From the NCBI GenBank assembly GCA_964404255.1, contig CAYOJJ010000006.1:11567-75566 (forward strand): a DNA stretch of 64,000 bases, given 5' to 3'. Below are positions 1 through 64,000 of the stretch, one piece after another. Origin of the DNA: an uncultured Alphaproteobacteria bacterium. Its GTDB lineage: Bacteria; Bacteroidota; Ignavibacteria; Palsa-1295. The notes beneath the pieces were generated by a model. It was given only the letters and a program-made list of their open reading frames with translations, had not been told where the DNA came from and made no database searches. Numbering within the stretch: the stretch's first letter is position 1; every line of letters starts with the position of its first letter. The position numbers and the translations under genes are program-made.

Positions 1-1020
1 AGTCGAAAGTTTTCCCTGAGTGATACCATTAGGATCGACGGTTACATGGCCGCCCCTGCGATGAGCTTCGCGCGGAGTGTTTGCCTTAAAACCATATTCA
101 TCGCATTTATCGAAAATGCGCTGCGTCAGCGTAAGCGATTTTTTCCGGATCGCTTCAATGCCAATCTCGCCCATCATCGTGAGCGCCGGTACAGCAGTGG
201 AAAGACAGGGTACCTGAATGCTCGAGGTAAGAAAGCGATGCATACCAGTAGCAAAATTCACATCGGGCATAGTAAACTCAAACGGATCTTTATCGCCAAG
301 CCAGCCGCGAATAGCTGGTTGAAAACGCTCCTGATGGTCGGGACGAACATACATAAAGGCTGCGCCAGGGCCTCCGCATAACCATTTTAAAACTCCCGAG
401 GCAAGAATATCGACATTCAACACTTTTACATCGATCGGTACCACTCCGGCGGCCTGGTAAGAATCGACCATCACGAGGGCTCCTTTCGAATGAGCATGAT
501 CGATAATAGTTTTGATATCCTGCAAGGCGCCGCTGCGGAAATAGACATGGCTGAGCGGGACGATCAGTGTTTCTTCGTCGATCGCATCGCAGATCTTTTG
601 GGCATCGACGGTAATGCCATCGTCGCTTTTTACCAGCTCGATCTTTGCGCCGTATTTAGTCCAGCCGTGCCAGAAATAGGAGATCGTTGAAAAGTGCAGA
701 TCGGTAAACACTACTTTATTTCGTTTGCCGGTAAAATCGAGGCAACTGGCAATTAACGCATGGCCGATAGTAAGATTATGAATGAGTGTTACATCTTTTG
801 CTTCGGCGCCGATGATCTTTCCGAAGAGCCCGCTGACGGTATCGACAAAGGGAAACCACTCATGCCAGGCTTCGACGCCTTCGGTCTGCCATTGGTGGGT
901 GTACTTCATCAGCTCGCTTTCTACCTGTTTGGGCATCGCTCCGAGCGAGTTGGAGATCATATAACAGGAAGTGGAAAGGATAGGGAAGTGCGGTCTATAC
1001 TTTGCGGCTAATTCGTCCAT
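1..1020 (-). CDS. kynU: Kynureninase (PLP-dependent, aminotransferase class V fold); 3' end lies beyond window start
   Basis: My minus-strand translation starts MDELAAKYRPHFPILSTSCYMISNSLGAMPK and contains HVYFRSG, KWLCGGPG and GWLGD, all matching kynureninase signatures. The ORF runs off the window start, so it is absent from the complete-ORF track. Confidence 0.75.
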   Translation of the reverse strand, partial: MDELAAKYRPHFPILSTSCYMISNSLGAMPKQVESELMKYTHQWQTEGVEAWHEWFPFVDTVSGLFGKIIGAEAKDVTLIHNLTIGHALIASCLDFTGKRNKVVFTDLHFSTISYFWHGWTKYGAKIELVKSDDGITVDAQKICDAIDEETLIVPLSHVYFRSGALQDIKTIIDHAHSKGALVMVDSYQAAGVVPIDVKVLNVDILASGVLKWLCGGPGAAFMYVRPDHQERFQPAIRGWLGDKDPFEFTMPDVNFATGMHRFLTSSIQVPCLSTAVPALTMMGEIGIEAIRKKSLTLTQRIFDKCDEYGFKANTPREAHRRGGHVTVDPNGITQGKLST

Positions 1021-1139
1021 GGTGTAGTGGTCAGAAACCGCAAAATTACGACAGAAACCGCTGTAAAATAAAAGAAGGCATGATCCACCCCATCATGCCT
1101 TCGGCAAGAAAAGCGTCTAACGCCATCAGACGCTTCTAT

Positions 1140-1334
1140 CTATGCTTCTTGCTTTTTTGTCGGTGTAAAAATGCCACCGATAAAATATCCGAGTATTGCC
1201 CCGTAGATCGTCATGAACGGTGCGTCAGAGGACATCGCACAGGCCCCGGAAGCACAGCCTACATATCGGTAATAAGCCCAGCCTCCCAAGGCACCTATCG
1301 GTATCATTGCCCACCGTAATATTTTGCGTGTCAT
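1140..1334 (-). CDS. Small membrane protein with CASGAC motif (hypothetical)
   Basis: 64-aa ORF with two hydrophobic segments, upstream of kynU on the same strand. Confidence 0.35.
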   Translation of the reverse strand: MTRKILRWAMIPIGALGGWAYYRYVGCASGACAMSSDAPFMTIYGAILGYFIGGIFTPTKKQEA

Positions 1335-1364
1335 TATGTGAGTAGTAAAAAATAGAAGAAATAA

Positions 1365-1577
1365 TTATTGTGTTTTTTTCTGAGAAAGCGTACCGGTATT
1401 GAAGATCCTGTAGATCGGACAGAAGCTCATCGTAGAAGTAGCAAGAAATACTATCCCAACGACGAGGAGTATGACTCCCAAAGCGCCAGTCACTTGTCCG
1501 CTGAAATAGAGAAAGAAAAACAGGACTGCAATAATGACGCGTATCACGCGATCTATGGTGCTCATATTCTTTTTCAT
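1365..1577 (-). CDS. DUF2892 / YgaP-like inner membrane protein
   Basis: 70 aa with MKKNMSTIDRVIRVIIAVLFF...CPIY, which fits the DUF2892 pattern. It sits next to rhodanese genes, as is typical. Confidence 0.55.
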   Translation of the reverse strand: MKKNMSTIDRVIRVIIAVLFFFLYFSGQVTGALGVILLVVGIVFLATSTMSFCPIYRIFNTGTLSQKKTQ

Positions 1578-1587
1578 TGGTTCTCCT

Positions 1588-2010
1588 TTATTTACGTGAG
1601 TGTTCTACCGGCAAATGGGCATTGTTCCAGGCGATGATACCGCCGCTCATATTTAGCACCGTATAACCGTTGCTGGTAAGAATGCCGGAAGCGGTGGCAC
1701 TTCTTCTGCCGCTATGGCAATAAGCCACGATCGTTTTTCCCTTATCGGAAGCGAGTTCGTTGATCCTCGATTCAAGCTCCTGCACGGGGATCAGTTTGGC
1801 ATGAGGAAGGTGGCCGGATTCACCGGTATATTCCTCTGCAGTACGGACATCGAGAATGACGATAGAAGTGTCGTACTGCCGCAGCGAATCTATCGTCTGT
1901 ACCGATACGGTTTTGAATTTCTGTGCCGACCCATTAGAGCAGGCCATCATGACGGTCGTTGCGGCAAGTAGCAGTACCGCAACAACCGGTCTTAGTGATA
2001 TACGTTTCAT
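1588..2010 (-). CDS. Rhodanese-domain sulfurtransferase, lipoprotein/secreted
   Basis: Signal peptide MKRISLRPVVAVLLLAATTVMMACS and a rhodanese active-site region (AYCHSGRRS). The start is taken at internal ATG 2010, which gives an ATGA overlap with the upstream gene. Confidence 0.7.
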   Translation of the reverse strand: MKRISLRPVVAVLLLAATTVMMACSNGSAQKFKTVSVQTIDSLRQYDTSIVILDVRTAEEYTGESGHLPHAKLIPVQELESRINELASDKGKTIVAYCHSGRRSATASGILTSNGYTVLNMSGGIIAWNNAHLPVEHSRK

Positions 2011-3119
2011 AATGCTTTCTCCCGTTTCAACGAGCGTTTGACCGGGTACCCATCGCGCATCCATCCAAGTGTTCCTCCTACAAGATTATACACGGTTTTG
2101 CAGCCGTGGGTTGAGAGGTAATGGGCAGCTTCGATCGATCGGCCCCCGGTTTGACAAACAACCACCACCGGTTTCTGCTTTAACGATTCGATGGATTGCT
2201 TTCCATAGAGCAGATCGCCGACCGGTACATTTACCACTCCTTCGATCGCTCCGAAAGCGAGCAACTCCATTGGCTGGCGAACATCGAGGATCACGAGGTC
2301 TTTTGTTGCCGGGATCATTCGCTTCAACTCGGCGGCGGTTATATTACTGAAGCTTTCGTGATCGGTGCTCACGCGCTGAGCGCCGCATTGCAGGACGACG
2401 GCTCCTCCTTCGGAATCGGCCATCGGCGGGAAGAAGTCTTTCACGAACTCGATATACTCGGCCTTGGTACGTGGTGCAAGAAAAGGGTTGTTCTGCTTTT
2501 CTGCTTCAAGCGTTGTCGAATCGTGTCCTTCGTAATCGTGACCGGGATGAATGATCGTCTCGGCCGGCAATTTCATAATGACATTGAAGAGCGTATCGTA
2601 TTGCTCTGCCGTGTTGCCGCTCGGAAGATCACTGCGGCCAGCCTGGCCGATAAGTAATAGATCACCGGTAAATAAGTGTCCATCGCCATATAAGCAGATA
2701 TGATCGTTGGTGTGACCCGGGGAATAGATCACAGCGAGCGTCGAATTGCCGAAGGCAATAGTATCGGTATCGGTTACATAGCGATCGACACTTACTTTTA
2801 CATTCTCTCTTAAAATATCGCCGATGCCGAAGGCATCGCCGAGATCGACAACTTTATATTTTTCTTTTGCAGTAGCATGCATGATAACCGGTGCACCGGT
2901 GTGTTCATGGAGCAACTTTGCGCCGGAGACGTGATCGGCATGGGTATGAGTATCGATGATCGTGCTCAGCGTCACCTGCAAAGCAGAAATCTCGGCCAGG
3001 ATCCGCTCGACATCTTCGCGGTTAGGATCGATAATAGCGGCCGCTTTTGTCGGCTCGTCAATAAGCAGGTAGGTAAGGGTACCGGTACCGTCAGTAGAAT
3101 GAATTGGTTTTATCAGCAT
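2007..3119 (-). CDS. MBL-fold persulfide dioxygenase (ETHE1-like) fused to C-terminal rhodanese domain
   Basis: HTHADH metallo-beta-lactamase motif near the N-terminus and a C-terminal rhodanese region (CQTGGRS). Confidence 0.75.
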   Translation of the reverse strand: MLIKPIHSTDGTGTLTYLLIDEPTKAAAIIDPNREDVERILAEISALQVTLSTIIDTHTHADHVSGAKLLHEHTGAPVIMHATAKEKYKVVDLGDAFGIGDILRENVKVSVDRYVTDTDTIAFGNSTLAVIYSPGHTNDHICLYGDGHLFTGDLLLIGQAGRSDLPSGNTAEQYDTLFNVIMKLPAETIIHPGHDYEGHDSTTLEAEKQNNPFLAPRTKAEYIEFVKDFFPPMADSEGGAVVLQCGAQRVSTDHESFSNITAAELKRMIPATKDLVILDVRQPMELLAFGAIEGVVNVPVGDLLYGKQSIESLKQKPVVVVCQTGGRSIEAAHYLSTHGCKTVYNLVGGTLGWMRDGYPVKRSLKREKAL

Positions 3120-3188
3120 AGCATCCTTTCAGATTGTTAACTGAGGATAGGATGCAGCGAAAAGGCAAAGGATTCTAAAGAAGGGGCA

Positions 3189-3431
3189 TTATTCTTCTTT
3201 TTTTTGGATCAGTTGCATTGTTTCGTCGATAAGAGAATCGGTATCGGCAGGTATTTCAATAGGATAGGATCGGTAGCAATCGATCGTATGCTCGAGCGAT
3301 TCTACATATTTTTTACAGTCTGCACAGGCCTCGATATGAGCACGGATAGCAATACAGCGTTCGGAATTGCGGGTAATATCCATTCCCTCGCCGAGGTAGC
3401 GGCGTACCATGGCGCAATCGATCGGCGTCAT
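3189..3431 (-). CDS. Anti-sigma factor, zinc-finger (ZAS-like HxxxCxxC)
   Basis: 80 aa with the motif HIEACADCKKY. It overlaps the upstream ECF sigma gene by 4 nt. Confidence 0.55.
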   Translation of the reverse strand: MTPIDCAMVRRYLGEGMDITRNSERCIAIRAHIEACADCKKYVESLEHTIDCYRSYPIEIPADTDSLIDETMQLIQKKEE

Positions 3432-4012
3432 ACCTTGCCCTCCAAATATGGTTGTAATTGACGACGTAAAAACTCACGAGCTCTGAATAGGCGCGATTTA
3501 ACGGCAGCAACAGTAATATCTAACGCTGCCGCTACTTCCGATGCCGGAAGATCTTCCAGATCTCTCATGACAAATACGATGCGATATTCGAGAGGAAGTT
3601 TCAGAATTGCTTTATCGAGGACTTCTTTCAATTCGCTATTAAGGGTAAAGGTTATCGGTGTCTGCTGCGAAGAAACTTCCGGAAGTTCTGCCGGTATTTC
3701 TTCAAGCGAGAGGTCCTTGCGCTCGCTTGCAAGCGAACGCCGCTTCATCAGGCAATTATTCGTGACGATCGAATACAGCCACGTAGAAAATTTCGAGCGT
3801 CCATCGAAGCTGTCGAGCTTGCGATACACGTTTATTAAGGTATTCTGAAGCGTATCGGCTGCCATTTCCGGATTGCGGCAGACATTATACGCAAAGCGGT
3901 ATACCGTGTCCTGATACCGACGGATGAGATCGCGAAAAGCTTTTTCATCACCGGCCTTTGCCTGAGCGATCAGTTCAAGTTCATTTACCGAGGGAAGTGC
4001 TGCAGTACTCAC
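3428..4012 (-). CDS. RNA polymerase ECF-type sigma-70 factor
   Basis: Sigma70 region 2 and region 4 motifs (FRDLIRRYQDTVYRFAY ... LPLEYRIVFVMRDLEDL). Confidence 0.85.
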   Translation of the reverse strand: MSTAALPSVNELELIAQAKAGDEKAFRDLIRRYQDTVYRFAYNVCRNPEMAADTLQNTLINVYRKLDSFDGRSKFSTWLYSIVTNNCLMKRRSLASERKDLSLEEIPAELPEVSSQQTPITFTLNSELKEVLDKAILKLPLEYRIVFVMRDLEDLPASEVAAALDITVAAVKSRLFRAREFLRRQLQPYLEGKV

Positions 4013-4015
4013 GTA

Positions 4016-4474
4016 TTAAAATAACAACATTCCTTCTGTTTTACTTTCATGGCGTAAGAGCCATTCCTTGCGCCAAAGGCCTCCGGCGTAGCCTGTTAAT
4101 GAACCATCCGAACCGATAATGCGGTGGCAAGGGACGACAATAGCAATAGGGTTCTTCCCATTGGCAGCGGCAACAGCGCGAATAGCTTTCTCATCACCAA
4201 GAGTACGTGATAGATTGAGATAAGAAGAGGTAGCTCCGAACGGCACAGTTAATAATTCCTGCCAGACTCGTTTCTGAAAATCGGTCCCCTGTAGATCCAG
4301 CGGGAAATCGAAGGTTTTTCTTGTGCCAGTAAAATATTCGTTTAGTTGTGTTGCGGCTTGCTTCTCAAGCTCTGTTGAAGTATCGAAAGTTGTCTCTTCA
4401 GTAAAAATAATAGCTGTAATCCCTCTTTCTGAAGAAGTAATAAGCAGTTGTCCAAGTGGTGTTGAAAGTATCAT
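4016..4474 (-). CDS. ogt: Methylated-DNA--protein-cysteine methyltransferase
   Basis: PCHRIIGSDGSLTGYAGG active-site motif. The longest ORF reaches 4489; the start was chosen at the MILSTPLG Met. Confidence 0.8.
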   Translation of the reverse strand: MILSTPLGQLLITSSERGITAIIFTEETTFDTSTELEKQAATQLNEYFTGTRKTFDFPLDLQGTDFQKRVWQELLTVPFGATSSYLNLSRTLGDEKAIRAVAAANGKNPIAIVVPCHRIIGSDGSLTGYAGGLWRKEWLLRHESKTEGMLLF

Positions 4475-4503
4475 GATAATTAGTAACAAACTAGTGTGGT
4501 TAA

Positions 4504-4905
4504 CTATTGCCTTCGTATTCGCTTATTATTTAATTCATAGTGGATGTCTAATGTCCACCAAACTTTAACCGGCTGACCGAATACCCCGATGGCAGGAGTA
4601 AATCGTAATTTTTTAAGGGCATTTACTGCCGAAGGAATAAAAATAGAATCGGTAGCACGATCAATTTGCATCTTGGTGATCCCGCCGGAAGTATCTATAA
4701 GAATATCGGTTACTACGCTTCCTTCAAGATTCTTTTTTAGTGCCGCCTCGGGATACACTACCAGATCGTAAATATCTTGTAACGGCTGCGGTTCTCTGTA
4801 AATATCGATAAATTCTTCTCTCGTTGTCGAATCGGGCTGTAAGATTTGGCAATATCCTGAGGCCGATACCAATAGTCCTGCAAGAATAATACTAAATGCT
4901 TTCAT
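4504..4905 (-). CDS. TonB C-terminal-domain protein, secreted
   Basis: Signal peptide followed by YPEAALKKNLEGSVVTDILIDTSGG...FTPA, a TonB_C-like fold signature. Confidence 0.55.
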   Translation of the reverse strand: MKAFSIILAGLLVSASGYCQILQPDSTTREEFIDIYREPQPLQDIYDLVVYPEAALKKNLEGSVVTDILIDTSGGITKMQIDRATDSIFIPSAVNALKKLRFTPAIGVFGQPVKVWWTLDIHYELNNKRIRRQ

Positions 4906-4919
4906 GCTGCAAAGATAAA

Positions 4920-7900
4920 TTATTTTTGCAGCTTCTCGAGATATTTCCTGATAAGAGCCTGATAATCTTTTGAATAAATGCTTTCCTTTTTATTCAGCAT
5001 ATCGTCTCGAATGGCGCGGCGGCTGTCTTCGGAGTTGGGGTCGAGATCGGGCGGGGATTGGCGCACAATATCATTCGCGCCTTTAGCTTCACGGGTTTCA
5101 TCCTTATCGCGCTCATGAACCGAACGCTGGGCTTGCAGCAATCTCGATAAGATGCGCTCTTGGCGTTGGACGGTCTCCGGGCGAACACCACTGGTTTTCA
5201 TATCGGAAATGACATCCTGCATCTCATCGGCGATCTTCTTTAAATCATCGACCGCTTTCTTTCTTCCGGCATCGGATTCTTTCTGTTCTCGCGAAAGATC
5301 TTCAATAGATTTCTTAACCGCTCCCTGCTCAGCGGCAAGGCGGGCCATCTGGGCTTGCTGTTGTTGTGCCTGGCGCTCAGCCGATTGATTGCCATTCTGG
5401 CCCTGCATCATCGATTGCATTTGGTCATTGAGTGCCTGCTGTTTGGCGGCCGCAGCATTGATCTGATTCAAAAATTGCTGCATTGCTCCGCCACCGCCAG
5501 AACCCATGCTCATGCCCTCGCCACCACTGCCATCGGAACCGCCAGGGTTCATACCTCCGGGATTTGGGCAAGAGCCATTGCCGGGGTTCTGCATGGAATT
5601 CATCGCTTCCTGCGTCTGCTTGGCAACAGTATTAAGCGCTGCCATAGCATTGCGGCTATTGCTTACCGAACCGTTCTGATCGCGTTCGGTCATAGCATCC
5701 ATTGCTTTCTGCATACTGGAGAATGCCTCACCAAGTGATTTACCCATCTCAGGAGAAACGCTCGGAGAACGTTGCGCAAGCTGGAACATCTGGCTGGCCG
5801 CATTGCCGAGTTCTTCCTTGCGATCGGCCTGTTCGTCCGCCAGATCGCGGAATACATTCGATTGCGGCTGGGCTGATTGCGAACTATTCTTGAGCGATTC
5901 TTCCGCTTTTGAAAGACGGTTCATTTCATCGCGGAGCTGTTTTAGCTCGGCAATGGTACGCTGCTTTTCGTTCTGCGAAAGTTTTTGCTTGAGGTTACTC
6001 AGTTTATTGCGCGCATTTTTTGCTTTATCGGCAGCGTCCTGATGACGCTTGGAAGCCCGCTGATGCTGGTTCTGTTTCGAAGCATCGGAAGCATCCTGCA
6101 TCGATTTATCCATCGAAGGATCGTTAAGTGCTTCCATTGCTTCTTTCATTTCCTCCGGTGCCTGCATTTGCTCCGGAAGTTTTTTCATATCGTTGGCAAG
6201 ATCTTTAGCTTCCTCCTTCATGCGCTCGAGTTCGTTCTGCGCATCCTGCTGTTTGCGCTGCTCAGCCGATTGTTCTTCCGGCGAGAGGTTCTTGTTCTGC
6301 TGGGCGAGTTCGTTCTGTTTCTCGGCGGCTTGTTCCTGGCCTTTGGCGAGATCGTTCGAGCGTTTGATAAGCTCATCGACCTTCTGCTCCATCTTGATCT
6401 TCTTCAGGATATTAGCCGTGCGCTCGATAGATTTTCGGAATTGCTCGTCGTTGAACTGGAAGTTCTTCATTGCCTGTTCGAGCTGTTTCTGATCAATGTT
6501 CTTCATCGCATCCTGCAGCCGCTGCATGGCTTCTTTAAGCTCCGGAGAGTTGATCTGCTCGAAGAGCTTTTGCAGCTCCATATATTTTTCCATCGTCTCC
6601 GGGGTCAGCGCATTTTGTTGGGAAAGACGATCGGTCATTTGCTGAAGCTCTTTCTTGACGTCGGCAACACGATTATTGAGCTCCTGCTGGCGCTTTAAAA
6701 CATCCTGGACATCTTTCTGGCGTGAGAATTCCTGCTGACGCTTAGCGATCTCGGAAGTCGGAGCCTGTTTCATTTCGTTAACGACTTCATCGACCTTCTT
6801 TTGCAATTCTTCCGCATCCTGCTTGATATCTTTTAAAGAGCGCTCGGCATTATTCGATTCTTCTTCCGCGCGCTTAAAGATCTCATCGGCCGAGGGGAAA
6901 CGAACGGTATATTCATCCGTGCGTACACGGTGCGGACCGGTGACGTTATCGTTATCGGCCACTTCAAGCACGTATGCTACTTCATCTTCAGGGGAAAGTC
7001 GCATCGGAAGTAAATTCCAGACGTACGGTACTTCCTGATCCTGCTCGCTATAGGAAGGCAACGGTAGCGTGATCCATTTATACTCTTTTTCCTCCGGCCC
7101 ATATTTGGAAGCATGGAGCCGATAGCCGAGCTTCAGACTGCTGAAGCCAAAATCGTCATGGATTTTCATGAACATCGTCACATGCTGCGAACTCGGTAGT
7201 TCTGCGCGCTCACCCGGTTCGAGCAGTACGATAGCGGGAGCTTCATCTTCGGCAAGGGTAATGGTATATTCGATCGGATGCTCGCTTTGAATAGAATCCT
7301 TATCGAGCAGCATAATATGATAGGTACCGGAGCGGCGAAGGCTTAGTAAGCCTTTGGCCTGCATTCCCTCGACCGCGAGATGATAAACAGTAATCGAATC
7401 GTTCTTTTTAGGAGTAAGGCTATCGGCAGCTTCCGGCAACGGGCGATAAATAAGATCGGCGCTCAGAAGCGGTTTCGAAGAAAGAACCGAAACGGCTGCC
7501 ACCGAGCCATCGAGAGCGCTGATATCTCCGAAATTATCCTGCAGCGTTACAGCCTTCTGATGAGTATAAGAAGGAGGTGTGACCGTTATCGAGAGTGTTT
7601 TAATAACCGGTCGTTCGAGCGTTGTAATAGTGAAATGCTCCGATTCTATTTCACGCGCTTCGACATAATACTCGGTTGCGTGCTGGGGATGCAGCTCGTA
7701 AACGAATTCCGTCATGGCCGTACCGCGGCTGATCGAGGAATCGAGAGTGCGGGCTTTGAGCTCGATACGTTCGAATTCTCCGGCTTCGCCTTCGCGCAGG
7801 CGAAGCGTAAGCGTCTTTAATTGCTCGCCACTGGTGCGTACCCGGATCGTAACGGCTTCACCTCGCAGCGATTTAATGGTACCCGGTTTTACAGCAAAAA

Positions 7901-8543
7901 CAAAGGGGGCGGGCTTTTGATAGAAGGTGCGAAAATGCAGGAGGCGACCGGCTGCATCGGAAAACCCGAGTCCCGGCACCAGAAACATTCCAGCCGAAAA
8001 CACCAGCATTGAAGACATCAGAATGAGCGACCGGCGCAGGGGGCGTTCGTCAACGATAGCATTAAAATCTAAATGGCGGAAGGAGCTATAGGTAGAAGTG
8101 AAGGCGGCTGTAGCAAATGATGCGGAAGCGACAGGCGCTTCGCTCAGTTCGCGGGCAAGCTGCAGGACATTCACGAGGCGGTCTTCCACCTCACCGAAGC
8201 GTTTGCCGATCAGCGAAGCAAGCGTTTCATTGGAAGCGCGCTGCCTGATGCCCATATACTCGGCAACCGGAGCAAAAGAAAGCAATAGTAAAGAAGCTAT
8301 TGCAAGCAGGGCACTTACTGAAAAAAGGATAGTGCGGCCGATAATGGAAAGATGGAAGATCGATTCCACACCGATCGCTATTATAGCGATCAGCAGGATC
8401 ATCGTCACCGAGCGCGAGATACCAATGCCAACAGCCACGCGTTCGCGGCGGCGGCGAAGCTCGGAAAGGCGACTTATAAGTTCTTGGTATAGTTCTTGGG
8501 GCATACGAGGATCGTTACGGGTTGCGGATCGTCCTTGTTTCAA
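4920..8543 (-). CDS. Large membrane-anchored protein with long K/E/Q-rich coiled-coil and Gly/Asn/Gln-rich low-complexity regions (possibly DUF4175-like)
   Basis: 1207-aa ORF with N-terminal TM helices, a central structured region and a C-terminal ~600 aa of coiled-coil/low complexity. The family assignment is tentative. Confidence 0.55.
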   Translation of the reverse strand: MKQGRSATRNDPRMPQELYQELISRLSELRRRRERVAVGIGISRSVTMILLIAIIAIGVESIFHLSIIGRTILFSVSALLAIASLLLLSFAPVAEYMGIRQRASNETLASLIGKRFGEVEDRLVNVLQLARELSEAPVASASFATAAFTSTYSSFRHLDFNAIVDERPLRRSLILMSSMLVFSAGMFLVPGLGFSDAAGRLLHFRTFYQKPAPFVFAVKPGTIKSLRGEAVTIRVRTSGEQLKTLTLRLREGEAGEFERIELKARTLDSSISRGTAMTEFVYELHPQHATEYYVEAREIESEHFTITTLERPVIKTLSITVTPPSYTHQKAVTLQDNFGDISALDGSVAAVSVLSSKPLLSADLIYRPLPEAADSLTPKKNDSITVYHLAVEGMQAKGLLSLRRSGTYHIMLLDKDSIQSEHPIEYTITLAEDEAPAIVLLEPGERAELPSSQHVTMFMKIHDDFGFSSLKLGYRLHASKYGPEEKEYKWITLPLPSYSEQDQEVPYVWNLLPMRLSPEDEVAYVLEVADNDNVTGPHRVRTDEYTVRFPSADEIFKRAEEESNNAERSLKDIKQDAEELQKKVDEVVNEMKQAPTSEIAKRQQEFSRQKDVQDVLKRQQELNNRVADVKKELQQMTDRLSQQNALTPETMEKYMELQKLFEQINSPELKEAMQRLQDAMKNIDQKQLEQAMKNFQFNDEQFRKSIERTANILKKIKMEQKVDELIKRSNDLAKGQEQAAEKQNELAQQNKNLSPEEQSAEQRKQQDAQNELERMKEEAKDLANDMKKLPEQMQAPEEMKEAMEALNDPSMDKSMQDASDASKQNQHQRASKRHQDAADKAKNARNKLSNLKQKLSQNEKQRTIAELKQLRDEMNRLSKAEESLKNSSQSAQPQSNVFRDLADEQADRKEELGNAASQMFQLAQRSPSVSPEMGKSLGEAFSSMQKAMDAMTERDQNGSVSNSRNAMAALNTVAKQTQEAMNSMQNPGNGSCPNPGGMNPGGSDGSGGEGMSMGSGGGGAMQQFLNQINAAAAKQQALNDQMQSMMQGQNGNQSAERQAQQQQAQMARLAAEQGAVKKSIEDLSREQKESDAGRKKAVDDLKKIADEMQDVISDMKTSGVRPETVQRQERILSRLLQAQRSVHERDKDETREAKGANDIVRQSPPDLDPNSEDSRRAIRDDMLNKKESIYSKDYQALIRKYLEKLQK

Positions 8544-9989
8544 TGTAACCCATTGCTAAAGACCGGTGTTCCTACGCGCGTATTTTTGCATGATTACTAT
8601 CATCCAAGCGCGCGGTTGAAAGACAATAATCCACAATTTCCTGCCAGAGAAAATACCGTTCTGGTGATCGCTTACTATTTCCCTCCTATGGGGTTATCGG
8701 GAGTACAGCGAACCTTGAAATTCGTAAAATATCTTCCGCAGTTTGGCTGGAAACCTATCGTGCTTACTACCCCAGTCGATACACCCTATTATGCGTTCGA
8801 CGATTCTTTGCTTGAGGAGATCCGCGAAGAAATAGAGGCCGGCCGGATAGAGATTTATCGTACTGCCGCCGACCCCTCTTTAAAAGGAGTTTCTAAAAAA
8901 GGGCGCTTATTAAAACTTCCAGCGCAAGGCTGGCAGCGCCTGCGCTCAAAGATCGCCCAGATCATTCGCCAGCCGGATTCGCGTATCGGCTGGAAAGAAC
9001 TTGCCGTGCAGACGGCAGAGCAAATACTAAGCGACCATAAGATCGATGCGATCTTTTCCACTGCGCCACCTTACACCGATTTTCTTATCGCCAGAGAGCT
9101 TAAAGAGCGCTACGCTATTCCGTACCTTGTAGATTACCGCGATGGATGGGTGGATAACCAGGTATTGAATTATTACCTGACGCCCATGCATAAAAGGAAA
9201 GCCCGCGAGATGGAATACGATGTGCTTCGGGCCAGCGATTCCATCGCTACGGCTAACCGGCGCATGAAAGAGATCCTGCTCGAGCATTACATCTTTCTCG
9301 ATTGGAACGACGTTAATATCCTTCCTCAGGGATATGACCCGGAAGATATCGAGCGTGCAGAACCGATCGCACGAAGCATTAAAGAGCCAAATGTCTTTAA
9401 ACTTACGTATGCCGGCGCTTTTTATGTCGATCGTTCTCCCAAAGCCTTATTCCAGGCCGTTCGGGAGGCTATTAAGATCAAGCCGGAGCTGGAAAAGGTA
9501 TTGCAGTTGAACTTCGTTGGCATTCTACAGAAGGAATATAAGAAGCTCATTCGCAAGATGAAACTTGAGCACCTTGTGCACGAACAAGGGTATATGCCTC
9601 ATATCGAATCGGTCGCTCAATTACTTTCGAGCGATGTATTATGGATGACGATGTCCGACGATGTCTCTGCCCCCGGAAAGCTCTATGAATACTTTGGTAC
9701 CGGCAAACCGATCCTCGGTTTTGTGCCGAAGCAAAGCCATGTCGAGCGCCAGTTGCTCGAATATGGAAATGCCGTGATCGCCGAGGCCGATAACGTCCCC
9801 GAGATCACAAAAGCACTGCTTAATTATTACGAGTTATGGAAACAGGATTCGCTTCCGGTTTCGACGAACGAAGCCTTTATTGAGAAGTTCGATAGAATGT
9901 CGATCACAAAAGATCTCGCAACGATCCTGACGTTTATGTCGGGCAGCCTCGATGGCGAGATAAAAAAACTGCGCAGGAGCATTGCATGA
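8496..9989 (+). CDS. Glycosyltransferase (GT4/GT1-like)
   Basis: YYFPPMGLSGVQRTLKFVKYLPQFGWKPIVLT is a glycosyltransferase N-terminal motif. The longest ORF starts at 8496 and overlaps the divergent 1207-aa gene, so the true start is probably downstream (e.g. GTG ~8664). Confidence 0.6.
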   Translation: MGHTRIVTGCGSSLFQCNPLLKTGVPTRVFLHDYYHPSARLKDNNPQFPARENTVLVIAYYFPPMGLSGVQRTLKFVKYLPQFGWKPIVLTTPVDTPYYAFDDSLLEEIREEIEAGRIEIYRTAADPSLKGVSKKGRLLKLPAQGWQRLRSKIAQIIRQPDSRIGWKELAVQTAEQILSDHKIDAIFSTAPPYTDFLIARELKERYAIPYLVDYRDGWVDNQVLNYYLTPMHKRKAREMEYDVLRASDSIATANRRMKEILLEHYIFLDWNDVNILPQGYDPEDIERAEPIARSIKEPNVFKLTYAGAFYVDRSPKALFQAVREAIKIKPELEKVLQLNFVGILQKEYKKLIRKMKLEHLVHEQGYMPHIESVAQLLSSDVLWMTMSDDVSAPGKLYEYFGTGKPILGFVPKQSHVERQLLEYGNAVIAEADNVPEITKALLNYYELWKQDSLPVSTNEAFIEKFDRMSITKDLATILTFMSGSLDGEIKKLRRSIA

Positions 9990-11320
9990 AGTTTCGTTCG
10001 ATCCTTTGCCTGCTGCTTATAGCCGCGACCGCTACAGCTCAAAAGAAACGCACGGTTGTGCCGGATAAAATGCCAATGGCAGGCATTAAGCAGCAACCGG
10101 TCTATTCGCTCGATATTGCAAGGCCTATTGAGCTGTTCGACGCCAATCCTACCGGCAGCCTATGGTATTTCGTCGATGAGTTCGGTCTCTTAAAAACGAT
10201 CACGATCAATGGCAAAACGATCGAGCGGCAGTTCAATGAAATTCCCGTGCTATCGACCCGCCTTTCTCCAAATGGGAAGTATGTGATCTGGACGGGCTTC
10301 GATCGTAAGATCGATGAAGAAGGATTTAATACCACGCTGACAACACTGTATCGCTGTGATGGGAAAAGCTGCGATTCCATCGGTTCTTTTACCAGCGATT
10401 TCGCTCAGTTGTATTTTACACCAAACGGAGATCATTGGGCGGCTACATTGCCGGCGGCAAATGTACTGCAGGAAGGGCTGCGCGATGTTGTAATCGTCGA
10501 TGGAAAGATCGTTGCCAAGGGTAATGCTAATCCCAGGAAATTTACTTTCAGCAGCAATGGTAAAGACTGGGCCTATCGTTCGGATAATGGTAAAGAAGAA
10601 AATCTTATCACTTCGAAGGGCAACCATCTGCTCTATACCAAACTTTCCGATAACCCCTATAATGGTACCACAGAGCCGATGATCATCCGCTTTTCGCCCG
10701 ATACACGGCTTGGTCCTAATACGCTCGATGGCCGCGATTACGATTGGGATATCCGTCATGTTGCTACGATGTATCAAACCTCGTATCAACGCGGCGCCGA
10801 AGATACGGCATTGAAATACATTGTGTTCAACGGAAAGCGGCAGCTCTCCTCGCGCTGGATTAAAGATGTACAGATCGATTCGGCCGGCAAGCATATTACC
10901 TACTTTGCCTGCGATACGGCTGAGCAATGGAAGAAAAACAAAAAAGGTAACCGGGCTCTCGTCGTTCGTGATGGTAAAGTGATTGCCGGTCCGTATGACG
11001 ATGCATGGCGAATGTTTTTAAGCGAAAGCGGAGAGCATACGGCCTGGACGGTCATTACCGATTCGAGCGTTTATTTTTATCTCGATGGAAAGAAGATCGA
11101 GCAGGTTGGAGAATTTTTCAAGATCATTTGGTCGCCGAACGAACAACAGTATGCCTATGCAACGACGGACGATCACGATAAAGTCTATGTCGTGGCCGGC
11201 GGAAAACGCTCGCCTTCATTCGATATGATCGGAAAGATCGGTTTTACGGCCGATGGAAAAGCGATCGAGTATCTTGCCGTTAAGTACGATAAAATACTGC
11301 ATGTTACCCAACAGTTGTAA
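9986..11320 (+). CDS. Secreted hypothetical protein
   Basis: Signal peptide MKFRSILCLLLIAATATAQ and an ATGA overlap with the glycosyltransferase gene. Preferred over the antisense ORF 10250-10927. Confidence 0.55.
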   Translation: MKFRSILCLLLIAATATAQKKRTVVPDKMPMAGIKQQPVYSLDIARPIELFDANPTGSLWYFVDEFGLLKTITINGKTIERQFNEIPVLSTRLSPNGKYVIWTGFDRKIDEEGFNTTLTTLYRCDGKSCDSIGSFTSDFAQLYFTPNGDHWAATLPAANVLQEGLRDVVIVDGKIVAKGNANPRKFTFSSNGKDWAYRSDNGKEENLITSKGNHLLYTKLSDNPYNGTTEPMIIRFSPDTRLGPNTLDGRDYDWDIRHVATMYQTSYQRGAEDTALKYIVFNGKRQLSSRWIKDVQIDSAGKHITYFACDTAEQWKKNKKGNRALVVRDGKVIAGPYDDAWRMFLSESGEHTAWTVITDSSVYFYLDGKKIEQVGEFFKIIWSPNEQQYAYATTDDHDKVYVVAGGKRSPSFDMIGKIGFTADGKAIEYLAVKYDKILHVTQQL

Positions 11321-11329
11321 CTTTGCAGA

Positions 11330-11833
11330 GTGAGTACTATCTCTCGTAGTATATCGATCGTTGTTCTGCTTAGTCTTATCCTGACGAGCAGTATTCTTTT
11401 TTCAATGGAAAAAAAGAAGGGGTATCAGGTCCCGCGTCCGGTGATCGGCGGCCTGCATATCGGGATGTCGCAGGATTCCGTCGATATTGTTCTGAAAAAG
11501 TTGGCGCTAAGAAAAAACACGTTTCGCCTGGATTCCTTCCAGTATGTTGAATCCGATAGTGTAAGGATTTTTTCCGAACCGGCCTATCTGCGCATCGCCT
11601 TGCTTCATGGAAGAGTACGCACCTTGGTCATAAATTATCATCCGCTTTCCGGCGATCATTACCTCAATACCCGGGATATGGTACAGCAGTATCTGGAGCA
11701 ATATTTCGGCCGGGGAGTAATTACCAGAGATCAAAGTGTGGTCTATCGCCGTTGGGAAAATGAAGACGGAACGATGGAGGTCTCCTTTACCGATAAATAT
11801 ATGCGGGTCTTTATGCGGCTCGGCAAGTGGTGA
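11330..11833 (+). CDS. Hypothetical membrane/secreted protein
   Basis: 167-aa ORF with an N-terminal hydrophobic segment, directly following the previous gene. Confidence 0.45.
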   Translation: MSTISRSISIVVLLSLILTSSILFSMEKKKGYQVPRPVIGGLHIGMSQDSVDIVLKKLALRKNTFRLDSFQYVESDSVRIFSEPAYLRIALLHGRVRTLVINYHPLSGDHYLNTRDMVQQYLEQYFGRGVITRDQSVVYRRWENEDGTMEVSFTDKYMRVFMRLGKW

Positions 11834-12469
11834 TCAGCCTGCCTTCTTTGAGCCGGGATGCGGCTTGAAATCCGTACCATAAAAAGGATCGAGCAACGTA
11901 TATCCTTGTCCTTCATGCGATAGAGTGAGCTCTCCGAGCACTGCAAGGTCTATCGTCACCAGAGCCAGCTCAATAGGAAGATTCGCAATAGGCTCGAATG
12001 CCGCAATCGTTTTCACGGATTGTAACTCTTCCTTCTTGTGCAGGGTGATCTTCTCTTCAGCACCAACGGCCGCATAATATACCGAACCGGGTTCGTATCC
12101 CGGAGTGATCAATGCCGAGAAATGTTGCTCCGGCAACTGCAGTGCCACACAGGCAGCAAGCCACTGATGAGCAAGGATCGGGACAAGCTCGCAATGAGCC
12201 CCGTAGGCTATTCCTTTGGCAAAGGCAAGGCCGATACGTAAGCCGGTGAATGAACCCGGGCCATTAATAAAACCGATGCGTGAAATATCTCGAGCAGTTA
12301 TACCTTCTTTATGCAGCAGGGTATCGACCGTTACCGCCAGCATCGTATCATGGACTCCACGCTCGCTTGCACTGGCGATATAATGAAATTCCTGCTTCAT
12401 TGTTCGAAGCGCAGGATCATATAGCCCGCAGTGCAGGTCCTTGCCGGATGTATCGAAGAGCAGGATCAT
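11834..12469 (-). CDS. tsaB: tRNA threonylcarbamoyladenosine biosynthesis protein TsaB (YeaZ)
   Basis: MILLFDTSGKDLHCGLY N-terminus. The start is taken at the internal Met immediately after the tsaE stop. Confidence 0.7.
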   Translation of the reverse strand: MILLFDTSGKDLHCGLYDPALRTMKQEFHYIASASERGVHDTMLAVTVDTLLHKEGITARDISRIGFINGPGSFTGLRIGLAFAKGIAYGAHCELVPILAHQWLAACVALQLPEQHFSALITPGYEPGSVYYAAVGAEEKITLHKKEELQSVKTIAAFEPIANLPIELALVTIDLAVLGELTLSHEGQGYTLLDPFYGTDFKPHPGSKKAG

Positions 12470-12921
12470 GGAAGCTGGTTCAGTACGATCGTTCGTTCGG
12501 TAGGCGATATTTCTTTCAAGAGTATTTCCAAGCGGTGCTCTGGCAAAAAGCTTTCTATTCTCTCCGGCCATTCGATAACGGAAATATTTCCTGCCGGGTA
12601 TAAATACTCTTCCACTCCGAGCTGTAATAATTCTTCTTCATTTTCGAAGCGATAGCAATCAAGATGAAAGAGCAGGAAGGGCGTTCCATCAGGATGGTGA
12701 GCTTCGTATTCATTGGCAAGTGCAAAGGTCGGTGAAGAAATATCTTCGCCCTGAAGGCCGAAGGCTTCGGCGATACCTTTGGTAAGCTGGGTTTTGCCCG
12801 TGCCGAGTTCGCCGCGAAGTACTACAATGATGCCGCCGTTAAGCCATTGCAGGCCGATCTCTTTGCCGATCGAAATAGTCTCTTCGACGCTATGGCTGAT
12901 ATATGATGCCAACTGGCTCAC
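12466..12921 (-). CDS. tsaE: tRNA threonylcarbamoyladenosine biosynthesis ATPase TsaE (YjeE)
   Basis: Walker A GELGTGKT. Its start overlaps the upstream hydrolase stop by 4 nt. Confidence 0.8.
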   Translation of the reverse strand: MSQLASYISHSVEETISIGKEIGLQWLNGGIIVVLRGELGTGKTQLTKGIAEAFGLQGEDISSPTFALANEYEAHHPDGTPFLLFHLDCYRFENEEELLQLGVEEYLYPAGNISVIEWPERIESFLPEHRLEILLKEISPTERTIVLNQLP

Positions 12922-14231
12922 TTACTCTTCACCCAGCCTGCTATCGTTGCTACTACTTCCTCGGAGACATTGCCGGCCTCATTATAATCGGTAAAAGTCC
13001 CGTGGCCCGGCATAAAAAGGTGGTAGAGGCCTTCATATAATTGGAACGTAGCATTATTATTATCGAGCAATGCTTCTTTCCATGTTCTGAAATCTTTCGG
13101 CCCCACTTGGTAATCGCGATCGCCTTGTAAAAAGAGCATCGGCAGTGTTAATTTTTTGGCGGTAGCTATCTGATCGTAGTTGTTAAGATAATTCCAATAG
13201 GAAGCGGGGACTCCGAGCAGGCGTGAAGGCGGTGTATCATCGGTATAAGATTTTGCTTTAATGGTTGCAACATCTTTCCTGATCGTCTCGATAATAGAAT
13301 CGGCGTCATGCTTCGTTGTTTGCTGCGGCAGGAGAAATTCCTGCTGGTCGAGCGTTACATCTTCAAAATGGCGGGCCGGCGCTGCCATTAGGATAATGCC
13401 CTTAAGATGGCCATCGAGCGTGGCAAGACGCGGAGCAAGGAATGCGCCCAAGCTATGGCCGAGCAGAAATACTTTTGACGTATCTACTTCATGGAGCGAG
13501 CGTGCCAATCGAATAGCGCTAAGGGCATCGTCGGTGACTTCTTCTTTCGGTGTCATGTGGCCGAGATCCGGCAGTGAGACCCCATAAACAAAAGTGCGCT
13601 TATCGTAGCGGATCGAGGCAATACCCATCGAAGCAAGGCCGAGGGCAAGATCTTTGAATGGTTTATTTGCTTTTATAGTCTCATCTTTATCTGTTGGCCC
13701 GCTGCCATGAACAAAGACGACGACAGGCGGTTTTGAGACATTCTTTGGGAGAGTCAAAATCCCGGGAAGCTTAAAGGTATCGGTGATGATGGTGATGGGT
13801 CTTTCGATCACCTGGCTTTCGGAAGCGTAGGACGGTATCTTATACTTATGCTTGATCGTCGGCTGTGTTAAAAAAAAGCCGATCAGTTTTTTTGTTTTCG
13901 GACTAAAGACACATTTATAATCGGCCTCCATATTCTCGAACGAGCAGCCGAGCAGTACAGTATAATACACTACACTATTTTCGAATGAAGCATCCAGTTG
14001 AGACTTAAAGCGGCCGGTTGTTTCATGAATCTTATCGAATGCCTGCTGGAGGTTTCCTTCGCTCAGCACAGAGCGTACCGAAGAGTCGATGTAATACGTG
14101 CAGCCCCTGAAGTTTTTTCCTTCAAAGTAGTGCACAAACTCCTTAGCCGTTTGAATACATTCTTCTTCCTGTGTCCATGCTGCGCTGCTAAGACAGCACA
14201 GAAGCAGCACGGCCGTTACCCATATCCTCAT
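12918..14231 (-). CDS. Secreted alpha/beta-hydrolase (S9/dienelactone hydrolase-like)
   Basis: Signal peptide, a GHSLGA nucleophile elbow and HGSGPTDKDE. Confidence 0.7.
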   Translation of the reverse strand: MRIWVTAVLLLCCLSSAAWTQEEECIQTAKEFVHYFEGKNFRGCTYYIDSSVRSVLSEGNLQQAFDKIHETTGRFKSQLDASFENSVVYYTVLLGCSFENMEADYKCVFSPKTKKLIGFFLTQPTIKHKYKIPSYASESQVIERPITIITDTFKLPGILTLPKNVSKPPVVVFVHGSGPTDKDETIKANKPFKDLALGLASMGIASIRYDKRTFVYGVSLPDLGHMTPKEEVTDDALSAIRLARSLHEVDTSKVFLLGHSLGAFLAPRLATLDGHLKGIILMAAPARHFEDVTLDQQEFLLPQQTTKHDADSIIETIRKDVATIKAKSYTDDTPPSRLLGVPASYWNYLNNYDQIATAKKLTLPMLFLQGDRDYQVGPKDFRTWKEALLDNNNATFQLYEGLYHLFMPGHGTFTDYNEAGNVSEEVVATIAGWVKSK

Positions 14232-15823
14232 TTCGGTTCGAGCGTTATTACCGGCAGAATGGATTCTTCCATCGAGATACCGCCATGCTGGAAGGTATCC
14301 TTATAATGATTGAGAAACTTGTGGTAATCCGTCGGATAGACGAAATAGTAGTCTTCTTTTGCAATGATATAGTTGGTCGTTACGGCGCGGGAAGGGAGTT
14401 TGAATTCCTCGGGCTTCTTAATAAGCATGGCCTGCTTATCTTCTGCTTTTACATTGCGGCCGTATTTATAGCGGAGGCTGGTTGAGGTTTCGCGATCTCC
14501 CATAACCTTCGCACCACGCAGACTTCGGATAGAACCATGATCGGTAGTAATGACAATACTGATATTCGGTATCTGGGCCAGTGCCTTGAACATATCGTAA
14601 AGGCTCGAATGCAAGAACCACGAGCGCGTAAGCGAGCGATAGGCGCGTTCATCGGGCGCGATCTCTTTTAAGATCGGAGAATCGCTCCGGTGATGAGCCA
14701 GCATATCGACAAAATTCACTACGATAGCCGTGAGTTGATTACGGGCATAGGTAGCAATATTCTGTGTAATGCCGGCGCCGTAATCGCGGTCGATGATCTT
14801 GATATATTTTAAATCGTTATTGAGCTTGATGCGGCGGCGCTCAAGCAAAAGCTTCAGCATCTGCGCTTCGTCTTTATTTTGAGAATGTTCATCGTCACCG
14901 CTCGTCCAGGTATCGGGAAACATCTTACCGAACTCGCTCGGGAATTGGCCGCTGAAAATTGCATTGCGGGCGTAGGGGGTGGCCGAAGGAATGATGCCGA
15001 AATGATAATTGCGGGTGATCTTAAAGAGCGAAGCGATCTCACGCTCCATGATCATCCACTGATCGAGCCGCATACAATCGATCACCAAAAAGACCACATT
15101 CTTCTTTGCTTCGCGCAGATGAGGCAACAGCCATTCATCGGCAACATCGGGCGAAAGTGCCGGGCGGTTATCGGCATTATCGGTAGAATAGATCGTATTG
15201 ACCCACGATTTATAATTGCGCTCGAAAAATTTACAAAACTCGGCATTCATTTCCCGTTTTTGATCGGCGAGCGTCTGCGACAAGCCAAGATCGGGGTGCG
15301 CATCGAGCTCCATTTCCCACGCTACAAGCTTATTATACAGCTCGATCCAATCGTTGGCATTAGAAGCCATCATCAGATCGCGGGCCATTTTTGCAAATTC
15401 CTGAGTATAATCCCGTGAGACGGCCTCACTGACGATCTGCTTTCCTTCGAGAAATTTCTTGACCGCTAATAGAACCTGTGTCGGGTTTACCGGCTTGGTA
15501 AGGTAATCGGAGATCTTCTTGCCGATGGCCTGCTCCATGAGGTCTTCCTCTTCCGATTTCGTCACCATTACAATAGGGGTCGCCGGCGATTGATTCTTGA
15601 TCTCGATCAGCGTTTCGAGGCCGCCCATACCGGGCATCATCTCATCGAGAAAGATAAGATCGGCGGGGGACTCGGTATTCATGGCGATGGCATCGAGGCC
15701 ATTGGTAGCCGTGCGGACACTGTAACCGCGCTGTTCGAGCAGCAGAATATGCGGTTTTAAAAGGTCGATTTCATCATCGACCCACAAGATATTTCCTTTT
15801 GAGCTCATATAGAATAATAGCAA
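14228..15823 (-). CDS. Response-regulator receiver domain fused to PglZ/alkaline-phosphatase-like domain
   Basis: N-terminal receiver (ILWVDDE...FLDEMMPGMGG) followed by a ~400-aa PglZ-like region. Confidence 0.7.
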   Translation of the reverse strand: MLLFYMSSKGNILWVDDEIDLLKPHILLLEQRGYSVRTATNGLDAIAMNTESPADLIFLDEMMPGMGGLETLIEIKNQSPATPIVMVTKSEEEDLMEQAIGKKISDYLTKPVNPTQVLLAVKKFLEGKQIVSEAVSRDYTQEFAKMARDLMMASNANDWIELYNKLVAWEMELDAHPDLGLSQTLADQKREMNAEFCKFFERNYKSWVNTIYSTDNADNRPALSPDVADEWLLPHLREAKKNVVFLVIDCMRLDQWMIMEREIASLFKITRNYHFGIIPSATPYARNAIFSGQFPSEFGKMFPDTWTSGDDEHSQNKDEAQMLKLLLERRRIKLNNDLKYIKIIDRDYGAGITQNIATYARNQLTAIVVNFVDMLAHHRSDSPILKEIAPDERAYRSLTRSWFLHSSLYDMFKALAQIPNISIVITTDHGSIRSLRGAKVMGDRETSTSLRYKYGRNVKAEDKQAMLIKKPEEFKLPSRAVTTNYIIAKEDYYFVYPTDYHKFLNHYKDTFQHGGISMEESILPVITLEPK

Positions 15824-15922
15824 CAGAGGCAGGGCACTGAGAATTCGCTGCTTACTATAGCTGGCATCTGCTTTGCATATTTTTGTATCAATGGCTTTAT
15901 ACTATCCATCGCCCGGCGATAT

Positions 15923-17050
15923 ATGCAAGCACTAGGTTATTTTTTTCCTCGAAACTTCTCTCAAAAACTACTATTGTTGCTAATACTTATTTTCATTCGT
16001 AGCAATAGCTTTGCTAATATGGCAAATCCCGATATTCGTGGCTATCGTCTTGGGGAAGTATCCGGAGCACTGCGCCAGTTGCATATCGAGCATGAAGACC
16101 TGCGCATCGATCTTCGCCCGATCGAACAGAGCGATCCTGCCTTGGTTCGGGCAGAATATCAGATTCGTAACGATAGCAGTGAGCGGGATGTAGAACTGGT
16201 CTTTATCGGCGTGAACATGGAGCATAATACCTATCAGGTACTTTTTGACGATAAGCCGGTTTCTTTTGTAGCAGGATTCCAGGCCGATCTTCCCGATGAA
16301 TGGAAGGATCCTTCTTTGGTTGAGGACAACCGGTATATCCCTATCGATTCCTACGATAGCGAAAACCGATCGAGAGATAGGAAAAATACCCTGCGTTTTA
16401 CACTACACATCACGACCGGGAAACATCGGGTAGTTGTAACTTATAGCTCGTTAGTAGCCCATAATATTCATCAAAGGCCGGTAATAACCTGGAAGTGTCG
16501 GTACATATTGGCCCCCGCAAAACGATGGGCAAGTTTTGGTACGCTACATACAACTATACTATTGCCCCAAGGCTGGGGAAGTACTACGACTATCGAACCG
16601 GCATTTGCTCTTCAGGGAGATTCGGTGAGCGCCGAGTCCAAAGGGGTTCCGGCCGATTTTATTACTATAGAGACCTACCATCCTGCAGGAATACTTATGT
16701 TTATTGCTCAGGTATTAGAAAGCTGGGTGTCGCTTATCGGTTTTGCTATTTTACTGGGATGGTATGGAATTCGCCTTGGTAGGCGAAATGGAGAAACCAA
16801 GCGATCGTTTGGAAGAAATCTGCTTAGTATATTCCTTTTTTCAACTACTGCCACTATCGCATACCTTTTTATAATGCTGGCTGGTGCTCAGGCTCTTATT
16901 GAGATGGAGGCAGGTGAAATACAGATTGCCCGCCTGCATAATTATGGCAGCTTTATGATCGTTCTTGCTCTGCCGTTTATTATTCCAATTGAAATGCTTT
17001 TTATCGGAGGTATTGCAAGTTTGCAATATAAAGCCGCGCCAAAGGAGTAA
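15923..17050 (+). CDS. Hypothetical membrane protein
   Basis: 375-aa ORF with an N-terminal signal/TM segment and four C-terminal TM segments. Confidence 0.5.
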   Translation: MQALGYFFPRNFSQKLLLLLILIFIRSNSFANMANPDIRGYRLGEVSGALRQLHIEHEDLRIDLRPIEQSDPALVRAEYQIRNDSSERDVELVFIGVNMEHNTYQVLFDDKPVSFVAGFQADLPDEWKDPSLVEDNRYIPIDSYDSENRSRDRKNTLRFTLHITTGKHRVVVTYSSLVAHNIHQRPVITWKCRYILAPAKRWASFGTLHTTILLPQGWGSTTTIEPAFALQGDSVSAESKGVPADFITIETYHPAGILMFIAQVLESWVSLIGFAILLGWYGIRLGRRNGETKRSFGRNLLSIFLFSTTATIAYLFIMLAGAQALIEMEAGEIQIARLHNYGSFMIVLALPFIIPIEMLFIGGIASLQYKAAPKE

Positions 17051-17077
17051 AGACAAAGTACCATTTATATTTGTAGT

Positions 17078-17761
17078 ATGACAACGATAACTCCGACTGA
17101 AGAAGAATTCGATGCTCCCGATGAGTGGCAGCAACTTGCCGATACATGCCTTCATTCATTAAAAGCGCATGGCTGCAGCGTGAAGCTCGAAGATACCGGC
17201 ATACTTGAGGCCATGCCATTATCGGAATGGAGCATCTTTCAGGAATATAACCGGCTTATTCCGATCTTTACTATTCGCTTTATTGACTACCAGAAGGCAG
17301 AGCTATCTATCTGCACGGCGAATGTATCTCTTCCTACGATAAAGGCTTATACGGCTCCTAATATGCTCTTTACTTCCGAAGTGAGTGATTTGACAGAGTT
17401 ACATTCCGATATTTCCGATGCGCGCCTTTATTGTGTTCTGGCTATGACAAACGATCCGGGACCGCTGTATATCGAACCCCTCGATCTCGAAGGTTCTATT
17501 TCGAATCTGTTTCATAGGTCGTCCCTGGATATCGAAGGCTTCGGCGAGTTTACCAAGCACTACCATGTAGATATCGGCCAACCGGAAATAGCTCAGGAAG
17601 TTCTGACTCCTTATTTTTTCGAAGTAATACGCGATCTCGGCCCCATTCATATCGAGATCAATAATGGATGGCTCATAGCCGGTTATAAAACGCCCGCTAC
17701 CGCCGAACAGGCAACATTGCTGGGATCATTTGTCCAGGCCGTTGCAACGGCGAAAGAATAG
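17078..17761 (+). CDS. Hypothetical protein
   Basis: 227-aa ORF with no recognisable motif. Confidence 0.45.
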   Translation: MTTITPTEEEFDAPDEWQQLADTCLHSLKAHGCSVKLEDTGILEAMPLSEWSIFQEYNRLIPIFTIRFIDYQKAELSICTANVSLPTIKAYTAPNMLFTSEVSDLTELHSDISDARLYCVLAMTNDPGPLYIEPLDLEGSISNLFHRSSLDIEGFGEFTKHYHVDIGQPEIAQEVLTPYFFEVIRDLGPIHIEINNGWLIAGYKTPATAEQATLLGSFVQAVATAKE

Positions 17762-17767
17762 ACCGGT

Positions 17768-18166
17768 TTAAAATCCCCGGGCTATTGATTCCTGATGAAA
17801 TGCCCGAAGCGCTTCGGCTTCGCCGGCAATGCCATATTGTTTTATATCGATAATCTTATCGTCAGCAAGTGTTACGATACAATAGCTTTTCGTCTCATGC
17901 CAGCGAGGGCCTTTACGAAGCTTATCGATGAGATCGATCCGATAGGTATCGTCGCTTTCTTGAGAAACCTTCGACGAATAACTAACTTCATCGAAGTATC
18001 TCAGATACCCTAAATGATTTCGCTGGAAAATATTGGCAATGACGGTATTGCCCTGGTATTTCCCTTCGTCATATTGATAAGTACAATCATCGGATAATAA
18101 TTGCCCTGCCTCGGTGAATTGCTGTTTATCAAGCAGTGTTGCAAAAGAAGTAACGGTAGTATTCAT
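17768..18166 (-). CDS. Hypothetical protein (SnoaL/NTF2-like?)
   Basis: 132-aa ORF with only weak NTF2-like character. Confidence 0.4.
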   Translation of the reverse strand: MNTTVTSFATLLDKQQFTEAGQLLSDDCTYQYDEGKYQGNTVIANIFQRNHLGYLRYFDEVSYSSKVSQESDDTYRIDLIDKLRKGPRWHETKSYCIVTLADDKIIDIKQYGIAGEAEALRAFHQESIARGF

Positions 18167-18181
18167 AAGTGCAAGAAGTTA

Positions 18182-18736
18182 TTAGAACACAAGATAAAAT
18201 TTCCCATGCGTGAGGGTAATGGTATTGCCGGCCGAATCCTTCAGAGTGCCACCAAAGACCCCGAAGAGCGAATCAAAATGGGAATCTGAGAATCGCTGTA
18301 TGGTAGTAAGTCCCCCCGTGGATCGGTATTCGACCAAATGACCATCTCCGGCTGCCGGCACTTTGATCCTGCAACCCATTGCGGTCGAGTCGGTCCAAAG
18401 GTCTCCCCAGGTTGTTGTGCCGCTTGATATTCCTTTCAAGATCAAAGTGAAAGAGATGACGTTCGGGCCATCGATATCTGTGGGCGAGTCGGTATAACGT
18501 TTCTCACAAATTACCCTGTCGGAATAGGTCGATAGCAAAGTGGCCGATCCACCCTTGCCTACGCTATCTCCATCGAATAACGTATTGTCAAAGCCATTAC
18601 CATTGAGTACAAATTGATCTTTGTGGGTGAAAGTGATGGGATCGAGCGGAGTAGAGGAAGTAGGTTGAGTACTACTATCCGAGCATGCCACGAACAAGAC
18701 CGAAATCACTAATAATAGAAGAGGAGATATTTTCAT
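18182..18736 (-). CDS. Lipoprotein, hypothetical
   Basis: Lipoprotein signal [20 protein letters not shown]. Confidence 0.5.
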
Positions 18737-18838
18737 GATGGTAGTTGCCTTAGCAAAATAACGCCCCGGCTGCTTCTAATGGTTCGCGGAACTCCGATTC
18801 GCCTTTCACCCTTATATCCTAACTATTTTAATACAGTT

Positions 18839-20323
18839 ATGGCTGACGATAAGAAATTGACCACCCGTGCCGAGGATTTCAGTGCCTGGTACAATGAATT
18901 AGTAGAAAAAGCTCAATTAGCCGAGCATGCTCCGGTGCGTGGTTGTATGGTTATCCGTCCGAACGGATATGGCATTTGGGAGTTGATCCAACGTAACCTT
19001 GATCAAATGTTCAAGGATACCGGGCATGAGAATGCCTATTTCCCGCTGCTCATCCCGCAGTCCTATATTACCAAGGAAGCCGAGCACGTCGAAGGGTTTG
19101 CGCCTGAATTGGCCGTTGTTACTCATGGCGGCGGTAAAGAGCTCGACGAGCCGCTCGTTATCCGTCCGACCTCAGAGACGATCATTTACTCGATGTACGC
19201 CAAGTGGGTACAGAGCTATCGCGACCTGCCGATTCTTATGAATCAGTGGGCAAACGTTATGCGCTGGGAAATGCGCACGCGCCTGTTTTTGCGTACCGCA
19301 GAATTCCTTTGGCAGGAAGGGCATACGGCGCATGAAACCGAGGCCGATGCCGAAGAAGAAACGCTGAAGATGCTTGGCGTCTATCGTACTTTTGCCGAAG
19401 AATATATGGCAATGCCCGTTATCACCGGTCAAAAGACCGATAGCGAAAAATTTGCCGGTGCGCTTCGCACCTATTCTATCGAAGCGATGATGCAGGATAA
19501 TAAAGCATTGCAAGCCGGTACGAGCCATAACCTCGGTCAGAATTTTGCAAAAGGATTCGATCTGCAATTCCAGGCACGCGACGGCTCGTTGCAGTATGCC
19601 TGGAATACATCGTGGGGTGTTTCGACCCGGCTTATCGGCGGGCTTATCATGACACACTCCGACGATACCGGACTTGTGCTGCCTCCCCGCCTTGCCCCGA
19701 CGGTGGCAGTGATCGTCCCCATCTATAAAACAGATGAAGAAAAGGCGACCGTCATGCAGGCAGCCGATACGATCTATGCCGATCTTAAACAAAAAGGCTT
19801 CCGCGTGAAGATCGATCTGCGCGATACGCTTTCGCCCGGTGCGAAATATTATGAGTGGGAAATGAAAGGCGTACCGTTTAGAATTGAGATCGGGCCGAAA
19901 GATGTAGCTAATCGTACCGTCGTGATGGTGCCTCGTGTTACGATCGAAAGCCGCGAAGAACCGAAGCCCGGTAAGAAACAAAAGTTATTTGTCAATATGG
20001 ATTCGCTTTGCGATACTATTGAAGATCTTGCAGGTGAACTTCAGGCGCAGCTTTTCAAGAATGCCAAAGCACGCCGTGAAGCTAATTCGATTCGCGGAGT
20101 AACGAGCTTCGATGAAATGAAAGAGATTCTTTCTAAAGATGGTGGCTTTGTTTATGCCGGCTGGAATGGTAACCCTGCAACGGAAACCATTGTCAAAGAC
20201 ACAACAAAAGCAACGATTCGGTGTATTCCTTCGGAAGAATTCAGAAGCCCCACAATGCCTGCAAAATGCATTGTAACCGGCGAACCCGCCAAGTATGAGG
20301 TGATCTGGTCTAAAGCGTACTAA
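18839..20323 (+). CDS. proS: Proline--tRNA ligase (archaeal/eukaryotic-type class II)
   Basis: [29 protein letters not shown]...[15 protein letters not shown]. The start is taken at internal Met 18839. Confidence 0.9.
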
Positions 20324-20336
20324 TCGCTACGGTACG

Positions 20337-21182
20337 TTATTTTCTGCCGTACAGTATAAGCGTACTTGAAGGCAGGGCAATATTTCCATCGGGATAGGTT
20401 CGGTCGATAGTTTCGATCACATCCCGATGGATCTTTTGACGACCTTCTTCATCGGTCATTGCAAGTGCTGAGACAAATGGCCCTACGCACTGCGATGTAA
20501 AATTCCAATACGTCTCGGCAGCGTCGCACTGCAAGGCACCTGCAATTTCAATTTCCGAAATATCCTTTAAGCCGTTCTGCCTAAATAGTTCGGCAAACTT
20601 GCCGGGGGCGGCGCATCGAAACATCGAAGGGGCGCCCGGCGGCGGTGTTGGCAATTCGACTTGCCTGGCAGCGGCATCCAAAACTGTCTTAACCCAAAAA
20701 TTCTTTTCTGGCCCAAGCCACACTGCCGCTGCAAGCCGTCCTCCGGGTTTCAGGACCCGAATCATTTCCCGCACCGCGAGATCCATATCGGGGAAGAACA
20801 TAAAGCCGTAGCGGCAGCTAATGACATCGAAGGTGTTATCTGCAAATGGCAATGCTGAAATATCCGCTACGCAGGTTTCAAAGTTAGCAATTCCCTTGGC
20901 AGCGGCACGTTCGCTCGCTATCGCAAGCATCTCTTCTGCAAGATCGGCACTGACCACTTTCCCTCCGCTTAGCATTGGGGCAATCGTAAGACCCGGCTCA
21001 CCGGTTCCGGCAGCAATATCAAGGACAACATCGTTTCCATGCGGAGCTAATAGGCGGATCATTTCATCGCCGACGGGTCCGAGGAATTCCATCATCAAGC
21101 TATCCCATCGTTTCCAACCGGCCGATGATTTATTCCATGAATCCTTCTGCTGCTGGCTGATCTGTTCCAATTGCGATGTCAT
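20337..21182 (-). CDS. Class I SAM-dependent methyltransferase
   Basis: Motif I VLDIAAGTGEPG. Confidence 0.75.
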   Translation of the reverse strand: MTSQLEQISQQQKDSWNKSSAGWKRWDSLMMEFLGPVGDEMIRLLAPHGNDVVLDIAAGTGEPGLTIAPMLSGGKVVSADLAEEMLAIASERAAAKGIANFETCVADISALPFADNTFDVISCRYGFMFFPDMDLAVREMIRVLKPGGRLAAAVWLGPEKNFWVKTVLDAAARQVELPTPPPGAPSMFRCAAPGKFAELFRQNGLKDISEIEIAGALQCDAAETYWNFTSQCVGPFVSALAMTDEEGRQKIHRDVIETIDRTYPDGNIALPSSTLILYGRK

Positions 21183-21262
21183 TGCGCTGCGGTATAATTA
21201 TTAATTACGGTACGACAAAGTTACGACGAATTGGAAACGAATGGCGATCTACTTTCGGATTT

Positions 21263-21877
21263 CTAAAACCATCGGTCAAAAAAGCCAAGGCGAATGTCAC
21301 CGCGAATATAAACCGTATCCGATTTATCGCGATACCAGACTTTATAACTATGGCGTTGAATCCATTCATCGATCTTATCGATAAAGGGATTCGTGTATCG
21401 CTTGCCGTGCGTTTCGAGCGAAATGACTGCCGGGTGGCTTTTCATGGTTTCTAAGACATACCACTCGCAGCCTTCGGTATCGATACTGAGTACATCGATC
21501 GTACCATCGTCAAGGTCACTAAATAGCCGCGTCTCGACTTCAAAACGATCTTCTTCAATAGGAGTATAATTATCATTCACCAATGCAGGGCTTGCCGGCA
21601 AGGTTTCTACAAAGGTAGAAGCATTCGTCCGGTATAACCCAAGTATAGTCCGCTCATTATAAACGGCATAAGGATGAATGGACACGTTGTCATAGCCGGC
21701 AAAGCGAAGATGTATTTTTTCAAGCGCTAAAGGATCGGGTTCGACCAGATCGCTCTTGCATCTCTCTTCGATGAAGCCGAGGATGTTGGAAGTCTCCGGT
21801 AAATAGACCCCCACTTCTGCTACGTGTCTGACGGTAATCGGTATTTTTTTTACTTTGGTATAGAGCTTTTTGTTCAT
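21263..21877 (-). CDS. FkbM-family methyltransferase (tentative)
   Basis: VAEVGVY ... IDVLSIDTEGCEWYVLETM resembles the Methyltransf_21 family. Confidence 0.5.
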   Translation of the reverse strand: MNKKLYTKVKKIPITVRHVAEVGVYLPETSNILGFIEERCKSDLVEPDPLALEKIHLRFAGYDNVSIHPYAVYNERTILGLYRTNASTFVETLPASPALVNDNYTPIEEDRFEVETRLFSDLDDGTIDVLSIDTEGCEWYVLETMKSHPAVISLETHGKRYTNPFIDKIDEWIQRHSYKVWYRDKSDTVYIRGDIRLGFFDRWF

Positions 21878-23385
21878 TACTGCTTTGCGGTATGAATGAC
21901 CTGGAGCTTTTTAGTTATAGTTGTGGTGCTGGTCTGCAACTGATAGTAGTAGGTGCCATTGGCAAGGGAAGAAGTTGTTACCGCAAAGTAATGGCTGCCA
22001 AGCGGAAGAGCATTGTCGCAGATAGTTTGAATGTTCTCTCCAAGCTCATTGAGTAATGTTAATCGGATATGATCGTCGGTTGGTAATGAAAAACCAATCA
22101 TGGTTCTTTCGCCTGCGGGATTAGGATAATTCTGGTCGAGCGTTACACCCGATGCAAAACTTGGTTCTTCCGCTACCGAAAGTGGCGGCAATGCCTCGCC
22201 ATTTTGATCGAGTTCGAGCACCCACAGATCGGCAGTCGAATCCTGGAGGTTAGCAATATCTCCAACGGCAACAAAATGGCCGTTATGCTCGCAAACTCCG
22301 AGCCCTTCGGCAATACCGCCACCATAGGTTTTTTCCCATACTTTATTTCCGGCGCTATCGGTTCGCACGATATAAAGATTCGATTGATTAACACCCGGGC
22401 TCGAGCTTCCAATAATGACAAAGCCCCCATCGGAAAGTTGCATACCGGACCACCCGAAACAATCTCCAATATTATAATGCTTATTGATACGAATGTTGCC
22501 TGCAGAATCGACTACCAGTAACCAGGCAGTACTGGAATTGGAAGCAGTCGTGGTACCGCCGAAGAAAGCGAAGCCACCATCACTTGTTGCGACGACATCA
22601 TACGGTGAATCATCATTTGAACTTGCCGTGGAATAGGAGCGCTGCCAGAGTATGTTGCCATTGGAATCGGCGCGTACCCCATAGTAATGTTCGTGGTTGC
22701 CAATACTGGTATGACCGATAAGCATTACGCCGTTTGAATGGGCAAGAGCACCAGCATGGCAATGCTCTGCCGATCCAAAATCATAGGTCTTCTCCCACAT
22801 CACATTAAAATTCTTATCCAATCGCTGAGCGATCATATCGCCGCTCGGGTCGCCTTTCGAATCGGTATGGCCTGCCCAGTAATAGGTGTGATCCGGAGCT
22901 TCGATGAACCAGTGAGAATGGTCGGCCAGCGGATAATTTACTTCAATCTTCTTTACAACCTTCCCAACCGAATCGATCTTATACATCAATGCTTCCTCGG
23001 TACCGGAGTATTGCACGCCACTAAAACCAGCCAGTAACGCGCCATTATCGGAAGTAGAGGTGACCGTCCATAAATTTTCAAAGTCAGCCGTGCCATAGGC
23101 CGAATCCCATAATAGCCGCTCGTCTTTATCGAACCTCAGTACCCAGTAATCGAAATCGCCGGCACCCTTGCTATCGATATTACCACCAATAATAAAACCA
23201 CCGTCCAAAGTAGGCTTTACACGGTACCCATACTCGGTGCCGGGGTAAGAAAAGGTAGTACCGGTCTGGGCGGTAGCTAATACTGGCAATATAAGAATCA
23301 GAAGAAACGGTATCAATTGCTTTTTCATAGGTATGGTCGGTTCAAGATGATGCAAAATACTCAATAATTTCCTTAAAAGACACAA
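21877..23385 (-). CDS. T9SS-secreted beta-propeller repeat protein
   Basis: Signal peptide; repeated WxxxYGG/beta-propeller-like units; C-terminal NYPNPAGERTMIGFSLP...GTYYYQLQT...TKKLQVIH, a T9SS type A sorting domain. Confidence 0.7.
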   Translation of the reverse strand: MCLLRKLLSILHHLEPTIPMKKQLIPFLLILILPVLATAQTGTTFSYPGTEYGYRVKPTLDGGFIIGGNIDSKGAGDFDYWVLRFDKDERLLWDSAYGTADFENLWTVTSTSDNGALLAGFSGVQYSGTEEALMYKIDSVGKVVKKIEVNYPLADHSHWFIEAPDHTYYWAGHTDSKGDPSGDMIAQRLDKNFNVMWEKTYDFGSAEHCHAGALAHSNGVMLIGHTSIGNHEHYYGVRADSNGNILWQRSYSTASSNDDSPYDVVATSDGGFAFFGGTTTASNSSTAWLLVVDSAGNIRINKHYNIGDCFGWSGMQLSDGGFVIIGSSSPGVNQSNLYIVRTDSAGNKVWEKTYGGGIAEGLGVCEHNGHFVAVGDIANLQDSTADLWVLELDQNGEALPPLSVAEEPSFASGVTLDQNYPNPAGERTMIGFSLPTDDHIRLTLLNELGENIQTICDNALPLGSHYFAVTTSSLANGTYYYQLQTSTTTITKKLQVIHTAKQ

Positions 23386-23538
23386 TATGCAGGACTGAGT
23401 TTCAGAAATGATGGCCGTTGCGGGTAAGTAATGCTAATCTGTCATGAAAGGAGAAATAATATTTAAAAATATGTATAGAGCCTGTATCAAATAAAAAAAC
23501 CGACCGTAGAGATTTTCAGTGTTTAACTTCACACTTAT

Positions 23539-24426
23539 ATGGAAACCGACGACGTTCCGCGACGAATCATCCAGGCCTACCCGGCCATCTTATTAGTTAT
23601 TAGTCTCACCACTCTTTCCTGCTCGAAAGAGGACGAACCCCGGCAAAGCCCGCCGAAATCCTTAGTAAAGAACGAAGCCCCGAAGCAACCGGTACGTGAT
23701 AGCAACCTCTATGCTACGTATATACTGAGTGGCTCGCGCTCGCTCACCGATTTTTTTGCGAAGATCGGACCCGAAAAAAAGAAGATCGTTTTCAAACTAA
23801 ATCGCCGCGATCTGGCTCACTTGCGCGAAGGCGATACGATCATTACCCCCAATGGCAGCGCTAACGAACTCGACTATGCTCCTTTCCCTAAGAGCATAGC
23901 GGGGCTGCCGGCAAAGATCATCTTTGTCGATCGTCGCATTCAGGCCTTTGCAGCATACGATAGCGGCCATCTGGCAAAATGGGGCCCGACGAGCACCGGC
24001 AAAAAGAGTACCCCGACTCCGGAAGGATTATACCACACCAATTGGAAATCCAAGGAAACCCATAGTACCGTGAACGCTGCCTGGATATTAAAGTGGTGCT
24101 TTAATCTCGATTGCCGCGAAGGTATTTCGATGCATGAGTATGATTTACCTGGTTATCCGGCAAGCCATAGCTGCGTACGCCTCTTAGCCGAAGATGCCGA
24201 ATGGGTCTTTAATTGGGCCGAGCAATGGAAGCTTTCTGCCGATCGCAGTAAAGTAGTAGCAACCGGCACGCCTGTTATTGTGTATAATACCTATGGATAT
24301 GGTAAGAAACAGCCCTGGAAACAGGTAATAGCCAATCCCGCTTCTATCACTGTAAGCGATAGCCTGCTGGCCACGACAGCTAAGCATTGGCTCGCAACCG
24401 ATAGCACACTGGCTTCAGTGCATTAA
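23539..24426 (+). CDS. L,D-transpeptidase family protein
   Basis: YkuD catalytic motif ASHSCVRLLAEDAEWVFNW. Confidence 0.65.
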   Translation: METDDVPRRIIQAYPAILLVISLTTLSCSKEDEPRQSPPKSLVKNEAPKQPVRDSNLYATYILSGSRSLTDFFAKIGPEKKKIVFKLNRRDLAHLREGDTIITPNGSANELDYAPFPKSIAGLPAKIIFVDRRIQAFAAYDSGHLAKWGPTSTGKKSTPTPEGLYHTNWKSKETHSTVNAAWILKWCFNLDCREGISMHEYDLPGYPASHSCVRLLAEDAEWVFNWAEQWKLSADRSKVVATGTPVIVYNTYGYGKKQPWKQVIANPASITVSDSLLATTAKHWLATDSTLASVH

Positions 24427-24444
24427 TAAGATCGTTAGACCACC

Positions 24445-24633
24445 ATGGAAGAGAACAAAGAACATCTTGATATTCAGATACCACCGCCGGAAACCCGCGG
24501 TGCAGGAATGGTACTCATCTGGAAGTGTACTAATTGCGGTGAAATCTTTCATCTTAATCACACGATCCTTCCCGATACCTGCCCGAATTGCGGGGCCGAC
24601 CGAAGCTTCTTCGAGCAGGTCATCGAAGATTAA
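24445..24633 (+). CDS. Rubredoxin-like zinc-ribbon protein
   Basis: CxxC...CxxC (WKCTNCGE...CPNCGAD). Confidence 0.5.
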   Translation: MEENKEHLDIQIPPPETRGAGMVLIWKCTNCGEIFHLNHTILPDTCPNCGADRSFFEQVIED

Positions 24634-25652
24634 AGACGCTCTCGTAAGAGTTCTACTACATCGCTGATCACCGCCGAAGCTGTGGGAAAACTACCGGCGC
24701 CTTTACCATAAAGGATTTGCGGGCCCGCATGTTTGGCGGTGATTTCAAGCGCATTAAATTCATCGCTCGTTGCCGCAAATAAATGTTCGCGCGATATATT
24801 GGCCGGTGCGACCGCTGCAACAACCTTTCCGTTCTTTACCGATGCCTCGGCGATCAGCTTCACCACGTTGCCATGCTGACGTTCGGTAGCAATCGTTTGA
24901 GCAGTGATTTCTTCGATGCCTGTCGTTGAAATATCTTCCGGCTTGATATGCGAGCCGAACGCATGATAGATCAGCACCGATAATTTCTGTGCCGCATCCT
25001 GTCCCGATACATCGAGTGTTGGGTCAGCCTCGAGAAAACCTTTCTCACGTGCCAGTACGAGAGACTCTTCATAGCTGATACCGGTAGTAGCCATGCTGGT
25101 AAGAATAAAATTTGTCGAACCATTGACAATACCCCTGATGGAGATGATCTCATCACCGGCGCGATGATCGTCCAGCGCTTTTAATACCGGAATACTGCCA
25201 CAGACAGAAGCACTATAGTGCAAATTCACACCATTGCGCTCGGCCAGATTACGAAGCCGTGGCAATTCATGAGCGAGCAATAGTTTGTTTGCAGTAATGA
25301 CATGCTTGCGTTTTGAAAGCGCTGCCTCGATTACGGCTTGTGCTTCATAGCGCCCGCCGATGAGTTCGATCACTACATCGATTACCTCGTTATCGAGAAT
25401 ATCCGAAGGATTAGTTGTTAACTTATCAAGTGGCAGGTCGCTATCGCGGTCTTTAGCAACGTCGCGGATGCACACGGCTTCGACCGATACATCGATACCG
25501 AAGCGCTCGGCAAACTCGCGACGCTTTTCACGGATCACTCTCCAAACTCCGCTGCCAACTACCCCAAGCCCGAAGAGGCCAATACGAAGCGGTTCTAATT
25601 GTTTGGTGCGAATAGAAGAAGTTGTTGTTGTAGAAATAGTAGTCGTGCTCAT
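24630..25652 (-). CDS. hom: Homoserine dehydrogenase
   Basis: GLFGLGVVGSG NAD-binding motif and NGSTNFILTSM...EADPTLDVSGQDAAQKL. Confidence 0.8.
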   Translation of the reverse strand: MSTTTISTTTTSSIRTKQLEPLRIGLFGLGVVGSGVWRVIREKRREFAERFGIDVSVEAVCIRDVAKDRDSDLPLDKLTTNPSDILDNEVIDVVIELIGGRYEAQAVIEAALSKRKHVITANKLLLAHELPRLRNLAERNGVNLHYSASVCGSIPVLKALDDHRAGDEIISIRGIVNGSTNFILTSMATTGISYEESLVLAREKGFLEADPTLDVSGQDAAQKLSVLIYHAFGSHIKPEDISTTGIEEITAQTIATERQHGNVVKLIAEASVKNGKVVAAVAPANISREHLFAATSDEFNALEITAKHAGPQILYGKGAGSFPTASAVISDVVELLRERL

Positions 25653-25664
25653 AAAATTATAGTA

Positions 25665-26687
25665 TTAATAAATGGTAGAGAATGAAGCAGAGGAAAAAGC
25701 GAGCGCACTTTGAACGGCGGGAGCAATTAACCCGGCGACTTCTTGCTGCGCTACAAGAAACGAGTCATGTCCAAAGGGAGCGATAAGCTCCTTGTAGCTG
25801 CCTTGTGAAAAAAATTCTGAGAATGCTTTGATCTCGCTGCTCGGATAAAGAATATCCGAACTGGTACCGATACAAAGCACCGGAGAAGTGATCTTGCTTG
25901 CCACAGTAAAATCATAACTTTCCATTGCTTCTGTCAGTCGCAAATAGCTGTAGGGAGAGAACCGTGCAGCAATCTTTTCTCCCAGATGTTCGAGGTACGA
26001 TTCAACCTGAAAGATCTCGCCGGTATGCTCGCGGGCAAAGCGCGATTCAAATTCTTCGCTCGAACGATACGAAAGCATTGCGACCTGACGCGCCAGCTTC
26101 ATACCACTGATAAACCCTTCTTCACTGTAGCCGGAAGCAGCAGCCACCTGCTCAATCGTTTTTCTGATAACCGAGCTAAAGCCAATACGCCACGCTGAAT
26201 GAGACCCGGCAACAGCAAGTGCCACGATCGAAGAGAAGAAGGCTGGTTCAAGTGCTGTCAGCTCGAATAATATCATAGCTCCCATCGAACCACCGATACC
26301 AAGGGCGGCATGTTCGATGCCGAGCGAGCGAAGCGCGAGTAATTGCGAGCGGGCTATATCGCGAATAGTGATCTTCGGAAAGCTATTGCCGTAGGCTAAT
26401 CCGGTTGTAGTATTGATAGATTGTGGCCCCGTTGAACCATAACAGCTTCCGAGGAAATTAAAACAGATCACATAGGCTTCATCGGTATCGATACATTTTT
26501 CTTTACCGATCACCTGGGGCCACCACTCGGCGCAACTGCTTGCTCCGGTGAGCGCATGAAAGACGAGTACTACATTCGAACGCTCGGCATTGAGCGTGCC
26601 ATAGGCAGTGTAAGCGATCTCGACATTGGGAAGTACTATTCCCGAATCAAGGGTGAGATCGCCGATATTACAACTTCCAGTGCTCAT
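25665..26687 (-). CDS. metX: Homoserine O-acetyltransferase
   Basis: GGSMGAM nucleophile motif on an alpha/beta-hydrolase fold. Confidence 0.8.
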   Translation of the reverse strand: MSTGSCNIGDLTLDSGIVLPNVEIAYTAYGTLNAERSNVVLVFHALTGASSCAEWWPQVIGKEKCIDTDEAYVICFNFLGSCYGSTGPQSINTTTGLAYGNSFPKITIRDIARSQLLALRSLGIEHAALGIGGSMGAMILFELTALEPAFFSSIVALAVAGSHSAWRIGFSSVIRKTIEQVAAASGYSEEGFISGMKLARQVAMLSYRSSEEFESRFAREHTGEIFQVESYLEHLGEKIAARFSPYSYLRLTEAMESYDFTVASKITSPVLCIGTSSDILYPSSEIKAFSEFFSQGSYKELIAPFGHDSFLVAQQEVAGLIAPAVQSALAFSSASFSTIY

Positions 26688-27871
26688 GCAAAAACCTCTT
26701 CGCCTATTTCGGTAAATATTTCCTTCGGTGCCAGTAATTGCAACGCCTGATCGAGATCGGCAATAAGATCATCGATATGTTCGATGCCGACCGAGATACG
26801 AATAATATCGTTAGTGATCCCGGCCTTTGCACGAAGTATTTCGCCCATCGATGCATGGCTCATGGTTGCAGGATGTTCGATAAGGGATTCCACTCCACCG
26901 AGTGATTCAGCTAATGCAAATACTTTTGTTGCTCCTAATACTGTGTGTGCTTCTGCTATATCGCCTTTAATGCGAAAGCTAATGACTCCCCCGAAGCCCG
27001 TGAATAATTCTTTTGCAATGCTGTGTGTCGGGTGCGATTCAAGACCCGGATAAAATACTTCTTCAATTGCTTCATGCTCAGATAAAAATGCTGCAATGCG
27101 ATTCGCATTTTCTTCATGCTGGCGCATTCTTACGCTGAGCGTTTTTACTCCGCGCAGCACCAGCCAGCTATCGAACGAACCTGTCGTTGTGCCAAGGCAA
27201 TTCGCCAGCCAGTAACATCGATCTCCAAGCTCTGCTGTTTTTGCGATCACGGCACCACCGATCACATCCGAATGACCATTGAGCCACTTTGTCGTTGAAT
27301 GGACAACGATATCGGCGCCATGTTCGAATGGCTTAAAGTTATAGGGCGATAAAAAAGTATTATCGACGCAAACAAGCAGATCGTATTGATGAGCAATGTA
27401 GGCAAGCTTCGGCAGATCGACGACACGTAACAACGGGTTGCTTGGTGTCTCGATCCACAAGCATTTTGTATTCGATTTGATATGATTGTACAGAGACTCC
27501 GGATTACCGAGATCGACGAACGATACTTCCAGTGTGCCCTGCGAGTGATAGTGGTTGAGTAAGCGTGCCGTACCGCCATAGCAATCGTGCGTACAAATAA
27601 TATGCGAGCCAGCGGGGAAGTGAGCAAGCACCGTTGAAATGGCCGACATGCCGGTCGAGACGGCAACGGCACGAGCGCCGCCTTCGAGTTCAGCAAGCAC
27701 GGTCTCGAGCGTTGCGCGAGTAGGATTGCCGCTGCGCGTGTAATCATAGCCGGTGCTCAGGCCCGGTGCGCGAAAGCGGAAGTTAGAAGTTTGGTAAAGT
27801 GGTGTACCGATACTGCCGTATTCGGAGTCGGTATGAGTGGTATGCTGGATAGCAGCCGTTTCGATATGCAT
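26684..27871 (-). CDS. Cys/Met-metabolism PLP enzyme (cystathionine gamma-synthase / O-acetylhomoserine sulfhydrylase family)
   Basis: HSTTKWLNGHSDVIGG PLP-lysine region, with a 4-nt overlap with metX. Confidence 0.8.
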   Translation of the reverse strand: MHIETAAIQHTTHTDSEYGSIGTPLYQTSNFRFRAPGLSTGYDYTRSGNPTRATLETVLAELEGGARAVAVSTGMSAISTVLAHFPAGSHIICTHDCYGGTARLLNHYHSQGTLEVSFVDLGNPESLYNHIKSNTKCLWIETPSNPLLRVVDLPKLAYIAHQYDLLVCVDNTFLSPYNFKPFEHGADIVVHSTTKWLNGHSDVIGGAVIAKTAELGDRCYWLANCLGTTTGSFDSWLVLRGVKTLSVRMRQHEENANRIAAFLSEHEAIEEVFYPGLESHPTHSIAKELFTGFGGVISFRIKGDIAEAHTVLGATKVFALAESLGGVESLIEHPATMSHASMGEILRAKAGITNDIIRISVGIEHIDDLIADLDQALQLLAPKEIFTEIGEEVFA

Positions 27872-27983
27872 GGTCGTCCTTTGGTTCTGATCGTTGTAGT
27901 AAAGGACTCATCAGAACAGGGCGATAAGCGAAGCGGCGGTTTTCAGATCGGCTTACTATGCAGGACGCTTGCGATAGGTTTAA

Positions 27984-28014
27984 ACAAAAAACCTATCGGA
28001 AAGCGCCGATAGGT
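27984..28014 (-). terminator. Intrinsic terminator of SAM riboswitch expression platform
   Basis: Minus-strand RNA reads CCUAUCGGCGCUUUCCGAUAGG followed by UUUUUUGUU. It lies between the aptamer and the metY-family start. Confidence 0.6.
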
Positions 28015-28065
28015 AACGATCTCGATTCGCACAAAGCGAATGGATTTTGATCCCCGGCTCATCTT

Positions 28066-28182
28066 TCCTTAAGAAGGGTTGCTTCTCTTGGCAGGATTTA
28101 GCACCTGGACTTACAGTCTTTCGACTCTAACGGTTGCTACAGCTTCTTCGGGCCTGTCCCTCAGCTGTTCTTGATGAGTAAC
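28066..28182 (-). ncRNA. SAM-I (S-box) riboswitch
   Basis: Minus-strand RNA CUCAUCAAGAACAGCUGAGGGACAGGCCCGAAGAAGCUGUAGCAACC...GGUGCUAAAUCCUGCCAAGAGA...GAAAGAUGAG matches the S-box consensus (P1 CUCAUCAAGA/GAUGAG, GAGGGAC, GGCCCGA, GCAACC, GGUGCUAAnUCCUGC). Confidence 0.85.
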
Positions 28183-28347
28183 GCGCTTATAACTCTCATT
28201 TGCAAGAAGCAAGTTCCCGTCACTGGTTTGATTATTATTCATCCGTTAAAAAAAATGATATGATAGGTGAATCGAATTTGCTGCTTTCGTGTCATTCCGA
28301 TACCCCCCCGAAAATATAGAAAAAAATCACTAATCGTTTTCTCTTAC

Positions 28348-30138
28348 ATGATGTCGAACTTTCGGCGTTCATATCTCTATGTTATAATATTGCTTATCCC
28401 GCTGATGGCAAAGCCGCTCCGGGCGCAGGCTCTCGATAATGCCGGTACGGAATTTTACCTTTCCTTCGGAGCGAACGAAGGTACGGGCGAATCTGAAAAT
28501 TCATTCCAAGTGTATGTCACCTCTCGTGTTGCGACTTCTTGCCATGTGGAAGTACCGTCATTAAAATATTCAAAGAATTTTACTGTTACTCCAGGGGCAA
28601 TAACGGTCGTCGATCTACCGAATAATTCCTATGGGAGCACTGTCGAGATCGGTGAAAACGAAAATGAAAAAATTATAAAAGGTCGTAGTGTTCATATAAC
28701 TTCAATCAATGAAGTTACCGTGTATGGTATAAACCATAAGACCTATTCAAGCGATGCTTTTATGGGTATTCCGGTCGATGCGCTCGGGAAGGAATATTTA
28801 TCGATCTGCTTTCCGACTTCTTCGGCTTCTCCATCTGATCCTATTGGTGGTTTTAATAGTGGTACCGCTTCTGAATTTTGGATCACCGCGGTAGAAGATT
28901 CGACTGTTGTTACGATCACCCCTTCGGCAAAAACACTCGGCAATCATGCTGCTACAAAAGGATTTAGTCTCACGCTTCAGGCTGGTGATAGTTATCTGGT
29001 CGAAGGCGACCCGACTACTTATAATAACGATCTAACCAGTTCGCACATCGTTGCAACAAAACCGATCGCCGTTTTTTCCGGACATATCAGGGCTTCGGTC
29101 CCGCAATTCTATCTGGACGATCAGCTTGCCTCAAGCCGCGATCATTTGGTAGAACAGGTGCCGCCGGTCACCGCCTGGGGGGATTCAGCGCTCGTCGTAC
29201 CATTCGCCTCGTCAAAAACTATCGAACCGGATGTAGTACGTATCATTTCCGGAGCCGATAGTAATATCATTACGATCGGTTCGAATAAGCTGCAAAAAGT
29301 ATTTAAGAAAGGCGAGTTCTACGATATTGCAGCATTAACCAGTGCAACAGCTATCCATGCCACTAAGCCGATTATGGTTGGCCAATATATGCATACCAGT
29401 ATAAGGATGTATGGCAATGGCGATCCGGCGTTGGCACTCTGTTTCCCGGTCGAACAGTACGATACTTCTTATACCTTTATCGCGATCCAGAATAGCGCCT
29501 TCACCGATAATTTTATAAACGTCGTTGCTGATTCGGTCGGTGTCACTACGACAACGCTTGACGGGCGGAGTATTTCGAGAGGTGCGTTTCATCCCATCGC
29601 CAATTCAAATTATTATTATGCTCAACTTGATCTTGATAACTCCTCGAATACGCCAAATGTAGGCCCGGGTGCTCATACGATTCGCAGCGCTACGCCGATC
29701 GGCCTTACGGTCTATGGGTTAGGGTCGGTCGATAGTTATGCTTATACCGGTGGTTCTCGTCTCAGCGATCTTACCTTGCCGGCAGCCATTCAGGATACCG
29801 AGTACTGTGGTAAACGCACGATGGAACAATTGCTCGATCTGAAACTCCCGATCGCTATTTCAGATCCATACCCGAATCCTGCTTATGGATATTCCCAGGC
29901 TGTTTCGATCGGCTATATTGCTAATGATGATATAACGATCAGTTGGAAGATGAGCGATTCGAAAGGAACATCGGTTCTGCAGGCTCAAACGCTTTCCGTT
30001 GAAAAAGGACAGGGAATAATCAGCATACCGCTTTCCTCATTTCCTTCAAGCGGAGTCTATTACGTTACTATAACAGCAACTAACCCCGCAACTGCAGCAG
30101 AACGAGTTGTAACGACGAGTATTACGGTAAAAAAATAA
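28348..30138 (+). CDS. T9SS-secreted protein with IgGFc-binding-like N-terminal beta-helix region (hypothetical)
   Basis: Start taken at MMSNF (28348) with a signal peptide. The C-terminus PYPNPAYGYS...GVYYVTITATNPATAAERVVTTSITVKK resembles a T9SS sorting domain. Confidence 0.6.
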   Translation: MMSNFRRSYLYVIILLIPLMAKPLRAQALDNAGTEFYLSFGANEGTGESENSFQVYVTSRVATSCHVEVPSLKYSKNFTVTPGAITVVDLPNNSYGSTVEIGENENEKIIKGRSVHITSINEVTVYGINHKTYSSDAFMGIPVDALGKEYLSICFPTSSASPSDPIGGFNSGTASEFWITAVEDSTVVTITPSAKTLGNHAATKGFSLTLQAGDSYLVEGDPTTYNNDLTSSHIVATKPIAVFSGHIRASVPQFYLDDQLASSRDHLVEQVPPVTAWGDSALVVPFASSKTIEPDVVRIISGADSNIITIGSNKLQKVFKKGEFYDIAALTSATAIHATKPIMVGQYMHTSIRMYGNGDPALALCFPVEQYDTSYTFIAIQNSAFTDNFINVVADSVGVTTTTLDGRSISRGAFHPIANSNYYYAQLDLDNSSNTPNVGPGAHTIRSATPIGLTVYGLGSVDSYAYTGGSRLSDLTLPAAIQDTEYCGKRTMEQLLDLKLPIAISDPYPNPAYGYSQAVSIGYIANDDITISWKMSDSKGTSVLQAQTLSVEKGQGIISIPLSSFPSSGVYYVTITATNPATAAERVVTTSITVKK

Positions 30139-30246
30139 CGGTATTAAGATTCTCCCTGTGCCAATGGACGCAAGGTGTATTAAATAACTTGTACTTGCAG
30201 ATGTATATAGCAGAATCTTTATTTTGATCGTTATGTCTTTGTTATA

Positions 30247-30702
30247 ATGGTATCGATTTCAGAGATTGTTGCTCAATTACGACAAAAAGGGATTACTCTT
30301 AAGGCCGATGCACCTTCTCTTGGGAGGTATGGAAATAGCCGTGAATCTTCAGCGCGGTTGATAGACCTGATAATTAATGGAGAGAAGCGCGCTACGACAA
30401 GCTTATGGTGGTCTTATGAAGTGGAAGGTGAGCCGCTTGCTACTGCCGGTACAATAGAGATCGTTCTCGATTGGGATGAACGTCCTGTTGCAATACTGCG
30501 ATACATGGACGTATTCGTTGTTCCGTTCAACGAGGTAACGGCAGACTATGCGTTTGCCGAAGGGGAAAACGATAGGTCGTTAGAACAATGGCGCAAAAGC
30601 CACTGGGAGTTCTTTAGAAAAGAATGTCAGGGAATAAACCGCCTTCCGACGGACGATATGCCGGTCGTTTGTGTAAGATTTGAATTGGTTGAAGTACTAT
30701 AA
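30247..30702 (+). CDS. ASCH-domain protein
   Basis: 151 aa with EKRATTSLWW...EQWRKSHWEFF. Confidence 0.55.
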   Translation: MVSISEIVAQLRQKGITLKADAPSLGRYGNSRESSARLIDLIINGEKRATTSLWWSYEVEGEPLATAGTIEIVLDWDERPVAILRYMDVFVVPFNEVTADYAFAEGENDRSLEQWRKSHWEFFRKECQGINRLPTDDMPVVCVRFELVEVL

Positions 30703-30715
30703 AATAATACCCGTA

Positions 30716-31579
30716 TTATTTTGCTTGGGCGAGCCGAGCAAGGCGCATCGATTTTGTGCGTTTGCTTTTTGCAAATAATCCGAGGATATAATTCCTGAAC
30801 ATGTAGCTCCAGAAGCCGCTCTCGTTTAATGAGGGATCGATGAGGTGTTCGATCTTCTTATGGGCTTCCGGCAATTCGCTCCAATGAATGCTGGCGCGAA
30901 TATGATGAATGGTATGATAACCGTTATTAAAAAGCATTTGGTTAGTCCAGCCCAGGAAATTACGGGAGTGGCTGTACTCGGATTCCTCATCGGCATGGAC
31001 GTGCTGGACGTAATTGAAAATCATAATCATGTAGAGCGCAAATTGCTGCGGCACCACTACAAAGAGCAAGGCCTTTTGCCAATCGATTAACAGCAAGCCA
31101 ATTACATACGCAGCAAGCACGACATACTGCATCAGATACAGAAAGAAATCGGTCTTATTCGTGCGGCGAAGTTCGCCGAGATAGGCATAGATCGGTGTTT
31201 GCTGGAAATAGCTGCTGATCGTAGGGTAGGAGAGCAGGGTAATAAGATTATTCTTTTCGCTGTAGCGGTAGGTGATCGTGTAGTCCCCGTCTTTATTATT
31301 AAGCTTATGGTGATTTTTGTTATGGGTCGGGATCCATCCGAAAGCCGGAAAGCCATAGAACAGTGTCAGCCAGTAATCGGTAAGAACATTGAGCCACTTG
31401 GCTTTCCAGATCGAGACGTGATTATGATTATGAGCAATAACGGCCGTAGCAACAGCAAGGTAGAGGCTTAGCAGAAACAGAAAAATATTAAAGCTCGGAA
31501 GCGACCATTGGATAATTAAGGTCGCAGTCGTAACAACCATATAACACAGCGTGCGAATGTCAGCCTTGTATTTTAACAT
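30716..31579 (-). CDS. Membrane fatty-acid desaturase
   Basis: Three His boxes (HNHNH, HNKNHH, HTIHH) and TM helices. Confidence 0.8.
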   Translation of the reverse strand: MLKYKADIRTLCYMVVTTATLIIQWSLPSFNIFLFLLSLYLAVATAVIAHNHNHVSIWKAKWLNVLTDYWLTLFYGFPAFGWIPTHNKNHHKLNNKDGDYTITYRYSEKNNLITLLSYPTISSYFQQTPIYAYLGELRRTNKTDFFLYLMQYVVLAAYVIGLLLIDWQKALLFVVVPQQFALYMIMIFNYVQHVHADEESEYSHSRNFLGWTNQMLFNNGYHTIHHIRASIHWSELPEAHKKIEHLIDPSLNESGFWSYMFRNYILGLFAKSKRTKSMRLARLAQAK

Positions 31580-31665
31580 ACCTGGTAATAGAAGAAGAGA
31601 TAAACGTCCAACACACTATGGCTAACCCGCTCCCAAAGTGCCTTATTGCTACATAAAACCCCGTC

Positions 31666-32430
31666 TCAAAGTTTCCCGAAGTAAATGTTAGTACAATAAT
31701 CGAACCGGACGAGGCCATTGACCTGATGCTCGGTAAAGATCCGGGTAAGCTCGTTCTTCATAGTTTTATATCGGTCGCCTTCAAGCGAGACATAGGAGGA
31801 AGAGAACGCCCGACCGAGCAGCCCTTCCAGAGTAAAATCCTGATGATTGGCAAGGGTTGCTTTTGAATACTTGCCGGCAAAAAGTATATCGATACGTTCG
31901 GCAATATTATTACCGACCCGGCTTACTTCTAAATAATCGGTGCCATAGGTTCTCAGAGCATTCTCATAAGCGCGAAGAAATGGTGTCGTGTCGAGTTCTC
32001 GGTCGTTCCAGATAAGCGCTACCCATCCGCCGGGCTTGAGTATCCGTGAGAATTCTTTGCGGCAATTTGCAGCATCGAACCAATGGAAGGCCTGTGCGCA
32101 GGTGATAAGATCGATACTCGCATCTGCAAGCGTGGTTGCTTCAGCTGAAGCATCGACACTGTGAAGATTTGGGAAAGCAGCGAGCATAGTCTCAGCCGCT
32201 TCACGCATTGGGCCGTTGGGTTCGATGGCATAGACTTCATTGCCATTCTTTACTAATAGCTCGGTAAAAATGCCGGTGCCGGAGCCGACATCGGCCACCA
32301 CCCATGATGAATTAAAGTCGATCTCTTGTGAAAGCAGCGGCAGTAATTCACTCGGGTAACCCGGGCGGTACTTAATGTAATTTTCTACGCGATCGGAAAA
32401 ACGCTGGGTGGAATTGAGGTCAGTGTTCAT
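31666..32430 (-). CDS. Class I SAM-dependent methyltransferase
   Basis: Motif I VADVGSGTGIFT. Confidence 0.75.
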   Translation of the reverse strand: MNTDLNSTQRFSDRVENYIKYRPGYPSELLPLLSQEIDFNSSWVVADVGSGTGIFTELLVKNGNEVYAIEPNGPMREAAETMLAAFPNLHSVDASAEATTLADASIDLITCAQAFHWFDAANCRKEFSRILKPGGWVALIWNDRELDTTPFLRAYENALRTYGTDYLEVSRVGNNIAERIDILFAGKYSKATLANHQDFTLEGLLGRAFSSSYVSLEGDRYKTMKNELTRIFTEHQVNGLVRFDYCTNIYFGKL

Positions 32431-32507
32431 GAGTAGAATATTCTAAAAAGAAAAAGACCTGCAAGCCGGGTAGCTTGCAGGTCTTTAGAATAATGCTTCA
32501 TAAGCGG

Positions 32508-33833
32508 TTATGCGGCGAGCGATTCATCGGCTGCATGCTCAACGATCGGGGTGGCCCGGCCTTCGACGCTATCTCGCGTAACCGTTACTTTCTCGAGCTT
32601 CATATCGTCCGGCATCGAGAACATCAGTTCGGTCAACACTTTTTCCATGATCGAACGCAGCGCTCTCGCACCGGTACCGCGGCGTTGAGCTTCATCGATC
32701 ACGGCTTCGAGGCCATCCTTGCGGAATTCCAGATCCACGCCTTCCATCGCAAAGAGCTTGCGGTATTGCTTAACAAGTGCATTCTTCGGCTCGGTAAGAA
32801 TCTGCATCAGCGCATCGCGGGATAACCCATTCAACGCAGCCAGTACCGGCAAGCGTCCGATAAGCTCAGGGATAAACCCAAACTTTAATAGATCTTCCTG
32901 CTCGACAAACTGATAAACGCTCAGGTTGCCCTCCGTGCCTTTGTCCGGGAAGTTGGCGCCGAACCCGATAGGGTTCTGGTGCAATCGTTTAAGTACGATC
33001 TTCTCTAAGCCATCGAACGCACCGCCAGCTATAAATAAGATGTGCTTGGTATTAATATAAATAAGCGGCTGCTCCGGATGCTTGCGGCCACCTTTCGGGG
33101 GGACGCCCGCTACCGTACCTTCGAGCAGTTTCAACAAGCCCTGCTGTACGCCTTCGCCCGAGACATCTCTTGTAATAGAAGCGCTATCGCTCTTGCGGGA
33201 AATTTTATCGACCTCATCGAGATAGACGATGCCGCGTTCGGCCTTGGAGACGTCGTAATCGGCGGCTTGTAGTAACGACGAGAGAATGGATTCCACATCG
33301 TCGCCTACATAACCTGCTTCCGTAAGCGTAGTGGCATCGGCCACTGCGAACGGCACATCGAGGATGCGTGCGAGGGTGCGGGCTAACAGCGTTTTGCCAG
33401 TACCCGTCGGGCCCATGAGCAGGATATTCGCCTTTTCGATCTCGGTATCTTCGAAACCCTCGACGCCCACGAGCGTTTCGGATTCGATCCGCTTGAAATG
33501 GTTATAGACGGCAACCGAAAGCACCTTCTTGGCTTCGTCCTGGCCGATGACATATTCATCGAGCGCTTTCTTGATGGTGCGCGGAGTGACGTGCTTGATG
33601 CCGGCTTTTCGGACATTGGCACGGGGGGTAAATTGCGGCAAATGCGCGCGAAGCAGCTCCACATTATTAGCGGAGCAGATATCGCAGATATACGCATCGC
33701 CATAAGGGGCGCTGATAAGCGTCGTGACTTCGGTAGCAGGCCGCAAACAGAACGAACAATGCGGCACCGGCGGCTCGGAGCCTCCGGAAGCACTCTGCTT
33801 CGCCCTGCGGGGTCGGTTCTTTTTCTCGTCCAT
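32508..33833 (-). CDS. clpX: ATP-dependent Clp protease ATP-binding subunit ClpX
   Basis: N-terminal C4 zinc finger (CSFC...CDIC), Walker A GPTGTGKT and the overall ClpX architecture. Confidence 0.9.
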
Positions 33834-33915
33834 ATCGGTAATTACAGGTACCTTAGATACCTATAACTATAAACATCCCGGCGTTCCGAGGGGTTGCGGG
33901 GGATAAGGGTAAGAA

Positions 33916-36900
33916 TCAGTTTTTTCGGTTGCTTAAAATGCTACGTTTGCCAGAAATCCAACTTAAAATAAACTCTTTTTGTACATCAGTTAAACTATAT
34001 TCGGGAAGTAAATCATTGTAGAATAAGGTGTCTTTTAAATCGCGTGCTCTTAGTATAGCTGTAAAAGGTCGAGCAATAGAGTTTTCAGATAATATTTGTT
34101 CAATATCGTAACGTCGACGCTTAGTAGATTTATTCTCTGCAATGGTCTCGTATAAAATTAAAAAACAGCATATCGCACCAAAAAGCCCGTCCTCTAAACG
34201 AGTAATATCTATTGATGAAGTAAAAGGCTCAACGCGTTTTTCTAAAAGAGGTGGGAATATATCTACAGAGTGGGGAGAAATTTTTGTTTGAAGAATAATG
34301 ACGCCAAAATCACGTAAAAAAGCATTAAATATTTTTGAATGATGAAAATACTCATTGTCTAACTCATTCAACCGGTCTACAATATATGATGTCATAACAG
34401 AGATAAAGTTTATGTATTGCATCCCAAACCCTAAGCTATTTCCTATTGATTCTGTTACGAATGAGATCCCATGATTGTTTATTGCAAAAGGAAGAGCAAT
34501 AAAATGGTATTTTGTCAATAGATTATAGGTGATAAATGGCGAGTCCTTACTGGTAGTGATCAAATAATCACGGTATTTAGCAAAATACATATCTAATTTT
34601 ACTTGCCAGAATTCAGAGCTTTCTTCATCCGATGTCAGATGATGAAATCTACGAGAAAGCACAATTAATAATTCAATAATCACAATTATTGTGTCTTTCT
34701 TATGAGTTCGTACACTTTTCTCTAATAAATCATCAATAAAATTAGAGAAGTTTTCCCTACAACTTATATCCATTCTTAAAATGGCCGCTATTAGTTGTTC
34801 GCTTTGGTTTATTGGTAGTTTGCCAGAAGAATTCTTTGGCTTATTAAGAATAACTTGCAGGCTTCTAATCAAAAAATAATATGCAGCATTTTGCTGAGCT
34901 AAATCTGGGAGCATGTATTGAAAAGACCTAAAGAGAAATATAATTGTATTCCAAGCTTTGTCTTCATGCAAGGTCTTAGAATAGGATATCAATAAAGTAC
35001 AGAACTTGTTGGCGGCAAATTCTATTTCCTTGCTTCGGATTTGAAAAGCAATTGATGCTACTACGTCCCATTCTTGATGAGCTATTTTAAGTTTTAAGGC
35101 GTCGAAAAGTTTTTGTGGAGTATCGTTCTTTCGAGTGAGATACACCGCTGTAAAATACTCTAGAAAGGTTGCATGCGTAAATAAATATAAATCTTCACCA
35201 GAAGCAGTTGTGCCTTGATCGCAGAAAATCCAAGCTCTTCCTGTGCAAAATTGGATTAATTCATTGGCAACTCTTTCTGCGGCATCTTGACTGCTTTGAT
35301 GAGCAGGGTAATAGTATCGGACGGCTTGTTGAATCAGCTGAGAAGTGGTAACGCCTTTTTTCTGAAAGTCTGTATTAGAGTAAATCCAATACGCCAAATT
35401 TGCTATAATAGGGCGTACTTGATCTTCATATCTAAAATTGACGGGTATGTTTCTTGATTTGTCCCAGTTTTCAAATAATAACTCCGTGCATTTCTTGTAG
35501 ACTTCAGGACGATTCCGAGGAATGTAATTGACTTCTCTATAAATATTGCACATGAGTCCTAACATTAGAGGGTTAGAGCACAAATCATTTACTGTTTCGC
35601 TTTCTTTTAAAAATGATTCAGACTTGAGAGTTTTTTCTGTCTCCGTTAAATCGTCCAGAATAGAGAACCACTTTTTTACATATGAATTAATATCTTCAGA
35701 ATCGAACTCTGAAAGTAAAAATTCTGAAAAAACCTTGCTATCCAACGGTGCTTCGCTGTATCCTATTCTTCTGGATGTGACGAGTACTGGAGTGTGGGGG
35801 TAATTGTTGCAAAATGATTCAACATCGGTTCTAATTTCTTTTCGCTCTGATGTAGCTAAAAGTTCATCTAGGCCATCAAAAATTACTATAGCTTTGCCAC
35901 TGCTCAACAAATATTCAAAAGTATTTTCGGGGCCTGTGTCGGTCATTTGATAACGACTTACAGCTTGAGACTTAATATGTTCAAGAATAGAGTAGCGTCT
36001 ATATTGTTTCCTGTCAGCGCTATATTCTCGGAGGACAACAAGAATAGGAATTCTGTGATTTCTCAGGGTACGAGTTGGATCAGTAGCAGCATATAATGCG
36101 CAGATTTTTTTTGAAAGCGTGGATTTTCCACCCCCGGGGTCACCTAGAATCACAGTGCGATGAATGTTTTCAAAAAACCGATGAAAATTGATTTTTGTAT
36201 TGTCTTTTATTCTTGATTCATGAAAAATTATTTTTGGTGTCACATACAAATCGTCTAGGCGTAATTTGCGGCTAACTTTCGCTTGGAATGGCTCAATTTC
36301 ATCACAACGAATTGCAACAGCCTGGGCATATTTTATAGCATAGGTTTCAATTTTTTTGAAAACAGTTGGATTGATGGTTTTTGAAAGTTTTGTGCACTCA
36401 AGAATTTTATCAAGTTTTTCTGCCAGAATTTTAAATTTAATATTATTTGAGGATTCCATCGCTAGTATATTGCCGTCTAAGATGGCGTCCTGTAAGATTA
36501 TTTCGATTGTCTTTAAAATAAGAGACCATAGCTCATTAGCAACTTTTTGATTGCCTTTCGAAGTGCCAAATTTTTCACTGAAATACTTTAAAAATAATTT
36601 TTTTATAGACCCCAGATTTTCTCTCTGCTCAAGTTTGGCAAGGTCCACAGTAATTATTGCTTGAAAAAGCGAATTGACTTCAGGGGTGTTGATAAATATT
36701 CCAATCTCTTCAATGCTTATGTCCCCTCCCTCTTTTGTTCTCAGTTCAATTAAATTAGTGACTTTAGTTACAATCGAAGATAGTCCTATTTCATGATCTT
36801 TGATCGACCTATGAAGATCTTCGCCGATATAAAATCGCTCCCAAACCTTTTTGGAGATTTTTGGTACCGCGCTTTTTAGGGCAGTAATAGCAATGCTTTG

Positions 36901-36999
36901 TACGATAGATAAAAGAGGAATTGGCATATGCGAAATTAAAAAGGGTGACAAATAAGAATGAATACTTTGGGAATTAAAAAACTTACATCCGCTCCACAC
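33916..36999 (-). CDS. NACHT-family STAND NTPase with uncharacterised N-terminal domain and long C-terminal helical region (putative defence protein)
   Basis: 1027-aa ORF with Walker A ILGDPGGGKSTL and Walker B IVIFDGLDEL (NACHT hhhhDGLDE). A/T-rich codon usage is clearly different from the flanking genes. Confidence 0.7.
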   Translation of the reverse strand: MWSGCKFFNSQSIHSYLSPFLISHMPIPLLSIVQSIAITALKSAVPKISKKVWERFYIGEDLHRSIKDHEIGLSSIVTKVTNLIELRTKEGGDISIEEIGIFINTPEVNSLFQAIITVDLAKLEQRENLGSIKKLFLKYFSEKFGTSKGNQKVANELWSLILKTIEIILQDAILDGNILAMESSNNIKFKILAEKLDKILECTKLSKTINPTVFKKIETYAIKYAQAVAIRCDEIEPFQAKVSRKLRLDDLYVTPKIIFHESRIKDNTKINFHRFFENIHRTVILGDPGGGKSTLSKKICALYAATDPTRTLRNHRIPILVVLREYSADRKQYRRYSILEHIKSQAVSRYQMTDTGPENTFEYLLSSGKAIVIFDGLDELLATSERKEIRTDVESFCNNYPHTPVLVTSRRIGYSEAPLDSKVFSEFLLSEFDSEDINSYVKKWFSILDDLTETEKTLKSESFLKESETVNDLCSNPLMLGLMCNIYREVNYIPRNRPEVYKKCTELLFENWDKSRNIPVNFRYEDQVRPIIANLAYWIYSNTDFQKKGVTTSQLIQQAVRYYYPAHQSSQDAAERVANELIQFCTGRAWIFCDQGTTASGEDLYLFTHATFLEYFTAVYLTRKNDTPQKLFDALKLKIAHQEWDVVASIAFQIRSKEIEFAANKFCTLLISYSKTLHEDKAWNTIIFLFRSFQYMLPDLAQQNAAYYFLIRSLQVILNKPKNSSGKLPINQSEQLIAAILRMDISCRENFSNFIDDLLEKSVRTHKKDTIIVIIELLIVLSRRFHHLTSDEESSEFWQVKLDMYFAKYRDYLITTSKDSPFITYNLLTKYHFIALPFAINNHGISFVTESIGNSLGFGMQYINFISVMTSYIVDRLNELDNEYFHHSKIFNAFLRDFGVIILQTKISPHSVDIFPPLLEKRVEPFTSSIDITRLEDGLFGAICCFLILYETIAENKSTKRRRYDIEQILSENSIARPFTAILRARDLKDTLFYNDLLPEYSLTDVQKEFILSWISGKRSILSNRKN

Positions 37000-37585
37000 A
37001 CATCTGGGCGAAGATGTGGTAGTTGCTTGGGATGCCGCCTACTTCATAGACTGATAGATAGACCTGGCCGTTGAGGTCTTTGCCTACCTGATGGCCGAGG
37101 CAGATCGTAGTGCGTTCTTTTACCGTATAGACTATATCGAAGAGGCTTGGCGTGGTATTCAGCGCTGTAGCCGGGCTGCCGACTGTAATATTATGCGATA
37201 AGGCGGTAGTATCGCTTTCGAATTGCTTTGGGTAGAGCAGGCAATAGCCGGGGTAGTTGTTGCTGTCGTTAGGGACGGGCGGCGCCATGGTAACCTGCGT
37301 GGTGACGAGCGAGTAGCCATTGATGTGGTAGGTACCGGGTTCGAGCGTAACAGAGCCGTCTTTTTCAAGTGTGATGTCCTTTCCTTCGCTTGACATAACG
37401 GTATCGAAGACTCTGCGATTGAGATTATCCTTCATGTGCCTGTTAGAATCTCGCGCAAATTCCGCAACGATAGCATAGGAGCGCGAATGCTCTTTCTTCT
37501 CGGAGCAGCCGGAAAGAACGATGGAAGAAGTAGCAATACTTAAAATAAAAAGAGCGAGGCTCGGAAAACGAACGGCGGTCGGCAT
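36983..37585 (-). CDS. Lipoprotein, hypothetical
   Basis: Lipoprotein signal ...IVLSGCSEKK. Confidence 0.5.
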   Translation of the reverse strand: MPTAVRFPSLALFILSIATSSIVLSGCSEKKEHSRSYAIVAEFARDSNRHMKDNLNRRVFDTVMSSEGKDITLEKDGSVTLEPGTYHINGYSLVTTQVTMAPPVPNDSNNYPGYCLLYPKQFESDTTALSHNITVGSPATALNTTPSLFDIVYTVKERTTICLGHQVGKDLNGQVYLSVYEVGGIPSNYHIFAQMCVERM

Positions 37586-37710
37586 GATGGTAATAGTGAT
37601 TGATGAATGATCTACAAAGATACAAAAAATATTTTGAGATAGGGCTAGCGGCAGGGCATAAATCTGCCCCTGTCGAAACGTTCGATTTTTCCATCGCGTA
37701 GGGTACTGCC

Positions 37711-38103
37711 ATGATTCGAATTCGTACTCAGGTTATTGTCTGGCTGCTGCTCTACTGCTTTTGGGTATGGGTGTCGATGGGGTTTCACCCAACCTTTGAG
37801 ATCGATCTCATCGTCACGGCGCTACTGACTATCTTTTATGCGGCGGCTATCTATATAAACGAGTTATTAGTCTTGCCGCGTCTGGCACCTCAACGAGTAA
37901 CCACATCCTCGATAGCTGCTCAGCTAATAGTACAGGTAGTGCTAACCTTTGCCGTTCTTGGCCTTATTCGCTTAACGTATTGGCAGCTCGGCTATGGCGA
38001 ATATCTTGGTGACTACTGGGAGCATTATTGTATCGACTTATTGGGAATGACGGTGCATGTGATTGCCGCGAGGATACTGGTCTCACAATTGCGAAAAGGC
38101 TAA
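37711..38103 (+). CDS. Hypothetical membrane protein
   Basis: 130 aa with four predicted TM helices. Confidence 0.4.
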   Translation: MIRIRTQVIVWLLLYCFWVWVSMGFHPTFEIDLIVTALLTIFYAAAIYINELLVLPRLAPQRVTTSSIAAQLIVQVVLTFAVLGLIRLTYWQLGYGEYLGDYWEHYCIDLLGMTVHVIAARILVSQLRKG

Positions 38104-38684
38104 TAAGCCTCTGGAAACGAAGGTAATTGTGGAATGAAGTGAATAGCTATAGCCAATTCAATAATAATACAAATAAGTGGACTTGCTATTACTACCATCT
38201 TAACAAACCTAAGGGGACGGATTTTGAAATATTCTATAAGTTGAGAAGTCGAGAGAAGCATAATGCATGAAGCAATTGCAAAGATAGCTGGGTGCACGGT
38301 ATACAAGGCCTGCGCATCATAGGCACGTCCAAGGTAATAATGGTAGGCAGAGTCGTTGTTAATAACCATAAATAATAGACTGACACCAAATAATATCCAA
38401 CTAATTGTCAGAAAGTACTGTCGTGAGAGCAGTGTTGTCGTTTTTGAAATTAGTAATGGGACTGTAAGAATAACTGCCGAAACTAAGGATACTATAATAT
38501 CTATATTCTTATAAAACCCCAAAGCATCGAATGCATATAGTATACCAAAGATAAAAAAGTATTGTAGAGGAAGAGATATAATAGCTCCAACTGCTCGCAT
38601 TCGGATGATAATAGAAAGTAGAAAGAGCAACAGTACCCTCATCAATTGTATTCGTATATTATTGGCTTCACTAAGCGGCACCAC
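38100..38684 (-). CDS. Hypothetical polytopic membrane protein
   Basis: 194 aa with 5-6 TM helices, convergent with the previous gene. Confidence 0.4.
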   Translation of the reverse strand: MVPLSEANNIRIQLMRVLLLFLLSIIIRMRAVGAIISLPLQYFFIFGILYAFDALGFYKNIDIIVSLVSAVILTVPLLISKTTTLLSRQYFLTISWILFGVSLLFMVINNDSAYHYYLGRAYDAQALYTVHPAIFAIASCIMLLSTSQLIEYFKIRPLRFVKMVVIASPLICIIIELAIAIHFIPQLPSFPEAY

Positions 38685-38685
38685 T

Positions 38686-39063
38686 ATGGCCTATAATGAA
38701 AGTCTTGCTTCACGAGTCCGCGATGCGCTTGCTTCGCGTAGCGATGTGGAAGAAAAGAAGATGATGGGCGGGCTCATCTTTATGGTCGATGGCAAGATGT
38801 GTCTCGGTGTGCTTGGCGATGAACTGATGATCCGTTATGATCCCGAGATGAAGGCTGCCTTGATGAAAGAGAAGGGCGTACGCGATACAATTTTTAACGA
38901 CAAGCCGACCAGAGGACTTCTCTTCGTAAGTTTGAAAAACCTGGATTCGGAAAAAGACTTCAAGCGCTGGATAAAATATGCGCTCGATTTTAACCCGAAA
39001 GCCACCGCCAGCAAAAAGAAACCGATCGCTAAGAAACCAACCAAAAAGAAATCAAGATCATGA
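38686..39063 (+). CDS. TfoX N-terminal-domain protein
   Basis: MAYNESLASRVRDAL...EKKMMGGLIFMVDGKM matches the TfoX_N domain, followed by a Lys-rich tail. The start is taken at the internal ATG. Confidence 0.55.
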   Translation: MAYNESLASRVRDALASRSDVEEKKMMGGLIFMVDGKMCLGVLGDELMIRYDPEMKAALMKEKGVRDTIFNDKPTRGLLFVSLKNLDSEKDFKRWIKYALDFNPKATASKKKPIAKKPTKKKSRS

Positions 39064-39554
39064 TAACTGTAACCGATACCTTACTCATCGATTTCAAGCG
39101 CGAAGCTGCTGGTACTAAGCGCTTGCTCGAACGCGTGCCCGAGGATAAATTTACGTGGAAGCCGCATGAAAAATCCACAGCACTCGGCCGGCTTTCGATG
39201 CACGTTTCAGAATTGCCCTGGTGGATCGATGACATCATCACCAAAGGCGAATATAATTTTGCCGACCATCCCTTTAAGCCGAACATCCCAACGACGCTTG
39301 CGCAGGTATTTGCTGAGTTCGAAGCGAAGTATAACCGAACGGTAGAATTGCTTTCCTCGACGAACGATGAAGAGCTTCAGAAACCATGGCGATTAAAATT
39401 AGGCGATAAAGTCATCTCCGAAATGCCGAAATGGGAAGCGATTCGTCAGGTACTAGATCATATTATTCATCATCGCGGCCAGTTAACGGTTTTCCTCCGT
39501 CTAAATAACGTGCCATTGCCGGGCTTATTTGGCCCGACTGCTGACGAACGTTAA
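39060..39554 (+). CDS. DinB/YfiT-family protein
   Basis: HHRGQLTVFLRL is a DinB_2 His-triad region. Confidence 0.65.
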   Translation: MITVTDTLLIDFKREAAGTKRLLERVPEDKFTWKPHEKSTALGRLSMHVSELPWWIDDIITKGEYNFADHPFKPNIPTTLAQVFAEFEAKYNRTVELLSSTNDEELQKPWRLKLGDKVISEMPKWEAIRQVLDHIIHHRGQLTVFLRLNNVPLPGLFGPTADER

Positions 39555-39572
39555 GTAGCTCGTCGATAACGA

Positions 39573-40133
39573 GTGAGGCCACCACGGGAATTACTTGCAT
39601 TACTTGCGCAGGGCGATCGCGAAGCCTTGGGATTGCTCTATGAGTTATTTAAGAATAAAGTTTATAATACTGCGCTCAGCTACCTCCACGATAGCTCGGA
39701 TGCTGAGGAAGTAACACAGGATGTTTTTATAGAGGTCTATCGCTCGGCGGCGAAGTTTGAAGCGCGTTCGGAAGTTAGTACCTGGATCTATAGAATAACG
39801 GTCAATAGATCGCTTGATAAACTCCGTCAGCGTGAGCGCACCAGACGCGGCGGCTTTTTTAAGCGGATGCTTCGCCTGGATTCCGAAGAAGTGAATACAC
39901 AAGCAACAGAATTTAACCACCCCGGCGTAGCACTCGAACAGCGCGAAGATTCACAGCTATTATTCAGCGCGCTCGATACCTTGCCCGATCAGCAAAAGAC
40001 CGCTTTCATCTTAAAGCATCTTGAAGGTCTCTCCCAAAAAGAAGGCGCCGAGATCATGAATATCACCGAAAAAGCCTTCGAATCGCTCTTGCAACGGGCA
40101 AAAACGAATTTGCGAAAAAAACTTTCCGAGTGA
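39573..40133 (+). CDS. RNA polymerase ECF-type sigma factor
   Basis: Sigma70 region 2 (YNTALSYLHDSSDAEEVTQDVFIEVY) and region 4. Confidence 0.8.
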   Translation: MRPPRELLALLAQGDREALGLLYELFKNKVYNTALSYLHDSSDAEEVTQDVFIEVYRSAAKFEARSEVSTWIYRITVNRSLDKLRQRERTRRGGFFKRMLRLDSEEVNTQATEFNHPGVALEQREDSQLLFSALDTLPDQQKTAFILKHLEGLSQKEGAEIMNITEKAFESLLQRAKTNLRKKLSE

Positions 40134-40176
40134 GCGAAGGAAATCTTACAGACCAACGTCAAAACCAATAGAAGCC

Positions 40177-40491
40177 ATGAACAAGCTAAGTAAAGAACGG
40201 GTAGAGCAGATCATCGCCAGCGCGGATAGCATCCAGCAGGCTGAGGCCCCGCCCTTTCTTTTGACAAGGATACAAGCACGGCTTGAAGCCGAACCACTGG
40301 GCGCCGTTGTACCACGCATAAAAGTTGGGTTAGTATTCGGTGCGGCGGCGCTACTGGTAGCCATGAATCTCGGTATCGTATTCAGTGGCGGCGCTTCAAA
40401 GCAAGCAGCTACAATCCAGCCACAGCAGACTTCGCAGAGCGAGAGCGGCGGATATATCGGGCTCAATAGTTACAACCTCGATCTCTACTAA
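40177..40491 (+). CDS. Putative membrane anti-sigma factor
   Basis: 104 aa with a single TM helix, located downstream of the ECF sigma gene. Confidence 0.4.
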   Translation: MNKLSKERVEQIIASADSIQQAEAPPFLLTRIQARLEAEPLGAVVPRIKVGLVFGAAALLVAMNLGIVFSGGASKQAATIQPQQTSQSESGGYIGLNSYNLDLY

Positions 40492-40492
40492 G

Positions 40493-41041
40493 ATGAAACG
40501 CGAAACGCTGTTAACGATCTCGGTTGTAATTCTGCTGCTGCTGAATATAGGGGTACTCTCGTATATGTTTCTCGAGCGGCAGAGTTGCCCACCGCCTCCG
40601 GGGCCAATGCCACCACCTCCGCCACCGGGAGCCATGATGCCACCGCCGATGCGACCGGATATGCTTATTCGGCAGACATTGAAATTGAGCGAAGAGCAGG
40701 ATAAAAAGTATGTCGCTTCTATTGAAGTGCATCATAGCGGCATGGTGCGTCTCGATAGTGAGTACCGCGTCGTTGCCGAAGAATATTTTAAGTTATTGCA
40801 AACGAAGAACAGCACTGCTGCTGCAACCGGCGATTCGCTCGTAAAAAAGCTCGGTGCTATTCAGGCTGAAAAAGCTTCGATTACGTACCGCCATCTCGAA
40901 GAGATCAAGGCGATGTGCAGCGCGGAGCAAGCCGCAAAGTTCGATACCATTATCCCCGAGATTGTTCGGATGCTCCTGATGCCTCCGAATCGGATGCCGC
41001 CGGATCATGGATTTCCCCCACCGCCACCCCGAAGGAAATAA
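40493..41041 (+). CDS. Periplasmic Spy/CpxP-like (LTxxQ-type) protein with Pro-rich segment
   Basis: Signal/TM segment, a PPPPGPMPPPPPPGAMMPPP stretch and a helical C-terminus. The start is taken at the internal ATG 40493. Confidence 0.4.
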   Translation: MKRETLLTISVVILLLLNIGVLSYMFLERQSCPPPPGPMPPPPPPGAMMPPPMRPDMLIRQTLKLSEEQDKKYVASIEVHHSGMVRLDSEYRVVAEEYFKLLQTKNSTAAATGDSLVKKLGAIQAEKASITYRHLEEIKAMCSAEQAAKFDTIIPEIVRMLLMPPNRMPPDHGFPPPPPRRK

Positions 41042-41064
41042 TTACTTTTACCGTCTAAAAGAAT

Positions 41065-41862
41065 ATGACAAGACAGTATACCCTTCGCGCCTTTCGCGGA
41101 CTGCTACTTTCGACTCTCGTTAGTCTTACCCTTGCTTCTTGCGGGAATTCAGATTCGACCTCAAGCGATACTTCTAATAACAACAATACTAATACCGGTA
41201 CAGGCGATTCGCTCGCTATCTATAAAAAGATCTACGGCGCAACCGATATGTATGCCGATGGCGATTATGTGGTAATTAAATCTAAAGGATTACCCGATCA
41301 TAAGAGCCCCTATTACAAGACGACGAAATGGGAGGACTCATTATATGAAGCCTATAATGGGACGAACACTTCCTTCATGCTGGCACCCGGTATTATCGCC
41401 GAACAAAACTATACGTTCCGTATCCCGCTTCACCCGGCAGTAAATACAACCCATAGCTCGACCCCGCTTGGGCCTATTGGTATTTCACTTAATGGTGTGC
41501 CGTTCTTCAATCAGTATGCGGGTAACCATCAGCCGCTTGGTTCGATGGAGTTAAATACGTTCGATCAGCAGAATGGACACCCGACGCCGATGAACTCTTA
41601 CCATTATCATGGAGAAGCCTTTTATCTAATGAAGACCAAAGGCAGCGATGCACTTATGGGCTTCTTGCTCGATGGCTTCCCAGTGTATGGCCCGGTGGAA
41701 AACGGTAAGGAAGTCTCTAACTCAGATCTTGATGCCTATCACGGGCATACCAGTGCAACGGCCGACTATCCGAATGGTATCTACCATTATCATACGACGC
41801 TCGCTGCACCATATATCAACGGAAGTGGCTTCTATGGTACGCCGGGAACGGTCACGCAATAG
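41065..41862 (+). CDS. Lipoprotein with YHYH motifs
   Basis: Lipoprotein signal ...LASCGN, and YHYHGEAF/YHYHTT motifs. Confidence 0.5.
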   Translation: MTRQYTLRAFRGLLLSTLVSLTLASCGNSDSTSSDTSNNNNTNTGTGDSLAIYKKIYGATDMYADGDYVVIKSKGLPDHKSPYYKTTKWEDSLYEAYNGTNTSFMLAPGIIAEQNYTFRIPLHPAVNTTHSSTPLGPIGISLNGVPFFNQYAGNHQPLGSMELNTFDQQNGHPTPMNSYHYHGEAFYLMKTKGSDALMGFLLDGFPVYGPVENGKEVSNSDLDAYHGHTSATADYPNGIYHYHTTLAAPYINGSGFYGTPGTVTQ

Positions 41863-42511
41863 AAGCCTATACATCGTCGGTGCGGCCTCGGCCCTTGTTT
41901 ATCTGTCTGTCACGGGATGCAACCCAAAGCCGAAGCCGTCACCGATTGATGTAACTGCCACTAATGAAGTAACTGCTACTACTGAAGTAGCTCCTATTGC
42001 AATACCGAATACTACTATCGATCGCGAAGATTCAAGCATAGAACTTCGCAGAGGTCTTCTTCTCTATAGTGGTAAGCCATTCTCCGGCTATGCAGTGGGC
42101 CGTTATACAGGCGGCGATACAGCTTCCATCCATTCTTTTATGAATGGCAAAGAGGAAGGCACAAGCCGCGAATGGTATCCCAATCATCAGCTAAAAGAGA
42201 TTCGTACATTTTCCAATGGCAAGAAGATTGGCATACACACCGGCTACTGGAGCAACGGTACAAAGCGCTTCGAGTATCACTTTGCAATGGATGTGTATAA
42301 CGGCGAAGTGAAAGAGTGGTATGCCGATGGCAAGCCATATCTGGTAAAGCACTATCTCAACGGCCAGGAGAATGGATTGCAAACAGTCTATTATGCCGAT
42401 GGACGCTTGCAGGCGAACTACGAAGCCAAGGATGGAAGAAATTATGGGAATACGGGATATAGAAACTGTGAAAGTCCGCGCAAGAAGTTTGCTGCTGCCG
42501 CTGCTCGGTAG
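41834..42511 (+). CDS. MORN-repeat (YwqK-like) lipoprotein
   Basis: Repeated GKxxGxxxxWYxNGxxxxxxxYxNG units. The start is uncertain because the long ORF overlaps the previous gene. Confidence 0.5.
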   Translation: MVRRERSRNRSLYIVGAASALVYLSVTGCNPKPKPSPIDVTATNEVTATTEVAPIAIPNTTIDREDSSIELRRGLLLYSGKPFSGYAVGRYTGGDTASIHSFMNGKEEGTSREWYPNHQLKEIRTFSNGKKIGIHTGYWSNGTKRFEYHFAMDVYNGEVKEWYADGKPYLVKHYLNGQENGLQTVYYADGRLQANYEAKDGRNYGNTGYRNCESPRKKFAAAAAR

Positions 42512-43118
42512 TTTGTTGCTGGTATTAGGTTGCAAGCAGGAGCATAAGTACTCGAAGTTGCCGTATTACAACACTCCAGATTTTACACCACTCTGGGATT
42601 CTGCTGTCTCTGTTGATACACTCCATCAGATCGGCAAGTTTAGTTTTAGCGATCAGAGCGGTGCTGCCGTTACCGAGGCTGCGTATGCTAATAAGATCTT
42701 TGTCGCTAATTTCTTTTTTACCACTTGCGCCGGGATTTGCCCGCGAATGACAAATAACCTTTCTGATGTGGCGAAGTCCTTCAAAGCAAATCCCGATGTG
42801 CGTTTCGCTTCGTTCTCAGTGATGCCGGAAAGCGATAGTGTTGCGGCTCTTAAGTTCTATGCAGCGGCGAATAACATCTCAGCAGAGCAATGGCATTTAC
42901 TCACCGGCAATAAGAATGACTTGTATCATCTGGCGCGGCAATCCTTCTTTGTTGAAGAAGAAGCCGGTTTTAATAAAGACTCTTCCGATTTTCTTCACAC
43001 CGAGCATTTAGTATTAGTCGATAAGCACGGCCATATCCGCGGCCTCTACGACGGTACGTTGCCGTTAGAGACTGAACGCCTGACGGCTGACATCAAAACC
43101 CTGCTTGCCGAATCGTAA
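42444..43118 (+). CDS. SCO1/SenC copper chaperone (thioredoxin fold)
   Basis: FFFTTCAGICP is the CxxxCP motif. The start is uncertain and the gene overlaps the MORN gene by ~68 nt. Confidence 0.7.
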   Translation: MGIRDIETVKVRARSLLLPLLGSLLLVLGCKQEHKYSKLPYYNTPDFTPLWDSAVSVDTLHQIGKFSFSDQSGAAVTEAAYANKIFVANFFFTTCAGICPRMTNNLSDVAKSFKANPDVRFASFSVMPESDSVAALKFYAAANNISAEQWHLLTGNKNDLYHLARQSFFVEEEAGFNKDSSDFLHTEHLVLVDKHGHIRGLYDGTLPLETERLTADIKTLLAES

Positions 43119-43127
43119 AGACATCTC

Positions 43128-44003
43128 GTGTCTTATATTTGTAGAGACCATTACTCTACAATGAACTTAAATACTATTAAGATACTGTTACTTGCGCTCC
43201 TACTGCCACTGGTAGGTGCTAATACCATGGCTAAAAGCCAGAAGGTATGGTACCAGCTTGAGGGCAAAGGTACGCGCACGATTGTGTTGCTTCACGGAGC
43301 CTGCATCAATAGTTCGTACTGGAGCAATCAAGTGGCTCACCTAAAAGACAAGTACATGATCCTGACGATCGATCATGCCGGTCATGGCAAATCGAAGGAT
43401 ATGTCCGGGCCATACACACTTGAGCGTTTTGCAAACGATGCGGTTGGCATTATTAAGAGCTTAAAACTCGATAGTATTATTCTCGTGGGGCATTCGATGT
43501 CCGGCGATATAAGCCTGCACATTCATCATGCCTTAAAGGGCAAGGTGCTTGGCATTATCGGCATAGATAATTTTAAGGGCCTCGGTGCCGAGATGCCTCC
43601 AGAGCAAAAAAAGCAGATGGATGGATTTATGAAGCTAATCGATAAAGATTTTGCTGGCAGTATCCCCATGGCCACTTCATTTTTATTTTCTTCAACTACA
43701 GATACTGCTGTTAAGGCTCGGGTGAATAACGATGTGCTTGAAGGCGGGAAGACGCTCTTTCTATCTATATTAAAATCTATAGGTAAGCAAAGTGCTTTTG
43801 AACGCAGCGAAGCAAAGCAACTGAAAGTGCCGTTATTCCTGGTTAATAGCGATAAAGATCCCACCGATGAAAGTTTGTTAAAGAAATACTGTGGCGCTTC
43901 TTATAAGATCTGGCAAATTCATAATAGCGGCCATTATCCGATGATCGAACAACCAACGGAGTTTAACCGACTTCTTGACGAAGCACTCGCCTCAATTAAA
44001 TAA
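43128..44003 (+). CDS. Secreted alpha/beta-hydrolase
   Basis: Signal peptide, HGACINSSYW and the nucleophile motif GHSMSG. Confidence 0.7.
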   Translation: MSYICRDHYSTMNLNTIKILLLALLLPLVGANTMAKSQKVWYQLEGKGTRTIVLLHGACINSSYWSNQVAHLKDKYMILTIDHAGHGKSKDMSGPYTLERFANDAVGIIKSLKLDSIILVGHSMSGDISLHIHHALKGKVLGIIGIDNFKGLGAEMPPEQKKQMDGFMKLIDKDFAGSIPMATSFLFSSTTDTAVKARVNNDVLEGGKTLFLSILKSIGKQSAFERSEAKQLKVPLFLVNSDKDPTDESLLKKYCGASYKIWQIHNSGHYPMIEQPTEFNRLLDEALASIK

Positions 44004-44007
44004 TAGT

Positions 44008-44637
44008 ATGACTATGCCATCTGCCGATAAACGCATCGACGCTTATATTGCAAAGTCAAAGGAATTTGCTCAGCCAATCTTAACGCATTTCCGAGCGCTC
44101 ATTCATAAGACCTGCCCCGATGTCGAAGAGACCGTAAAGTGGGGAATGCCCTTCTTTACTTATGAAGGTGATAACCTCTGTATGATGGCCGCTTTCAAAG
44201 AGCATTGTGTGCTGGGTTTCTGGAAGGCCAAATTAATGAGTAATAAAAAGCTCATGGAGAATGCTTCATCGGAAGCGGCGATGGGTCACCTCGGGAAGAT
44301 CATGAGCATGAAAGATCTGCCGCCAAATAAAGAGTTGGTGGCCGATATTAAAGAAGCGATGAAGCTCAATGAAGATGGCATTAAGCTTCCGTCAAATAAA
44401 AAAGTCAGCGAAGAAAAGAAGAAAGCGCTCAAGACACCGGCTTATCTTACTGCCGCCTTAAAACGTAATAAAAAAGCATGGGCGGTATTCGATGCCTTTG
44501 CCTACTCGCATAAGAAGGAATATATCCAGTGGATCGAAGAGGCAAAGACCGAAGCGACTCGTGAAAAAAGAATTGCCCAAGCTATCGAATGGATAAGCGA
44601 GGGCAAAGGACGTAATTGGAAATATCAGAAAAAGTAA
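44008..44637 (+). CDS. DUF1801 + YdeI/OmpD-associated domain protein
   Basis: The N-terminus (IDAYIAKSKEFAQPILTHFRALI...VKWGMPFFTY) and C-terminus (YIQWIEEAKTEATREKRIAQAIEWI) match the two families. Confidence 0.6.
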   Translation: MTMPSADKRIDAYIAKSKEFAQPILTHFRALIHKTCPDVEETVKWGMPFFTYEGDNLCMMAAFKEHCVLGFWKAKLMSNKKLMENASSEAAMGHLGKIMSMKDLPPNKELVADIKEAMKLNEDGIKLPSNKKVSEEKKKALKTPAYLTAALKRNKKAWAVFDAFAYSHKKEYIQWIEEAKTEATREKRIAQAIEWISEGKGRNWKYQKK

Positions 44638-44638
44638 G

Positions 44639-45112
44639 TTACCGGCTGGCTTTATATAACCTCCTCGCAACAGCCATTTGCCCGATATGCCACGTCTCAT
44701 GACGAATAGCAGCGCGGCAAAAATCTATCACCGCCCGGCCATTCGCCATTTTCTCCGATAGCCTTTCTTCAGAAATGCCTTCGATCACTGTGCGAAACCG
44801 TGCTCGTATAGCTTTCACTTGTTTAAGGGCATCGGCAAGAGAAGTAACTTGTGGTGGCTCGGGCTCCGGTACGCTCTTCGGACGTTGAGCGATTGCCTGT
44901 CCGTAATGATCCCAGCATTGGCCGAGATGCACCAGATGCCAAAGGATCGTCCCCGATGGCGGCATCGTTTCATCTTTTTCATCGGCGGCATAGACCGGCG
45001 ATTGGTAGTACGCTTCTTCTTCGCTCAGGTCTGCAAATTTCGATTCGTACGACTCCCAGTCATGGCTCCAGGCATCGTCGAAGGAAGCGAGTAAATATTC
45101 TTTGGTTGTCAT
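44639..45112 (-). CDS. DinB-family protein
   Basis: HLVHLGQCWDHY matches the DinB_2 His region. The start is taken at the Met just after the M3 peptidase stop. Confidence 0.6.
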   Translation of the reverse strand: MTTKEYLLASFDDAWSHDWESYESKFADLSEEEAYYQSPVYAADEKDETMPPSGTILWHLVHLGQCWDHYGQAIAQRPKSVPEPEPPQVTSLADALKQVKAIRARFRTVIEGISEERLSEKMANGRAVIDFCRAAIRHETWHIGQMAVARRLYKASR

Positions 45113-46968
45113 TTGCTCGGGTAATGCGAATGCACCCATGCTCTGAACTTCGCATCGGCTGCAGGAAATTCTGCATCGTTGTTGAACTCGCAGATGAGTT
45201 CATTGCCATGCATAACTTTCACTTTTGCATCGAGATCGAGCGGGCCATTATACGGTTTATGCTCGGCAAGCGTAGCGACTTTCTCTTTCGCCTTTGCGAT
45301 CTCATCCTCTACCGAAGTTGCGACCTTTTCAACTAACGCATCGGCGCTGAAGGCTTTGCCCGTCGTGTTCTTTACCAGCTCCATAAAGGAAACCGAGTTG
45401 CCGGATTTCCAATAACCACGTTCAAGCTCGGGGCCGACGTTCGGGTTATCATTGATATAGCCGTACTTCTCAAGAATATATTTGCGTGTTTGATGCACTG
45501 CCATCTCAGCCAGTACATAGCCATGATAATACGCACTCGATTCACCGGCCAGAATATGCGGCACCGCAAGGATAGGGCGCGGAGCTTCCGGCATGAAATA
45601 CATCCGGCGTTCTACTTCATCGGCAATGGCGGTTACTCGCTCGGCCGTGAGTTCGCTTGCCAGTAATTCATAAATTGCTTTTTCAAAATAGCAGACGCCA
45701 AGCATCGCACGGACATTCACGACTTCATACGGCTGCATGAGTTCGATCTGTCGCTCGATAATATCGAATGGAATTGCATCACCATTCGCATTTTTCGCAT
45801 AACGCGTCAGCCAATCGGAATCGGAGAGAATCGCATCGCAGAACATCGACTGCGTCTCGGCATAGGCAACCGATGTCGGTGCAAACTCCTGCGCGAAGCA
45901 CGGCGCATTCATCTGAATGTTCGAGAAGTGCGCGGCATGGCCGCCTTCATGGAAGAGCGTATTGAGCGCATCGTGGCCCGAGCCTACTTTATTCGGAATA
46001 GCATTCGCCGTAAAATTAATACGCGCCGAATTCCATTTGCCATGATCGTACCACGCCGGTTGCGGACCGTGCATAAAGCCGTTCTCGTATTTACCGATGC
46101 GATCGATAAGATCGAGCGTTAGCTGTGCACCACGGAATTTAATACCGAGTGCAGCGAACGAACGCACCCAGCGCTCGAGGCCCAGACCAAACGGCAGATA
46201 CGGATCAAGTTCTTTTGCGATGGAGCCGGAGCGGAAGTGCTCGAAATTCCAACCGCGTGCTGCTGCCTGTCCGTGATCTTTCGTGATCTTCGCAATCGCT
46301 TTCTGTGCACTCTCGCGGGTGCGGACTTCAAGATCGTCGAGTAATTCAAACAGCTTGCGCTTAGAAAAACCTTCGGTGCGCTGTACTTTCCAATCGTAGT
46401 AATCTTCATAGCCGCAGCTCTTGCCGAGTTCATTACGCTTGGCGATGATCTCAAGAAAACCATGCTCGAGTGCAAAGGGCCCGATGCTTTTTAAGCCATC
46501 GTACGCTGCTTTGCGCGTAGCTTCGTCATCGCTGATGCGCTTGAGGTTCGATAGCTCGTTGGTAGTAGCGCGTTTGAATTCACCACTTGCCGGATCTTTA
46601 TAACCAAGCTCCATACCACCACGGGCAACGAGCAGCTTGCCTTCGAGTTCGACGATCTCGGCGGAAAGTTTTTGTGCGGCTTCTTCTTCGATCGCATTCG
46701 CGGTAAAGAATTGCTCCCAGCCTTTGGCTGCGGTAAGATCATCGGGCGTCGGGGAGGTAGAGGCGACGAGATCGCGGAGGTATTTTAGCTTCGAAGCATC
46801 CTGCGAAAACGTATTGACGGCGATCTCGGCATCGGCGGTGCGCTGCTGCGAAGCGGCCGGATCGTCGGAGAGGCCCATTTTCGATTCCCAGAATGAATTC
46901 TCTTTCTTGGTAAAGAGCTGTAAGAATTCCGAGTTAAGCTGATCGATATAATTTGAAAGTGGCGACAT
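45109..46968 (-). CDS. M3-family oligoendopeptidase
   Basis: Zinc site HEGGHAAH (HExxH), ~620 aa. Confidence 0.75.
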   Translation of the reverse strand: MSPLSNYIDQLNSEFLQLFTKKENSFWESKMGLSDDPAASQQRTADAEIAVNTFSQDASKLKYLRDLVASTSPTPDDLTAAKGWEQFFTANAIEEEAAQKLSAEIVELEGKLLVARGGMELGYKDPASGEFKRATTNELSNLKRISDDEATRKAAYDGLKSIGPFALEHGFLEIIAKRNELGKSCGYEDYYDWKVQRTEGFSKRKLFELLDDLEVRTRESAQKAIAKITKDHGQAAARGWNFEHFRSGSIAKELDPYLPFGLGLERWVRSFAALGIKFRGAQLTLDLIDRIGKYENGFMHGPQPAWYDHGKWNSARINFTANAIPNKVGSGHDALNTLFHEGGHAAHFSNIQMNAPCFAQEFAPTSVAYAETQSMFCDAILSDSDWLTRYAKNANGDAIPFDIIERQIELMQPYEVVNVRAMLGVCYFEKAIYELLASELTAERVTAIADEVERRMYFMPEAPRPILAVPHILAGESSAYYHGYVLAEMAVHQTRKYILEKYGYINDNPNVGPELERGYWKSGNSVSFMELVKNTTGKAFSADALVEKVATSVEDEIAKAKEKVATLAEHKPYNGPLDLDAKVKVMHGNELICEFNNDAEFPAADAKFRAWVHSHYPSK

Positions 46969-47009
46969 AAGATCGAATACAATTGTTTTGTGGATAGTAA
47001 AGAACAGTT

Positions 47010-47507
47010 ATGAGTTATATTCCATTCGATAGACTACCAGATCACTCCCGCTTGTGGATTTTTGCCGCCGATAGAGCGCTATCCGAGGCGGAAGCCGCAG
47101 CGTTAATTAACGAGTTGCAGGGCTTTGTCCAGACCTGGCTTGCCCACGGAATGCCGGTAACCGGAAGCTGCCAAATGAACTACGGGCAGTTTCTTTTTAT
47201 CGCCGCCGATGAATCGACCCTGCCGACGGGCTGCTCCACCGATGAAATGACCCGCCGCGTCAGGATGCTTGGCGAGACCTACGGGGTAGAATTTCTCGGC
47301 ATGCCGAAAGTCTATTACCGCAAGGGCGATGCCATCCAAACGATTGGCAGGTTTGAATTTGGCGATCTGGCAAAAACCGGCGAAGTTGGCCGCACGACGA
47401 CCGTCTTCGATAATACACTGACTAAGCTCGCCGATCTGCGAGGCGGCAAGTGGGAAGTACCGGCGGCCGAGAGCTGGCATGCAAAGGCGTTTGAATTTCA
47501 GGGATAA
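47010..47507 (+). CDS. Hypothetical protein
   Basis: 165-aa ORF with typical composition, located upstream of the tRNA. Confidence 0.45.
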   Translation: MSYIPFDRLPDHSRLWIFAADRALSEAEAAALINELQGFVQTWLAHGMPVTGSCQMNYGQFLFIAADESTLPTGCSTDEMTRRVRMLGETYGVEFLGMPKVYYRKGDAIQTIGRFEFGDLAKTGEVGRTTTVFDNTLTKLADLRGGKWEVPAAESWHAKAFEFQG

Positions 47508-47562
47508 TGGAACCGCTTTCCGCCCTTTTCTCGTTGTGCTAACCCTGTTTTCAGGGAGGAAT

Positions 47563-47634
47563 TGCCTCGTGGCCTAATGGTATGGCATCTGATTCTGGAT
47601 CAGCAGGTTCCAGGTTCGAGTCCTGGCGAGGCAG
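47563..47634 (+). tRNA. tRNA, most likely tRNA-Gln (anticodon CUG)
   Basis: Cloverleaf: 7-bp acceptor stem TGCCTCG/CGAGGCA, T-arm CCAGG-TTCGAGT-CCTGG, and anticodon loop TTCTGGA with U33 and CTG at positions 34-36. One mismatch at 27:43 makes the isotype call less certain. Confidence 0.7.
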
Positions 47635-47635
47635 C

Positions 47636-47664
47636 AAAAAGGGACTCATCGAGTCCCTTTTTTA
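47636..47664 (+). terminator. Rho-independent terminator after tRNA
   Basis: AAAAAGGGACTCATCGAGTCCCTTTTTTATT: a perfect 8-bp stem, a 4-nt loop and a T-run. Confidence 0.8.
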
Positions 47665-47675
47665 TTGCGTATTAG

Positions 47676-47745
47676 TTTGGTTAGGGTCAAAGGGTCATGG
47701 GGTCAAAGCCTAGGGGTTTGACCCCATGACCCTTGACCCTTGATC
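47676..47745. repeat. Left copy of ~65-bp palindrome-containing direct repeat (ATTAGT..GGGTCAAAGGGTCATGGGGTCAAA-spacer-TTTGACCCCATGACCCTTGACCC)
   Basis: Imperfect inverted repeat with ~23-nt arms built from GGGTCA units. It shares ~80% identity with the copy at 52910-52975. Confidence 0.75.
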
Positions 47746-48057
47746 CTACCTTTCGAATTAATTGGTATCCTTTTGCCGTTATTGAGGTGCGTTTATTTTC
47801 CATCATCACAATATGACCGGAATATTGAAGCTGATAATAAGGTGGTCGGCCGTGGCGGACAACCTATTGTTTTTCTTTCGGGAATGTTTGGCTAACAGAT
47901 CACACCTACGGCATTCACCATATTCATCTAAAAAAGATGAGTATCTGTACATACCGCCCCCACAGTTCTGCGCGAGCATTAAGCAATAATGAACATCCAT
48001 ACTCGTTACTTTATGCTACTTAACCTAGTTAGATAAAGAACTACTAGAAATTTATAT

Positions 48058-48906
48058 ATGAATTTTGATCAATTTAGGGACGAAGATCCCTTAGCAAACC
48101 ATGAACGACTTCGTTCCAATTTCGTCAGGCAATTCGTACAACACTACAACACGCCATCCAGGACGCGGACAGCATATAATAAAGCAACGCCAAAACGCAT
48201 AGTACAATTTTGGGATAATCTTGATCAATTACCTCAGGATGTTAAAGAATGTATGGATTCTTGGAGGGTACTTGAACGGTCTGGATTTGAATTTCAGATT
48301 TTTGACGAAACGACGGCAAGAGAGTTTATCAAGGCTCAATTAGGCTCAAGATATGGAAAAGCATTTGATAAGTGTTATCATCCTTCAATGAAGTCCGACT
48401 ATTTCCGGTATAGCTACATTTTCGTAGAGGGTGGTTTCTATATTGACGCAGATGATGTCTACCATGGAGCTGTGATCGATCATCTATTTGCTGATGGGAG
48501 ATTGAAACTTCAACCATTCTGTTATGATATTGCAACAAATCAAATGGTTTCACCTTCATCTTTTGTGAATCAGGGAGCAAACAAAACGAGTTGGATTTTT
48601 TATTTCAATACAACACCATTAATCGCAAGTCCCAAACACCCTATTGTTGAACGGGCACTGCTTAACGCTACTACATATCTTGAGCAAGTATCAGAAGGAG
48701 AATTACCAGAAGTTCAGGCTTCCACTGGTCCAGGCAACCTCACCAGATCTATTTTTGAACTGCTCGCTGATCAAGCCTGTCCTGAGGAAGAATTGCTTAT
48801 TTTACATGATTGGGAGAAGATATCTACTAGTAAATGGCCGCTTAGTTATCGAAATGACAAAAGGAATTGGAGGCTTTCTAATCAGCAAGCCTATCAAACT
48901 TCATAA
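48058..48906 (+). CDS. Glycosyltransferase family 32-like (DXD sugar-binding region)
   Basis: RIVQFWDNL ... SMKSDYFRYSYIFVEGGFYIDADDV matches the GT32/Gly_transf_sug signature. The gene is AT-rich. Confidence 0.65.
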   Translation: MNFDQFRDEDPLANHERLRSNFVRQFVQHYNTPSRTRTAYNKATPKRIVQFWDNLDQLPQDVKECMDSWRVLERSGFEFQIFDETTAREFIKAQLGSRYGKAFDKCYHPSMKSDYFRYSYIFVEGGFYIDADDVYHGAVIDHLFADGRLKLQPFCYDIATNQMVSPSSFVNQGANKTSWIFYFNTTPLIASPKHPIVERALLNATTYLEQVSEGELPEVQASTGPGNLTRSIFELLADQACPEEELLILHDWEKISTSKWPLSYRNDKRNWRLSNQQAYQTS

Positions 48907-48920
48907 CAAAAATAGAAGCC

Positions 48921-51149
48921 ATGAACTTACTACGCCCTCAACTGGCCATTATCAGTTATGCTTTTCGAACGTGGCTCTCTTTTCGCAGGCTTCTACATAA
49001 ACGAAGGTGTCAAGCATTTGGTATTAAACGTAACGGAAAGCGCTTGCAAATTGAGAAGATCTATGTTATCAACCTTAACCGTGAACCTGGACGTTGGGCC
49101 AGGATGAAGCAAGAGCTCAAACGAATATTTGACTCATCAGGAGTTGAACTCCTAAATTTATCTGTGCGGCATGTTGCTATTGATGCTAATGAGTTTTCAC
49201 GAAATCCGTCTAAAGATGCTCAGATCGATCCTTTTTACACCCTTGAAGATCAGTTATTTGTAGAACCCCAACCGCTGGTTCTTCCAACCCGCCTCGAACT
49301 AAATGAACCGATTCGAATGAGTCGAGCTGAGTGTGCCGTTGCGCAATCACATATCAGTGTATGGAAACAGGTTGCTGAGAGTAATAACGAATACGTACTC
49401 ATACTTGAGGATGATGTATGGTTTCATTTAAACTTCGCAAGCGATTTAGATAAGGTGTGGAATGATCTAGAAAATGATTTGCAGGGTAAATTTGACATTC
49501 TTTATTTGTCTTATCTTGAAGTAAAGCATGGTGCGCCAAAAACTATTTTGTCAAGGAATGTATTTAGACCAATGCGTGGACTTTGGCACCTGTCTGGGTA
49601 TGTGCTTTCTAGAAATGGCGCTGAAAAACTTCTAGGTCTTCTCCCATGTCGTGGCCCGATTGATCTTTGGATAAATCAGCAGTTCAAAACATTGGATGTG
49701 CTTGCAGCTAAACATTCTCTTATTAGCCAACGCAGGGACACTAAATCTAGCAATTCGTATTCAATACTTCCCACACTTACTAAGATAGGGGCAATCACTA
49801 GTGAGGGGGCAGCATTATTTAATATCCGGCCAGCTGAGCAGCCCGTATTTGCTTTTGGCCCTGAAGGTACTGGCCAGTCATCGCTTGCAATGGCCTTGTC
49901 TATGCTAGGATACAGGTGCTGTAGTGATTTCCAAGATATACCTTTAGCTGAAATGGATAATCTTCTCAATGGAAGAGCGGAGAGAGTTTTCAATGCATAC
50001 GTGAATATTGGCTCTTTGTATTCAAAAGTTACGGAGCTCCTGATTCTATACCCAAAGGCAAAGTTTATTATTACGGCAGATAAAAAAGCCGTTTCAGACG
50101 AGATGTTCTTGAAAATGGAAGATAGTCTGAGAAATGCCGATCTGGCTATACTTTATTCAGAAAAATTGAATACGTGGCAAACCATTTGCGAACACTTAAG
50201 GTGTGCGCCACCTAAATGCTCTTACCCTATGGTGAAGGATATTGGTCAAAGACCAATTCTCAACACAAAGAATGAACACAAACCGGCTATAAAAACAAAG
50301 ATTCCTAAACGTGATAGCTCACCATGGGTCATTGAGTCCCATAAGTTATGGCGAGGTATCAGTCTTGTCGAGACAAGGAGTTGGCAGGTTGATACTGGAA
50401 CATTAGTCAAAATCACCGACTCTTTGGAATCTCATGATGCAAAACTGTGGCACCTAAGGAGAGATACTTTCACCGATAACTTGGCATTGTTTCGCCCGTC
50501 AAATGTCGAGTTTAAATCAGGTATAGGAGCTGTGCTTAACGTAAAAAAGGAATCCGTCGGCGTTCGAGATTACACTGCTGCATCGTTATCCAGCCAAAAC
50601 CAATACTTATTCGGAAAATTCGAAGCAACCATCAAAGCATCCAATGTTCCAGGAGTAGTCACTGGACTATTTCTCTACCGCAACTCCCCCCGACAGGAAA
50701 TAGATATCGAAATTACGGGTAATCGGCCAAACCGGCTCTTGGTTAATGTATTTTACAACCCAGGTACTGAAGGAGCAAACTTTGATTATGGTTATAGAGG
50801 AGCTCCGACTTATATTGAATTAGGGTTTGATGCATCTAAGGAAAGTCATCGCTTTCAAATTGAATGGGATCCGTACGAAATTAGATGGTTGGTTGACGAC
50901 AACCTCGTTCATAAACGAACTGTATGGAATCCGACACCTATTCCAGACCTTCCTATGACGTTCCATGTTAATAATTGGGTCTCTCGTTCTGCACAGCTTG
51001 CTGGGCGAATTAACAAACGACATCTCCCAGCTACCTCCATAGTTAGTGAAGTCACACTAACGGCAAATGTCGTCATTCAAAAATCCGAGGACAATGAACC
51101 GCAGTTGCAGACCCTTACTAATGTTAACCCAAGTCAGTTTATTCAATGA
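48921..51149 (+). CDS. Multidomain glycan-modifying enzyme: N-terminal GT25-like glycosyltransferase, central P-loop/sulfotransferase-like region (tentative), C-terminal GH16 glycoside hydrolase/transglycosylase
   Basis: The N-terminus (EKIYVINLNREPGRWARMKQEL ... YVLILEDDVWFH) is GT25-like. The middle has FAFGPEGTGQSSL. The C-terminus (QEIDIEITGN ... FQIEWDPYEIRWLVDDNLVHKRT) carries the GH16 ExDxE catalytic motif. Confidence 0.6.
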   Translation: MNLLRPQLAIISYAFRTWLSFRRLLHKRRCQAFGIKRNGKRLQIEKIYVINLNREPGRWARMKQELKRIFDSSGVELLNLSVRHVAIDANEFSRNPSKDAQIDPFYTLEDQLFVEPQPLVLPTRLELNEPIRMSRAECAVAQSHISVWKQVAESNNEYVLILEDDVWFHLNFASDLDKVWNDLENDLQGKFDILYLSYLEVKHGAPKTILSRNVFRPMRGLWHLSGYVLSRNGAEKLLGLLPCRGPIDLWINQQFKTLDVLAAKHSLISQRRDTKSSNSYSILPTLTKIGAITSEGAALFNIRPAEQPVFAFGPEGTGQSSLAMALSMLGYRCCSDFQDIPLAEMDNLLNGRAERVFNAYVNIGSLYSKVTELLILYPKAKFIITADKKAVSDEMFLKMEDSLRNADLAILYSEKLNTWQTICEHLRCAPPKCSYPMVKDIGQRPILNTKNEHKPAIKTKIPKRDSSPWVIESHKLWRGISLVETRSWQVDTGTLVKITDSLESHDAKLWHLRRDTFTDNLALFRPSNVEFKSGIGAVLNVKKESVGVRDYTAASLSSQNQYLFGKFEATIKASNVPGVVTGLFLYRNSPRQEIDIEITGNRPNRLLVNVFYNPGTEGANFDYGYRGAPTYIELGFDASKESHRFQIEWDPYEIRWLVDDNLVHKRTVWNPTPIPDLPMTFHVNNWVSRSAQLAGRINKRHLPATSIVSEVTLTANVVIQKSEDNEPQLQTLTNVNPSQFIQ

Positions 51150-52780
51150 AAATTATATCATTTAATCCCGGTCATGATGGCGCTTTTGTTTACCTCGAAG
51201 ACGGGCAGTTGATTGCCTCGATTGAAGCTGAGAAAAACTCTCGTTATCGTCACTCGCCGCTTTCTGTGCCAGATGCGTTCAGCATTCTAGGTGAACTTAG
51301 AGAGGTGCCGGATGTGCTTTGTAGAGGAGGGTGGTGGCCAGGCAATTCTCTTTCGTCTGAGCAGCGCTCTCTTGCTGGATACTATGGTTTAAGCAACAGT
51401 GATATTATCACCGGTCAAAAACGCCTTTTAGGAAAGAATGTTGATTATTTCTCCTCTTCGCACGAACGATCCCATCTTCTTTGCGCCTTTGGTATGTCAG
51501 ATTTACCAAAGGGAACCCCCTGCTACGCTCTACTTTGGGAAGGCGTGATCGGTTCGTTTTACGAAATTGATGCTGAGTTAAATTTGACAAAACTCGCGGA
51601 TGTTATGCCTGAGCCAGGACATCGATATGCCTTGCTTTACGGCTTGGCTGACCCAACCTTTGATAAAAAAAATGCAGAATTCTCGCGATTTTCCGACGCA
51701 GGGAAGTTAATGGCATTAACTTCATTTTCGAAGAGAAGCAAACCTACGGATGAGGAGGAAAAGATAATAGAGTTTCTAATGCAAGACACTCTTCATCTAA
51801 AGGCATACGAGTGCGAAGCCTTAAGACATTATTGTCACTATAATGTAGGATTGGATGATGTTGAGTTTCGTAACTTCACAGGTATAGTAAGCGATAGAAT
51901 ATTTGATCGTTTTTATCAGTATGCCAAATTGAAGATGAAGAGAAACATGCCGCTGCTCATTACTGGTGGGTGTGGTCTTAATTGTGATTGGAATTCGAAA
52001 TGGAGCGAGGCTAATCTCTTTTCGGAAATATTTGTACCACCTGTCGCCAATGATTCAGGGTCAGCTATTGGCACGGCGATTGATGCCCAATTCCATTTCA
52101 CTGGCAATCCTAAGATAAATTGGAGTGTCTACTCTGGTCTTGAATTTAATGCTGAGGGCCCATTTGATGCATCATTATTTGACGAGTACGAAACAAGTTA
52201 TACAATGATTTCTGAAATGCTTGCAAATGATTTGATTGTCGGATGGGTAGATGGGAAATATGAAATTGGCCCTCGTGCCTTGGGAAATCGTTCAATTCTT
52301 GCTTCACCCTTTCATGAAAGCACTAGAATTCGGCTAAACGAGATTAAGCAGCGCGAACAGTTTCGCCCAATTGCACCTGTTTGCTTAGAAGAAGATGCTC
52401 CAAGATGGTTTAATTGCAATCAGTCTAGCCCATATATGCTTTACACGAAGATTGTTTCTACAGATGCTCTCGCTGCGGTGACCCACGTCAATGGTACTGC
52501 ACGTATACAAACGGTATCTAATAAAACCAACAGCCACTTATATAAATTGCTTATTGCCTTCAAGGCACTCACTGGCTATGGGGTTTTGTGTAATACTTCT
52601 TTGAATTTCAAGGGGAGAGGATTCATAAACAATATTGCTGATCTCGCAACATATACAATAGACCACAATTTGGATGGATTTGTAATTGCAGAAAAATGCT
52701 ATATGTTAAGGAGCTCTAAAAGTTATCAGGCCTATCTTAGTATCAAAAATTCAGTACGGCACAGGGAACGCCAAAATTGA
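51146..52780 (+). CDS. Carbamoyltransferase, NodU/CmcH family
   Basis: MKIISFNPGHDGAFVYLEDGQLIASIEAEKNSRYRHS is a carbamoyltransferase N-terminal signature; 544 aa. ATGA overlap with the previous gene. Confidence 0.75.
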   Translation: MKIISFNPGHDGAFVYLEDGQLIASIEAEKNSRYRHSPLSVPDAFSILGELREVPDVLCRGGWWPGNSLSSEQRSLAGYYGLSNSDIITGQKRLLGKNVDYFSSSHERSHLLCAFGMSDLPKGTPCYALLWEGVIGSFYEIDAELNLTKLADVMPEPGHRYALLYGLADPTFDKKNAEFSRFSDAGKLMALTSFSKRSKPTDEEEKIIEFLMQDTLHLKAYECEALRHYCHYNVGLDDVEFRNFTGIVSDRIFDRFYQYAKLKMKRNMPLLITGGCGLNCDWNSKWSEANLFSEIFVPPVANDSGSAIGTAIDAQFHFTGNPKINWSVYSGLEFNAEGPFDASLFDEYETSYTMISEMLANDLIVGWVDGKYEIGPRALGNRSILASPFHESTRIRLNEIKQREQFRPIAPVCLEEDAPRWFNCNQSSPYMLYTKIVSTDALAAVTHVNGTARIQTVSNKTNSHLYKLLIAFKALTGYGVLCNTSLNFKGRGFINNIADLATYTIDHNLDGFVIAEKCYMLRSSKSYQAYLSIKNSVRHRERQN

Positions 52781-52861
52781 GACTATCGAGAAGTTGTCGG
52801 CAACATTAGAAATAGAAATGTACAAACTGTTTATTAAAGACTCTTATTTGAAATAATAACG

Positions 52862-52890
52862 AAGCCGCTCAAACGCGGCTTTTTATTTTG
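52862..52890 (+). terminator. Rho-independent terminator of glycan cassette
   Basis: AAGCCGCTCAAACGCGGCTTTTTATTTT. Confidence 0.75.
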
Positions 52891-52909
52891 AAATGGGTGC
52901 TGCTTTTTA

Positions 52910-52978
52910 ATTAGTATCAGGGTCATAGGGTCAAACCCCTATAGGTTTGACCCTATGACCCTTTGACCCTGGGGTTGC
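52910..52978. repeat. Right copy of palindrome-containing direct repeat (ATTAGTATCAGGGTCATAGGGTCAAACC-CCTATAGG-GTTTGACCCTATGACCCTTTGACCCTGG)
   Basis: Near-perfect 18-nt inverted arms around a palindromic centre. It shares the ATTAGT...AGGGTCA.AGGGTCA...ATGACCCTTTGACCCT backbone with the 47676-47745 copy. Confidence 0.75.
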
Positions 52979-54044
52979 GGTAGTGCCCTGGGCGTCCTTT
53001 GGTTAATCCTTCTCTAATACCTCTTTTGGCAGTGGAGTGTGATACCTCGAACTGGTCCTGGTAGCGCTGAAGTAATTCCCCATACGGCAGTTCTTCCTCG
53101 TCATCCTCAAAGAGGAGGGAGCAATCTCTTTCCGGTTTATAACTTCCGGGTAGGGTAAAATCGCTGTGGGGCCGTTCGTTGCCGGTGCGGGTAAAGGTAA
53201 GGGAGTGCTCATGAAACTGCAATTCGAGCGCTTTTTCTTTTAGTTTGCCGGAGACTCCATTACCTTTAAGCACCGAAAGGTATCGTATGCCTTCTGCTTC
53301 TCCTTTTCTGAGTTCGAGCAGCAATCTCGTTTTTTGTCCCAGTGCACCGGCGCCTTGTACATGCCGTTGGTTCGGAGCTACGGAATAGGCCGCTTTATTT
53401 AAGTGATGGATAAACAAAAGAAGGCATTCGAATTTATTGGCCAGCAGCGCAAAGGGTTTGAGAAATGCCCGTACATCGGTGTTCGAATTTCCATCCCTGC
53501 CGTTAAAGAGATCGCCGTAGCTATCTAAGACGATCAGATCCACGGGGTTTGCTGAAAGCATCGTGAACAGGTTCTCTAAGAGGGCCTTGGTATGTATCTG
53601 ATCGGCAAAGACTATTTGCAGGTGGTCGCGGTTGCAGCTTGCCGTATGATCTGCGCTAGCCTGCAATTGCTTTGTAAAGGCAAATTGGGTGGTATCGATG
53701 CTATCCTCGGTGGAAACATAGATGGCTCTCGAGTGGCGAAGCGATAAGGGAAAGCCAAGAAATTCGCTGCGGCCAAGGGAAATACTTAAGGCCAGTTCTC
53801 GGCAAAACATCGACTTCCCGCTATCGGGAGCACCGGCAATCGCTGCTAATCCCATCACCGGCATGATAGCGCCCCAGAGGTAGCGGTGCGGGGTGCTCTG
53901 GCGCTCGAGTAACTGGCCGAGCGAAAAGATGTATTGCTCGGATTCCGATTCATTCTCCGCTTGCTTGAAGAACGAGTCTAAGTCGGCGATAGAAGATTCG
54001 GGTTGAAAGATGGAATTCACGGCTTCTTCCGTACTGGGGTTCAT
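52953..54044 (-). CDS. AAA_25/RepA-like RecA-fold ATPase (mobile-element replicative helicase-like)
   Basis: Walker A GAPDSGKSM and Walker B-like IVLDSYGDLF, ~363 aa. The 5' part of the longest ORF overlaps the repeat, so the true start may be downstream. Confidence 0.6.
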   Translation of the reverse strand: MNPSTEEAVNSIFQPESSIADLDSFFKQAENESESEQYIFSLGQLLERQSTPHRYLWGAIMPVMGLAAIAGAPDSGKSMFCRELALSISLGRSEFLGFPLSLRHSRAIYVSTEDSIDTTQFAFTKQLQASADHTASCNRDHLQIVFADQIHTKALLENLFTMLSANPVDLIVLDSYGDLFNGRDGNSNTDVRAFLKPFALLANKFECLLLFIHHLNKAAYSVAPNQRHVQGAGALGQKTRLLLELRKGEAEGIRYLSVLKGNGVSGKLKEKALELQFHEHSLTFTRTGNERPHSDFTLPGSYKPERDCSLLFEDDEEELPYGELLQRYQDQFEVSHSTAKRGIREGLTKGRPGHYRNPRVKGS

Positions 54045-55057
54045 TGGGTGAGTTCTTTCTCTATGTATTCTTTGTAAATGAGATCGGCAGCGTCAAGCCC
54101 GTCCGAAGGATCGGTTGTCAGTTTCCATTGGTCAAGTTTCTCGGCCTGGCAATTGATATCAGTGAGAATCTTGCACGCCTTCTGTGCACCGGTTTCACCG
54201 GCAGTATCGCAATCGTATAATACTTTAACGGTTCTTCCACGAAGGATGAGCGCTTTCTCTTTAGTAAGTCCGTTCGCACCGCCGCTTGCAATCCATATAA
54301 ATTCCGGTTTATGATGACTTAAAATGATAGCCGTTTTTTCCGACTCAACAAGAATAATTTGCGTGTTCCGATTATACGGCACCCCGTACCGATTCTTAAA
54401 TCCCGCACATAACTGATGTTCGCCAAAAAGGCAGGTGTGAAATCCCTCCGATTTTGAATACAGGAAGGAAGCGGGGGAGTGCTTATCGCGGTGGAAGCCA
54501 TCCGGTAAATACTTTATTTTCTTGGCGTTGACATATTGTTGCCGGTAATTCTGGTACCAATAGAGCACGGCTCCATCCGAAGCGAAGCCGATATTCCAGT
54601 CCGATAAAATGCTTTCTCTGGTCAAGCGGATTATTGTCTCAGCAAACGGATGTACTGCGCGAAGCCTTTTAAGCTCCGAGTGCAGGCGTTGGCTTGTAAG
54701 CCCTGAACGCTCGTTTGCTTCTGCGGTCGTTAAGCCACCATCAAACTCCATAATAGCTGCCCTTTCTTCAAATGAGTCGCATTCGGTATTCTGATCTTCG
54801 CTAGCGAACCCTACAATGGTTTTGGCCACCTGTTGCCGATTGATGAATTGCTGCAATTGCTGTGGCCTTGTCTTCTTGCCCTGTTCTCGATGGGCATTCG
54901 CCGTATCGGTTATTGGTGGAAAGATGGTACTGTCACAGGAAAAGCAATGCCCAAAGTGCTCGTGTCCTTTGAACGCAGCAAAGGCAGTCCGAGCAGCACA
55001 TCGGGGGCACCGTGTTCTTTTATTTGAATAAGAATATGTTGGGAATGCAGTAGCCAT
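54041..55057 (-). CDS. DNA primase with CHC2-type zinc finger and Toprim domain (P4-alpha/mobile-element type)
   Basis: N-terminal CPRCAARTAF...GHCFSCDS zinc finger and a C-terminal Toprim region (ILVESEKTAIIL ... VLYDCDTAGETGAQK). ATGA overlap with the ATPase gene. Confidence 0.65.
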   Translation of the reverse strand: MATAFPTYSYSNKRTRCPRCAARTAFAAFKGHEHFGHCFSCDSTIFPPITDTANAHREQGKKTRPQQLQQFINRQQVAKTIVGFASEDQNTECDSFEERAAIMEFDGGLTTAEANERSGLTSQRLHSELKRLRAVHPFAETIIRLTRESILSDWNIGFASDGAVLYWYQNYRQQYVNAKKIKYLPDGFHRDKHSPASFLYSKSEGFHTCLFGEHQLCAGFKNRYGVPYNRNTQIILVESEKTAIILSHHKPEFIWIASGGANGLTKEKALILRGRTVKVLYDCDTAGETGAQKACKILTDINCQAEKLDQWKLTTDPSDGLDAADLIYKEYIEKELTQ

Positions 55058-55225
55058 CGGATCCAGCGGTTGCTAAGACAACATGGCCCGAGCCAAGTGC
55101 CTATAGCTCGGTGGAGGATTGCGGTTTTTCAAATGCATCTGGGCCGAGTTGCCTATTAGTTTGAGACCTAATTTTTAAAATGGTGTCTTACTATACGTGT
55201 ATATTGTGCAGCAGTATTTCTGGTT

Positions 55226-55789
55226 GTGAAACGCCGTCAGTTAACCGATGAGGAATTAATAGCAGGGCTGCGTGGGACTCACCGCGAAGCTGAAATCGCA
55301 TTTACCGAAATCTACAGCCGATATGCACAGCGAACCTATGCGTTCATCTTACGAATGATGGGCGATGGTGCCGCCAGTGAAGATATTCTGCAAGAGGTCT
55401 TTCTTAAATTCTTCAATGCCACCCGGCAGCAATTAGTCTTTACTAACCTTCGGGCATTCATTTTTATGATCGCGCGTAACCAGTGTCTTAATTACAAGCG
55501 GGATGTGCCGCAAACCGAATCGATCGAGCACATGGAATTCGTGGTTCACGAATTTTCAGGAGCGATCGAGCAGAATGAGTTACTGCAGTTGGTTACCTTA
55601 TCGCTGGAGTTACTCGAGATCGAATTTCGAGAAGCGTTTGTGCTCAAGTATTACCAGGGGTATTCGTATGAGGAGATGTCTCAGCTAACCGGCGATACGA
55701 TACCGGCACTCAAGAATAGAGTATGGCGGGCCAAAGAACAAATACGCCGGGCATTGAAACCCTATATAATAGAAGAGCAAAATAAATAG
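55226..55789 (+). CDS. RNA polymerase ECF-type sigma factor
   Basis: Sigma70 region 2 (RYAQRTYAFILRMMGDGAASEDILQEVFLKFF) and region 4 (FREAFVLKYYQGYSYEEMSQLTG). Confidence 0.8.
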   Translation: MKRRQLTDEELIAGLRGTHREAEIAFTEIYSRYAQRTYAFILRMMGDGAASEDILQEVFLKFFNATRQQLVFTNLRAFIFMIARNQCLNYKRDVPQTESIEHMEFVVHEFSGAIEQNELLQLVTLSLELLEIEFREAFVLKYYQGYSYEEMSQLTGDTIPALKNRVWRAKEQIRRALKPYIIEEQNK

Positions 55790-55803
55790 TACTACCTATA
55801 GTT

Positions 55804-56865
55804 ATGTCCTACGAAAAACGGATTCACGATTATTTGGCGGGCGAACTCAGCCCGGAAGAAGAGCGGCGGCTCTTTGACGATCTTTCGGCCCATCCTGAAT
55901 GGCGGCACGAACTTACTGCTCAATTAAAGATCGAGCAGGCAGCCCAAAAAGATTTAGGGACGGTTGTTGTCCCGACTGCTGTGACGGCGGCTATTTTTTC
56001 CTCCCTGGATTTTGCGGCTCCCGATCAATCTATTGCTTCACCGGTAAAGACGATGACTGGAGTTACCGGAACAACTATTCTCTCTCGCTTTGGACTCTTT
56101 GCTATGGTATCAACGGTGTCGGCTATCATAGCAGTTGGATGCTTAGTATTTATGCTGTACCGCTCCTCGGAAACTACACCGATCGTACATTCTGCAAGCG
56201 CCCCTAACGTTTATTCATCGGTACATGATAGTGTACAAACTCACAGTTCTACCTCAGAGCCCAATCAGGTAGTTAAGGCTGCAACTTCGTCGCCTGCCGC
56301 CACAAAAGAAATGACGGCATTGAAAACTCCTTTTATCAAGACTATCCCCAACGAACCAATGAGGTTCTATTTTGATATCGGAAGATTTTCCTCTGTGGAT
56401 TATCTCACACAGAAAAAAATCATCGGTGTTGCCGACGAAGGAAAAATCTATTGTTCGGAAGATGGAGGCAAATCGTGGGAAATGCAAACGAGCGGGACTT
56501 CCAGCGATCTCTATGGAGTACATTTTATCGATACCACTCATGGTATTGCTGTCGGTGCGAAGGGTACCGTCTTACATACCAGTACTGCCGGAAGGGAATG
56601 GCAAAAAATGTCCAGCGGTACCGAAGCGACGCTGGCAACGGTTCGCTATGCTAATCGCGATACCGTTTATGCCTGTGGTGCACAGGGGACTATTATTCGG
56701 AGCACTTCCAGCGGGATACAATGGCAGCAGCTTGAAAGTGGTACAACGGCAAATTTATTTAAGATCAGATTTGAAAACGGTTCGACTGGTATTGTCGGCG
56801 GCGAACACAATCTGACGCTTGAAACCGATAATGCCGGTACTACCTGGCATGTGAAACCACAATAA
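55804..56865 (+). CDS. Anti-sigma factor: N-terminal zf-HC2-like segment, TM helix, C-terminal BNR/Ycf48-like beta-propeller
   Basis: N-terminus MSYEKRIHDYLAGELSPEEERRLFDDLSAHPEWRHEL and a TM segment. The C-terminus has repeated xTSGTxxxLxxVxFxxxxxGxAVGxxGTIL units. Confidence 0.6.
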   Translation: MSYEKRIHDYLAGELSPEEERRLFDDLSAHPEWRHELTAQLKIEQAAQKDLGTVVVPTAVTAAIFSSLDFAAPDQSIASPVKTMTGVTGTTILSRFGLFAMVSTVSAIIAVGCLVFMLYRSSETTPIVHSASAPNVYSSVHDSVQTHSSTSEPNQVVKAATSSPAATKEMTALKTPFIKTIPNEPMRFYFDIGRFSSVDYLTQKKIIGVADEGKIYCSEDGGKSWEMQTSGTSSDLYGVHFIDTTHGIAVGAKGTVLHTSTAGREWQKMSSGTEATLATVRYANRDTVYACGAQGTIIRSTSSGIQWQQLESGTTANLFKIRFENGSTGIVGGEHNLTLETDNAGTTWHVKPQ

Positions 56866-56879
56866 TAATCACGATCGTC

Positions 56880-59800
56880 ATGAAAGATATTGCTATGGCT
56901 ACTCACAGACGAGCTCAATGGTTAGTGCTGGGATTATTATTATGCGGAGCAATAAATATTGCTTCGGCTCAGGTCCCGAAGACTATCTCTTATCAGGGAA
57001 GAATTCAGCAGGGGACTTCGCTTGTGAGCGGCAAACATTTGCTGCACATTGCTTTTTATGATGCCGAGACCGGTGGAACAAAGCTCTACGAAGAATCTCA
57101 ACAGCAGGAAATCTCCGATGGATTATTCTCGATCGTGATCGGGACGGTCACTCCTTTCCCTGCTTCTTTGCCATTCGATAAACCATACTTTCTGGCTATA
57201 AGTATCGATGGTGCGGATGAACTACTGCCGAGAACTCCTATGACGAGTGTTCCTTACTCGCTTAATAGTCATTACGCGGAGTTAGCAAAAGGCCTTACTC
57301 CTGATGCGAATGGAGTTGTCACCAGTATTAATGAATTAAGCGGAGCTATTCGTATAACGGGTGATAGTACAACTGCTATTACGCAAACCGGTAATATAAT
57401 TTCTATTCATTCTTTCGGAAGTGGCAGCACAGCTACTGCCGGAATTCAATCGATTACGAGCCCGGATAAAACAATTGCAATAACCGGTACTGCCGGGCCA
57501 AGCACCACAATCGGTGTTGCCGATAACGCTATTACTACCTCAAAGCTCGCTAACGGTGCGGTTACTCTTTCAAAGATAAATCAGAGTGGCGCTAAAATTG
57601 GGCAGATCATTAAATGGAATGGCAGCTCCTGGGTTGCAGCAGATACGACTATTCCTTCTGCTTCGAATCTTATTCCGGGCACAACACCGAATAGCACCCT
57701 TAGATGGAATGGTACGCAATGGGTGGAAAATACCAATCTCCGCAGTGACGCAACTGGCAATACGAGCGTAAATGGCAGTACTACACTCGGTGATGGGACC
57801 GGTAATGATGACCTCACTATTCAACCCGGCTCCGGCGTAGTAAAGATAGCAGGTTTTGGAAAAGGAGTTGTAAAGAGCACGGCGGTGGGAGTTCTTTCAA
57901 GCACTGCTCTTGATTTAGCGAACGATGTGACCGGTATACTATCAGTCTCAAAAGGTGGTACGGGCGTCTCGACTCTTCCTGTAGGTCAACTGCTTGTCGG
58001 CAACGGAGTAAACCCAATTAGTACCATGAGCTTAAATGCCGGTGCAGGAATTGCTATTAGCTCGAATGGCAGCGCGCTAACTATTACTAATATAGATACA
58101 CTCCAATGGAAACTGCTGGGTAATACTACTATCAATCCTGCTACACAATTTTTAGGCACTACCGATCTGAATCCGATCCCATTTCGTACCAATAATATCG
58201 AGCACATGCGCCTTGATGCATCGGGAAAACTCGGTATCGGTACTACGGTGCCATCTCAATTGCTCGAAGTTAGAAATGGAAATATCCTTATTTCGAATTC
58301 CGGTACAGCAGGGAGTTTACAGATAGCCGCACCGGGAAACAGCTTGTCCACTGCTTTTACAACCTCATCTCAAACGGCCGATATAACATATAAATTACCT
58401 CCAAGCATTGGCACTGCTAATCAGGCGCTCGCCATTGCTTCGGTTTCCGGTACTACCGCTACGCTTGGTTGGGTTAATGCGGCAAGTGCTACGGCCTGGA
58501 ATCTCATCGGCAATAGCAGCACTACTGCCGGAACAAATTTTCTTGGTACCACCGATGATCAGCCACTGTATGTGCAAGTTAAAAATGGCGCGACGGTTTC
58601 CAATAGTCTTATTCTCAATCCTAATGGTTCGATCCAGCATAGCCCAACTCGCAATGCGAGAGGGGCTAGTGCAGTCGATCTTCAGCTCAATGGTGCGGTG
58701 GGCACTCATGTGGCCAGCGGTCAGTATTCGGTACTATCCGGTGGCAGAAATAATGTAGCGGGAGGGGATGGCTCTGTCGTTGCAGGTGGCGAAGGTAATT
58801 CTACCGTTTCAAATTATTCCGTTGTCGGCGGTGGAGCTTCTTCGGTTGCCGGGGGAAGTTATTCCGTTGTAAGCGGAGGAAATTTAAACAGTGCCAGTGG
58901 TGCACTCTCATCGGTGATCGGTGGAATAGCTAACGAGTCATTTGGTGCTCGTTCGTCAGTTCTTGGAGGCGGCTATTTAAAGTTAGGTGCCAATAGTGTC
59001 GGCTATAATTATGAATCCGGGACTACTATAACCAATATCAGTGCTCTGAGCAATCTGGCATATTTTGGTAATGTCGATATGATGATCGGTAATACCGATA
59101 ATACTGCGCGTGAGCTTCGCTTCTACGAACCTAATACGTCCTTCACGTATACTGCTACAAACTTCAGCTCCTTCAAAGCCGGCACACAGGCAAGCGATAT
59201 TATTTATATACTTCCAACTTCACAACCAACGGCTAATCAGGTTCTTTCGGCAACTTCTATAACAGGATCAGGGCCGTATACTATTGGGCTTGGTTGGACG
59301 AACAGTGCTAATGCAGCCTGGAATCTTACAGGTAATAGTGGGACGACGGATGGCACAAATTTTCTCGGCACTACTGATAACGTCCCATTCACTATTCGTG
59401 CAAATAATATACGGGCATTTCGGATAGAGCCGTTTGCAGGTGCAGTAAACATTATTGCGGGAATAAATACTAATAGTGTCGGAAGTGGATTTTCTGGAGC
59501 TACAATTTCCGGAGGAGGATCAACCTTTAGTCCAAATACTATTTCAAATTATTTTGCTACAATATCTGGTGGCGCCCAGAATACTGTTACGGCCAATGGA
59601 GGAGTGGTTGCCGGTGGTCAGGTGAATGCCGCAGGTGGTTCGGTTGGTTCTACGGTTAGCGGTGGTTTTTATAATACTGCAAGCGGTTCATTATCTAGTA
59701 TTGCCGGAGGTTCGAGTTTAAAAGTTGGAAATCTTAGTTTCGGATTCAATGGTGAGCAATATAGCATCAATCCAAGTACTACTATAACAGACATCTCTTC

Positions 59801-62800
59801 GCATTCAAATACCGCTTATTTCGGAAATGTGGACCTATGGCTCGGTAATGTTGATAACACCGCAAGAGGGCTGCGCTTTTACGAACCCAATTCATCGCGC
59901 ACCTATACCAATACTAACTTTTCATCCTTCAAAGCCGGGACACAAACGGATGATATTATTTATACACTGCCGACTTCGCAGCCAACCGTCAATCAGATAC
60001 TTTCCGTCACTTCAGTAAGCGGGTCCTCTCCATACGAAGTAGCCCTTGGCTGGGCAACGAGCACCGGGCCGGCCTGGAATCTTACCGGGAATAGTGGTAC
60101 TACGATCGGCACAAATTTCCTGGGCACGACCGATAATCAACCCTTTGAAATACTTGTAAAGAATGGAAGCTCTATTAGTAATTCCTTGATCTTTGAATCT
60201 AATGGCTCTATTCATCGGGACAATCAGGGGAATGCCCGCGGAGCGTATGCCATCGATCTGCAATCTCTTCCGACCGGTGCCTCAGCACTTCATGTAGCCA
60301 GCGGTAATCAATCTGCCATTTTGGGTGGAGTAAGTAACCAGGCAAGCGGGGCCTATTCTGTTAGCACCGCAGGATATGATAATATCGCATCCGGAGACTA
60401 TTCTGCTATTGGCGGTGGAGATGCAAACAGCGCAACGGGCAGCCATGCAACTATTAGTGGTGGGCGGTATAACGTTGCCTCGGGAGATGGGTCATTTATC
60501 GGTGGCGGTGGTTATCAGGGAGCGACGAAACCTAATGTTGCTGCCGGTACTGCTTCGGCGATTGTCGGAGGATGGGCCAATTATACTGCGGGGTTCTATT
60601 CATCAGTGGCCGGAGGAGAAAGTAATGGGGTAACAGGTACAAGTTCTGCCATTGCCGGAGGAGGATATTTGCGCTTAGCAGGCAACGGATCTTTTGGTTT
60701 TAATAATGGAAGCAGCGCCTCGGATAGTGCTTATGTAAGTGCGAACGCTACGGCCTATTTTGGCAATGTCGATCTGTGGCTTGGTAATACCAATAACACC
60801 GCAAGCCAGTTGAGATTTTATGAAGCGCAAAATGGCGGCATAACCATGCCGGGAGCTGCTACAAATTATTCGGCATTCAAAGCCGGTGCACAAACAGCCG
60901 ATATTACTTATACGCTTCCAACAACCCAGCCGAGCGCTAATCAAGTGCTTTCGGCAACGACCGTCAGTGGAACGGGGCCTTATTCCGTAACTCTTGGTTG
61001 GGCAGATGCCGGTACTGGCAGTGGGTTTGTCAATTACGGTCCAACGACTGCTCAAGCTACACTGACTCCGAGAACAACACCGCTATTTAATATAGCCTAT
61101 ATATCTTCTGCCGCTAATGCTAATGCCGCAGGCGCTACTATTACATCCAGTGCAGGAACCGCGGGTAATTTTAATGCTACCGGTCTAACTGTTATTGCTA
61201 CTGCTACCGGCACCGGGCTTGCAAGAGCTATCGATGCAACCGGAAGAGTAAATATTAATGCGCCGTCGAGTTATGATATTGGCGGGACAAGATTTTTATG
61301 GACGGGCGCAAATTCTTCAAATCAGAATACTCTGGTCGGTAATACCGGGAATACAGTAAATGCTGCAAACCTTAATACGTTTGTAGGATACAATGCCGGA
61401 TACAGCAATGATTATGGGGATGGTAATACGTTTCTGGGTGCAGAAAGCGGTAAGAATACAAACGGCGCTTCTGGCTCGGATAACACATTCGTTGGCGCTG
61501 AATCGGGCTATTCGAATACTGATGGAACACAGAATACTTTTATCGGCAGTTATTCCGGCTATTTCAATACTACAGGAAATTATAATATTTTTATTGGTGA
61601 AAATACCGGTTTTTCAAATGTCAGTGGGACAAGCAATACATTTGTGGGAATGAATGCCGGCTGGCAAAATACGGCAAACAGTAATTCGCTGTTCGGACAA
61701 GGTTCTGGATTTAACCTTAAAACAGGATCAAACAATACCTTTATAGGAGTATCAAGCGGTTACTACGATACTTCGGGAGGAAGTAACGTTATGATCGGGG
61801 TCAGTTCGGGCCTTTACCATAAGGCCGGAGATAATAATACCTACATCGGAAGAGGCTCGGGAAGTATCGATACGGCAGGTATCAATAATACAATGATAGG
61901 ATATGGAGCAAGCCCAACGGCAGGTCATTTCAGTAATGCGACAGCTATTGGAGCTTCGGCACAGGTCGGCGCAAGTAATAGTATCATTCTCGGTAGTATT
62001 TCCCCGGTAACAAAAGTCGGAATTGGTACCATTGCTCCGCAACAACAATTAAATATTGAGAACGGTAATGTTCTTCTTTCGAGAACGACAGGCAATAGTC
62101 CGGATTCAATACAATTCCAGGGTACGGGCACCGGAATATCTTCATTTGCTGCCGGAGCCCAAAGTACAACCACGATAAATTATACATTGCCGACCTCGCA
62201 GCCAAGTGCTAACCAAGTGCTGACGGCAAGTTCGGTAAGTGGCTCTGGTCCCTATTCGGTTGCTCTTAGTTGGGCTAATAGTACTGCGTCGGTTTGGAGT
62301 CTGTCCGGAAATAGTGGAACAAGTTCTTCGTCCAATTTTATTGGCACGACGGATAATCAGGATCTCGTCATTAAAACCAATAATAGTGAGGCTCTTCGGG
62401 TAAAAGCCTCCGGGAATATTGGTCTTGGCACCACTACTCCTTCTCATAAATTACATAGTGTTAATAGCACCACTACCGATGAAGTTGCTGCTATCTATGG
62501 TACTACCACCAGCTCGACTTCCAGCCAGTCTATTGGTATGTGGGCAGATGCAAGTAATACTGCCACTTCAAATACCGGTACTATTGCTATGCTTGCTACG
62601 GGTAATGGGAATACAACGGCCGGACAAACCAACATTGCCCTCCAGGTAAACGATGGAGAATTTACTATAGGAAGAACAACAGAAACGCCAACGACGGGTA
62701 CCACCGTTAATGCTGCTACCGGTGGTACCGATTACTCTGCAGAAGGACCGAGTGGGATGGTTGAATTGACACTGGGCAATGGAAATCTTGCAACTGCTGC

Positions 62801-63077
62801 TCCCACCGCCAACACGATGCAGAGTTTTGGAGCAATCACTATTAATAATCGATATTGTCAGGCAGCAAGTATCGTACTGGTCAATGTATCGGGTATGACC
62901 GAAGATGGCACAGCACCGGATGTGCGGGATGCAGCATTCATAGTAAATGTAGATAATATCGCCGCAGGGTCATTTTCAGTTCGTATCAAGATGATACCTT
63001 CGGCCACCAATGCTACCAACTATAGCTCGAACGATAAAATAAGAATAGGGTACGTCATTGTAAATCCTTCCAGATAA
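56880..63077 (+). CDS. Giant secreted repeat protein (2065 aa) with ~6 internal ~200-aa repeats and tail-fibre-like NxFxGxxAG C-terminal region
   Basis: Signal peptide. Repeats of FKAGTQ..DIIYTLPTSQPTANQVLSATSVSGSGPY..LGW...WNLTGNSGTT.GTNFLGTTDNQP. A C-terminal run of NTFVG..AG / NTFIG..SG heptad-like repeats is followed by ATAIGASAQVGASNSIILGS...VGIGT. Confidence 0.7.
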   Translation: MKDIAMATHRRAQWLVLGLLLCGAINIASAQVPKTISYQGRIQQGTSLVSGKHLLHIAFYDAETGGTKLYEESQQQEISDGLFSIVIGTVTPFPASLPFDKPYFLAISIDGADELLPRTPMTSVPYSLNSHYAELAKGLTPDANGVVTSINELSGAIRITGDSTTAITQTGNIISIHSFGSGSTATAGIQSITSPDKTIAITGTAGPSTTIGVADNAITTSKLANGAVTLSKINQSGAKIGQIIKWNGSSWVAADTTIPSASNLIPGTTPNSTLRWNGTQWVENTNLRSDATGNTSVNGSTTLGDGTGNDDLTIQPGSGVVKIAGFGKGVVKSTAVGVLSSTALDLANDVTGILSVSKGGTGVSTLPVGQLLVGNGVNPISTMSLNAGAGIAISSNGSALTITNIDTLQWKLLGNTTINPATQFLGTTDLNPIPFRTNNIEHMRLDASGKLGIGTTVPSQLLEVRNGNILISNSGTAGSLQIAAPGNSLSTAFTTSSQTADITYKLPPSIGTANQALAIASVSGTTATLGWVNAASATAWNLIGNSSTTAGTNFLGTTDDQPLYVQVKNGATVSNSLILNPNGSIQHSPTRNARGASAVDLQLNGAVGTHVASGQYSVLSGGRNNVAGGDGSVVAGGEGNSTVSNYSVVGGGASSVAGGSYSVVSGGNLNSASGALSSVIGGIANESFGARSSVLGGGYLKLGANSVGYNYESGTTITNISALSNLAYFGNVDMMIGNTDNTARELRFYEPNTSFTYTATNFSSFKAGTQASDIIYILPTSQPTANQVLSATSITGSGPYTIGLGWTNSANAAWNLTGNSGTTDGTNFLGTTDNVPFTIRANNIRAFRIEPFAGAVNIIAGINTNSVGSGFSGATISGGGSTFSPNTISNYFATISGGAQNTVTANGGVVAGGQVNAAGGSVGSTVSGGFYNTASGSLSSIAGGSSLKVGNLSFGFNGEQYSINPSTTITDISSHSNTAYFGNVDLWLGNVDNTARGLRFYEPNSSRTYTNTNFSSFKAGTQTDDIIYTLPTSQPTVNQILSVTSVSGSSPYEVALGWATSTGPAWNLTGNSGTTIGTNFLGTTDNQPFEILVKNGSSISNSLIFESNGSIHRDNQGNARGAYAIDLQSLPTGASALHVASGNQSAILGGVSNQASGAYSVSTAGYDNIASGDYSAIGGGDANSATGSHATISGGRYNVASGDGSFIGGGGYQGATKPNVAAGTASAIVGGWANYTAGFYSSVAGGESNGVTGTSSAIAGGGYLRLAGNGSFGFNNGSSASDSAYVSANATAYFGNVDLWLGNTNNTASQLRFYEAQNGGITMPGAATNYSAFKAGAQTADITYTLPTTQPSANQVLSATTVSGTGPYSVTLGWADAGTGSGFVNYGPTTAQATLTPRTTPLFNIAYISSAANANAAGATITSSAGTAGNFNATGLTVIATATGTGLARAIDATGRVNINAPSSYDIGGTRFLWTGANSSNQNTLVGNTGNTVNAANLNTFVGYNAGYSNDYGDGNTFLGAESGKNTNGASGSDNTFVGAESGYSNTDGTQNTFIGSYSGYFNTTGNYNIFIGENTGFSNVSGTSNTFVGMNAGWQNTANSNSLFGQGSGFNLKTGSNNTFIGVSSGYYDTSGGSNVMIGVSSGLYHKAGDNNTYIGRGSGSIDTAGINNTMIGYGASPTAGHFSNATAIGASAQVGASNSIILGSISPVTKVGIGTIAPQQQLNIENGNVLLSRTTGNSPDSIQFQGTGTGISSFAAGAQSTTTINYTLPTSQPSANQVLTASSVSGSGPYSVALSWANSTASVWSLSGNSGTSSSSNFIGTTDNQDLVIKTNNSEALRVKASGNIGLGTTTPSHKLHSVNSTTTDEVAAIYGTTTSSTSSQSIGMWADASNTATSNTGTIAMLATGNGNTTAGQTNIALQVNDGEFTIGRTTETPTTGTTVNAATGGTDYSAEGPSGMVELTLGNGNLATAAPTANTMQSFGAITINNRYCQAASIVLVNVSGMTEDGTAPDVRDAAFIVNVDNIAAGSFSVRIKMIPSATNATNYSSNDKIRIGYVIVNPSR

Positions 63078-63086
63078 GAAGCAACT

Positions 63087-64000
63087 ATGATTCGTACCAT
63101 TTGTGCTCTGGTAGCAATACTGATATTGTTAGTAGAACCGATTCGGGCACAGACGATCTCCGGAGTGATCAATACTTATTATAAAGTTATTGATGTCGAT
63201 AGTTGTCATAACCAATTGATCGTTTCTTCAACAACAGGGCTTACCGCCGGAATGAAGCTACTGCTTATTCAAATGCAAGGAGCCGTCGTTGATCGTAGCA
63301 ATACTGCTTCTTTTGGATCGATAACTTCATTGGAAGGTGCAGGCACTCATGAATTTGTAACGATCGAATCGGTTACTGCTACCACTATAACGATCAGGAA
63401 TAAACTCTTGCATCACTATGATGCGCTTTCGCAAGTGCAGGCAGTCGCTGTGCCGCAGTACTCTTCGGCAACGGTTGTAAGCACACTGCTTGCCGGAGCC
63501 TGGGATGGCGAAAAGGGTGGCGTGCTGGTACTGATGGCCGATACACTCACCCTTCGAGGCGATATAGAAGCCTCCGGTCTTGGGTTTCGCGGAGGCTTCG
63601 TTTCAAATAACTCCGGAGCAACTTCCAAACAAGATTATTTCTACGATGGCGTTTCCGGCGAGGGGGCGTTTAAAGGAGAAGGCATTTCAATTGCCACTAC
63701 TGCATACGAAGCAGGTCGTGGTGCCATTGCCAATGGCGGTGGTGGTGGGAATGCCCGCAACAGTGGCGGTGGAGGTGGCGCTTGCGCCGGTAATGGAGGC
63801 AGAGGTGGCGATCAGATCGATCAATTTACGCGAATTCCTATCGGTGGCGAAGGCGGGTATGAAGTTCATGCTTCTCCATCGCAAATTATTATGGGCGGAG
63901 GAGGAGGAGGAGGACAGCAAAATGATTTTGCCGGAAGTTCGGGCGGTGCCGGCGGTGGAATAATTTATATCAAAGCAAACGTACTGATGGGAGGCGCTGC
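63087..64000 (+). CDS. Secreted Gly-rich protein, partial (continues beyond window end)
   Basis: My translation is MIRTICALVAILILLVEPIRAQ (signal) ... GGGGGNARNSGGGGGACAGNGGRGG ... GGGGGGQQNDFAGSSGGAGGG. The frame stays open to position 64000 and is absent from the complete-ORF track. Confidence 0.5.
   Translation, partial: MIRTICALVAILILLVEPIRAQTISGVINTYYKVIDVDSCHNQLIVSSTTGLTAGMKLLLIQMQGAVVDRSNTASFGSITSLEGAGTHEFVTIESVTATTITIRNKLLHHYDALSQVQAVAVPQYSSATVVSTLLAGAWDGEKGGVLVLMADTLTLRGDIEASGLGFRGGFVSNNSGATSKQDYFYDGVSGEGAFKGEGISIATTAYEAGRGAIANGGGGGNARNSGGGGGACAGNGGRGGDQIDQFTRIPIGGEGGYEVHASPSQIIMGGGGGGGQQNDFAGSSGGAGGGIIYIKANVLMGGA

Follow-up and report, generated by a model that had tools for sequence, protein, structure and literature searches.

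In Bacteroides, integrative mobilizable elements and mobilizable transposons of the Tn4555/NBU type pair a tyrosine integrase and an HTH protein with an AAA ATPase and a primase-like DUF6371 protein, bring along accessory cargo, and integrate at the 3' ends of tRNA genes. An AAA ATPase, a DUF6371 protein and Mob are found together on a 10-kb cfxA element of B. fragilis and on a Butyricimonas plasmid, and DUF6371 proteins occur on Bacteroides plasmids too. P4-like and PICI-type satellites are laid out as integrase, AlpA-type HTH_17, primase and helicase, integrate beside tRNA genes, and have an iteron origin next to a replication gene. Small sets of sugar-modifying genes are also carried on mobile elements beside tRNA genes, as in the phage O-antigen cassettes (gtrABC, oac), of which the gtr systems consist of membrane proteins, i.e., a flippase, a bactoprenol glucosyltransferase and a serotype-specific transferase.

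The window analyzed here, a 64-kb stretch of a 147-kb contig, contains an island beside a tRNA gene with the following features.

47010..47507, plus strand: conserved 165-aa gene, left core flank outside the island
47563..47635, plus strand: tRNA-Gln(CTG) (ARAGORN; Rfam tRNA, 63.5 bits)
47636..47663, plus strand: terminator-like hairpin with T-run after the tRNA (RNA fold −17.4 kcal/mol, z −5.6)
47683..47740, no strand: palindrome copy 1, with three GGGTCA(A/T)N iterons, central CCTAGG and three inverted iterons
47806..48000, minus strand: 64-aa ORF in the 317-nt spacer between palindrome copy 1 and the cassette, candidate Zn-ribbon remnant
48058..48906, plus strand: cassette gene 1, GT32-like glycosyltransferase (Pfam Gly_transf_sug 6e-7, Caps_synth 5e-6)
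48921..51149, plus strand: cassette gene 2, 742-aa fusion of GT25, a weak Sulfotransfer_4 match and GH16 (Pfam)
51146..52780, plus strand: cassette gene 3, NodU/TobZ-type O-carbamoyltransferase (Pfam Carbam_trans_C 1e-54, Carbam_trans_N 8e-21)
52861..52890, plus strand: terminator-like hairpin with T-run after the cassette (RNA fold −13.4 kcal/mol, z −4.0)
52919..52970, no strand: palindrome copy 2, central CTATAG, overlapping the last helicase codons and the stop
52953..54044, minus strand: AAA_25 (RepA/DnaB-like) helicase (Pfam AAA_25 5e-25; PHROG primase/helicase families)
54041..55057, minus strand: DUF6371 Zn-finger/Toprim primase (Pfam DUF6371 3e-23; N-terminal CxxC...HC..C motif)
55058..55225, no strand: right island junction, without the expected HTH_17, large ORF and integrase

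Every component of the layout given in the preliminary description (tRNA, terminator, repeat, three genes, terminator, repeat, AAA_25, primase) was present at its reported position. The island, from 47,636 to about 55,225 (about 7.6 kb), lies between the core tRNA-Gln(CTG) and a core operon encoding an ECF sigma factor, an anti-sigma factor and a giant surface protein, and it is probably a mosaic of two unrelated mobile pieces, an element remnant and a cassette. To the left, the 165-aa gene has counterparts with 62 to 73% identity in the Kapaibacterium/Ignavibacteria MAG loci L002 to L007 and with 69% identity in L001, and in L001, L003 and L004 the tRNA-Gln comes next after it. L003 and L004 have this flank and tRNA as in the window, followed by unrelated genes; the whole island is absent. 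To the right, the genes from 55226 on encode the ECF sigma factor, the anti-sigma factor with BNR repeats and a 2065-aa protein. The right edge of the island was placed here because this trio is kept in the relatives L118 to L120, where the upstream neighbors are different. A break in synteny coincides with the position of the island. A 15-nt repeat has one copy in the right junction (55149-55163) and the other at 47665-47679.

Six homologous contexts shared the gene order tyrosine integrase, large ORF, HTH_17, DUF6371 primase, AAA_25 helicase and cargo. As judged by these homologies, assignment of the window primase and ATPase to an integrative element family rather than to chromosomal replication is supported, and the earlier suggestion that such a pair marks an integrative element was borne out. 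The family appears to circulate in Kapabacteria-like Bacteroidota. In L001, the orthologous tRNA-Gln(CTG), again flanked by the 165-aa gene, is immediately followed by an intact member, whose integrase begins 176 nt after the tRNA. The HTH_17 protein of the intact members is AlpA/excisionase-like. Their helicase gene is followed by small ORFs, in three cases with a Zn-ribbon protein (L001, L030, and L117), and then by defense cargo; the cargo of the six other members comprised restriction-modification genes, methyltransferases, a kinase, a patatin and PTPS/GTP cyclohydrolase.

While this gene content resembles that of the Bacteroides elements, those elements matched the window primase with only 27 to 31% identity over half of its length, and their gene order is reversed, with the ATPase before DUF6371. 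In contrast to them, the Kapabacteria family has no recognizable Mob or relaxase (the window copy has neither integrase nor Mob), and its large ORF matched nothing in Pfam or PHROG and did not resemble the Mob protein of Bacteroides. With the P4-like and PICI-type satellites the family shares the layout, the tRNA-adjacent integration and an iteron palindrome by a replication gene. However, its primase and helicase are separate proteins that belong to other families (DUF6371/Toprim and AAA_25), its cargo consists of defense genes, and none of its members showed genes for capsid redirection, packaging or helper exploitation.

The primase ORF is full length (homologues of 334 to 337 aa, 50 to 58% identical), and in the alignment it kept all family-invariant residues, with the ESEKT and DCD motifs conserved. 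The helicase, 49% identical to its L001 homologue, has an intact core; its alignment stops at the NPR motif and the variable C-terminal tail is absent, most homologues running 40 to 120 aa further. One homologue (367 aa) is about equally short. Both genes have a host-like GC3 (0.48 to 0.56) and, together with the iteron palindrome in the helicase 3' tail, would make up a replication module (52,919-55,057, minus strand).

The two palindromes (about 55 bp, 87 to 90% identical) form hairpins by DNA folding (copy 1, −30.2 kcal/mol, z −8.5; copy 2, z −6.3) and the motif has no other site in the 64 kb, with 0 expected by chance. An iteron palindrome occupies one and the same place in the helicase gene (nt ~1070 to 1145, just past the conserved NPR motif) of the window, L001, L030 and L032, and in a degenerate form in the helicase tail of L117. 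L001, L030, and L032 have a common design of three 8-nt iterons, a CTATAG/CCTAGG center and inverted iterons, the sequence differing for each element. This conservation in the helicase tail indicates that copy 2 is a backbone feature of the element itself. The repeat copies were rejected as cassette boundaries as such, since copy 2 is a helicase-tail feature conserved across the family. Copy 1 duplicates the helicase-tail palindrome; no such second copy was found in the family members with available DNA (L001 and L032 checked). By analogy, the palindrome is probably the origin or helicase-loading site, because iteron origins adjoin rep genes in satellites and plasmids and because of where it lies.

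It could be argued that the palindromes belong to a genome-wide, REP-like extragenic repeat that lands after terminators, their positions at the cassette and the helicase being coincidental. Both copies do lie about 20 to 30 nt past terminator hairpins, our inspection of this genome covered 64 kb, and repeats flanked the cassette in just 2 distinct cases among 52 loci (none in the other 50). This explanation is nevertheless highly unlikely, given the palindromes of the same design at the same helicase nucleotide position in L001, L030, and L032 and the lack of any further copy across the window and 29 related loci.

The copy of the element in the window is truncated and inverted. Its module faces the tRNA, opposite to the intact copy at the orthologous tRNA in L001, and profiles of the integrase, HTH_17 and the large ORF from related elements gave no match in a six-frame translation of the whole 64-kb window. 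No attR was detected either, as searches with the 23-mer of the tRNA 3' end (≤3 mismatches) and for any exact 11-mer found no second tRNA 3' end in the window. The preliminary description had reported the absence of both a recombinase and a direct repeat of the tRNA 3' end, and these searches confirmed it; its "decayed or rearranged integrative element" is supported for the primase and helicase, but not for the cassette as native cargo. The integrase, large ORF and HTH_17 would have been lost from this copy. With the integration module lost and no attR found, the remnant would therefore be unable to excise or integrate alone, and since the window is 64 kb of a 147-kb contig, the missing module could be elsewhere in the genome. 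The 64-aa ORF in the spacer may be what is left of the gene for the Zn-ribbon protein that L001, L030, and L117 encode after the helicase; pairwise BLASTP against the 166-aa protein of L001 gave an E value of about 0.01, and the ORF was the top window match of the Zn-ribbon family HMM, at a nonsignificant E of 0.46.

Alternatively, primase, helicase and palindrome might be a retained functional unit, either domesticated or mobilized in trans by the integrase of a related element. The two intact ORFs with all invariant residues, the deletions ending precisely at both gene ends and the host-like codon usage would fit such a unit. The helicase has, however, lost its C-terminal tail, there are no detectable att sites, and every protein except GT32 was a singleton at 90% identity, leaving no close relatives for a purifying-selection test; we consider retention distinctly improbable. 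Even more improbable, to the point of being nearly negligible, is an assembly artifact, i.e., a misjoin or inversion at the palindromic repeats of a metagenome-assembled contig. The breakpoints at palindromes and the unexpected orientation could raise such a concern, as could the fact that all close relatives are MAGs, but repeats of this length and identity are short and divergent for misassembly, the junction genes are intact and the composition shifts exactly at gene boundaries.

The second piece of the proposed mosaic, the cassette, spans about 48,030 to 52,900 on the plus strand and is compositionally foreign to backbone and chromosome, its genes having a GC content of 0.40 to 0.42 and a GC3 of 0.32 to 0.38 versus 0.50 ± 0.06 for the window (z −1.9 to −2.8). 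In gene 1, the DXD motif is DAD at residue 130, and no PDB relative was found by sequence. Gene 2, in which a P-loop domain (the sulfotransferase-like part) joins GT25 and GH16, has an intact GH16 catalytic motif (EIDIE, residues 593 to 597) and PDB relatives among lichenase-type GH16 and COLGALT1-type GT25 proteins; the best 120 full-length homologues listed were 65 to 76% identical. Gene 3 matched PHROG 1601 (6e-80), and its PDB relatives are TobZ, GdmN and NovN. It has both carbamoyltransferase domains, as do these small-molecule and oligosaccharide O-carbamoyltransferases and NodU/NolO, but it scored far below the NodU equivalog cutoff (253 against 1000 bits), and the genes it is grouped with (GT32 and a GT25-GH16 fusion) differ from the partners in nodulation or antibiotic pathways.

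Comparison of the cassette across 81 metagenome loci showed that its genes were colinear in almost all of them. The GC content ranged from 0.33 to 0.67 in the flanks and from 0.37 to 0.59 in the cassette, and among 942 flanking ORFs no family occurred in more than five loci. Within five subgroups, the cassette formed a single alignment of about 4.7 to 5.0 kb with 84 to 97% DNA identity, flank homology was missing in almost every pair, and the edges of homology were sharp, in one subgroup reaching only about 30 nt ahead of the first ATG and about 100 to 150 nt past the last stop. The neighbors at other loci were defense genes, IS elements, integrases, plasmid genes and a phage portal gene, the last on a virus-classified contig; the cassette was also found on an IncC conjugative plasmid and on other plasmids. 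These alignments indicate that the cassette is an independently transferred mobile unit, present in about 70 unrelated contexts and in distant hosts.

Integron gene cassettes are likewise tightly bounded units found in unrelated contexts, and in L076/L077 the cassette is bracketed by 147-bp direct repeats with the attC-like layout R''-L''...L'-R'. On the other hand, three genes and about 4.8 kb are far larger than a typical integron cassette, the left-edge motif GTTCGCC is a poor fit to the GTTRRRY core, no IntI gene was identified, and the window contained no attC-like sites.

The preliminary description had instead proposed a single integrative element, now decayed, with a surface-glycan cassette as its native cargo, comparable to the phage O-antigen modifiers at tRNA genes. 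The cassette does occupy the exact cargo slot of the intact members, downstream of the helicase, in a tRNA-adjacent island; Pfam assigns its genes to glycosyltransferase and carbamoyltransferase families, and PHROGs lists similar carbamoyltransferases and glucosyltransferases as phage morons. Still, the cassette is missing from all six other family members, it departs in GC3 from both backbone and chromosome, and it moves alone into unrelated contexts, so that the claim of native cargo was not borne out. Nor was the likeness to O-antigen cassettes upheld. Unlike the gtr proteins, the three cassette proteins lack predicted transmembrane segments as well as a hydrophobic N-terminus (the top 19-residue Kyte-Doolittle mean of gene 1 was 0.71) and are predicted to be soluble; no GtrA/GtrB/Gtr-type membrane proteins or Wzx/Wzy are present, and polysaccharide-synthesis families were not among the most frequent flank families at other cassette loci. 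We therefore regard this proposal as unlikely. LPS-core glycosyltransferases are likewise soluble or peripheral, so the cassette may still have a surface-glycan role.

In the mosaic that we favor, the cassette would sit in the cargo position downstream of the helicase, between the two element palindromes. Either the element captured it, or it entered a hairpin-forming palindrome site later. The cassette enzymes would presumably assemble a small glycan or glycoside on some acceptor and carbamoylate it. The island itself is ordinary; the cassette is the point of interest.

Every feature listed in the preliminary description of this island was found in the window, at the following positions:

47563-47635, tRNA-Gln(CTG)
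47636-47663, terminator hairpin after the tRNA
47683-47740 and 52919-52970, palindromic repeat in two copies
48058-48906, + strand, GT32-like DXD glycosyltransferase (Pfam)
48921-51149, + strand, 742-aa GT25/weak sulfotransferase-like/GH16 fusion protein (Pfam)
51146-52780, + strand, NodU/TobZ-type carbamoyltransferase (Pfam)
52861-52882, terminator after the three sugar-enzyme genes (the cassette)
52953-54044, - strand, AAA_25 ATPase (Pfam)
54041-55057, - strand, DUF6371/Toprim protein with an N-terminal zinc-finger motif

The cassette genes had a GC content of 0.40-0.42 and a GC3 of 0.32-0.38, compared to a window GC3 of 0.50 ± 0.06 (z -1.9 to -2.8). The codon composition of the primase (the DUF6371/Toprim protein) and the helicase (the AAA_25 ATPase) was host-like, and these backbone genes were not compositionally distinct. 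A genome scan with the 165-aa gene that precedes the tRNA (best match, 73% identical) placed the source as a Kapaibacterium-like member of the Bacteroidota/Ignavibacteria group. To the left of the island, two relatives (L003 and L004) shared with the window a DUF5655-like gene, a 166-aa gene, an M3 peptidase gene and the 165-aa gene, followed by tRNA-Gln. Neither carried any of the island genes after the tRNA, which was followed by copper oxidase, Cu-ATPase and PPK2 genes in one and by hemerythrin, ScdA and cytochrome c genes in the other; an empty tRNA-Gln site, proposed earlier as a check, thus exists in relatives. To the right, a conserved ECF sigma operon started 168 nt from the primase start. 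Its three genes (55226-63077), for an ECF sigma factor, a BNR-repeat anti-sigma factor and a 2065-aa protein, were 49-72% identical in relatives, where their upstream neighbours varied (ArgC/ArgJ or FKBP/RsgA), and in one MAG the trio and the 165-aa gene lay on separate contigs. Since relatives keep the left flank and tRNA without the island, and the trio on the right is conserved, the island spans from the tRNA end to within 55058-55225, approximately 7.6 kb, and it sits at a synteny break.

The relatives with the trio were the Kapabacteria-like genomes L118, L119 and L120, and the trio has a C-terminal BNR/Ycf48-like beta-propeller on the anti-sigma factor and a secreted protein of ~2100 aa. 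Homology between the right flank and the cargo of a related element (L030) was considered and rejected, as the two had only generic BNR similarity and the trio is a conserved core operon. Elsewhere in the window, a segment from ~33.9 to 43.97 kb was missing between syntenic genes in two relatives (L006 and L007) and looks like a second variable islet. Within this segment, a gene at 33916-36999 (- strand; GC 0.35, GC3 0.30, z -3.1) encodes a 1027-aa NACHT/STAND NTPase, possibly an Avs/bNACHT-like defence protein, with no PADLOC match. In L003 and L004, orthologues of 11840-15808 directly adjoined the orthologue of 43975-44637, meaning that ~28 kb of the window (15808-43975) is inserted or rearranged relative to these two.

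Whether the minus-strand pair belonged to a mobile element or to a chromosomal replication system had been left for comparison with homologues, and the comparison assigned both genes to mobile-element replication, given six integrase-bearing contexts and plasmid or Mob neighbours. The primase had ~140 detectable homologues, all with DUF6371. For the closest of them (40-58% identity), six genomic contexts were recovered, and these shared one backbone in the order tyrosine integrase (Phage_int_SAM_5/Phage_integrase type), an ORF of 400-670 aa, HTH_17, DUF6371 primase, AAA_25 helicase, one or two small ORFs and cargo. The cargo was of defence type and comprised genes for type I restriction-modification and DNA methyltransferases, for a patatin and a kinase/ORC-like protein, and for PTPS/GTP cyclohydrolase with ParB_N. 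The large ORF had no Pfam or PHROG match; a role as Mob/relaxase was rejected on this ground and because the ORF did not resemble the Mob protein of Bacteroides. As for a P4-like or PICI phage satellite, Pfam and PHROGs recognised no helper-exploitation genes, whether for redirecting capsid size, for packaging or for interference, in any family member, many of whose ORFs have no known function. On Bacteroides plasmids and on an element bearing cfxA, more distant DUF6371 proteins had AAA ATPases and Mob proteins as neighbours, and such proteins were also present on small "phage" contigs from faeces. A literature search on DUF6371 returned nothing relevant.

In the window, the primase and helicase genes are adjacent and co-oriented with a 4-nt overlap, and their products were 52% and 49% identical, respectively, to the pair of an intact family member at L001. 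That element begins 176 nt past a tRNA-Gln(CTG), which follows a 69%-identical orthologue of the 165-aa gene, so in a related bacterium this tRNA is occupied by an intact element of the same family. The window primase is full length and retains all family-invariant residues, including the ESEKT and DCD Toprim motifs. In the helicase, Walker A and B are kept and the alignment reaches the conserved NPR motif, and the protein is without the variable 40-120-aa tail of most relatives, one of which has a helicase (367 aa) about as short. The HTH_17 gene, the large ORF and the integrase expected upstream of the primase are all missing, and the primase-to-helicase direction runs toward the tRNA in the window and away from it in L001. 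The window copy is a truncated, rearranged remnant. A 64-aa ORF was considered as a possible remnant of the Zn-ribbon gene of the family, with a pairwise E of ~0.01 and a family HMM E of 0.46.

No integrase was detected in the 64-kb window by tblastn or by the family HMM on the six-frame translation, whereas intact relatives have integrases, and profile searches with family HMMs found no HTH_17 excisionase-like gene, large ORF or other backbone gene anywhere in it. Nor did the window hold a second copy of the tRNA 3' 23-mer (≤3 mismatches) or an exact match of ≥11 nt, and searches for an attR, either as a copy of the tRNA 3' end or as any repeat of ≥11 nt, were negative for both the window and L001. 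These profile and repeat searches of the whole window confirmed the earlier remark that a recombinase, an excisionase and a repeat of the tRNA 3' end are all lacking, and the remnant would be unable to integrate or excise alone. The initial reading as a decayed integrative element at a tRNA gene holds for the decay and the tRNA hotspot, with no integrase and a rearranged gene direction, and needs revision for the repeats and the cassette. The idea that the 3' half of the tRNA derives from the element, raised by tRNA variants common to the window and L001, was ruled out because a further locus (L007) has some of the same variants (A29, 3'-terminal GC) elsewhere, with no element seen beside them. 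A 15-nt direct repeat, TTGC(G/C)TATTAGTTTG, unrelated to the tRNA, was noted at 47665-47679 and 55149-55163 (14/15 matches), just inside both island edges, so that the entire island lies between its copies; a vestigial att-like repeat, a promoter-like sequence and chance are all possible explanations.

The palindromic repeat had been described as flanking the cassette, and it is indeed present at both sites, but it turned out to be part of the element, with counterparts in the helicase tail of several family members. Its motif had only two sites in 64 kb, compared to 0 expected by chance, and both copies fold as strong DNA hairpins (z -8.5 for copy 1 and -6.3 for copy 2). In the elements at L001, L030 and L032, the 3' tail of the helicase gene contains the palindrome (gene nt ~1070-1145), directly after the NPR codons, and L117 has a degenerate version. 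In its architecture, two or three direct iterons of 6-8 nt are separated from inverted iterons by a central CTATAG or CCTAGG, the iteron varying by element (GGGTCA in the window, GGTATCA in L001, TGTCCAG in L032 and GTCTCA in L030). Copy 2 of the window occupies the same gene position as the palindromes of the relatives, starting at nt ~1075 of the helicase gene compared to ~1066 in L001, ~1079 in L030 and ~1100 in L032, and it contains the stop codon of that gene. The same position and architecture across elements indicate that the palindrome is a conserved cis element of the family. Judged by these two features, it is most likely an origin or helicase-loading site, as the analogy with iteron origins adjoining rep genes suggests.

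The tRNA-adjacent copy 1 is additional to this, and no second copy was found in L001 or L032. The two window palindromes align equally well in either orientation, so their relative orientation is ambiguous, and an extended direct-repeat structure around them was discarded because the similarity is confined to a ~52-nt core. Across the palindromes at 47709 and 52939 in the window, 9316 in L001, 11921 in L030 and 9192 in L032, the iterons differ and the central CTATAG/CCTAGG is common; this centre is a candidate for a conserved site of nicking or melting.

Relative to the primase-helicase pair, the cassette lies in the cargo position, on the opposite strand, with foreign composition and with a copy of the element's palindrome on either side. 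Its earlier interpretation as cargo of the element stands as regards position, but it is unlikely to be native cargo, since the three genes are colinear in unrelated flanks elsewhere. The best 120 full-length homologues listed for the 742-aa protein were 65-76% identical, with Bacteroidales, Bacteroidota, Syntrophorhabdus and Gammaproteobacteria MAGs named as hosts. Barring contig ends and a few two-gene variants, the genes were colinear in 80 metagenome loci and in one IMG/VR contig, where the cassette adjoins a portal gene and a D12 methyltransferase gene. Among the recovered loci, identity was 54-74% for the 742-aa protein and 68-84% for the carbamoyltransferase, with plasmid copies down to 36-57%. 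The cassette had a GC of 0.37-0.59 against 0.33-0.67 for the flanks, and no family recurred in more than five loci among 942 flanking ORFs. In five subgroups, the cassette formed a single alignment of ~4.7-5.0 kb with 84-97% nucleotide identity and flank homology was absent in almost every pair, the homology starting, according to subgroup, ~30 nt or ~265 nt before the first ATG and ending ~20-150 nt past the last stop. Such DNA identity, up to 84-97%, was reached between hosts with flank GC 0.2 apart; L040 (flank GC 0.64) and L045 (flanks 0.41-0.45), for instance, have cassettes 91% identical.

Cassette neighbours included integrases, IS21 and rve transposases, AAA_15/21 ATPases (AriA/PtuA/GajA-like), HerA, Mrr, GmrSD and ResIII, and polysaccharide-synthesis families were not among the frequent flank families. 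On the IncC conjugative plasmid pCf164_LMB-1 of Citrobacter freundii (L121, NZ_MH475146.1), the cassette lies beside IS21 and DUF262 genes, with the carbamoyltransferase gene alongside the 742-aa homologue, and on an Aliarcobacter butzleri plasmid (L122) the 742-aa homologue is near a Shedu nuclease and a restriction-modification S subunit. Further plasmids with the cassette were found in Rhizorhabdus, Klebsiella, Sphingobium and Rhizobium. Together, these sequence comparisons argue that the cassette is an independent mobile unit, transferred separately from the element.

As general features of the cassette edges, noncoding ends of conserved sequence, terminal inverted repeats and target duplications were all rejected, and flanking repeats were absent in 50 of the 52 cassette loci tested, being present only in the window and in L076/L077. 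No IntI was identified for the three-gene cassette, and there is no attC-like site in the window, where the palindromes on either side of the cassette are the element iterons. In L076, and likewise in L077, the cassette lies between 147-bp direct repeats (1292-1437 and 6568-6714; 86% identity), whose ends pair GTATAAC/GTTATGC and CGTATGTG/CACATACG and enclose GC-rich inner hairpins; an attC-like stem layout of this kind suggests an integron-type cassette in that genome. Speculatively, a circular intermediate inserted at a hairpin-forming site would fit both L076 and the window. In one subgroup (L064, ~4256-4528; L056, L071, L079 and L089), a 5' leader of ~265 nt was 74-97% identical across unrelated contexts; it had no Rfam match to a structured RNA and may be a regulatory RNA or promoter region.

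The cassette had been compared to the O-antigen-modifying cassettes of phages, as a surface-glycan modification system. The phage gtrABC system comprises the membrane-embedded flippase GtrA, a GT2 bactoprenol glucosyltransferase and a polytopic serotype-specific transferase. The three cassette proteins, in contrast, belong to other Pfam families and have no hydrophobic segments or signal-like N-termini, with a highest 19-residue Kyte-Doolittle hydropathy of 0.71-1.31, below the usual transmembrane-segment threshold of 1.6. The analogy thus fails on the defining membrane components, and it also counts against it that polysaccharide-synthesis families are not among the frequent flank families. 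Modification of surface glycans by the cassette is possible but less likely. With the GT32 DXD and GH16 EIDIE motifs intact, and the small-molecule O-carbamoyltransferases TobZ, GdmN and NovN, a lichenase-type GH16 and collagen galactosyltransferase as the nearest solved relatives, the most economical reading is a soluble pathway assembling and carbamoylating a short glycan or glycoside.

Defence genes are among the neighbours of the cassette at other loci. None of the three proteins matched any PADLOC-DB v2 model at E ≤0.01, and the cassette was accordingly rejected as a known anti-phage defence system; literature searches on its domain combination and on carbamoyltransferases in defence islands found nothing relevant. 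We tentatively suggest, with rather less than even confidence, that the cassette is an undescribed, recombinase-less module of ~4.8 kb, spread across phyla with a preference for defence and mobile-element hotspots, whose soluble enzymes have a conflict-related role. It is reported from Bacteroidota, Pseudomonadota, Campylobacterota and Syntrophorhabdus MAGs, and is carried by an IncC plasmid and by a virus-classified contig, where a phage portal gene adjoins it. Twice at least, it would have landed between copies of a hairpin-forming site (the iteron palindrome in the window and the attC-like repeats in L076). Its product would be a cytoplasmic glycoconjugate or small glycoside for defence, counter-defence or chemical warfare, not surface polysaccharide decoration.

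As a tRNA hotspot with the stump of an integrative element, the island is nothing unusual; the leads worth following are the cassette and, within the helicase gene, the palindrome that resembles an origin. The analysis defines an unnamed element family in Kapabacteria-like Bacteroidota, with an integrase, a large ORF, HTH_17, a DUF6371 primase, an AAA_25 helicase and defence cargo, and the palindrome within the helicase reading frame gives it a concrete, testable candidate origin with iterons that differ between elements. The cassette calls for caution with domain names: by these it would be "glycan modification," yet it is a promiscuous, highly conserved three-gene unit. Its presence on clinical IncC and Klebsiella plasmids, with cultured carrier strains and tractable Citrobacter and Aliarcobacter hosts, provides a direct experimental handle.

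Follow-up and report, generated by a model that had tools for sequence, protein, structure and literature searches.

Two GGGTCA hexamer palindromes beside a tRNA-Gln gene, probable iteron-type origin sites of a decayed pri-rep island

What are two nearly symmetric repeats doing on either side of a three-gene glycan operon? In the window, by which we mean the whole 64-kb stretch of DNA analyzed here, two quasi-palindromes of ~60 bp each, built of GGGTCA hexamers 8 bp apart, flank such an operon, and the initial annotation proposed that they were att-like recombination sites, the ends of a hairpin-dependent mobile unit, or members of a REP/MITE-like family. We consider it probable instead, from sequence comparison and by analogy with known replicons, that the palindromes are iteron-type origin sites, bound by an initiator, of a small integrative pri-rep replicon whose remnant lies at tRNA-Gln. 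An integrative pri-rep element is an already known kind of element. The two palindromes are the following.

47683-47746, no strand assigned: copy 1, a 3+3 (+1) inverted GGGTCA hexamer array (pattern scan, folding, alignment)
52914-52970, minus strand: copy 2, an origin-type palindrome at the rep 3' end (homology in position, unit number and spacing)

Both GGGTCA palindromes were present as originally quoted, and they were the only ones in the 64 kb. The left arm of copy 1 carries GGGTCA three times, at 47684, 47692 and 47700 (spacings 8, 8), and after a centre of 13 nt TGACCC follows at 47719, 47727 and 47734; the right-arm spacings of 8, 7 and 7 lead to an outermost unit, TGATCC, at 47741-47746. 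Copy 2 has GTATCA at 52914 and GGGTCA at 52920 and 52928 on its left and, past the centre, TGACCC at 52948, 52956 and 52964; on the minus strand it reads AGGGTCAAAGGGTCATAGGGTCAAA-CCTATAGGGG-TTTGACCCTATGACCC-TGATAC, so that one ancestral GTATCA/TGATAC unit is still kept. The palindrome centres are 10-14 bp long (CCTATAGGGG, GCCTAGGGG) and not AT-rich, 60-64% AT being reached only in the flanks. A search of the window for GGGTCANNGGGTCA with at most one mismatch returned 6 matches, every one of them within copy 1 or copy 2; the chance expectation is 0.09, and none of 100 shuffles reached 6. A palindrome scan ranked the copies as the two longest palindromes of the 64 kb, and found five further palindromes with at least 12 stem pairs, ordinary terminators among them.

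Folded as single-stranded DNA, the sites gave -30.2/-28.6 and -22.2/-23.2 kcal/mol (z -6.4 to -8.5), a prediction of strong hairpin stems. Their description as direct repeats was not upheld. When the cores were aligned, the inverted orientation scored 41.5 versus 33.5 for the direct one, and with the flanks included the two orientations tied; in the inverted match the copies are 96% complementary. Because each copy is near-symmetric, the pair counts as a direct and as an inverted repeat at the same time.

Copy 2 overlaps the 3' end of rep, the downstream member of a pair of adjacent genes whose functions were assigned by similarity.

52953-54044, minus strand: rep, AAA_25 SF4-type replicative helicase (Pfam AAA_25 4.8e-25, PHROG, AlphaFold, Foldseek)
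54041-55057, minus strand: pri, DUF6371 protein (Pfam DUF6371 3.1e-23, PHROG phrog_239)

The pri and rep coding sequences overlap by 4 nt, and the two proteins match successive parts of phrog_239, 'DNA primase/helicase' (positions 37-297 for pri, 362-640 for rep). The translation of pri shows a zinc finger at the N terminus and the motifs ILVESEK and YDCDTAG, which are Toprim-like (E...DxD). The AlphaFold model of rep (pLDDT 80) consists of an SF4 RecA-fold helicase and a C-terminal strand-helix-helix-hairpin, and its best Foldseek matches were DnaB, RSF1010 RepA (1nlf) and T7 gp4. The C-terminal element spans residues 318-356 at a pLDDT of ~85-93, and a PDB sequence search returned no match; from the model, the domain (residues ~318-356) is predicted to be winged-helix-like. 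The TAG stop codon of rep falls within an iteron, and rep is 363 aa long in the window versus ~403 aa in homologues, whose reading frame continues through the palindrome.

In three AAA_25 relatives, with 48-55% amino acid identity, the corresponding codons hold a palindrome of 3+3 inverted hexamers (L155, 9290-9346; L158, 3372-3428; L157, 1933-1989), and a fourth homologue, P0125, has the matching motif at the peptide level. In the relatives the palindrome begins at conserved NP[RK] codons, has the motif TGATACTAA on its opposite flank, and is translated, with 8-30 further codons after it. Their spacings are 8, 8 / 8, 7, and in the alignment copy 1, taken on the plus strand, shows the same spacing asymmetry as these rep-gene palindromes; copy 2 retains one TGATAC unit together with the TAA after it. 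What differs is the hexamer, which is GTATCA in the relatives versus GGGTCA in the window. Across the alignment of the window with its relatives 95% of the cells pair, and 8 of the 21 pairs have changed on both sides, a level of symmetry through change that was reached by 0 of 500 shuffles and by no slid register. The same two hexamer positions are altered in every unit of an arm. Because there is no pairing among the units within an arm and they have nevertheless all changed alike, the array appears to be a repeated protein-recognition site beyond its hairpin. As far as these alignments go, such concerted change of all units on both arms is the behavior of initiator-binding iterons. Independent cases support the same reading: GGGTCA palindromes also lie 12-20 nt past the stop codon of unrelated AAA_25 primase-helicase genes (L034, L110 and L125). 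In the viral contig L034 an AT-rich stretch and further units come after the palindrome, in L110 the palindrome has a Prim-Pol/AAA_25 gene on one side and a PolA gene on the other, and in L125 palindromes flank the primase-helicase gene on both sides.

The gene pair lies in an island whose candidate boundaries are as follows.

47563-47635, plus strand: tRNA-Gln (CTG) (ARAGORN, Rfam)
47641-47663, plus strand: tRNA intrinsic terminator, GGGACTC-ATC-GAGTCCC and a T run (read directly, palindrome scan)
47665-47679, plus strand: 15-bp direct repeat, left copy TTGCGTATTAGTTTG, candidate attL (pattern search)
55149-55163, plus strand: 15-bp direct repeat, right copy TTGCCTATTAGTTTG, candidate attR that would end the island on the right (pattern search)

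The tRNA-Gln gene is a hotspot for integration and forms the boundary between chromosome and island on the left. The synteny of a 165-aa gene and tRNA-Gln is common to the window, L033, L159 and L155; directly past this tRNA-Gln, L155 carries a complete island with int, a 566-aa gene, HTH_17, DUF6371, AAA_25 and cargo, and L033 and L159, which have the locus with no island, have no palindrome there. The order HTH_17-DUF6371-AAA_25 recurs in L158 and on the contig of P0125, on the latter with an integrase upstream. The window island has no homologue of int, the 566-aa gene or HTH_17. The 15-bp pattern occurs twice in the window, both times on the plus strand, at a window-wide BLAST E of 1.3; its left copy includes the 'ATTAGT' that had been assigned to the palindromic repeat, and its right copy lies between the pri start (55057) and an ECF sigma gene (55226), where the genes of the island end and, 168 bp further on, those of the chromosome begin. 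Weak by E alone, the 15-bp repeats at 47665-47679 and 55149-55163 are probably a better att candidate than the palindromes, and they may be the ends of the entire 7.5-kb island. The proposal that the palindromes are themselves att sites fared poorly in this comparison: the outer junctions bear the 15-bp repeat, copy 2 is internal with pri-rep beyond it, and L155, which has an integrase, shows no palindrome at its island junction with tRNA-Gln.

Taken together with the position of copy 2 and the gene functions, these data lead us to infer that Rep binds the palindromes and that they act as an origin. Copy 2 would be in its native place, with six hexamers, three per orientation, overlapping the last rep codons. 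The predicted winged-helix C-terminal domain of Rep would recognize the hexamers, whose sequence is specific to each island and has changed in concert in all units; through their opposed orientation, the two sets would bring in two helicase assemblies to melt the short centre, and the neighboring Toprim primase (DUF6371) would prime synthesis. Copy 1 would be another instance of this site, across the acquired glycan operon from copy 2, and the DNA beside it holds no rep remnant. It may be that Rep of this replicon binds copy 1 as well: on circularization of the island via the 15-bp repeats, copy 1 would come to lie ~110 bp upstream of pri-rep, and the replication module would have a palindrome on either side, an arrangement seen in L125. 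Alternatively, it may be a by-product of the rearrangement that would have removed int/xis and brought in the operon. There are two iteron clusters in the window, at least two in L125, and one each in L110, L155 and L158; a single palindrome in the 13-19 kb of L155 and L158 means that, on present sequences, a two-site origin is not the family norm. Because int, the 566-aa gene and HTH_17 are absent and rep is truncated, the pri-rep module of the window may be dead and its sites drifting.

We weighed this origin reading against four others. That both copies, or at least copy 1, belong to a genome-wide intergenic family of REP/MITE-like interspersed palindromes is unlikely. Each copy is intergenic and lies, as first described, shortly 3' of a terminator, copy 1 ~20 nt past that of tRNA-Gln and copy 2 ~30 nt past that of the carbamoyltransferase gene, and GGGTCA-unit hairpins are abundant interspersed repeats in other genomes, including around housekeeping genes: they flank thiC and a GT4-GT4-Wzy block in PMV_8.33, an acidobacterial MAG, form multi-copy families in Verrucomicrobia and one Lachnospiraceae MAG, and recur as a family with conserved flanks in >80 short contigs from a few JGI samples. 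However, the palindrome inside the rep genes of the relatives is homologous to copy 2 in each unit and each flank, and against the two copies in 64 kb stand 0 in ~50 other intergenic regions of the window. L033, L155 and L159 were searched and contained no GGGTCA palindrome, the 31 matches of a genome-collection search included no Ignavibacteriota-like or otherwise related genome, and a family-specific pattern gave 0 metagenome matches.

A second reading concerns the DNA between the copies, which comprises these features.

48058-52780, plus strand: glycan operon (Pfam, GC3, DNA identity to L161 and L162-L164)
48058-48906, plus strand: GT32-like gene (Pfam)
48921-51149, plus strand: GT25/sulfotransferase-like/GH16 fusion (Pfam)
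51146-52780, plus strand: carbamoyltransferase gene (Pfam)
52861-52890, plus strand: intrinsic terminator of the operon (read directly)

This DNA is low in GC, as had been noted (GC 0.41, GC3 0.32-0.38, with a GC3 of 0.44-0.62 in the neighboring genes); judged by sequence, it is compositionally foreign and the operon is horizontally acquired. The three-gene operon recurs in L161 and L162-L164 at 78-80% nucleotide identity, the L161 match covering window positions 48056-52735, whereas the flanking DUF1801 gene shows just 45% protein identity. The palindromes do flank the three genes, but not exactly, as had been claimed: copy 1 is 311 bp from the first operon gene, the last stop codon is 133 bp from copy 2, and the DNA of both gaps lies outside the conserved operon.

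It is improbable that the palindromes are recombination sites, whether att-like, attC-like or hairpin-transposon ends, at which a recombinase moves the 5.2-kb glycan unit. The compositional break does coincide with copies 1 and 2, the operon is clearly mobile across lineages (>2300 homologue clusters at 65-76% identity, across phyla), and the cargo of related islands starts shortly past the rep-end palindrome and varies between islands. However, the operon homologues in L161 and L162-L164 have no GGGTCA or GTATCA palindrome at either flank, and homology ends 311 bp and ~180 bp before the copies; the palindromes thus do not travel with the cassette and are most likely not its ends. The ORFs scanned, from ~30.7 to 64 kb, included no integrase, transposase or Y1/HUH gene, direct reading revealed no attC R/L core sites (RYYYAAC...GTTRRRY), and the att junction of the integrase-bearing L155 has no such palindrome. 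The initial annotation was correct to assign the repeats to mobile DNA and to a role beyond that of a terminator, but its att-like, cassette-end and REP/MITE readings are weakly supported, and none of the three is the best fit.

We also give little credence to the reading that the palindromes bind a different island or host protein, as an operator, partition or copy-control site, and are not the origin itself. Inverted hexamer arrays would suit many dimeric DNA-binding proteins, and the palindrome centre lacks an AT-rich unwinding element. In L125, moreover, the palindromes upstream of rep are where an autoregulatory operator would sit. Against a different ligand, helicase/primase genes are the only conserved neighbors of the palindrome in seven loci (L034, L110, L125, L155, L157, L158 and the window), and HTH_17 is absent from the window while the palindromes are intact. 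Finally, RNA-level hairpins acting as bidirectional terminators or 3' stabilizers between convergent genes are very improbable: the predicted stems are strong and copy 2 does lie between convergent transcription units, but canonical separate terminators already stand upstream of both copies, neither stem has a U tract 3' of it, the relatives translate the palindrome, a hairpin needs no shared hexamer across the units of one arm, and neither palindrome has an Rfam match.

How does the locus compare with known systems? REP/BIME and MITE elements resemble it as hairpin units of 40-80 bp that are intergenic and lie past terminators, with GGGTCA families in other phyla; they differ in that the window has two copies only, one of them homologous to a rep-gene palindrome, with no consistent GTAG end and no RAYT gene among the ORFs scanned (~30.7 to 64 kb). 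Integron attC sites and CALINs likewise have imperfect palindromes that flank a gene cassette and fold as single strands, but the two copies show no paired R''(RYYYAAC)/R'(GTTRRRY) core sites on direct reading, the ORFs scanned include no IntI, the 'cassette' consists of three genes in one operon that has spacer DNA and a terminator of its own, and the stems are made of tandem hexamers.

SaPI origins have 6-12 penta/hexanucleotide iterons directly 3' of rep, in two opposed sets to which Rep binds through a winged-helix domain at its C terminus (PMC9371898). The likeness to SaPI/PICI elements lies in the order of primase, initiator-helicase and origin at the rep end, in the six hexanucleotide iterons in two opposed sets (window, L155, L157 and L158), in the island-specific iteron sequence, and in the int and xis-like gene upstream and the fixed chromosomal integration site of the relatives; a C-terminal winged helix of Rep, predicted from the model for the window rep, may be a further likeness. 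In contrast, the window helicase is SF4 (RecA/DnaB/RepA fold, AAA_25) whereas SaPI helicases are SF3 or SF6, priming falls to a Toprim protein of the DUF6371 family, the host is Ignavibacteriota-like, the array has no long AT-rich centre, and the iterons form a compact near-perfect palindrome that overlaps the rep coding sequence; int and xis are also missing from the window copy, in which neither packaging nor helper-interference genes were seen.

In the Sulfolobus plasmid pRN1 a stem-loop that directly follows the primase-helicase-winged-helix gene on its 3' side acts as the origin, conserved in structure and not in sequence (PMC4234260); similar stem-loops come after primase-helicase genes of phages. 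The window shares this placement of a large palindrome and this keeping of structure over sequence, but pRN1 has a Prim-Pol and SF3 helicase fusion and a ~100-nt stem-loop with no recognizable iterons, whereas the window stems are made of phased hexamer repeats. For P4, a passage of PMC4234260 cites work in which alpha binds origin repeats via a winged helix. Like the module proposed for the window, alpha combines a Toprim primase-helicase, a winged-helix origin-binding domain and short repeats; unlike it, alpha is one polypeptide with an SF3 helicase, and its iterons are octamers, not one perfect palindrome. P4 requires a pair of iteron clusters, ori and crr, separated by several kb. This arrangement would parallel the two palindromes in the window and in L125, but the closest relatives of the window island, L155 and L158, show one cluster only. 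On sequence and by these analogies, the most likely reading of the locus is a pri-rep-ori module of the SaPI/pRN1/P4 kind.

Within the window, the two longest palindromes returned by a palindrome scan of the 64 kb were copy 1 and copy 2, which are built of GGGTCA hexamers and flank a three-gene glycan operon (GT32-like, GT25/GH16 fusion and carbamoyltransferase). All six occurrences of the doublet GGGTCANNGGGTCA in the window fall within one or other of the two copies, against a chance expectation of 0.09. The features concerned are as follows.

Features around the two palindromes (window positions unless a locus is named)
47665–47679 and 55149–55163: 15-bp direct repeat TTGCSTATTAGTTTG, two occurrences in the window, candidate att pair
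47683–47746: copy 1, three GGGTCA at 8-bp spacing, a 13-nt centre, three TGACCC and an outer TGATCC
48058–52780: three-gene operon (homologous loci: L161 7154–11813; L162 2346–7006; L164 3–4267)
52914–52970: copy 2, GTATCA, then two GGGTCA, a centre and three TGACCC
52953–52955, minus strand: TAG stop codon of the AAA_25 gene, arisen inside a putative GGGTCATAGGGTCA iteron
52953–54044, minus strand: AAA_25 helicase gene (rep), its stop codon within the copy 2 palindrome
54041–55057, minus strand: DUF6371 primase gene (pri), overlapping the AAA_25 gene by 4 nt

The initial annotation had described two hairpin-forming repeats, each just downstream of a terminator, and this description held: both repeats are present, a canonical terminator precedes each copy by 20–30 nt, and single-stranded DNA folding predicted strong structures for both (−22 to −30 kcal/mol, z −6.4 to −8.5). 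It had also called them direct repeats that exactly bracket the operon. They are repeats and they do flank it, but intervening stretches of 311 bp and 133 bp set them apart from it, and the copy cores align slightly better inverted than direct, the two orientations tying once flanks are included; the copies are quasi-symmetric and thus inverted repeats as much as direct repeats. The ATTAGT that had been counted in copy 1 sits in the left copy of the separate 15-bp repeat. The DNA between the copies is compositionally foreign, with a GC3 of 0.32–0.38 compared with 0.44–0.62 in the neighbours, and the helicase and primase genes right of copy 2 count among these host-like neighbours. Left of copy 1 come the genes for an M3 peptidase and a 165-aa protein, and then tRNA-Gln(CTG), which has a terminator of its own; the names carried by M3 peptidase homologues suggest an Ignavibacteriota/Kapaibacteria-like organism.

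The DUF6371 protein carries a zinc finger and Toprim-like E...DxD motifs and is likely a Toprim primase. The model of the AAA_25 protein (pLDDT 80) has a RecA-fold core and a C-terminal strand-helix-helix-hairpin, and its best structural matches were the SF4 helicases DnaB, RSF1010 RepA and T7 gp4. The fused phage family phrog_239, annotated “DNA primase/helicase,” is covered by DUF6371 over 37–297 and by AAA_25 over 362–640. Homologues of the AAA_25 protein were few. A protein-level scan of viral contigs gave a single distant match, and the tblastn matches against plasmids and phages were only helicases of 21–28% identity.

We found the architecture of copy 2 at the equivalent point of the AAA_25 genes in three loci carrying relatives of the window gene (L155, L157 and L158), starting from conserved NP[RK] codons: three hexamers at 8 and 8 bp, a 12–20-bp centre, and three inverted hexamers at 8 and 7 bp, the hexamer being GTATCA rather than the GGGTCA of the window. 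Translation of these genes runs through the palindrome and gives NP[RK]YQGIIVS...NDTMIPDT, and the homologous protein P0125 has the matching peptide motif at the protein level. Copy 2, which reads AACCCC-AGGGTCAAAGGGTCATAGGGTCAAA-CCTATAGGGG-TTTGACCCTATGACCC-TGATACTAAT on the rep strand, retains the NPR codons on one side and, on the other, one unconverted TGATAC plus TAA, like L157. Across five sequences, complementarity was kept at 95% of positions, with both-sided change in 8 of 21 pairs; none of 500 shuffles and no slid register approached this combination. The same two hexamer positions are altered in all units of each arm, and no unit pairs with another of its own arm. This concerted change of non-pairing units points to a repeated protein recognition site rather than a mere hairpin, and at the level of sequence it argues for the hexamers being iterons read by a protein. 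The switch from GTATCA to GGGTCA put a TAG in frame and thus shortened the window Rep to 363 aa, compared with ∼403 aa in relatives, which read through the GTATCA palindrome; the tail lost in the window is not conserved, and the homologous protein P0126 stops 8 residues past the palindrome.

Every ORF in the loci that the hairpin pattern had retrieved was searched with an HMM of AAA_25 homologues. GGGTCA palindromes were found directly after three unrelated primase-helicase genes.

Unrelated primase-helicase genes followed by GGGTCA palindromes
L034, viral contig: gene end 9939; palindrome 9960–10007; then an AT-rich stretch and further units
L110: Prim-Pol/PriCT/AAA_25 gene end 3976; palindrome 3985–4036; then a PolA gene and an integrase gene
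L125: AAA_25 gene 5646–7400; near-identical palindromes 5389–5445 and 7403–7456; degenerate third 5488–5537

The search pattern required GGGTCA, so the collection hits all contain it; a GTATCA version of the pattern gave no match in viral contigs, and a family-specific hairpin pattern gave none in metagenomes. The lone AAA_25 gene of L125 and its palindromes have folP on one side and an aldehyde dehydrogenase gene on the other, and just outside the palindromes is a 17-nt inverted repeat, CCCCAAAAACATCGAG; the interval 5389–7520 looks like a minimal rep-plus-origin insertion. We consider it probable, from the comparative analysis, that the window palindromes are two copies of the iteron-type origin, or Rep-binding site, belonging to a pri-rep integrative element.

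Where the context of related AAA_25 genes could be seen, the module was fixed: integrase, a ∼566-aa protein, an excisionase-like HTH_17 protein, DUF6371, AAA_25 and variable cargo, which is of defence type in relatives (L158 carries a type I restriction-modification system, L155 a methyltransferase and a kinase). The complete L155 island lies behind the window's own chromosomal landmarks, namely DUF1801, the 165-aa gene and tRNA-Gln(CTG). In the island-less relatives L033 and L159/L160, tRNA-Gln and a terminator are followed by ordinary genes and the palindrome is absent. These results indicated that tRNA-Gln is a hotspot for this island family. Homologues of int, the 566-aa gene and HTH_17 were absent from the window island, which is a pri-rep remnant in the orientation opposite to L155. 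The initial annotation had proposed a search of relatives for an empty site, and no strict one was found among those compared; they share the left flank up to tRNA-Gln and differ in the genes to its right. The left copy of the 15-bp repeat lies directly past the tRNA terminator and the right copy in the 168-bp gap between pri and an ECF sigma gene, so that the two mark the outer junctions of a 7.5-kb region in which both palindromes lie together with the operon and pri-rep. The match is weak window-wide (E = 1.3), and it is its position that makes the repeat a reasonable att candidate for this island. No repeat of the tRNA 3′ end was found elsewhere in the window, and a search for attR in L155 found none. 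Between tRNA-Gln and the integrase gene of L155 (4030–4090) there are three TTTGTTACT-like direct repeats, which are probably arm-type integrase binding sites.

Copy 1 has, on the + strand, the fine asymmetry of the rep-end palindromes, with spacings of 8 and 8 and of 8 and 7, the GGGGTTTG side of the centre and an outer TGAT[C/A]CTA. By this layout it is a predicted copy of the origin-type site, inverted relative to copy 2. Beside it we found no rep remnant and no pseudogene fragment of int, the 566-aa gene, HTH_17 or a second rep, and the spacers beside the copies had no match in the fetched relatives. A 64-aa zinc-ribbon-like ORF (47806–48000, minus strand) resembled the post-rep gene of L155 only weakly; it had no real homologues among 1.8 billion representatives and was therefore discarded.

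For copy 1, an REP/MITE-like interspersed repeat is possible. Other genomes carry GGGTCA hairpins as interspersed repeats: a family whose flanks are conserved is present on more than 80 short contigs, which come from a few JGI samples, and hairpins bracket thiC and a GT4-GT4-Wzy block in an acidobacterial MAG. Against this, the 64-kb window holds just two copies, and the hits of the GGGTCA-requiring query include no related genome. If copy 1 is instead an origin-type site, the same replicon could use it as an additional Rep-binding site. Circularisation through the 15-bp repeats would bring it to ∼110 bp upstream of pri, both copies would then bracket pri-rep as the palindromes do in L125, and copies bracketing the cargo would equally be copies bracketing the replication module; the single palindrome in L155 and L158 argues against this arrangement as the family norm. 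Alternatively, copy 1 could be a by-product of a rearrangement in which int, the 566-aa gene and HTH_17 would have been lost, the module turned round and the operon brought in.

The operon itself gave no sign of being delimited by the palindromes, as the initial annotation had proposed in reading them as cassette ends or att-like sites. It is complete in L161 (GC 0.40) and L162–L164 (GC 0.39), in unrelated low-GC genomes, with DNA identities of 78–80% over window positions 48056–52735 (L161) and 48058–52709 (L162), compared with just 45% protein identity for the flanking DUF1801 gene. We conclude that horizontal transfer from a low-GC lineage brought the operon in. No GGGTCA or GTATCA cluster occurs at the L161–L164 operon loci, and the palindromes are most probably not the operon's ends. 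Recombination sites, whether of a cassette or of att type, are further disfavoured because the palindrome is absent at the L155 att junction and no integrase, transposase or other recombinase gene was found among the scanned ORFs (∼30.7 to 64 kb of the window). RNA-level terminators are also disfavoured, since dedicated terminators already lie beside both copies, a U tract follows neither stem and the palindrome is translated in relatives; attC, RNA-terminator and Rfam-family assignments were all rejected. A palindrome pair around a foreign operon need not mark that operon's ends, and annotation calls for caution on this point.

Several other features were observed. The GT32-like/GT25-GH16/carbamoyltransferase operon looks like a very widely transferred glycan unit, and homologues of its GT25/GH16 fusion protein form more than 2300 clusters, at 65–76% identity, from Bacteroidota to Proteobacteria. 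In the JGI contigs L035–L154 (for example L055 1035–1076), cagagatggaaat-GGGTCAGTGGGTCATGGGTCAC..GTGACCCATTGACCC-atgatgatgaaataactgcgcagtagcttg is a very abundant MITE/REP-like repeat, arrayed in 3–4 copies in L035 and L083, some ∼60–110 bp apart; the samples are related. In the acidobacterial MAG mentioned above, PMV_8.33, the hairpins around thiC and the GT4-GT4-Wzy block are of GGGTCAAAG type with caacacaaa flanks (L011 3364–3423 and 5520–5595; L017 3599–3673 and 7394–7458), and they behave like interspersed intergenic repeats. A second low-GC patch of the window (33916–36999, minus strand; GC 0.33–0.38) holds a gene for a 1027-aa NACHT/STAND NTPase adjoining clpX, probably a horizontally acquired defence-type gene, and no GGGTCA palindrome lies near it. 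A SAM riboswitch (RF00162, 68.6 bits) was detected at 28056–28180 on the minus strand, and a 2065-aa ORF (56880–63077) has three internal repeats of ∼750–950 bp (families D1–D3); upstream of it are genes for an ECF sigma factor and a BNR/Ycf48-like protein.

The window offers a concrete predicted origin-initiator pair for uncharacterised integrative elements with int, HTH_17, a DUF6371 primase and an AAA_25 helicase. Such elements occur in Ignavibacteriota-like bacteria, and the window module adjoins a glycan operon. The natural change of putative iteron specificity from GTATCA to GGGTCA is clean, with one relic unit, and could be used to map how the predicted winged helix of Rep reads DNA. 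It is conceivable, and in our judgment very improbable, that origin palindromes do more than bind Rep passively, that duplicated ones make a slot capturing foreign operons and that detached copies seed genome-wide hairpin families; if true, the rep-adjacent GGGTCA origins (window, L034, L110 and L125) would be connected with the REP/MITE-like GGGTCA hairpin families of Acidobacteria, Verrucomicrobia, a Lachnospiraceae MAG and JGI metagenome samples.

The rep-adjacent palindromes of the window, L034, L110 and L125 match published origins of SaPI, pRN1 and P4. The SaPI origin has 6–12 penta- or hexanucleotide iterons directly downstream of rep, in two opposed sets, and Rep reads these iterons through a winged-helix domain at its C terminus (PMC9371898). 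That of pRN1 is a stem-loop just 3′ of the primase-helicase-winged-helix gene, conserved in structure and variable in sequence, and similar stem-loops also follow phage replication genes (PMC4234260). For P4 alpha, work cited in PMC4234260 has the winged helix binding origin repeats. Unlike the known pri-rep elements, the window element combines an SF4 helicase with a DUF6371 Toprim primase and belongs to an Ignavibacteriota-like host, and unlike their origins its palindrome is compact, overlaps the rep coding sequence and has no AT-rich centre.

Follow-up and report, generated by a model that had tools for sequence, protein, structure and literature searches.

A horizontally mobile GT32–GT25/GH16–carbamoyltransferase operon of defence islands with a possible role in phage exclusion

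Small accessory cargo that modifies glycans is known from prophages and plasmids, as exemplified by the gtrABC and oac seroconversion cassettes. The gtr systems among these deploy an integral-membrane flippase along with a periplasm-facing glycosyltransferase and are host-specific. Elsewhere, enzymes of the NodU family O-carbamoylate sugars, and the cyclic β-glucan synthases join glycosyltransferase and GH-type domains. We describe here a trio of genes for sugar-modifying enzymes in a 64,000-nucleotide stretch of bacterial DNA (the window). The strongest pointer in the data, absent from a preliminary description of this DNA, is that the three genes travel horizontally as a module and are found inside defence islands.

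The operon codes, in this order, for a GT32-type glycosyltransferase, a fusion of GT25, Sulfotransfer_4-like and GH16 domains, and a carbamoyltransferase of the TobZ/NodU family (Table 1). All three open reading frames lie where the preliminary description had placed them, with their catalytic motifs intact throughout. A gap of 14 nt separates the end of the GT32 gene from the start of the tri-domain gene, and the reported ATGA overlap between the stop of the latter and the start of the carbamoyltransferase gene is real (ttcaATGAaaatt), as are the motifs IYVINLNRE, ILEDD, GPEGTGQSSL and EIDIE, all of which occur in the 742-aa translation. The GT32, GT25, GH16 and carbamoyltransferase calls likewise stand: judged against the curated Pfam cut-offs, every assignment for the three proteins lies above them. 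Neither a signal peptide nor a transmembrane segment was detected in the three proteins (maximal 19-residue Kyte–Doolittle mean 1.3), in keeping with the earlier remark that no signal peptides were obvious, and all three are predicted to be soluble and cytoplasmic. The database labels that they carry are only 'family 16 glycosylhydrolase' or 'GR25 glycosyltransferase involved in LPS biosynthesis', the latter of which is probably misleading.

The first protein is recovered by the Pfam models Gly_transf_sug (PF04488; 30.5 bits, cut-off 23) and Caps_synth (PF05704; 26.6 bits, cut-off 24.5). When its family profile is compared with the PDB, the best match is the GT32 α-1,6-mannosyltransferase Och1 (9n3s; E = 3.5e-8), followed by YeGT, PaTox and SetA. 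The aspartates D130, D132 and D133 of its DxD motif (YIDADD) are invariant in 27 sequences from both clades of the cassette, and we predict that it is a retaining glycosyltransferase of the GT32 type with transfer activity. The third protein is composed of a Kae1-like N-terminal and a strongly conserved YrdC-like C-terminal domain (Carbam_trans_N, PF02543, 75.2 bits, cut-off 24; Carbam_trans_C, PF16861, 184.8 bits, cut-off 27). It matches 7xb6, GdmN, NovN and TobZ in the PDB (E = 6e-36 to 6e-28), and shows a full-length match to the phage family phrog_1601, labelled 'Nol-like' (E = 6e-80). Its metal-site motifs, GHD and HxxxH (SSSHERSH), are conserved; these and both Pfam domains are common to it and to TobZ (3ven), GdmN (7vyj) and NovN (9s2t). 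Its best NCBIfam match is NodU (NF041651) with 253.5 bits, which misses the equivalog cut-off of 1000. With 64% identity between the clades it is the best conserved of the trio; nevertheless, it is absent from the cassette in some lineages, and thus appears to be accessory to a core formed by the GT32 and tri-domain proteins.

The architecture of the tri-domain protein is shared by over 120 full-length homologues with 65–76% identity and by a second clade of proteins about 700 aa in length, with about 40 full-length clusters at 50% identity. A chance fusion or an assembly artefact is effectively ruled out, as purifying selection has kept the architecture in thousands of sequences. The first ~45 residues have a mean muH of 0.59 and a net charge of +5.7 across both clades, with F15 and R16 of the conserved helix being almost invariant; we infer that this helix might serve as an in-plane anchor at the membrane surface. 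The GT25 domain scores 63 bits with Glyco_transf_25 (PF01755; cut-off 24), has an LEDDVWF motif invariant in both clades (L162, E163, D164, D165), and is detectably homologous in sequence to the procollagen galactosyltransferase GLT25D1, its match in the PDB (E = 2e-7). LPS, EPS or other polysaccharide genes were found around it neither in the scanned window ORFs nor among the recurrent neighbour families of about 45 loci, which speaks against the surface-glycan setting proposed in the preliminary description.

The C-terminal domain scores 95.9 bits with Glyco_hydro_16 (PF00722; cut-off 22), and E593, I594 and E597 are invariant in both clades, with D595 almost so. In Foldseek searches the top 50 matches are all GH16 domains, and the lichenases 3i4i, 1mac and 1gbg superimpose with target TM-scores of 0.86–0.90 and an rmsd of about 2 Å (for 3i4i, E = 1.6e-19, target TM-score 0.89, rmsd 1.8 Å). 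The domain falls below the equivalog cut-offs of both the lichenase BglS (NF047856; 93.5 vs 300) and ExoK (NF052392; 43.7 vs 350), and domains of its type also occur joined to GT2 synthase-type domains. It may equally well be a transglycosylase as a hydrolase.

The central domain had been likened to sulfotransferases on account of its P-loop-like motif, and this part of the claim holds at the level of sequence homology. In the full protein it only just passes the Sulfotransfer_4 threshold (PF17784; 22.9 bits, cut-off 22.8). When diverse middle domains are isolated, 27 of 27 match PF17784 (best E = 5.7e-11), the top three PDB matches of their profile are Sulfotransfer_4 enzymes, and a C-terminal W..LC..L....P..FP motif is common to both. 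By these profile comparisons the homology appears clear. The AF2 model of the domain in its full context is a five-stranded α/β structure with pLDDT 70–86; the model of the isolated domain has a pLDDT of 46, and the fold search was saturated by GH16 matches. Sulfation is another matter. The position of the 5′-PSB Lys/Arg (PKxGTT/GRTGT) is variable in the middle domains (G/N/D/S/K), with only G313, G318 and S321 of the loop being conserved, and the stretch aligned to the 3′-PB Arg (LTvRD) is likewise variable (LTAxK/ITADK), with the Arg not conserved. Compared with SgdX2, the domain lacks about 65 residues, and in the sister clade nothing but the helix LAMALSMLG is left, the loop and the strand after it having been lost or largely deleted. 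As the basic residues for PAPS-binding are absent, the domain is shortened and it is degenerate in the sister clade, sulfation is unlikely, and the domain is probably a non-catalytic spacer or regulatory unit; as a sulfotransferase-derived pseudoenzyme it may be a nucleotide-sensing switch.

Within the window, the cassette takes the form of a low-GC insertion of 5.3 kb that adjoins a tRNA-Gln gene and is flanked by inverted hairpin copies of about 60 nt. At the left hairpin (ΔG −30.2 kcal/mol, z −8.6) the GC content drops from ~0.53 to 0.39, and at the right hairpin (ΔG −22.2 kcal/mol, z −6.5), which overlaps the 3′ end of a minus-strand AAA_25 ORF, it returns to ~0.48. The left copy aligns best with the minus strand of the right one, their inner ends match (GATCCTA/GATACTA), and the element occurs at just these two sites in 64 kb, as against 0.07 expected. 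The adjacency to the tRNA is specific to this genome: a tRNA was found in 2 of 44 scanned related loci, in neither case adjoining the cassette. DNA homology to other loci begins at 48056–48058, and the leader upstream of it yields no convincing promoter, promoter-like matches being no commoner there than in shuffled sequences. We also considered an integron gene cassette and rejected it, since the hairpins are GGGTCA arrays that by eye lack the attC cores RYYYAAC/GTTRRRY; a scan of ORFs in the 45–63 kb interval found no integrase.

Table 1. Features of the cassette and its boundaries in the window
Feature	Position	Strand	Basis or remark
tRNA-Gln(CTG), directly upstream of the insertion	47563..47635	+	ARAGORN
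Left boundary hairpin, inverted GGGTCA(W)(R) array	47683..47740	.	fold, GC profile
Low-GC 5′ non-coding leader, not conserved in other loci	47741..48057	+	DNA homology
Predicted GT32-type retaining GT-A glycosyltransferase, 282 aa	48058..48906	+	Pfam PF04488, PF05704; profile vs PDB
Tri-domain protein, 742 aa: amphipathic basic helix, GT25, degenerate Sulfotransfer_4-like, lichenase-type GH16	48921..51149	+	
Residues 8–23, conserved aromatic basic amphipathic helix	48942..48989	+	AF2 helix, muH, charge
Residues 45–241, GT25 inverting GT-A domain	49053..49643	+	PF01755, PDB match, conservation
Residues ~309–430, Sulfotransfer_4-homologous five-stranded α/β domain	49845..50210	+	Pfam, PDB profiles, AF2
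Residues ~494–718, GH16 β-jelly-roll, EIDIE intact	50400..51074	+	PF00722; Foldseek
Predicted TobZ/NodU/CmcH-family O-carbamoyltransferase, 544 aa	51146..52780	+	Pfam, PDB, phrog_1601 matches
Intrinsic terminator ending the operon	52861..52890	+	opposite strand also reads as terminator
Right boundary hairpin, inverted copy of the left	52919..52975	.	alignment, fold

Beyond this genome, 59 genome loci were compared; in over 50 of them, spanning at least 12 phyla, the trio has the same order and spacing, and its proteins are 52–76% identical. Between loci the DNA forms one collinear alignment of 65–77% identity that starts at the ATG of the GT32 gene, and the pairwise distances of the three genes correlate with each other (r = 0.86–0.94). 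Nearest-neighbour cassettes cross phylum boundaries, with those of Betaproteobacteria and Ignavibacteriota reaching 91%; cross-phylum pairs show dS of 0.13–0.32 and dN/dS of 0.1–0.4, and the GC content of the cassette departs from that of the host flanks in either direction. In the sister clade (clade B) all three orthologues are still linked, in the order CARB-GT-TRI, and the catalytic motifs are invariant across phyla and both clades. The trio is thus a self-contained, horizontally mobile operon whose genes are transferred between phyla and evolve together, under purifying selection. Its carriers include conjugative plasmids of the IncC, IncFII, MOBP and MOBF types, among them clinical IncC and IncFII resistance plasmids; versions are also known from plasmids of Citrobacter and Klebsiella, and rhizobia are among its hosts. 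The version from Citrobacter has no detectable copy in 5,426 complete E. coli genomes, and E. coli consequently looks like a clean background. A locus on a 7-kb MAG contig (L020) is labelled Actinomycetota.

The neighbours of the cassette are recurrently genes of defence systems. Complete Gabija pairs lie beside it in five genome loci and one clade-B metagenome locus, as immediate neighbours on the same strand, amounting to at least five independent juxtapositions across both clades: the adjoining Gabija pairs are 24–51% identical to each other and the cassettes themselves 61–83%. Other neighbours include type I R–M, CBASS, PtuA (Septu), PDC-S06 and PDC-M05A, and the cassette is also found in islands with SIR2_2, SNF2 and R–M, while plasmid-borne copies are accompanied by DUF262, Abi, Shedu and RES-Xre. 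In a P2-like prophage the cassette adjoins the portal gene, the side on which the P2 defence hotspot lies (PMC9122126; PMC13586616). P2 hotspots and islands hold non-defence cargo as well, and one locus (L158), like some others, has no defence gene nearby. At E ≤ 0.01 no PADLOC-DB 2.0 model matches any of the three proteins, and we found no paper describing the trio. The defence association is one of guilt by association, drawn from recurrent co-location. Taken together, the mobility across phyla and the defence-gene neighbours suggest that the trio is probably a player in phage–bacterium conflict, and one that is probably undescribed, rather than part of ordinary cell-wall sugar synthesis.

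Accounting for these observations, we tentatively favor a possible, if not yet probable, reading in which the mobile operon works at the cytoplasmic face of the membrane, where it builds a short glycan, cuts or transfers it and carbamoylates it, and likely contributes to phage exclusion. The functional steps derive from family membership and genomic context. The N-terminal helix would hold the enzymes at the inner membrane, on its cytoplasmic side, where the universal donors—UDP-sugars, and carbamoyl phosphate with ATP—would suffice. The two glycosyltransferases would place an α-linked and a β-linked sugar on an acceptor that diderm bacteria share and that is probably lipid-linked; the Actinomycetota locus, if genuine, weakens the idea of a diderm acceptor. 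The fused GH16 domain would then cleave or transglycosylate the β-linked product of its partner GT25, for which we know of no established precedent of a cytoplasmic GH16 acting in envelope glycan assembly, and the carbamoyltransferase would cap a sugar hydroxyl, with the middle domain performing no sulfation and acting as a spacer or ligand-sensing module. The altered glycoconjugate might help the carrying element in phage/MGE conflict via receptor masking or an effect of the superinfection-exclusion type. Thus, of the logic put forward in the preliminary description, building, trimming or transferring and carbamoylating remain plausible, and the sulfated product loses its support with the unconserved PAPS-binding residues. 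The further claim, that this is a new anti-phage/MGE-conflict system whose effector is glycan synthesis, processing and carbamoylation instead of nucleic-acid cleavage or NAD/nucleotide depletion, we regard as somewhat unlikely. As the cassette came to adjoin Gabija on at least five independent occasions, spread over two clades, it may act in concert with that system.

Much of the same evidence would also fit a bona fide anti-phage defence with an intracellular target, wherein the enzymes glycosylate or carbamoylate phage DNA, protein or a nucleotide, or drain UDP-sugar or carbamoyl phosphate, with the sulfotransferase-like domain as a nucleotide sensor and with potential cooperation with Gabija. 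The repeated same-strand association with very divergent Gabija pairs in both clades, the location beside the prophage portal gene, the company of CBASS, Septu, SIR2, R–M, Shedu, Abi and DUF262, and a patchy distribution combined with strong purifying selection are all as expected of such a system, as are the cytoplasmic location of its proteins and a P-loop-like domain that keeps its fold but not its catalytic residues, as a sensor would. However, it is not obvious what an endo-β-glycanase domain would do to DNA or protein targets, the basic amphipathic helix suggests the membrane surface over the cytosol, there is no evident toxic effector or domain of the abortive-infection type, and neither PADLOC nor the literature offers a match; we hold this explanation to be unlikely. 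The membrane-surface helix would be needless if the trio were a small biosynthetic gene cluster whose product is a carbamoylated glycoside or oligosaccharide in soluble form (an antibiotic, signal or osmolyte), with the GH16 domain releasing or cyclizing the product by analogy to the cyclic β-glucan synthases. Three soluble enzymes with a fusion suggestive of make-and-release, the natural-product sugars and aglycones on which the nearest solved carbamoyltransferases (TobZ, GdmN and NovN) act, and a reliance on universal donors that would explain its portability lend this some appeal, but the cassette is not accompanied by a gene for export, immunity or regulation and contains no scaffold-forming enzyme, which renders this reading very unlikely.

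The preliminary description had itself invoked a Nod-factor-like decoration, namely a carbamoylated, possibly sulfated β-glucan-type oligosaccharide that is built and trimmed on a surface glycan or secreted signal; on this reading the cassette would belong to the glycan biology of its host. The domain families do match, NodU is the best NCBIfam hit of the carbamoyltransferase, the GH16 domain resembles lichenase and ExoK, and rhizobia are among the hosts. Nevertheless, the NodU equivalog is missed widely, the middle domain is devoid of conserved PAPS-binding residues and degenerate in clade B, and NodABC-type, exporter, Wzx/Wzy and nucleotide-sugar genes are found neither among the recurrent neighbour families of the ~45 loci nor in the scanned window ORFs. 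Moreover, a spread over at least 12 phyla on plasmids, prophage and islands is a poor fit to a host-specific signal, making this interpretation quite unlikely. The resemblance of the GH16 domain to secreted lichenases could also hint at a catabolic set for β-glucan utilization, unless the fusion were a meaningless artefact. With no signal peptide, transporter or sugar-catabolism genes on the one hand, and a fusion retained under selection in so many sequences on the other, conservation and context effectively refute both.

If the module acts in phage/MGE conflict, carbohydrate chemistry would join the known mechanisms of bacterial immunity and exclusion, and this would explain why a 4.7-kb cassette is kept nearly intact across at least a dozen phyla, including on clinical resistance plasmids of the IncC and IncFII types. 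Even if it is not defensive, it is plainly a three-enzyme pathway that can be carried from host to host and must draw on substrates shared by widely differing bacteria; it includes the conserved fusion of a glycosyltransferase, a putative pseudoenzyme and a glycosyl hydrolase.

Each component of the cassette has relatives in systems from which it departs. The GT25 enzymes of bacterial LOS/LPS core synthesis (Lic2A/LgtB/LpsA type) similarly lack a TM segment and probably act at the cytoplasmic membrane face, but that of the cassette is fused to two further domains, lies outside an LPS locus, is mobile and always occurs with GT32. The lichenases of the Bacillus BglS type (1gbg, 1mac, 3i4i) and ExoK share with the GH16 domain the fold and the EIDIE nucleophile, Asp and acid/base; however, lichenases are secreted single-domain proteins, whereas the cassette version is predicted to be cytoplasmic and sits C-terminally in a fusion with a glycosyltransferase. 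The middle domain, a homologue of the Sulfotransfer_4 enzymes SgdX2 (8y9p), 9kf1 and 5tiz, is probably not a working sulfotransferase, and the carbamoyltransferase differs from other TobZ/NodU/CmcH enzymes in its firm genetic linkage to the genes for the GT32 and tri-domain proteins and in not being a NodU equivalog. At the level of the whole operon, the cassette shares with Gabija (GajA/GajB) and other defence-island systems its genomic niche, but lacks classical defence domains such as a nuclease or NTPase, as well as a PADLOC model. With gtrABC and oac it shares the status of small glycan-modifying cargo on temperate phages and plasmids that plausibly alters phage receptors; unlike the gtr seroconversion operons, the trio dispenses with a flippase, a membrane glycosyltransferase or any TM segment, and crosses phyla.

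The three genes of the cassette lie on the same strand and exactly where the preliminary description had placed them, and its domain assignments were likewise right, each one exceeding the curated Pfam threshold. The GT32-like protein (ORF1) matches Gly_transf_sug and Caps_synth; the tri-domain protein (ORF2, hereinafter TRI) matches Glyco_transf_25 (residues 45-241), Glyco_hydro_16 (525-692) and, marginally, Sulfotransfer_4 (309-385; 22.9 bits against a threshold of 22.8); and ORF3 (CARB) matches both carbamoyltransferase domains. The 14-nt gap between ORF1 and ORF2, the ATGA overlap between ORF2 and ORF3, and the downstream terminator together point to a tight operon. All three proteins lack a signal peptide, as had been noted, as well as any hydrophobic stretch of transmembrane grade, and by their sequences they are soluble and cytoplasmic.

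Features of the window discussed in the text (window numbering)
Feature	Position	Strand	Remarks
NACHT-domain NTPase	33916-36996	-	1026 aa; next to clpX
ORF without Pfam match	36983-37582	-	199 aa; follows the NACHT gene
tRNA-Gln(CTG)	47563-47635		cassette block begins just 3' of it
Stem	47636-47666		right after the tRNA
Left GGGTCA-array hairpin	47683-47740		dG -30 kcal/mol, z -8.6
ORF1, GT32-like	48058-48906	+	282 aa
ORF2, tri-domain (TRI)	48921-51149	+	742 aa
ORF3, carbamoyltransferase (CARB)	51146-52780	+	544 aa
Intrinsic terminator	52861-52890		3' of the trio; clean
Right GGGTCA-array hairpin	52919-52975		dG -22 kcal/mol, z -6.5
AAA_25 gene (RepA/DnaB-like, phage primase-helicase PHROGs) and overlapping DUF6371/Toprim primase-like gene	52953-55057	-	
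ECF sigma factor, 353-aa protein, 2065-aa repetitive protein	55226-63077	+	

The catalytic motifs of the trio are intact. Against solved structures, a profile of the GT32-like family (27 members) best matches yeast Och1 (GT32; E 3.5e-8); the next matches are the retaining DXD toxin glycosyltransferases YeGT, PaTox and SetA. The DxD motif of the family (YIDADD) is invariant. The GT25 domain, a homologue of procollagen galactosyltransferase, displays an invariant LEDDVWF, while the GH16 domain retains EIDIE and superposes on lichenases with a target TM-score of 0.86-0.90 and an rmsd of about 2 A, scoring far under the BglS and ExoK equivalog cut-offs. CARB matches the solved 7xb6, GdmN, NovN and TobZ, and its match to the phage family phrog_1601 is full-length. 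A full-length AF2 model of TRI (61 sequences; pLDDT 72.7, pTM 0.47) contains three well-folded domains, with disordered stretches linking them at 273-306 and 447-492, and an N-terminal helix (residues 8-23). In both the window's clade (clade A) and its sister, clade B, this helix combines amphipathicity and aromatic residues with a strongly basic character (mean muH 0.59, net charge +5.7), and we infer that it serves as a membrane-surface anchor. The same GH16 subtype also occurs fused to GT2 "Glyco_trans_2_3" synthase-type domains (P0341, P0343, P0350, P0360 and P0368, of 808-929 aa, and locus L147); we rejected these fusions as members of the same system, as their genomic surroundings are unrelated and include neither a GT32 nor a carbamoyltransferase partner.

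The preliminary description had likened a P-loop-like motif in the middle region of TRI to the PAPS-binding loops of sulfotransferases and proposed a possibly sulfated product. The homology stands: all 27 diverse middle domains match PF17784 (best E 5.7e-11) with no competing family, and the top three PDB matches of their profile are Sulfotransfer_4 enzymes. Sulfation, however, is not supported: the Lys/Arg position of the 5'-PSB is variable (G/N/D/S/K), the Arg of the 3'-PB "LTvRD" is not conserved, and the domain is ~65 residues shorter than SgdX2. In clade B, "WTa-ggerEg" takes the place of the loop and most of the next strand is deleted, with the GT25 and GH16 motifs still invariant. The domain is thus a sulfotransferase homologue that is probably not a sulfotransferase. 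An AF2 model of the isolated domain (alignment A4, 38 sequences) had an unusably low pLDDT of 45.7, and Foldseek matches to the full-length TRI model were saturated by GH16.

More than 120 full-length homologues of TRI are found at 65-76% identity, an exhaustive search yields about 40 clusters of full-length sequences at the 50% identity level, and the trio recurs in identical order and spacing at more than 50 of the 59 loci from named genomes. Its hosts include Bacteroidota, Acidobacteriota, Verrucomicrobiota, Nitrospirota, Planctomycetota, Lentisphaerota, Ignavibacteriota, Methylomirabilota, Binatia, Zixibacteria, and Alpha-, Beta- and Gammaproteobacteria, among others. Across loci, the cassette forms a single collinear block of DNA homology (65-77% identity) from the GT32 ATG to inside the 3' end of CARB, and neither a conserved flanking gene nor a fourth component was found among the related loci. 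The three genes are co-inherited, their pairwise protein distances intercorrelating at r = 0.86-0.94. They also move across phyla: the GC content of the cassette departs from that of host flanks in both directions, and nearest neighbors include Betaproteobacteria/Ignavibacteriota and Acidobacteriota/Betaproteobacteria pairs at 91% and 90% identity. In cross-phylum pairs, dS is only 0.13-0.32 and dN/dS 0.1-0.4 for all three genes, indicating recent transfer followed by purifying selection. Some lineages possess the GT32 and tri-domain genes alone. Clade B (Rhizobium, Mesorhizobium, Methylobacterium, Myxococcus xanthus, Pseudomonas aeruginosa, Paraburkholderia, Planctomycetota and Eremiobacterota), whose TRI is about 700 aa long and about 36% identical to that of the window's clade, retains all three orthologues (GT32-like 39%, carbamoyltransferase 64%) in the order CARB-GT-TRI. 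That the linkage outlasts rearrangement argues for functional coupling, and the trio is almost certainly a mobile functional unit.

Some individual loci merit comment. The tri-domain proteins of a Methylomirabilota MAG (L025) and a Burkholderiaceae MAG (L046) are about 100% identical despite the different phyla assigned to them, and a 13-nt repeat recurs in their flanks at matching offsets (-423 and +154); either the transfer was very recent or the MAGs were wrongly binned. About 10% of the copies look degraded: the tri-domain gene is split by a ~2.6-kb insertion in L043, apparent frameshifts affect TRI in L053 and L054 and CARB in L007 and L037, and an IS4 is inserted in the carbamoyltransferase gene of plasmid pSWIT02 (L061). 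Some of these may be sequencing errors of long-read MAGs.

Full-length copies are carried by conjugative plasmids, namely IncC pCf164_LMB-1 (Citrobacter), an IncFII plasmid (Klebsiella michiganensis), pSWIT02, Sphingobium pSHV1, Rhizobium pRL9b4 and Aliarcobacter plasmids. There they neighbor IS21 and IS4 elements and small tyrosine recombinases, as well as DUF262, Abi, Shedu, an R-M S subunit, RES-Xre, a ThiF/multiubiquitin system, Fic and VapBC. On the K. michiganensis IncFII plasmid pKmfe267-2 (L063, 5687-10948), a two-gene version (GT and tri-domain, without the carbamoyltransferase) has a tyrosine recombinase/integrase gene of roughly 200 aa on either side, one of them set further off by a small GFA-family gene; this copy is possibly a cassette bounded by recombinases. 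Among the IMG/VR contigs, one is a true P2-like prophage with capsid, GPO, terminase and portal, in which the portal gene and a Dam methylase are followed by the cassette. In P2, old and tin sit in a documented cos-proximal defence hotspot between gpA and the portal gene gpQ (PMC9122126; PMC13586616); gpA is not seen in the P2-like prophage because the contig stops right after the cassette. No match came from plasmids for near-identical cassette DNA, from GenBank phages for the TRI protein, or from complete E. coli genomes for the cassette DNA of enterobacteria.

In the window, the cassette block has a GC content of about 0.40 against about 0.50 in its flanks, and is bracketed by a GGGTCA(W)(R)GGGTCAAA-array hairpin (the GGGTCAWRGGGTCAAA hairpin), of which the 64 kb contain just two copies, exactly flanking the block (0.07 expected by chance). 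Both fold very stably. They represent a single asymmetric element of ~60 nt in opposite orientations, with the similar inner ends GATCCTA and GATACTA; the right one encodes the final codons of the AAA_25 ORF on the minus strand. The motif is absent from all 146 related loci fetched and is thus not a general feature of the cassette; we read the hairpins as REP-type elements of the host or, alternatively, as the ends of a local non-autonomous element. The idea of terminal repeats or att sites shared among the loci was rejected, as DNA homology ends at coding boundaries and flanking repeats are present only in the window, L056 and L010. So was tRNA adjacency as a general integration mode, with any tRNA in only 2 of 44 loci and adjacent in neither. 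Right after the tRNA-Gln, a stem (GGGACTC-ATC-GAGTCCC, then TTTTTTATT), seen by eye and unlisted by the consensus scan, looks like an intrinsic terminator. In a comparison aimed at an empty site, the closest relative of the flanking peptidase (L067) is only 60% identical, with synteny holding up to a 165-aa gene and then giving way to housekeeping genes. A T9SS-like C-terminus was seen at L067; from this and from the nearest relatives of the cassette, we would guess that the host of the window belongs to the FCB group. The AAA_25 and DUF6371/Toprim pair downstream of the cassette looks like part of an older integrated element. Such replication modules are typical of integrative or satellite elements; no integrase was found near the pair in the window. 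A second low-GC block (0.35 at 34-36 kb) encodes the NACHT NTPase, apparently a horizontally acquired, anti-phage-like bacterial NLR-type gene. Beyond the pair, the 353-aa protein, with a C-terminal YCF48/BNR-like domain, is presumably an anti-sigma factor, and the highly repetitive, Gly/Ser/Thr/Asn-rich 2065-aa protein has no Pfam match at E <= 1e-4.

The niche of the cassette is one of mobile elements and defence islands. In a census of the two nearest genes per side at about 45 genome loci (96 Pfam families each side), integrases, recombinases and transposases recur, and no polysaccharide-locus gene is among the recurrent families. This, together with a CARB score of 253 against the NodU equivalog cut-off of 1000, leaves the earlier Nod-factor framing unsupported. 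Bona fide defence systems beside the cassette include type I R-M, a CBASS cyclase with a 2TM effector, PtuA, PDC-S06 and PDC-M05A; other island contexts combine HNH, methylase and FokI-type proteins, a SIR2_2 protein with a ResIII/SNF2 (faint PLDc) helicase, or SNF2 and AAA_11/12 helicases. Complete GajA+GajB pairs of the anti-phage Gabija system lie directly upstream of GT32 in five loci (L021, L028, L035, L038 and L041), in constant order and strand, with mutual identities of 24-51% (one pair 92%) as against 61-83% for the adjoining cassettes. In clade B (L151/L152), Gabija is immediately downstream of TRI, with an integrase also present. The distance is 88-508 nt on the same strand in both clades. 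Taken with the clade-B locus, the five loci make at least five independent juxtapositions, and Gabija and the trio may be functionally linked. In L151, TRI and GajA are connected by a 101-aa ORF, the gene ends overlapping.

Accordingly, we consider a conflict-related role likely, in which the element carrying the cassette would gain from its product in conflicts with phages. For the enzymatic steps, we hold the following scheme to be moderately probable: using universal donors at the inner membrane face, the enzymes would add alpha- and beta-linked sugars onto a widely shared, probably lipid-linked acceptor; the fused GH16 domain would cut or transfer the GT25 product, a make-and-process logic with which the fusions of this GH16 type to GT2 synthase-type domains are consistent; and the carbamoyltransferase would cap a sugar hydroxyl. 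The hosts are diderm throughout, with the exception of one short MAG contig. Of two versions of the role in conflict, we tentatively favour one in which the envelope would be remodelled. Were the soluble trio instead to act as an intracellular defence, its proximity to Gabija and other defence systems would also fit; given the putative membrane-surface helix of TRI, we regard this as unlikely.

PADLOC has no model for any of the three proteins, and we found nothing on the trio in the published literature, be it on the gene combination, an anti-phage carbamoyltransferase, Gabija with a glycosyltransferase or the IncC plasmid; the one candidate paper on a carbamoyltransferase concerns ornithine carbamoyltransferase and is irrelevant. 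The enzyme families are known ones, but the architecture of the module, its mobility and its genomic niche appear to be undescribed.
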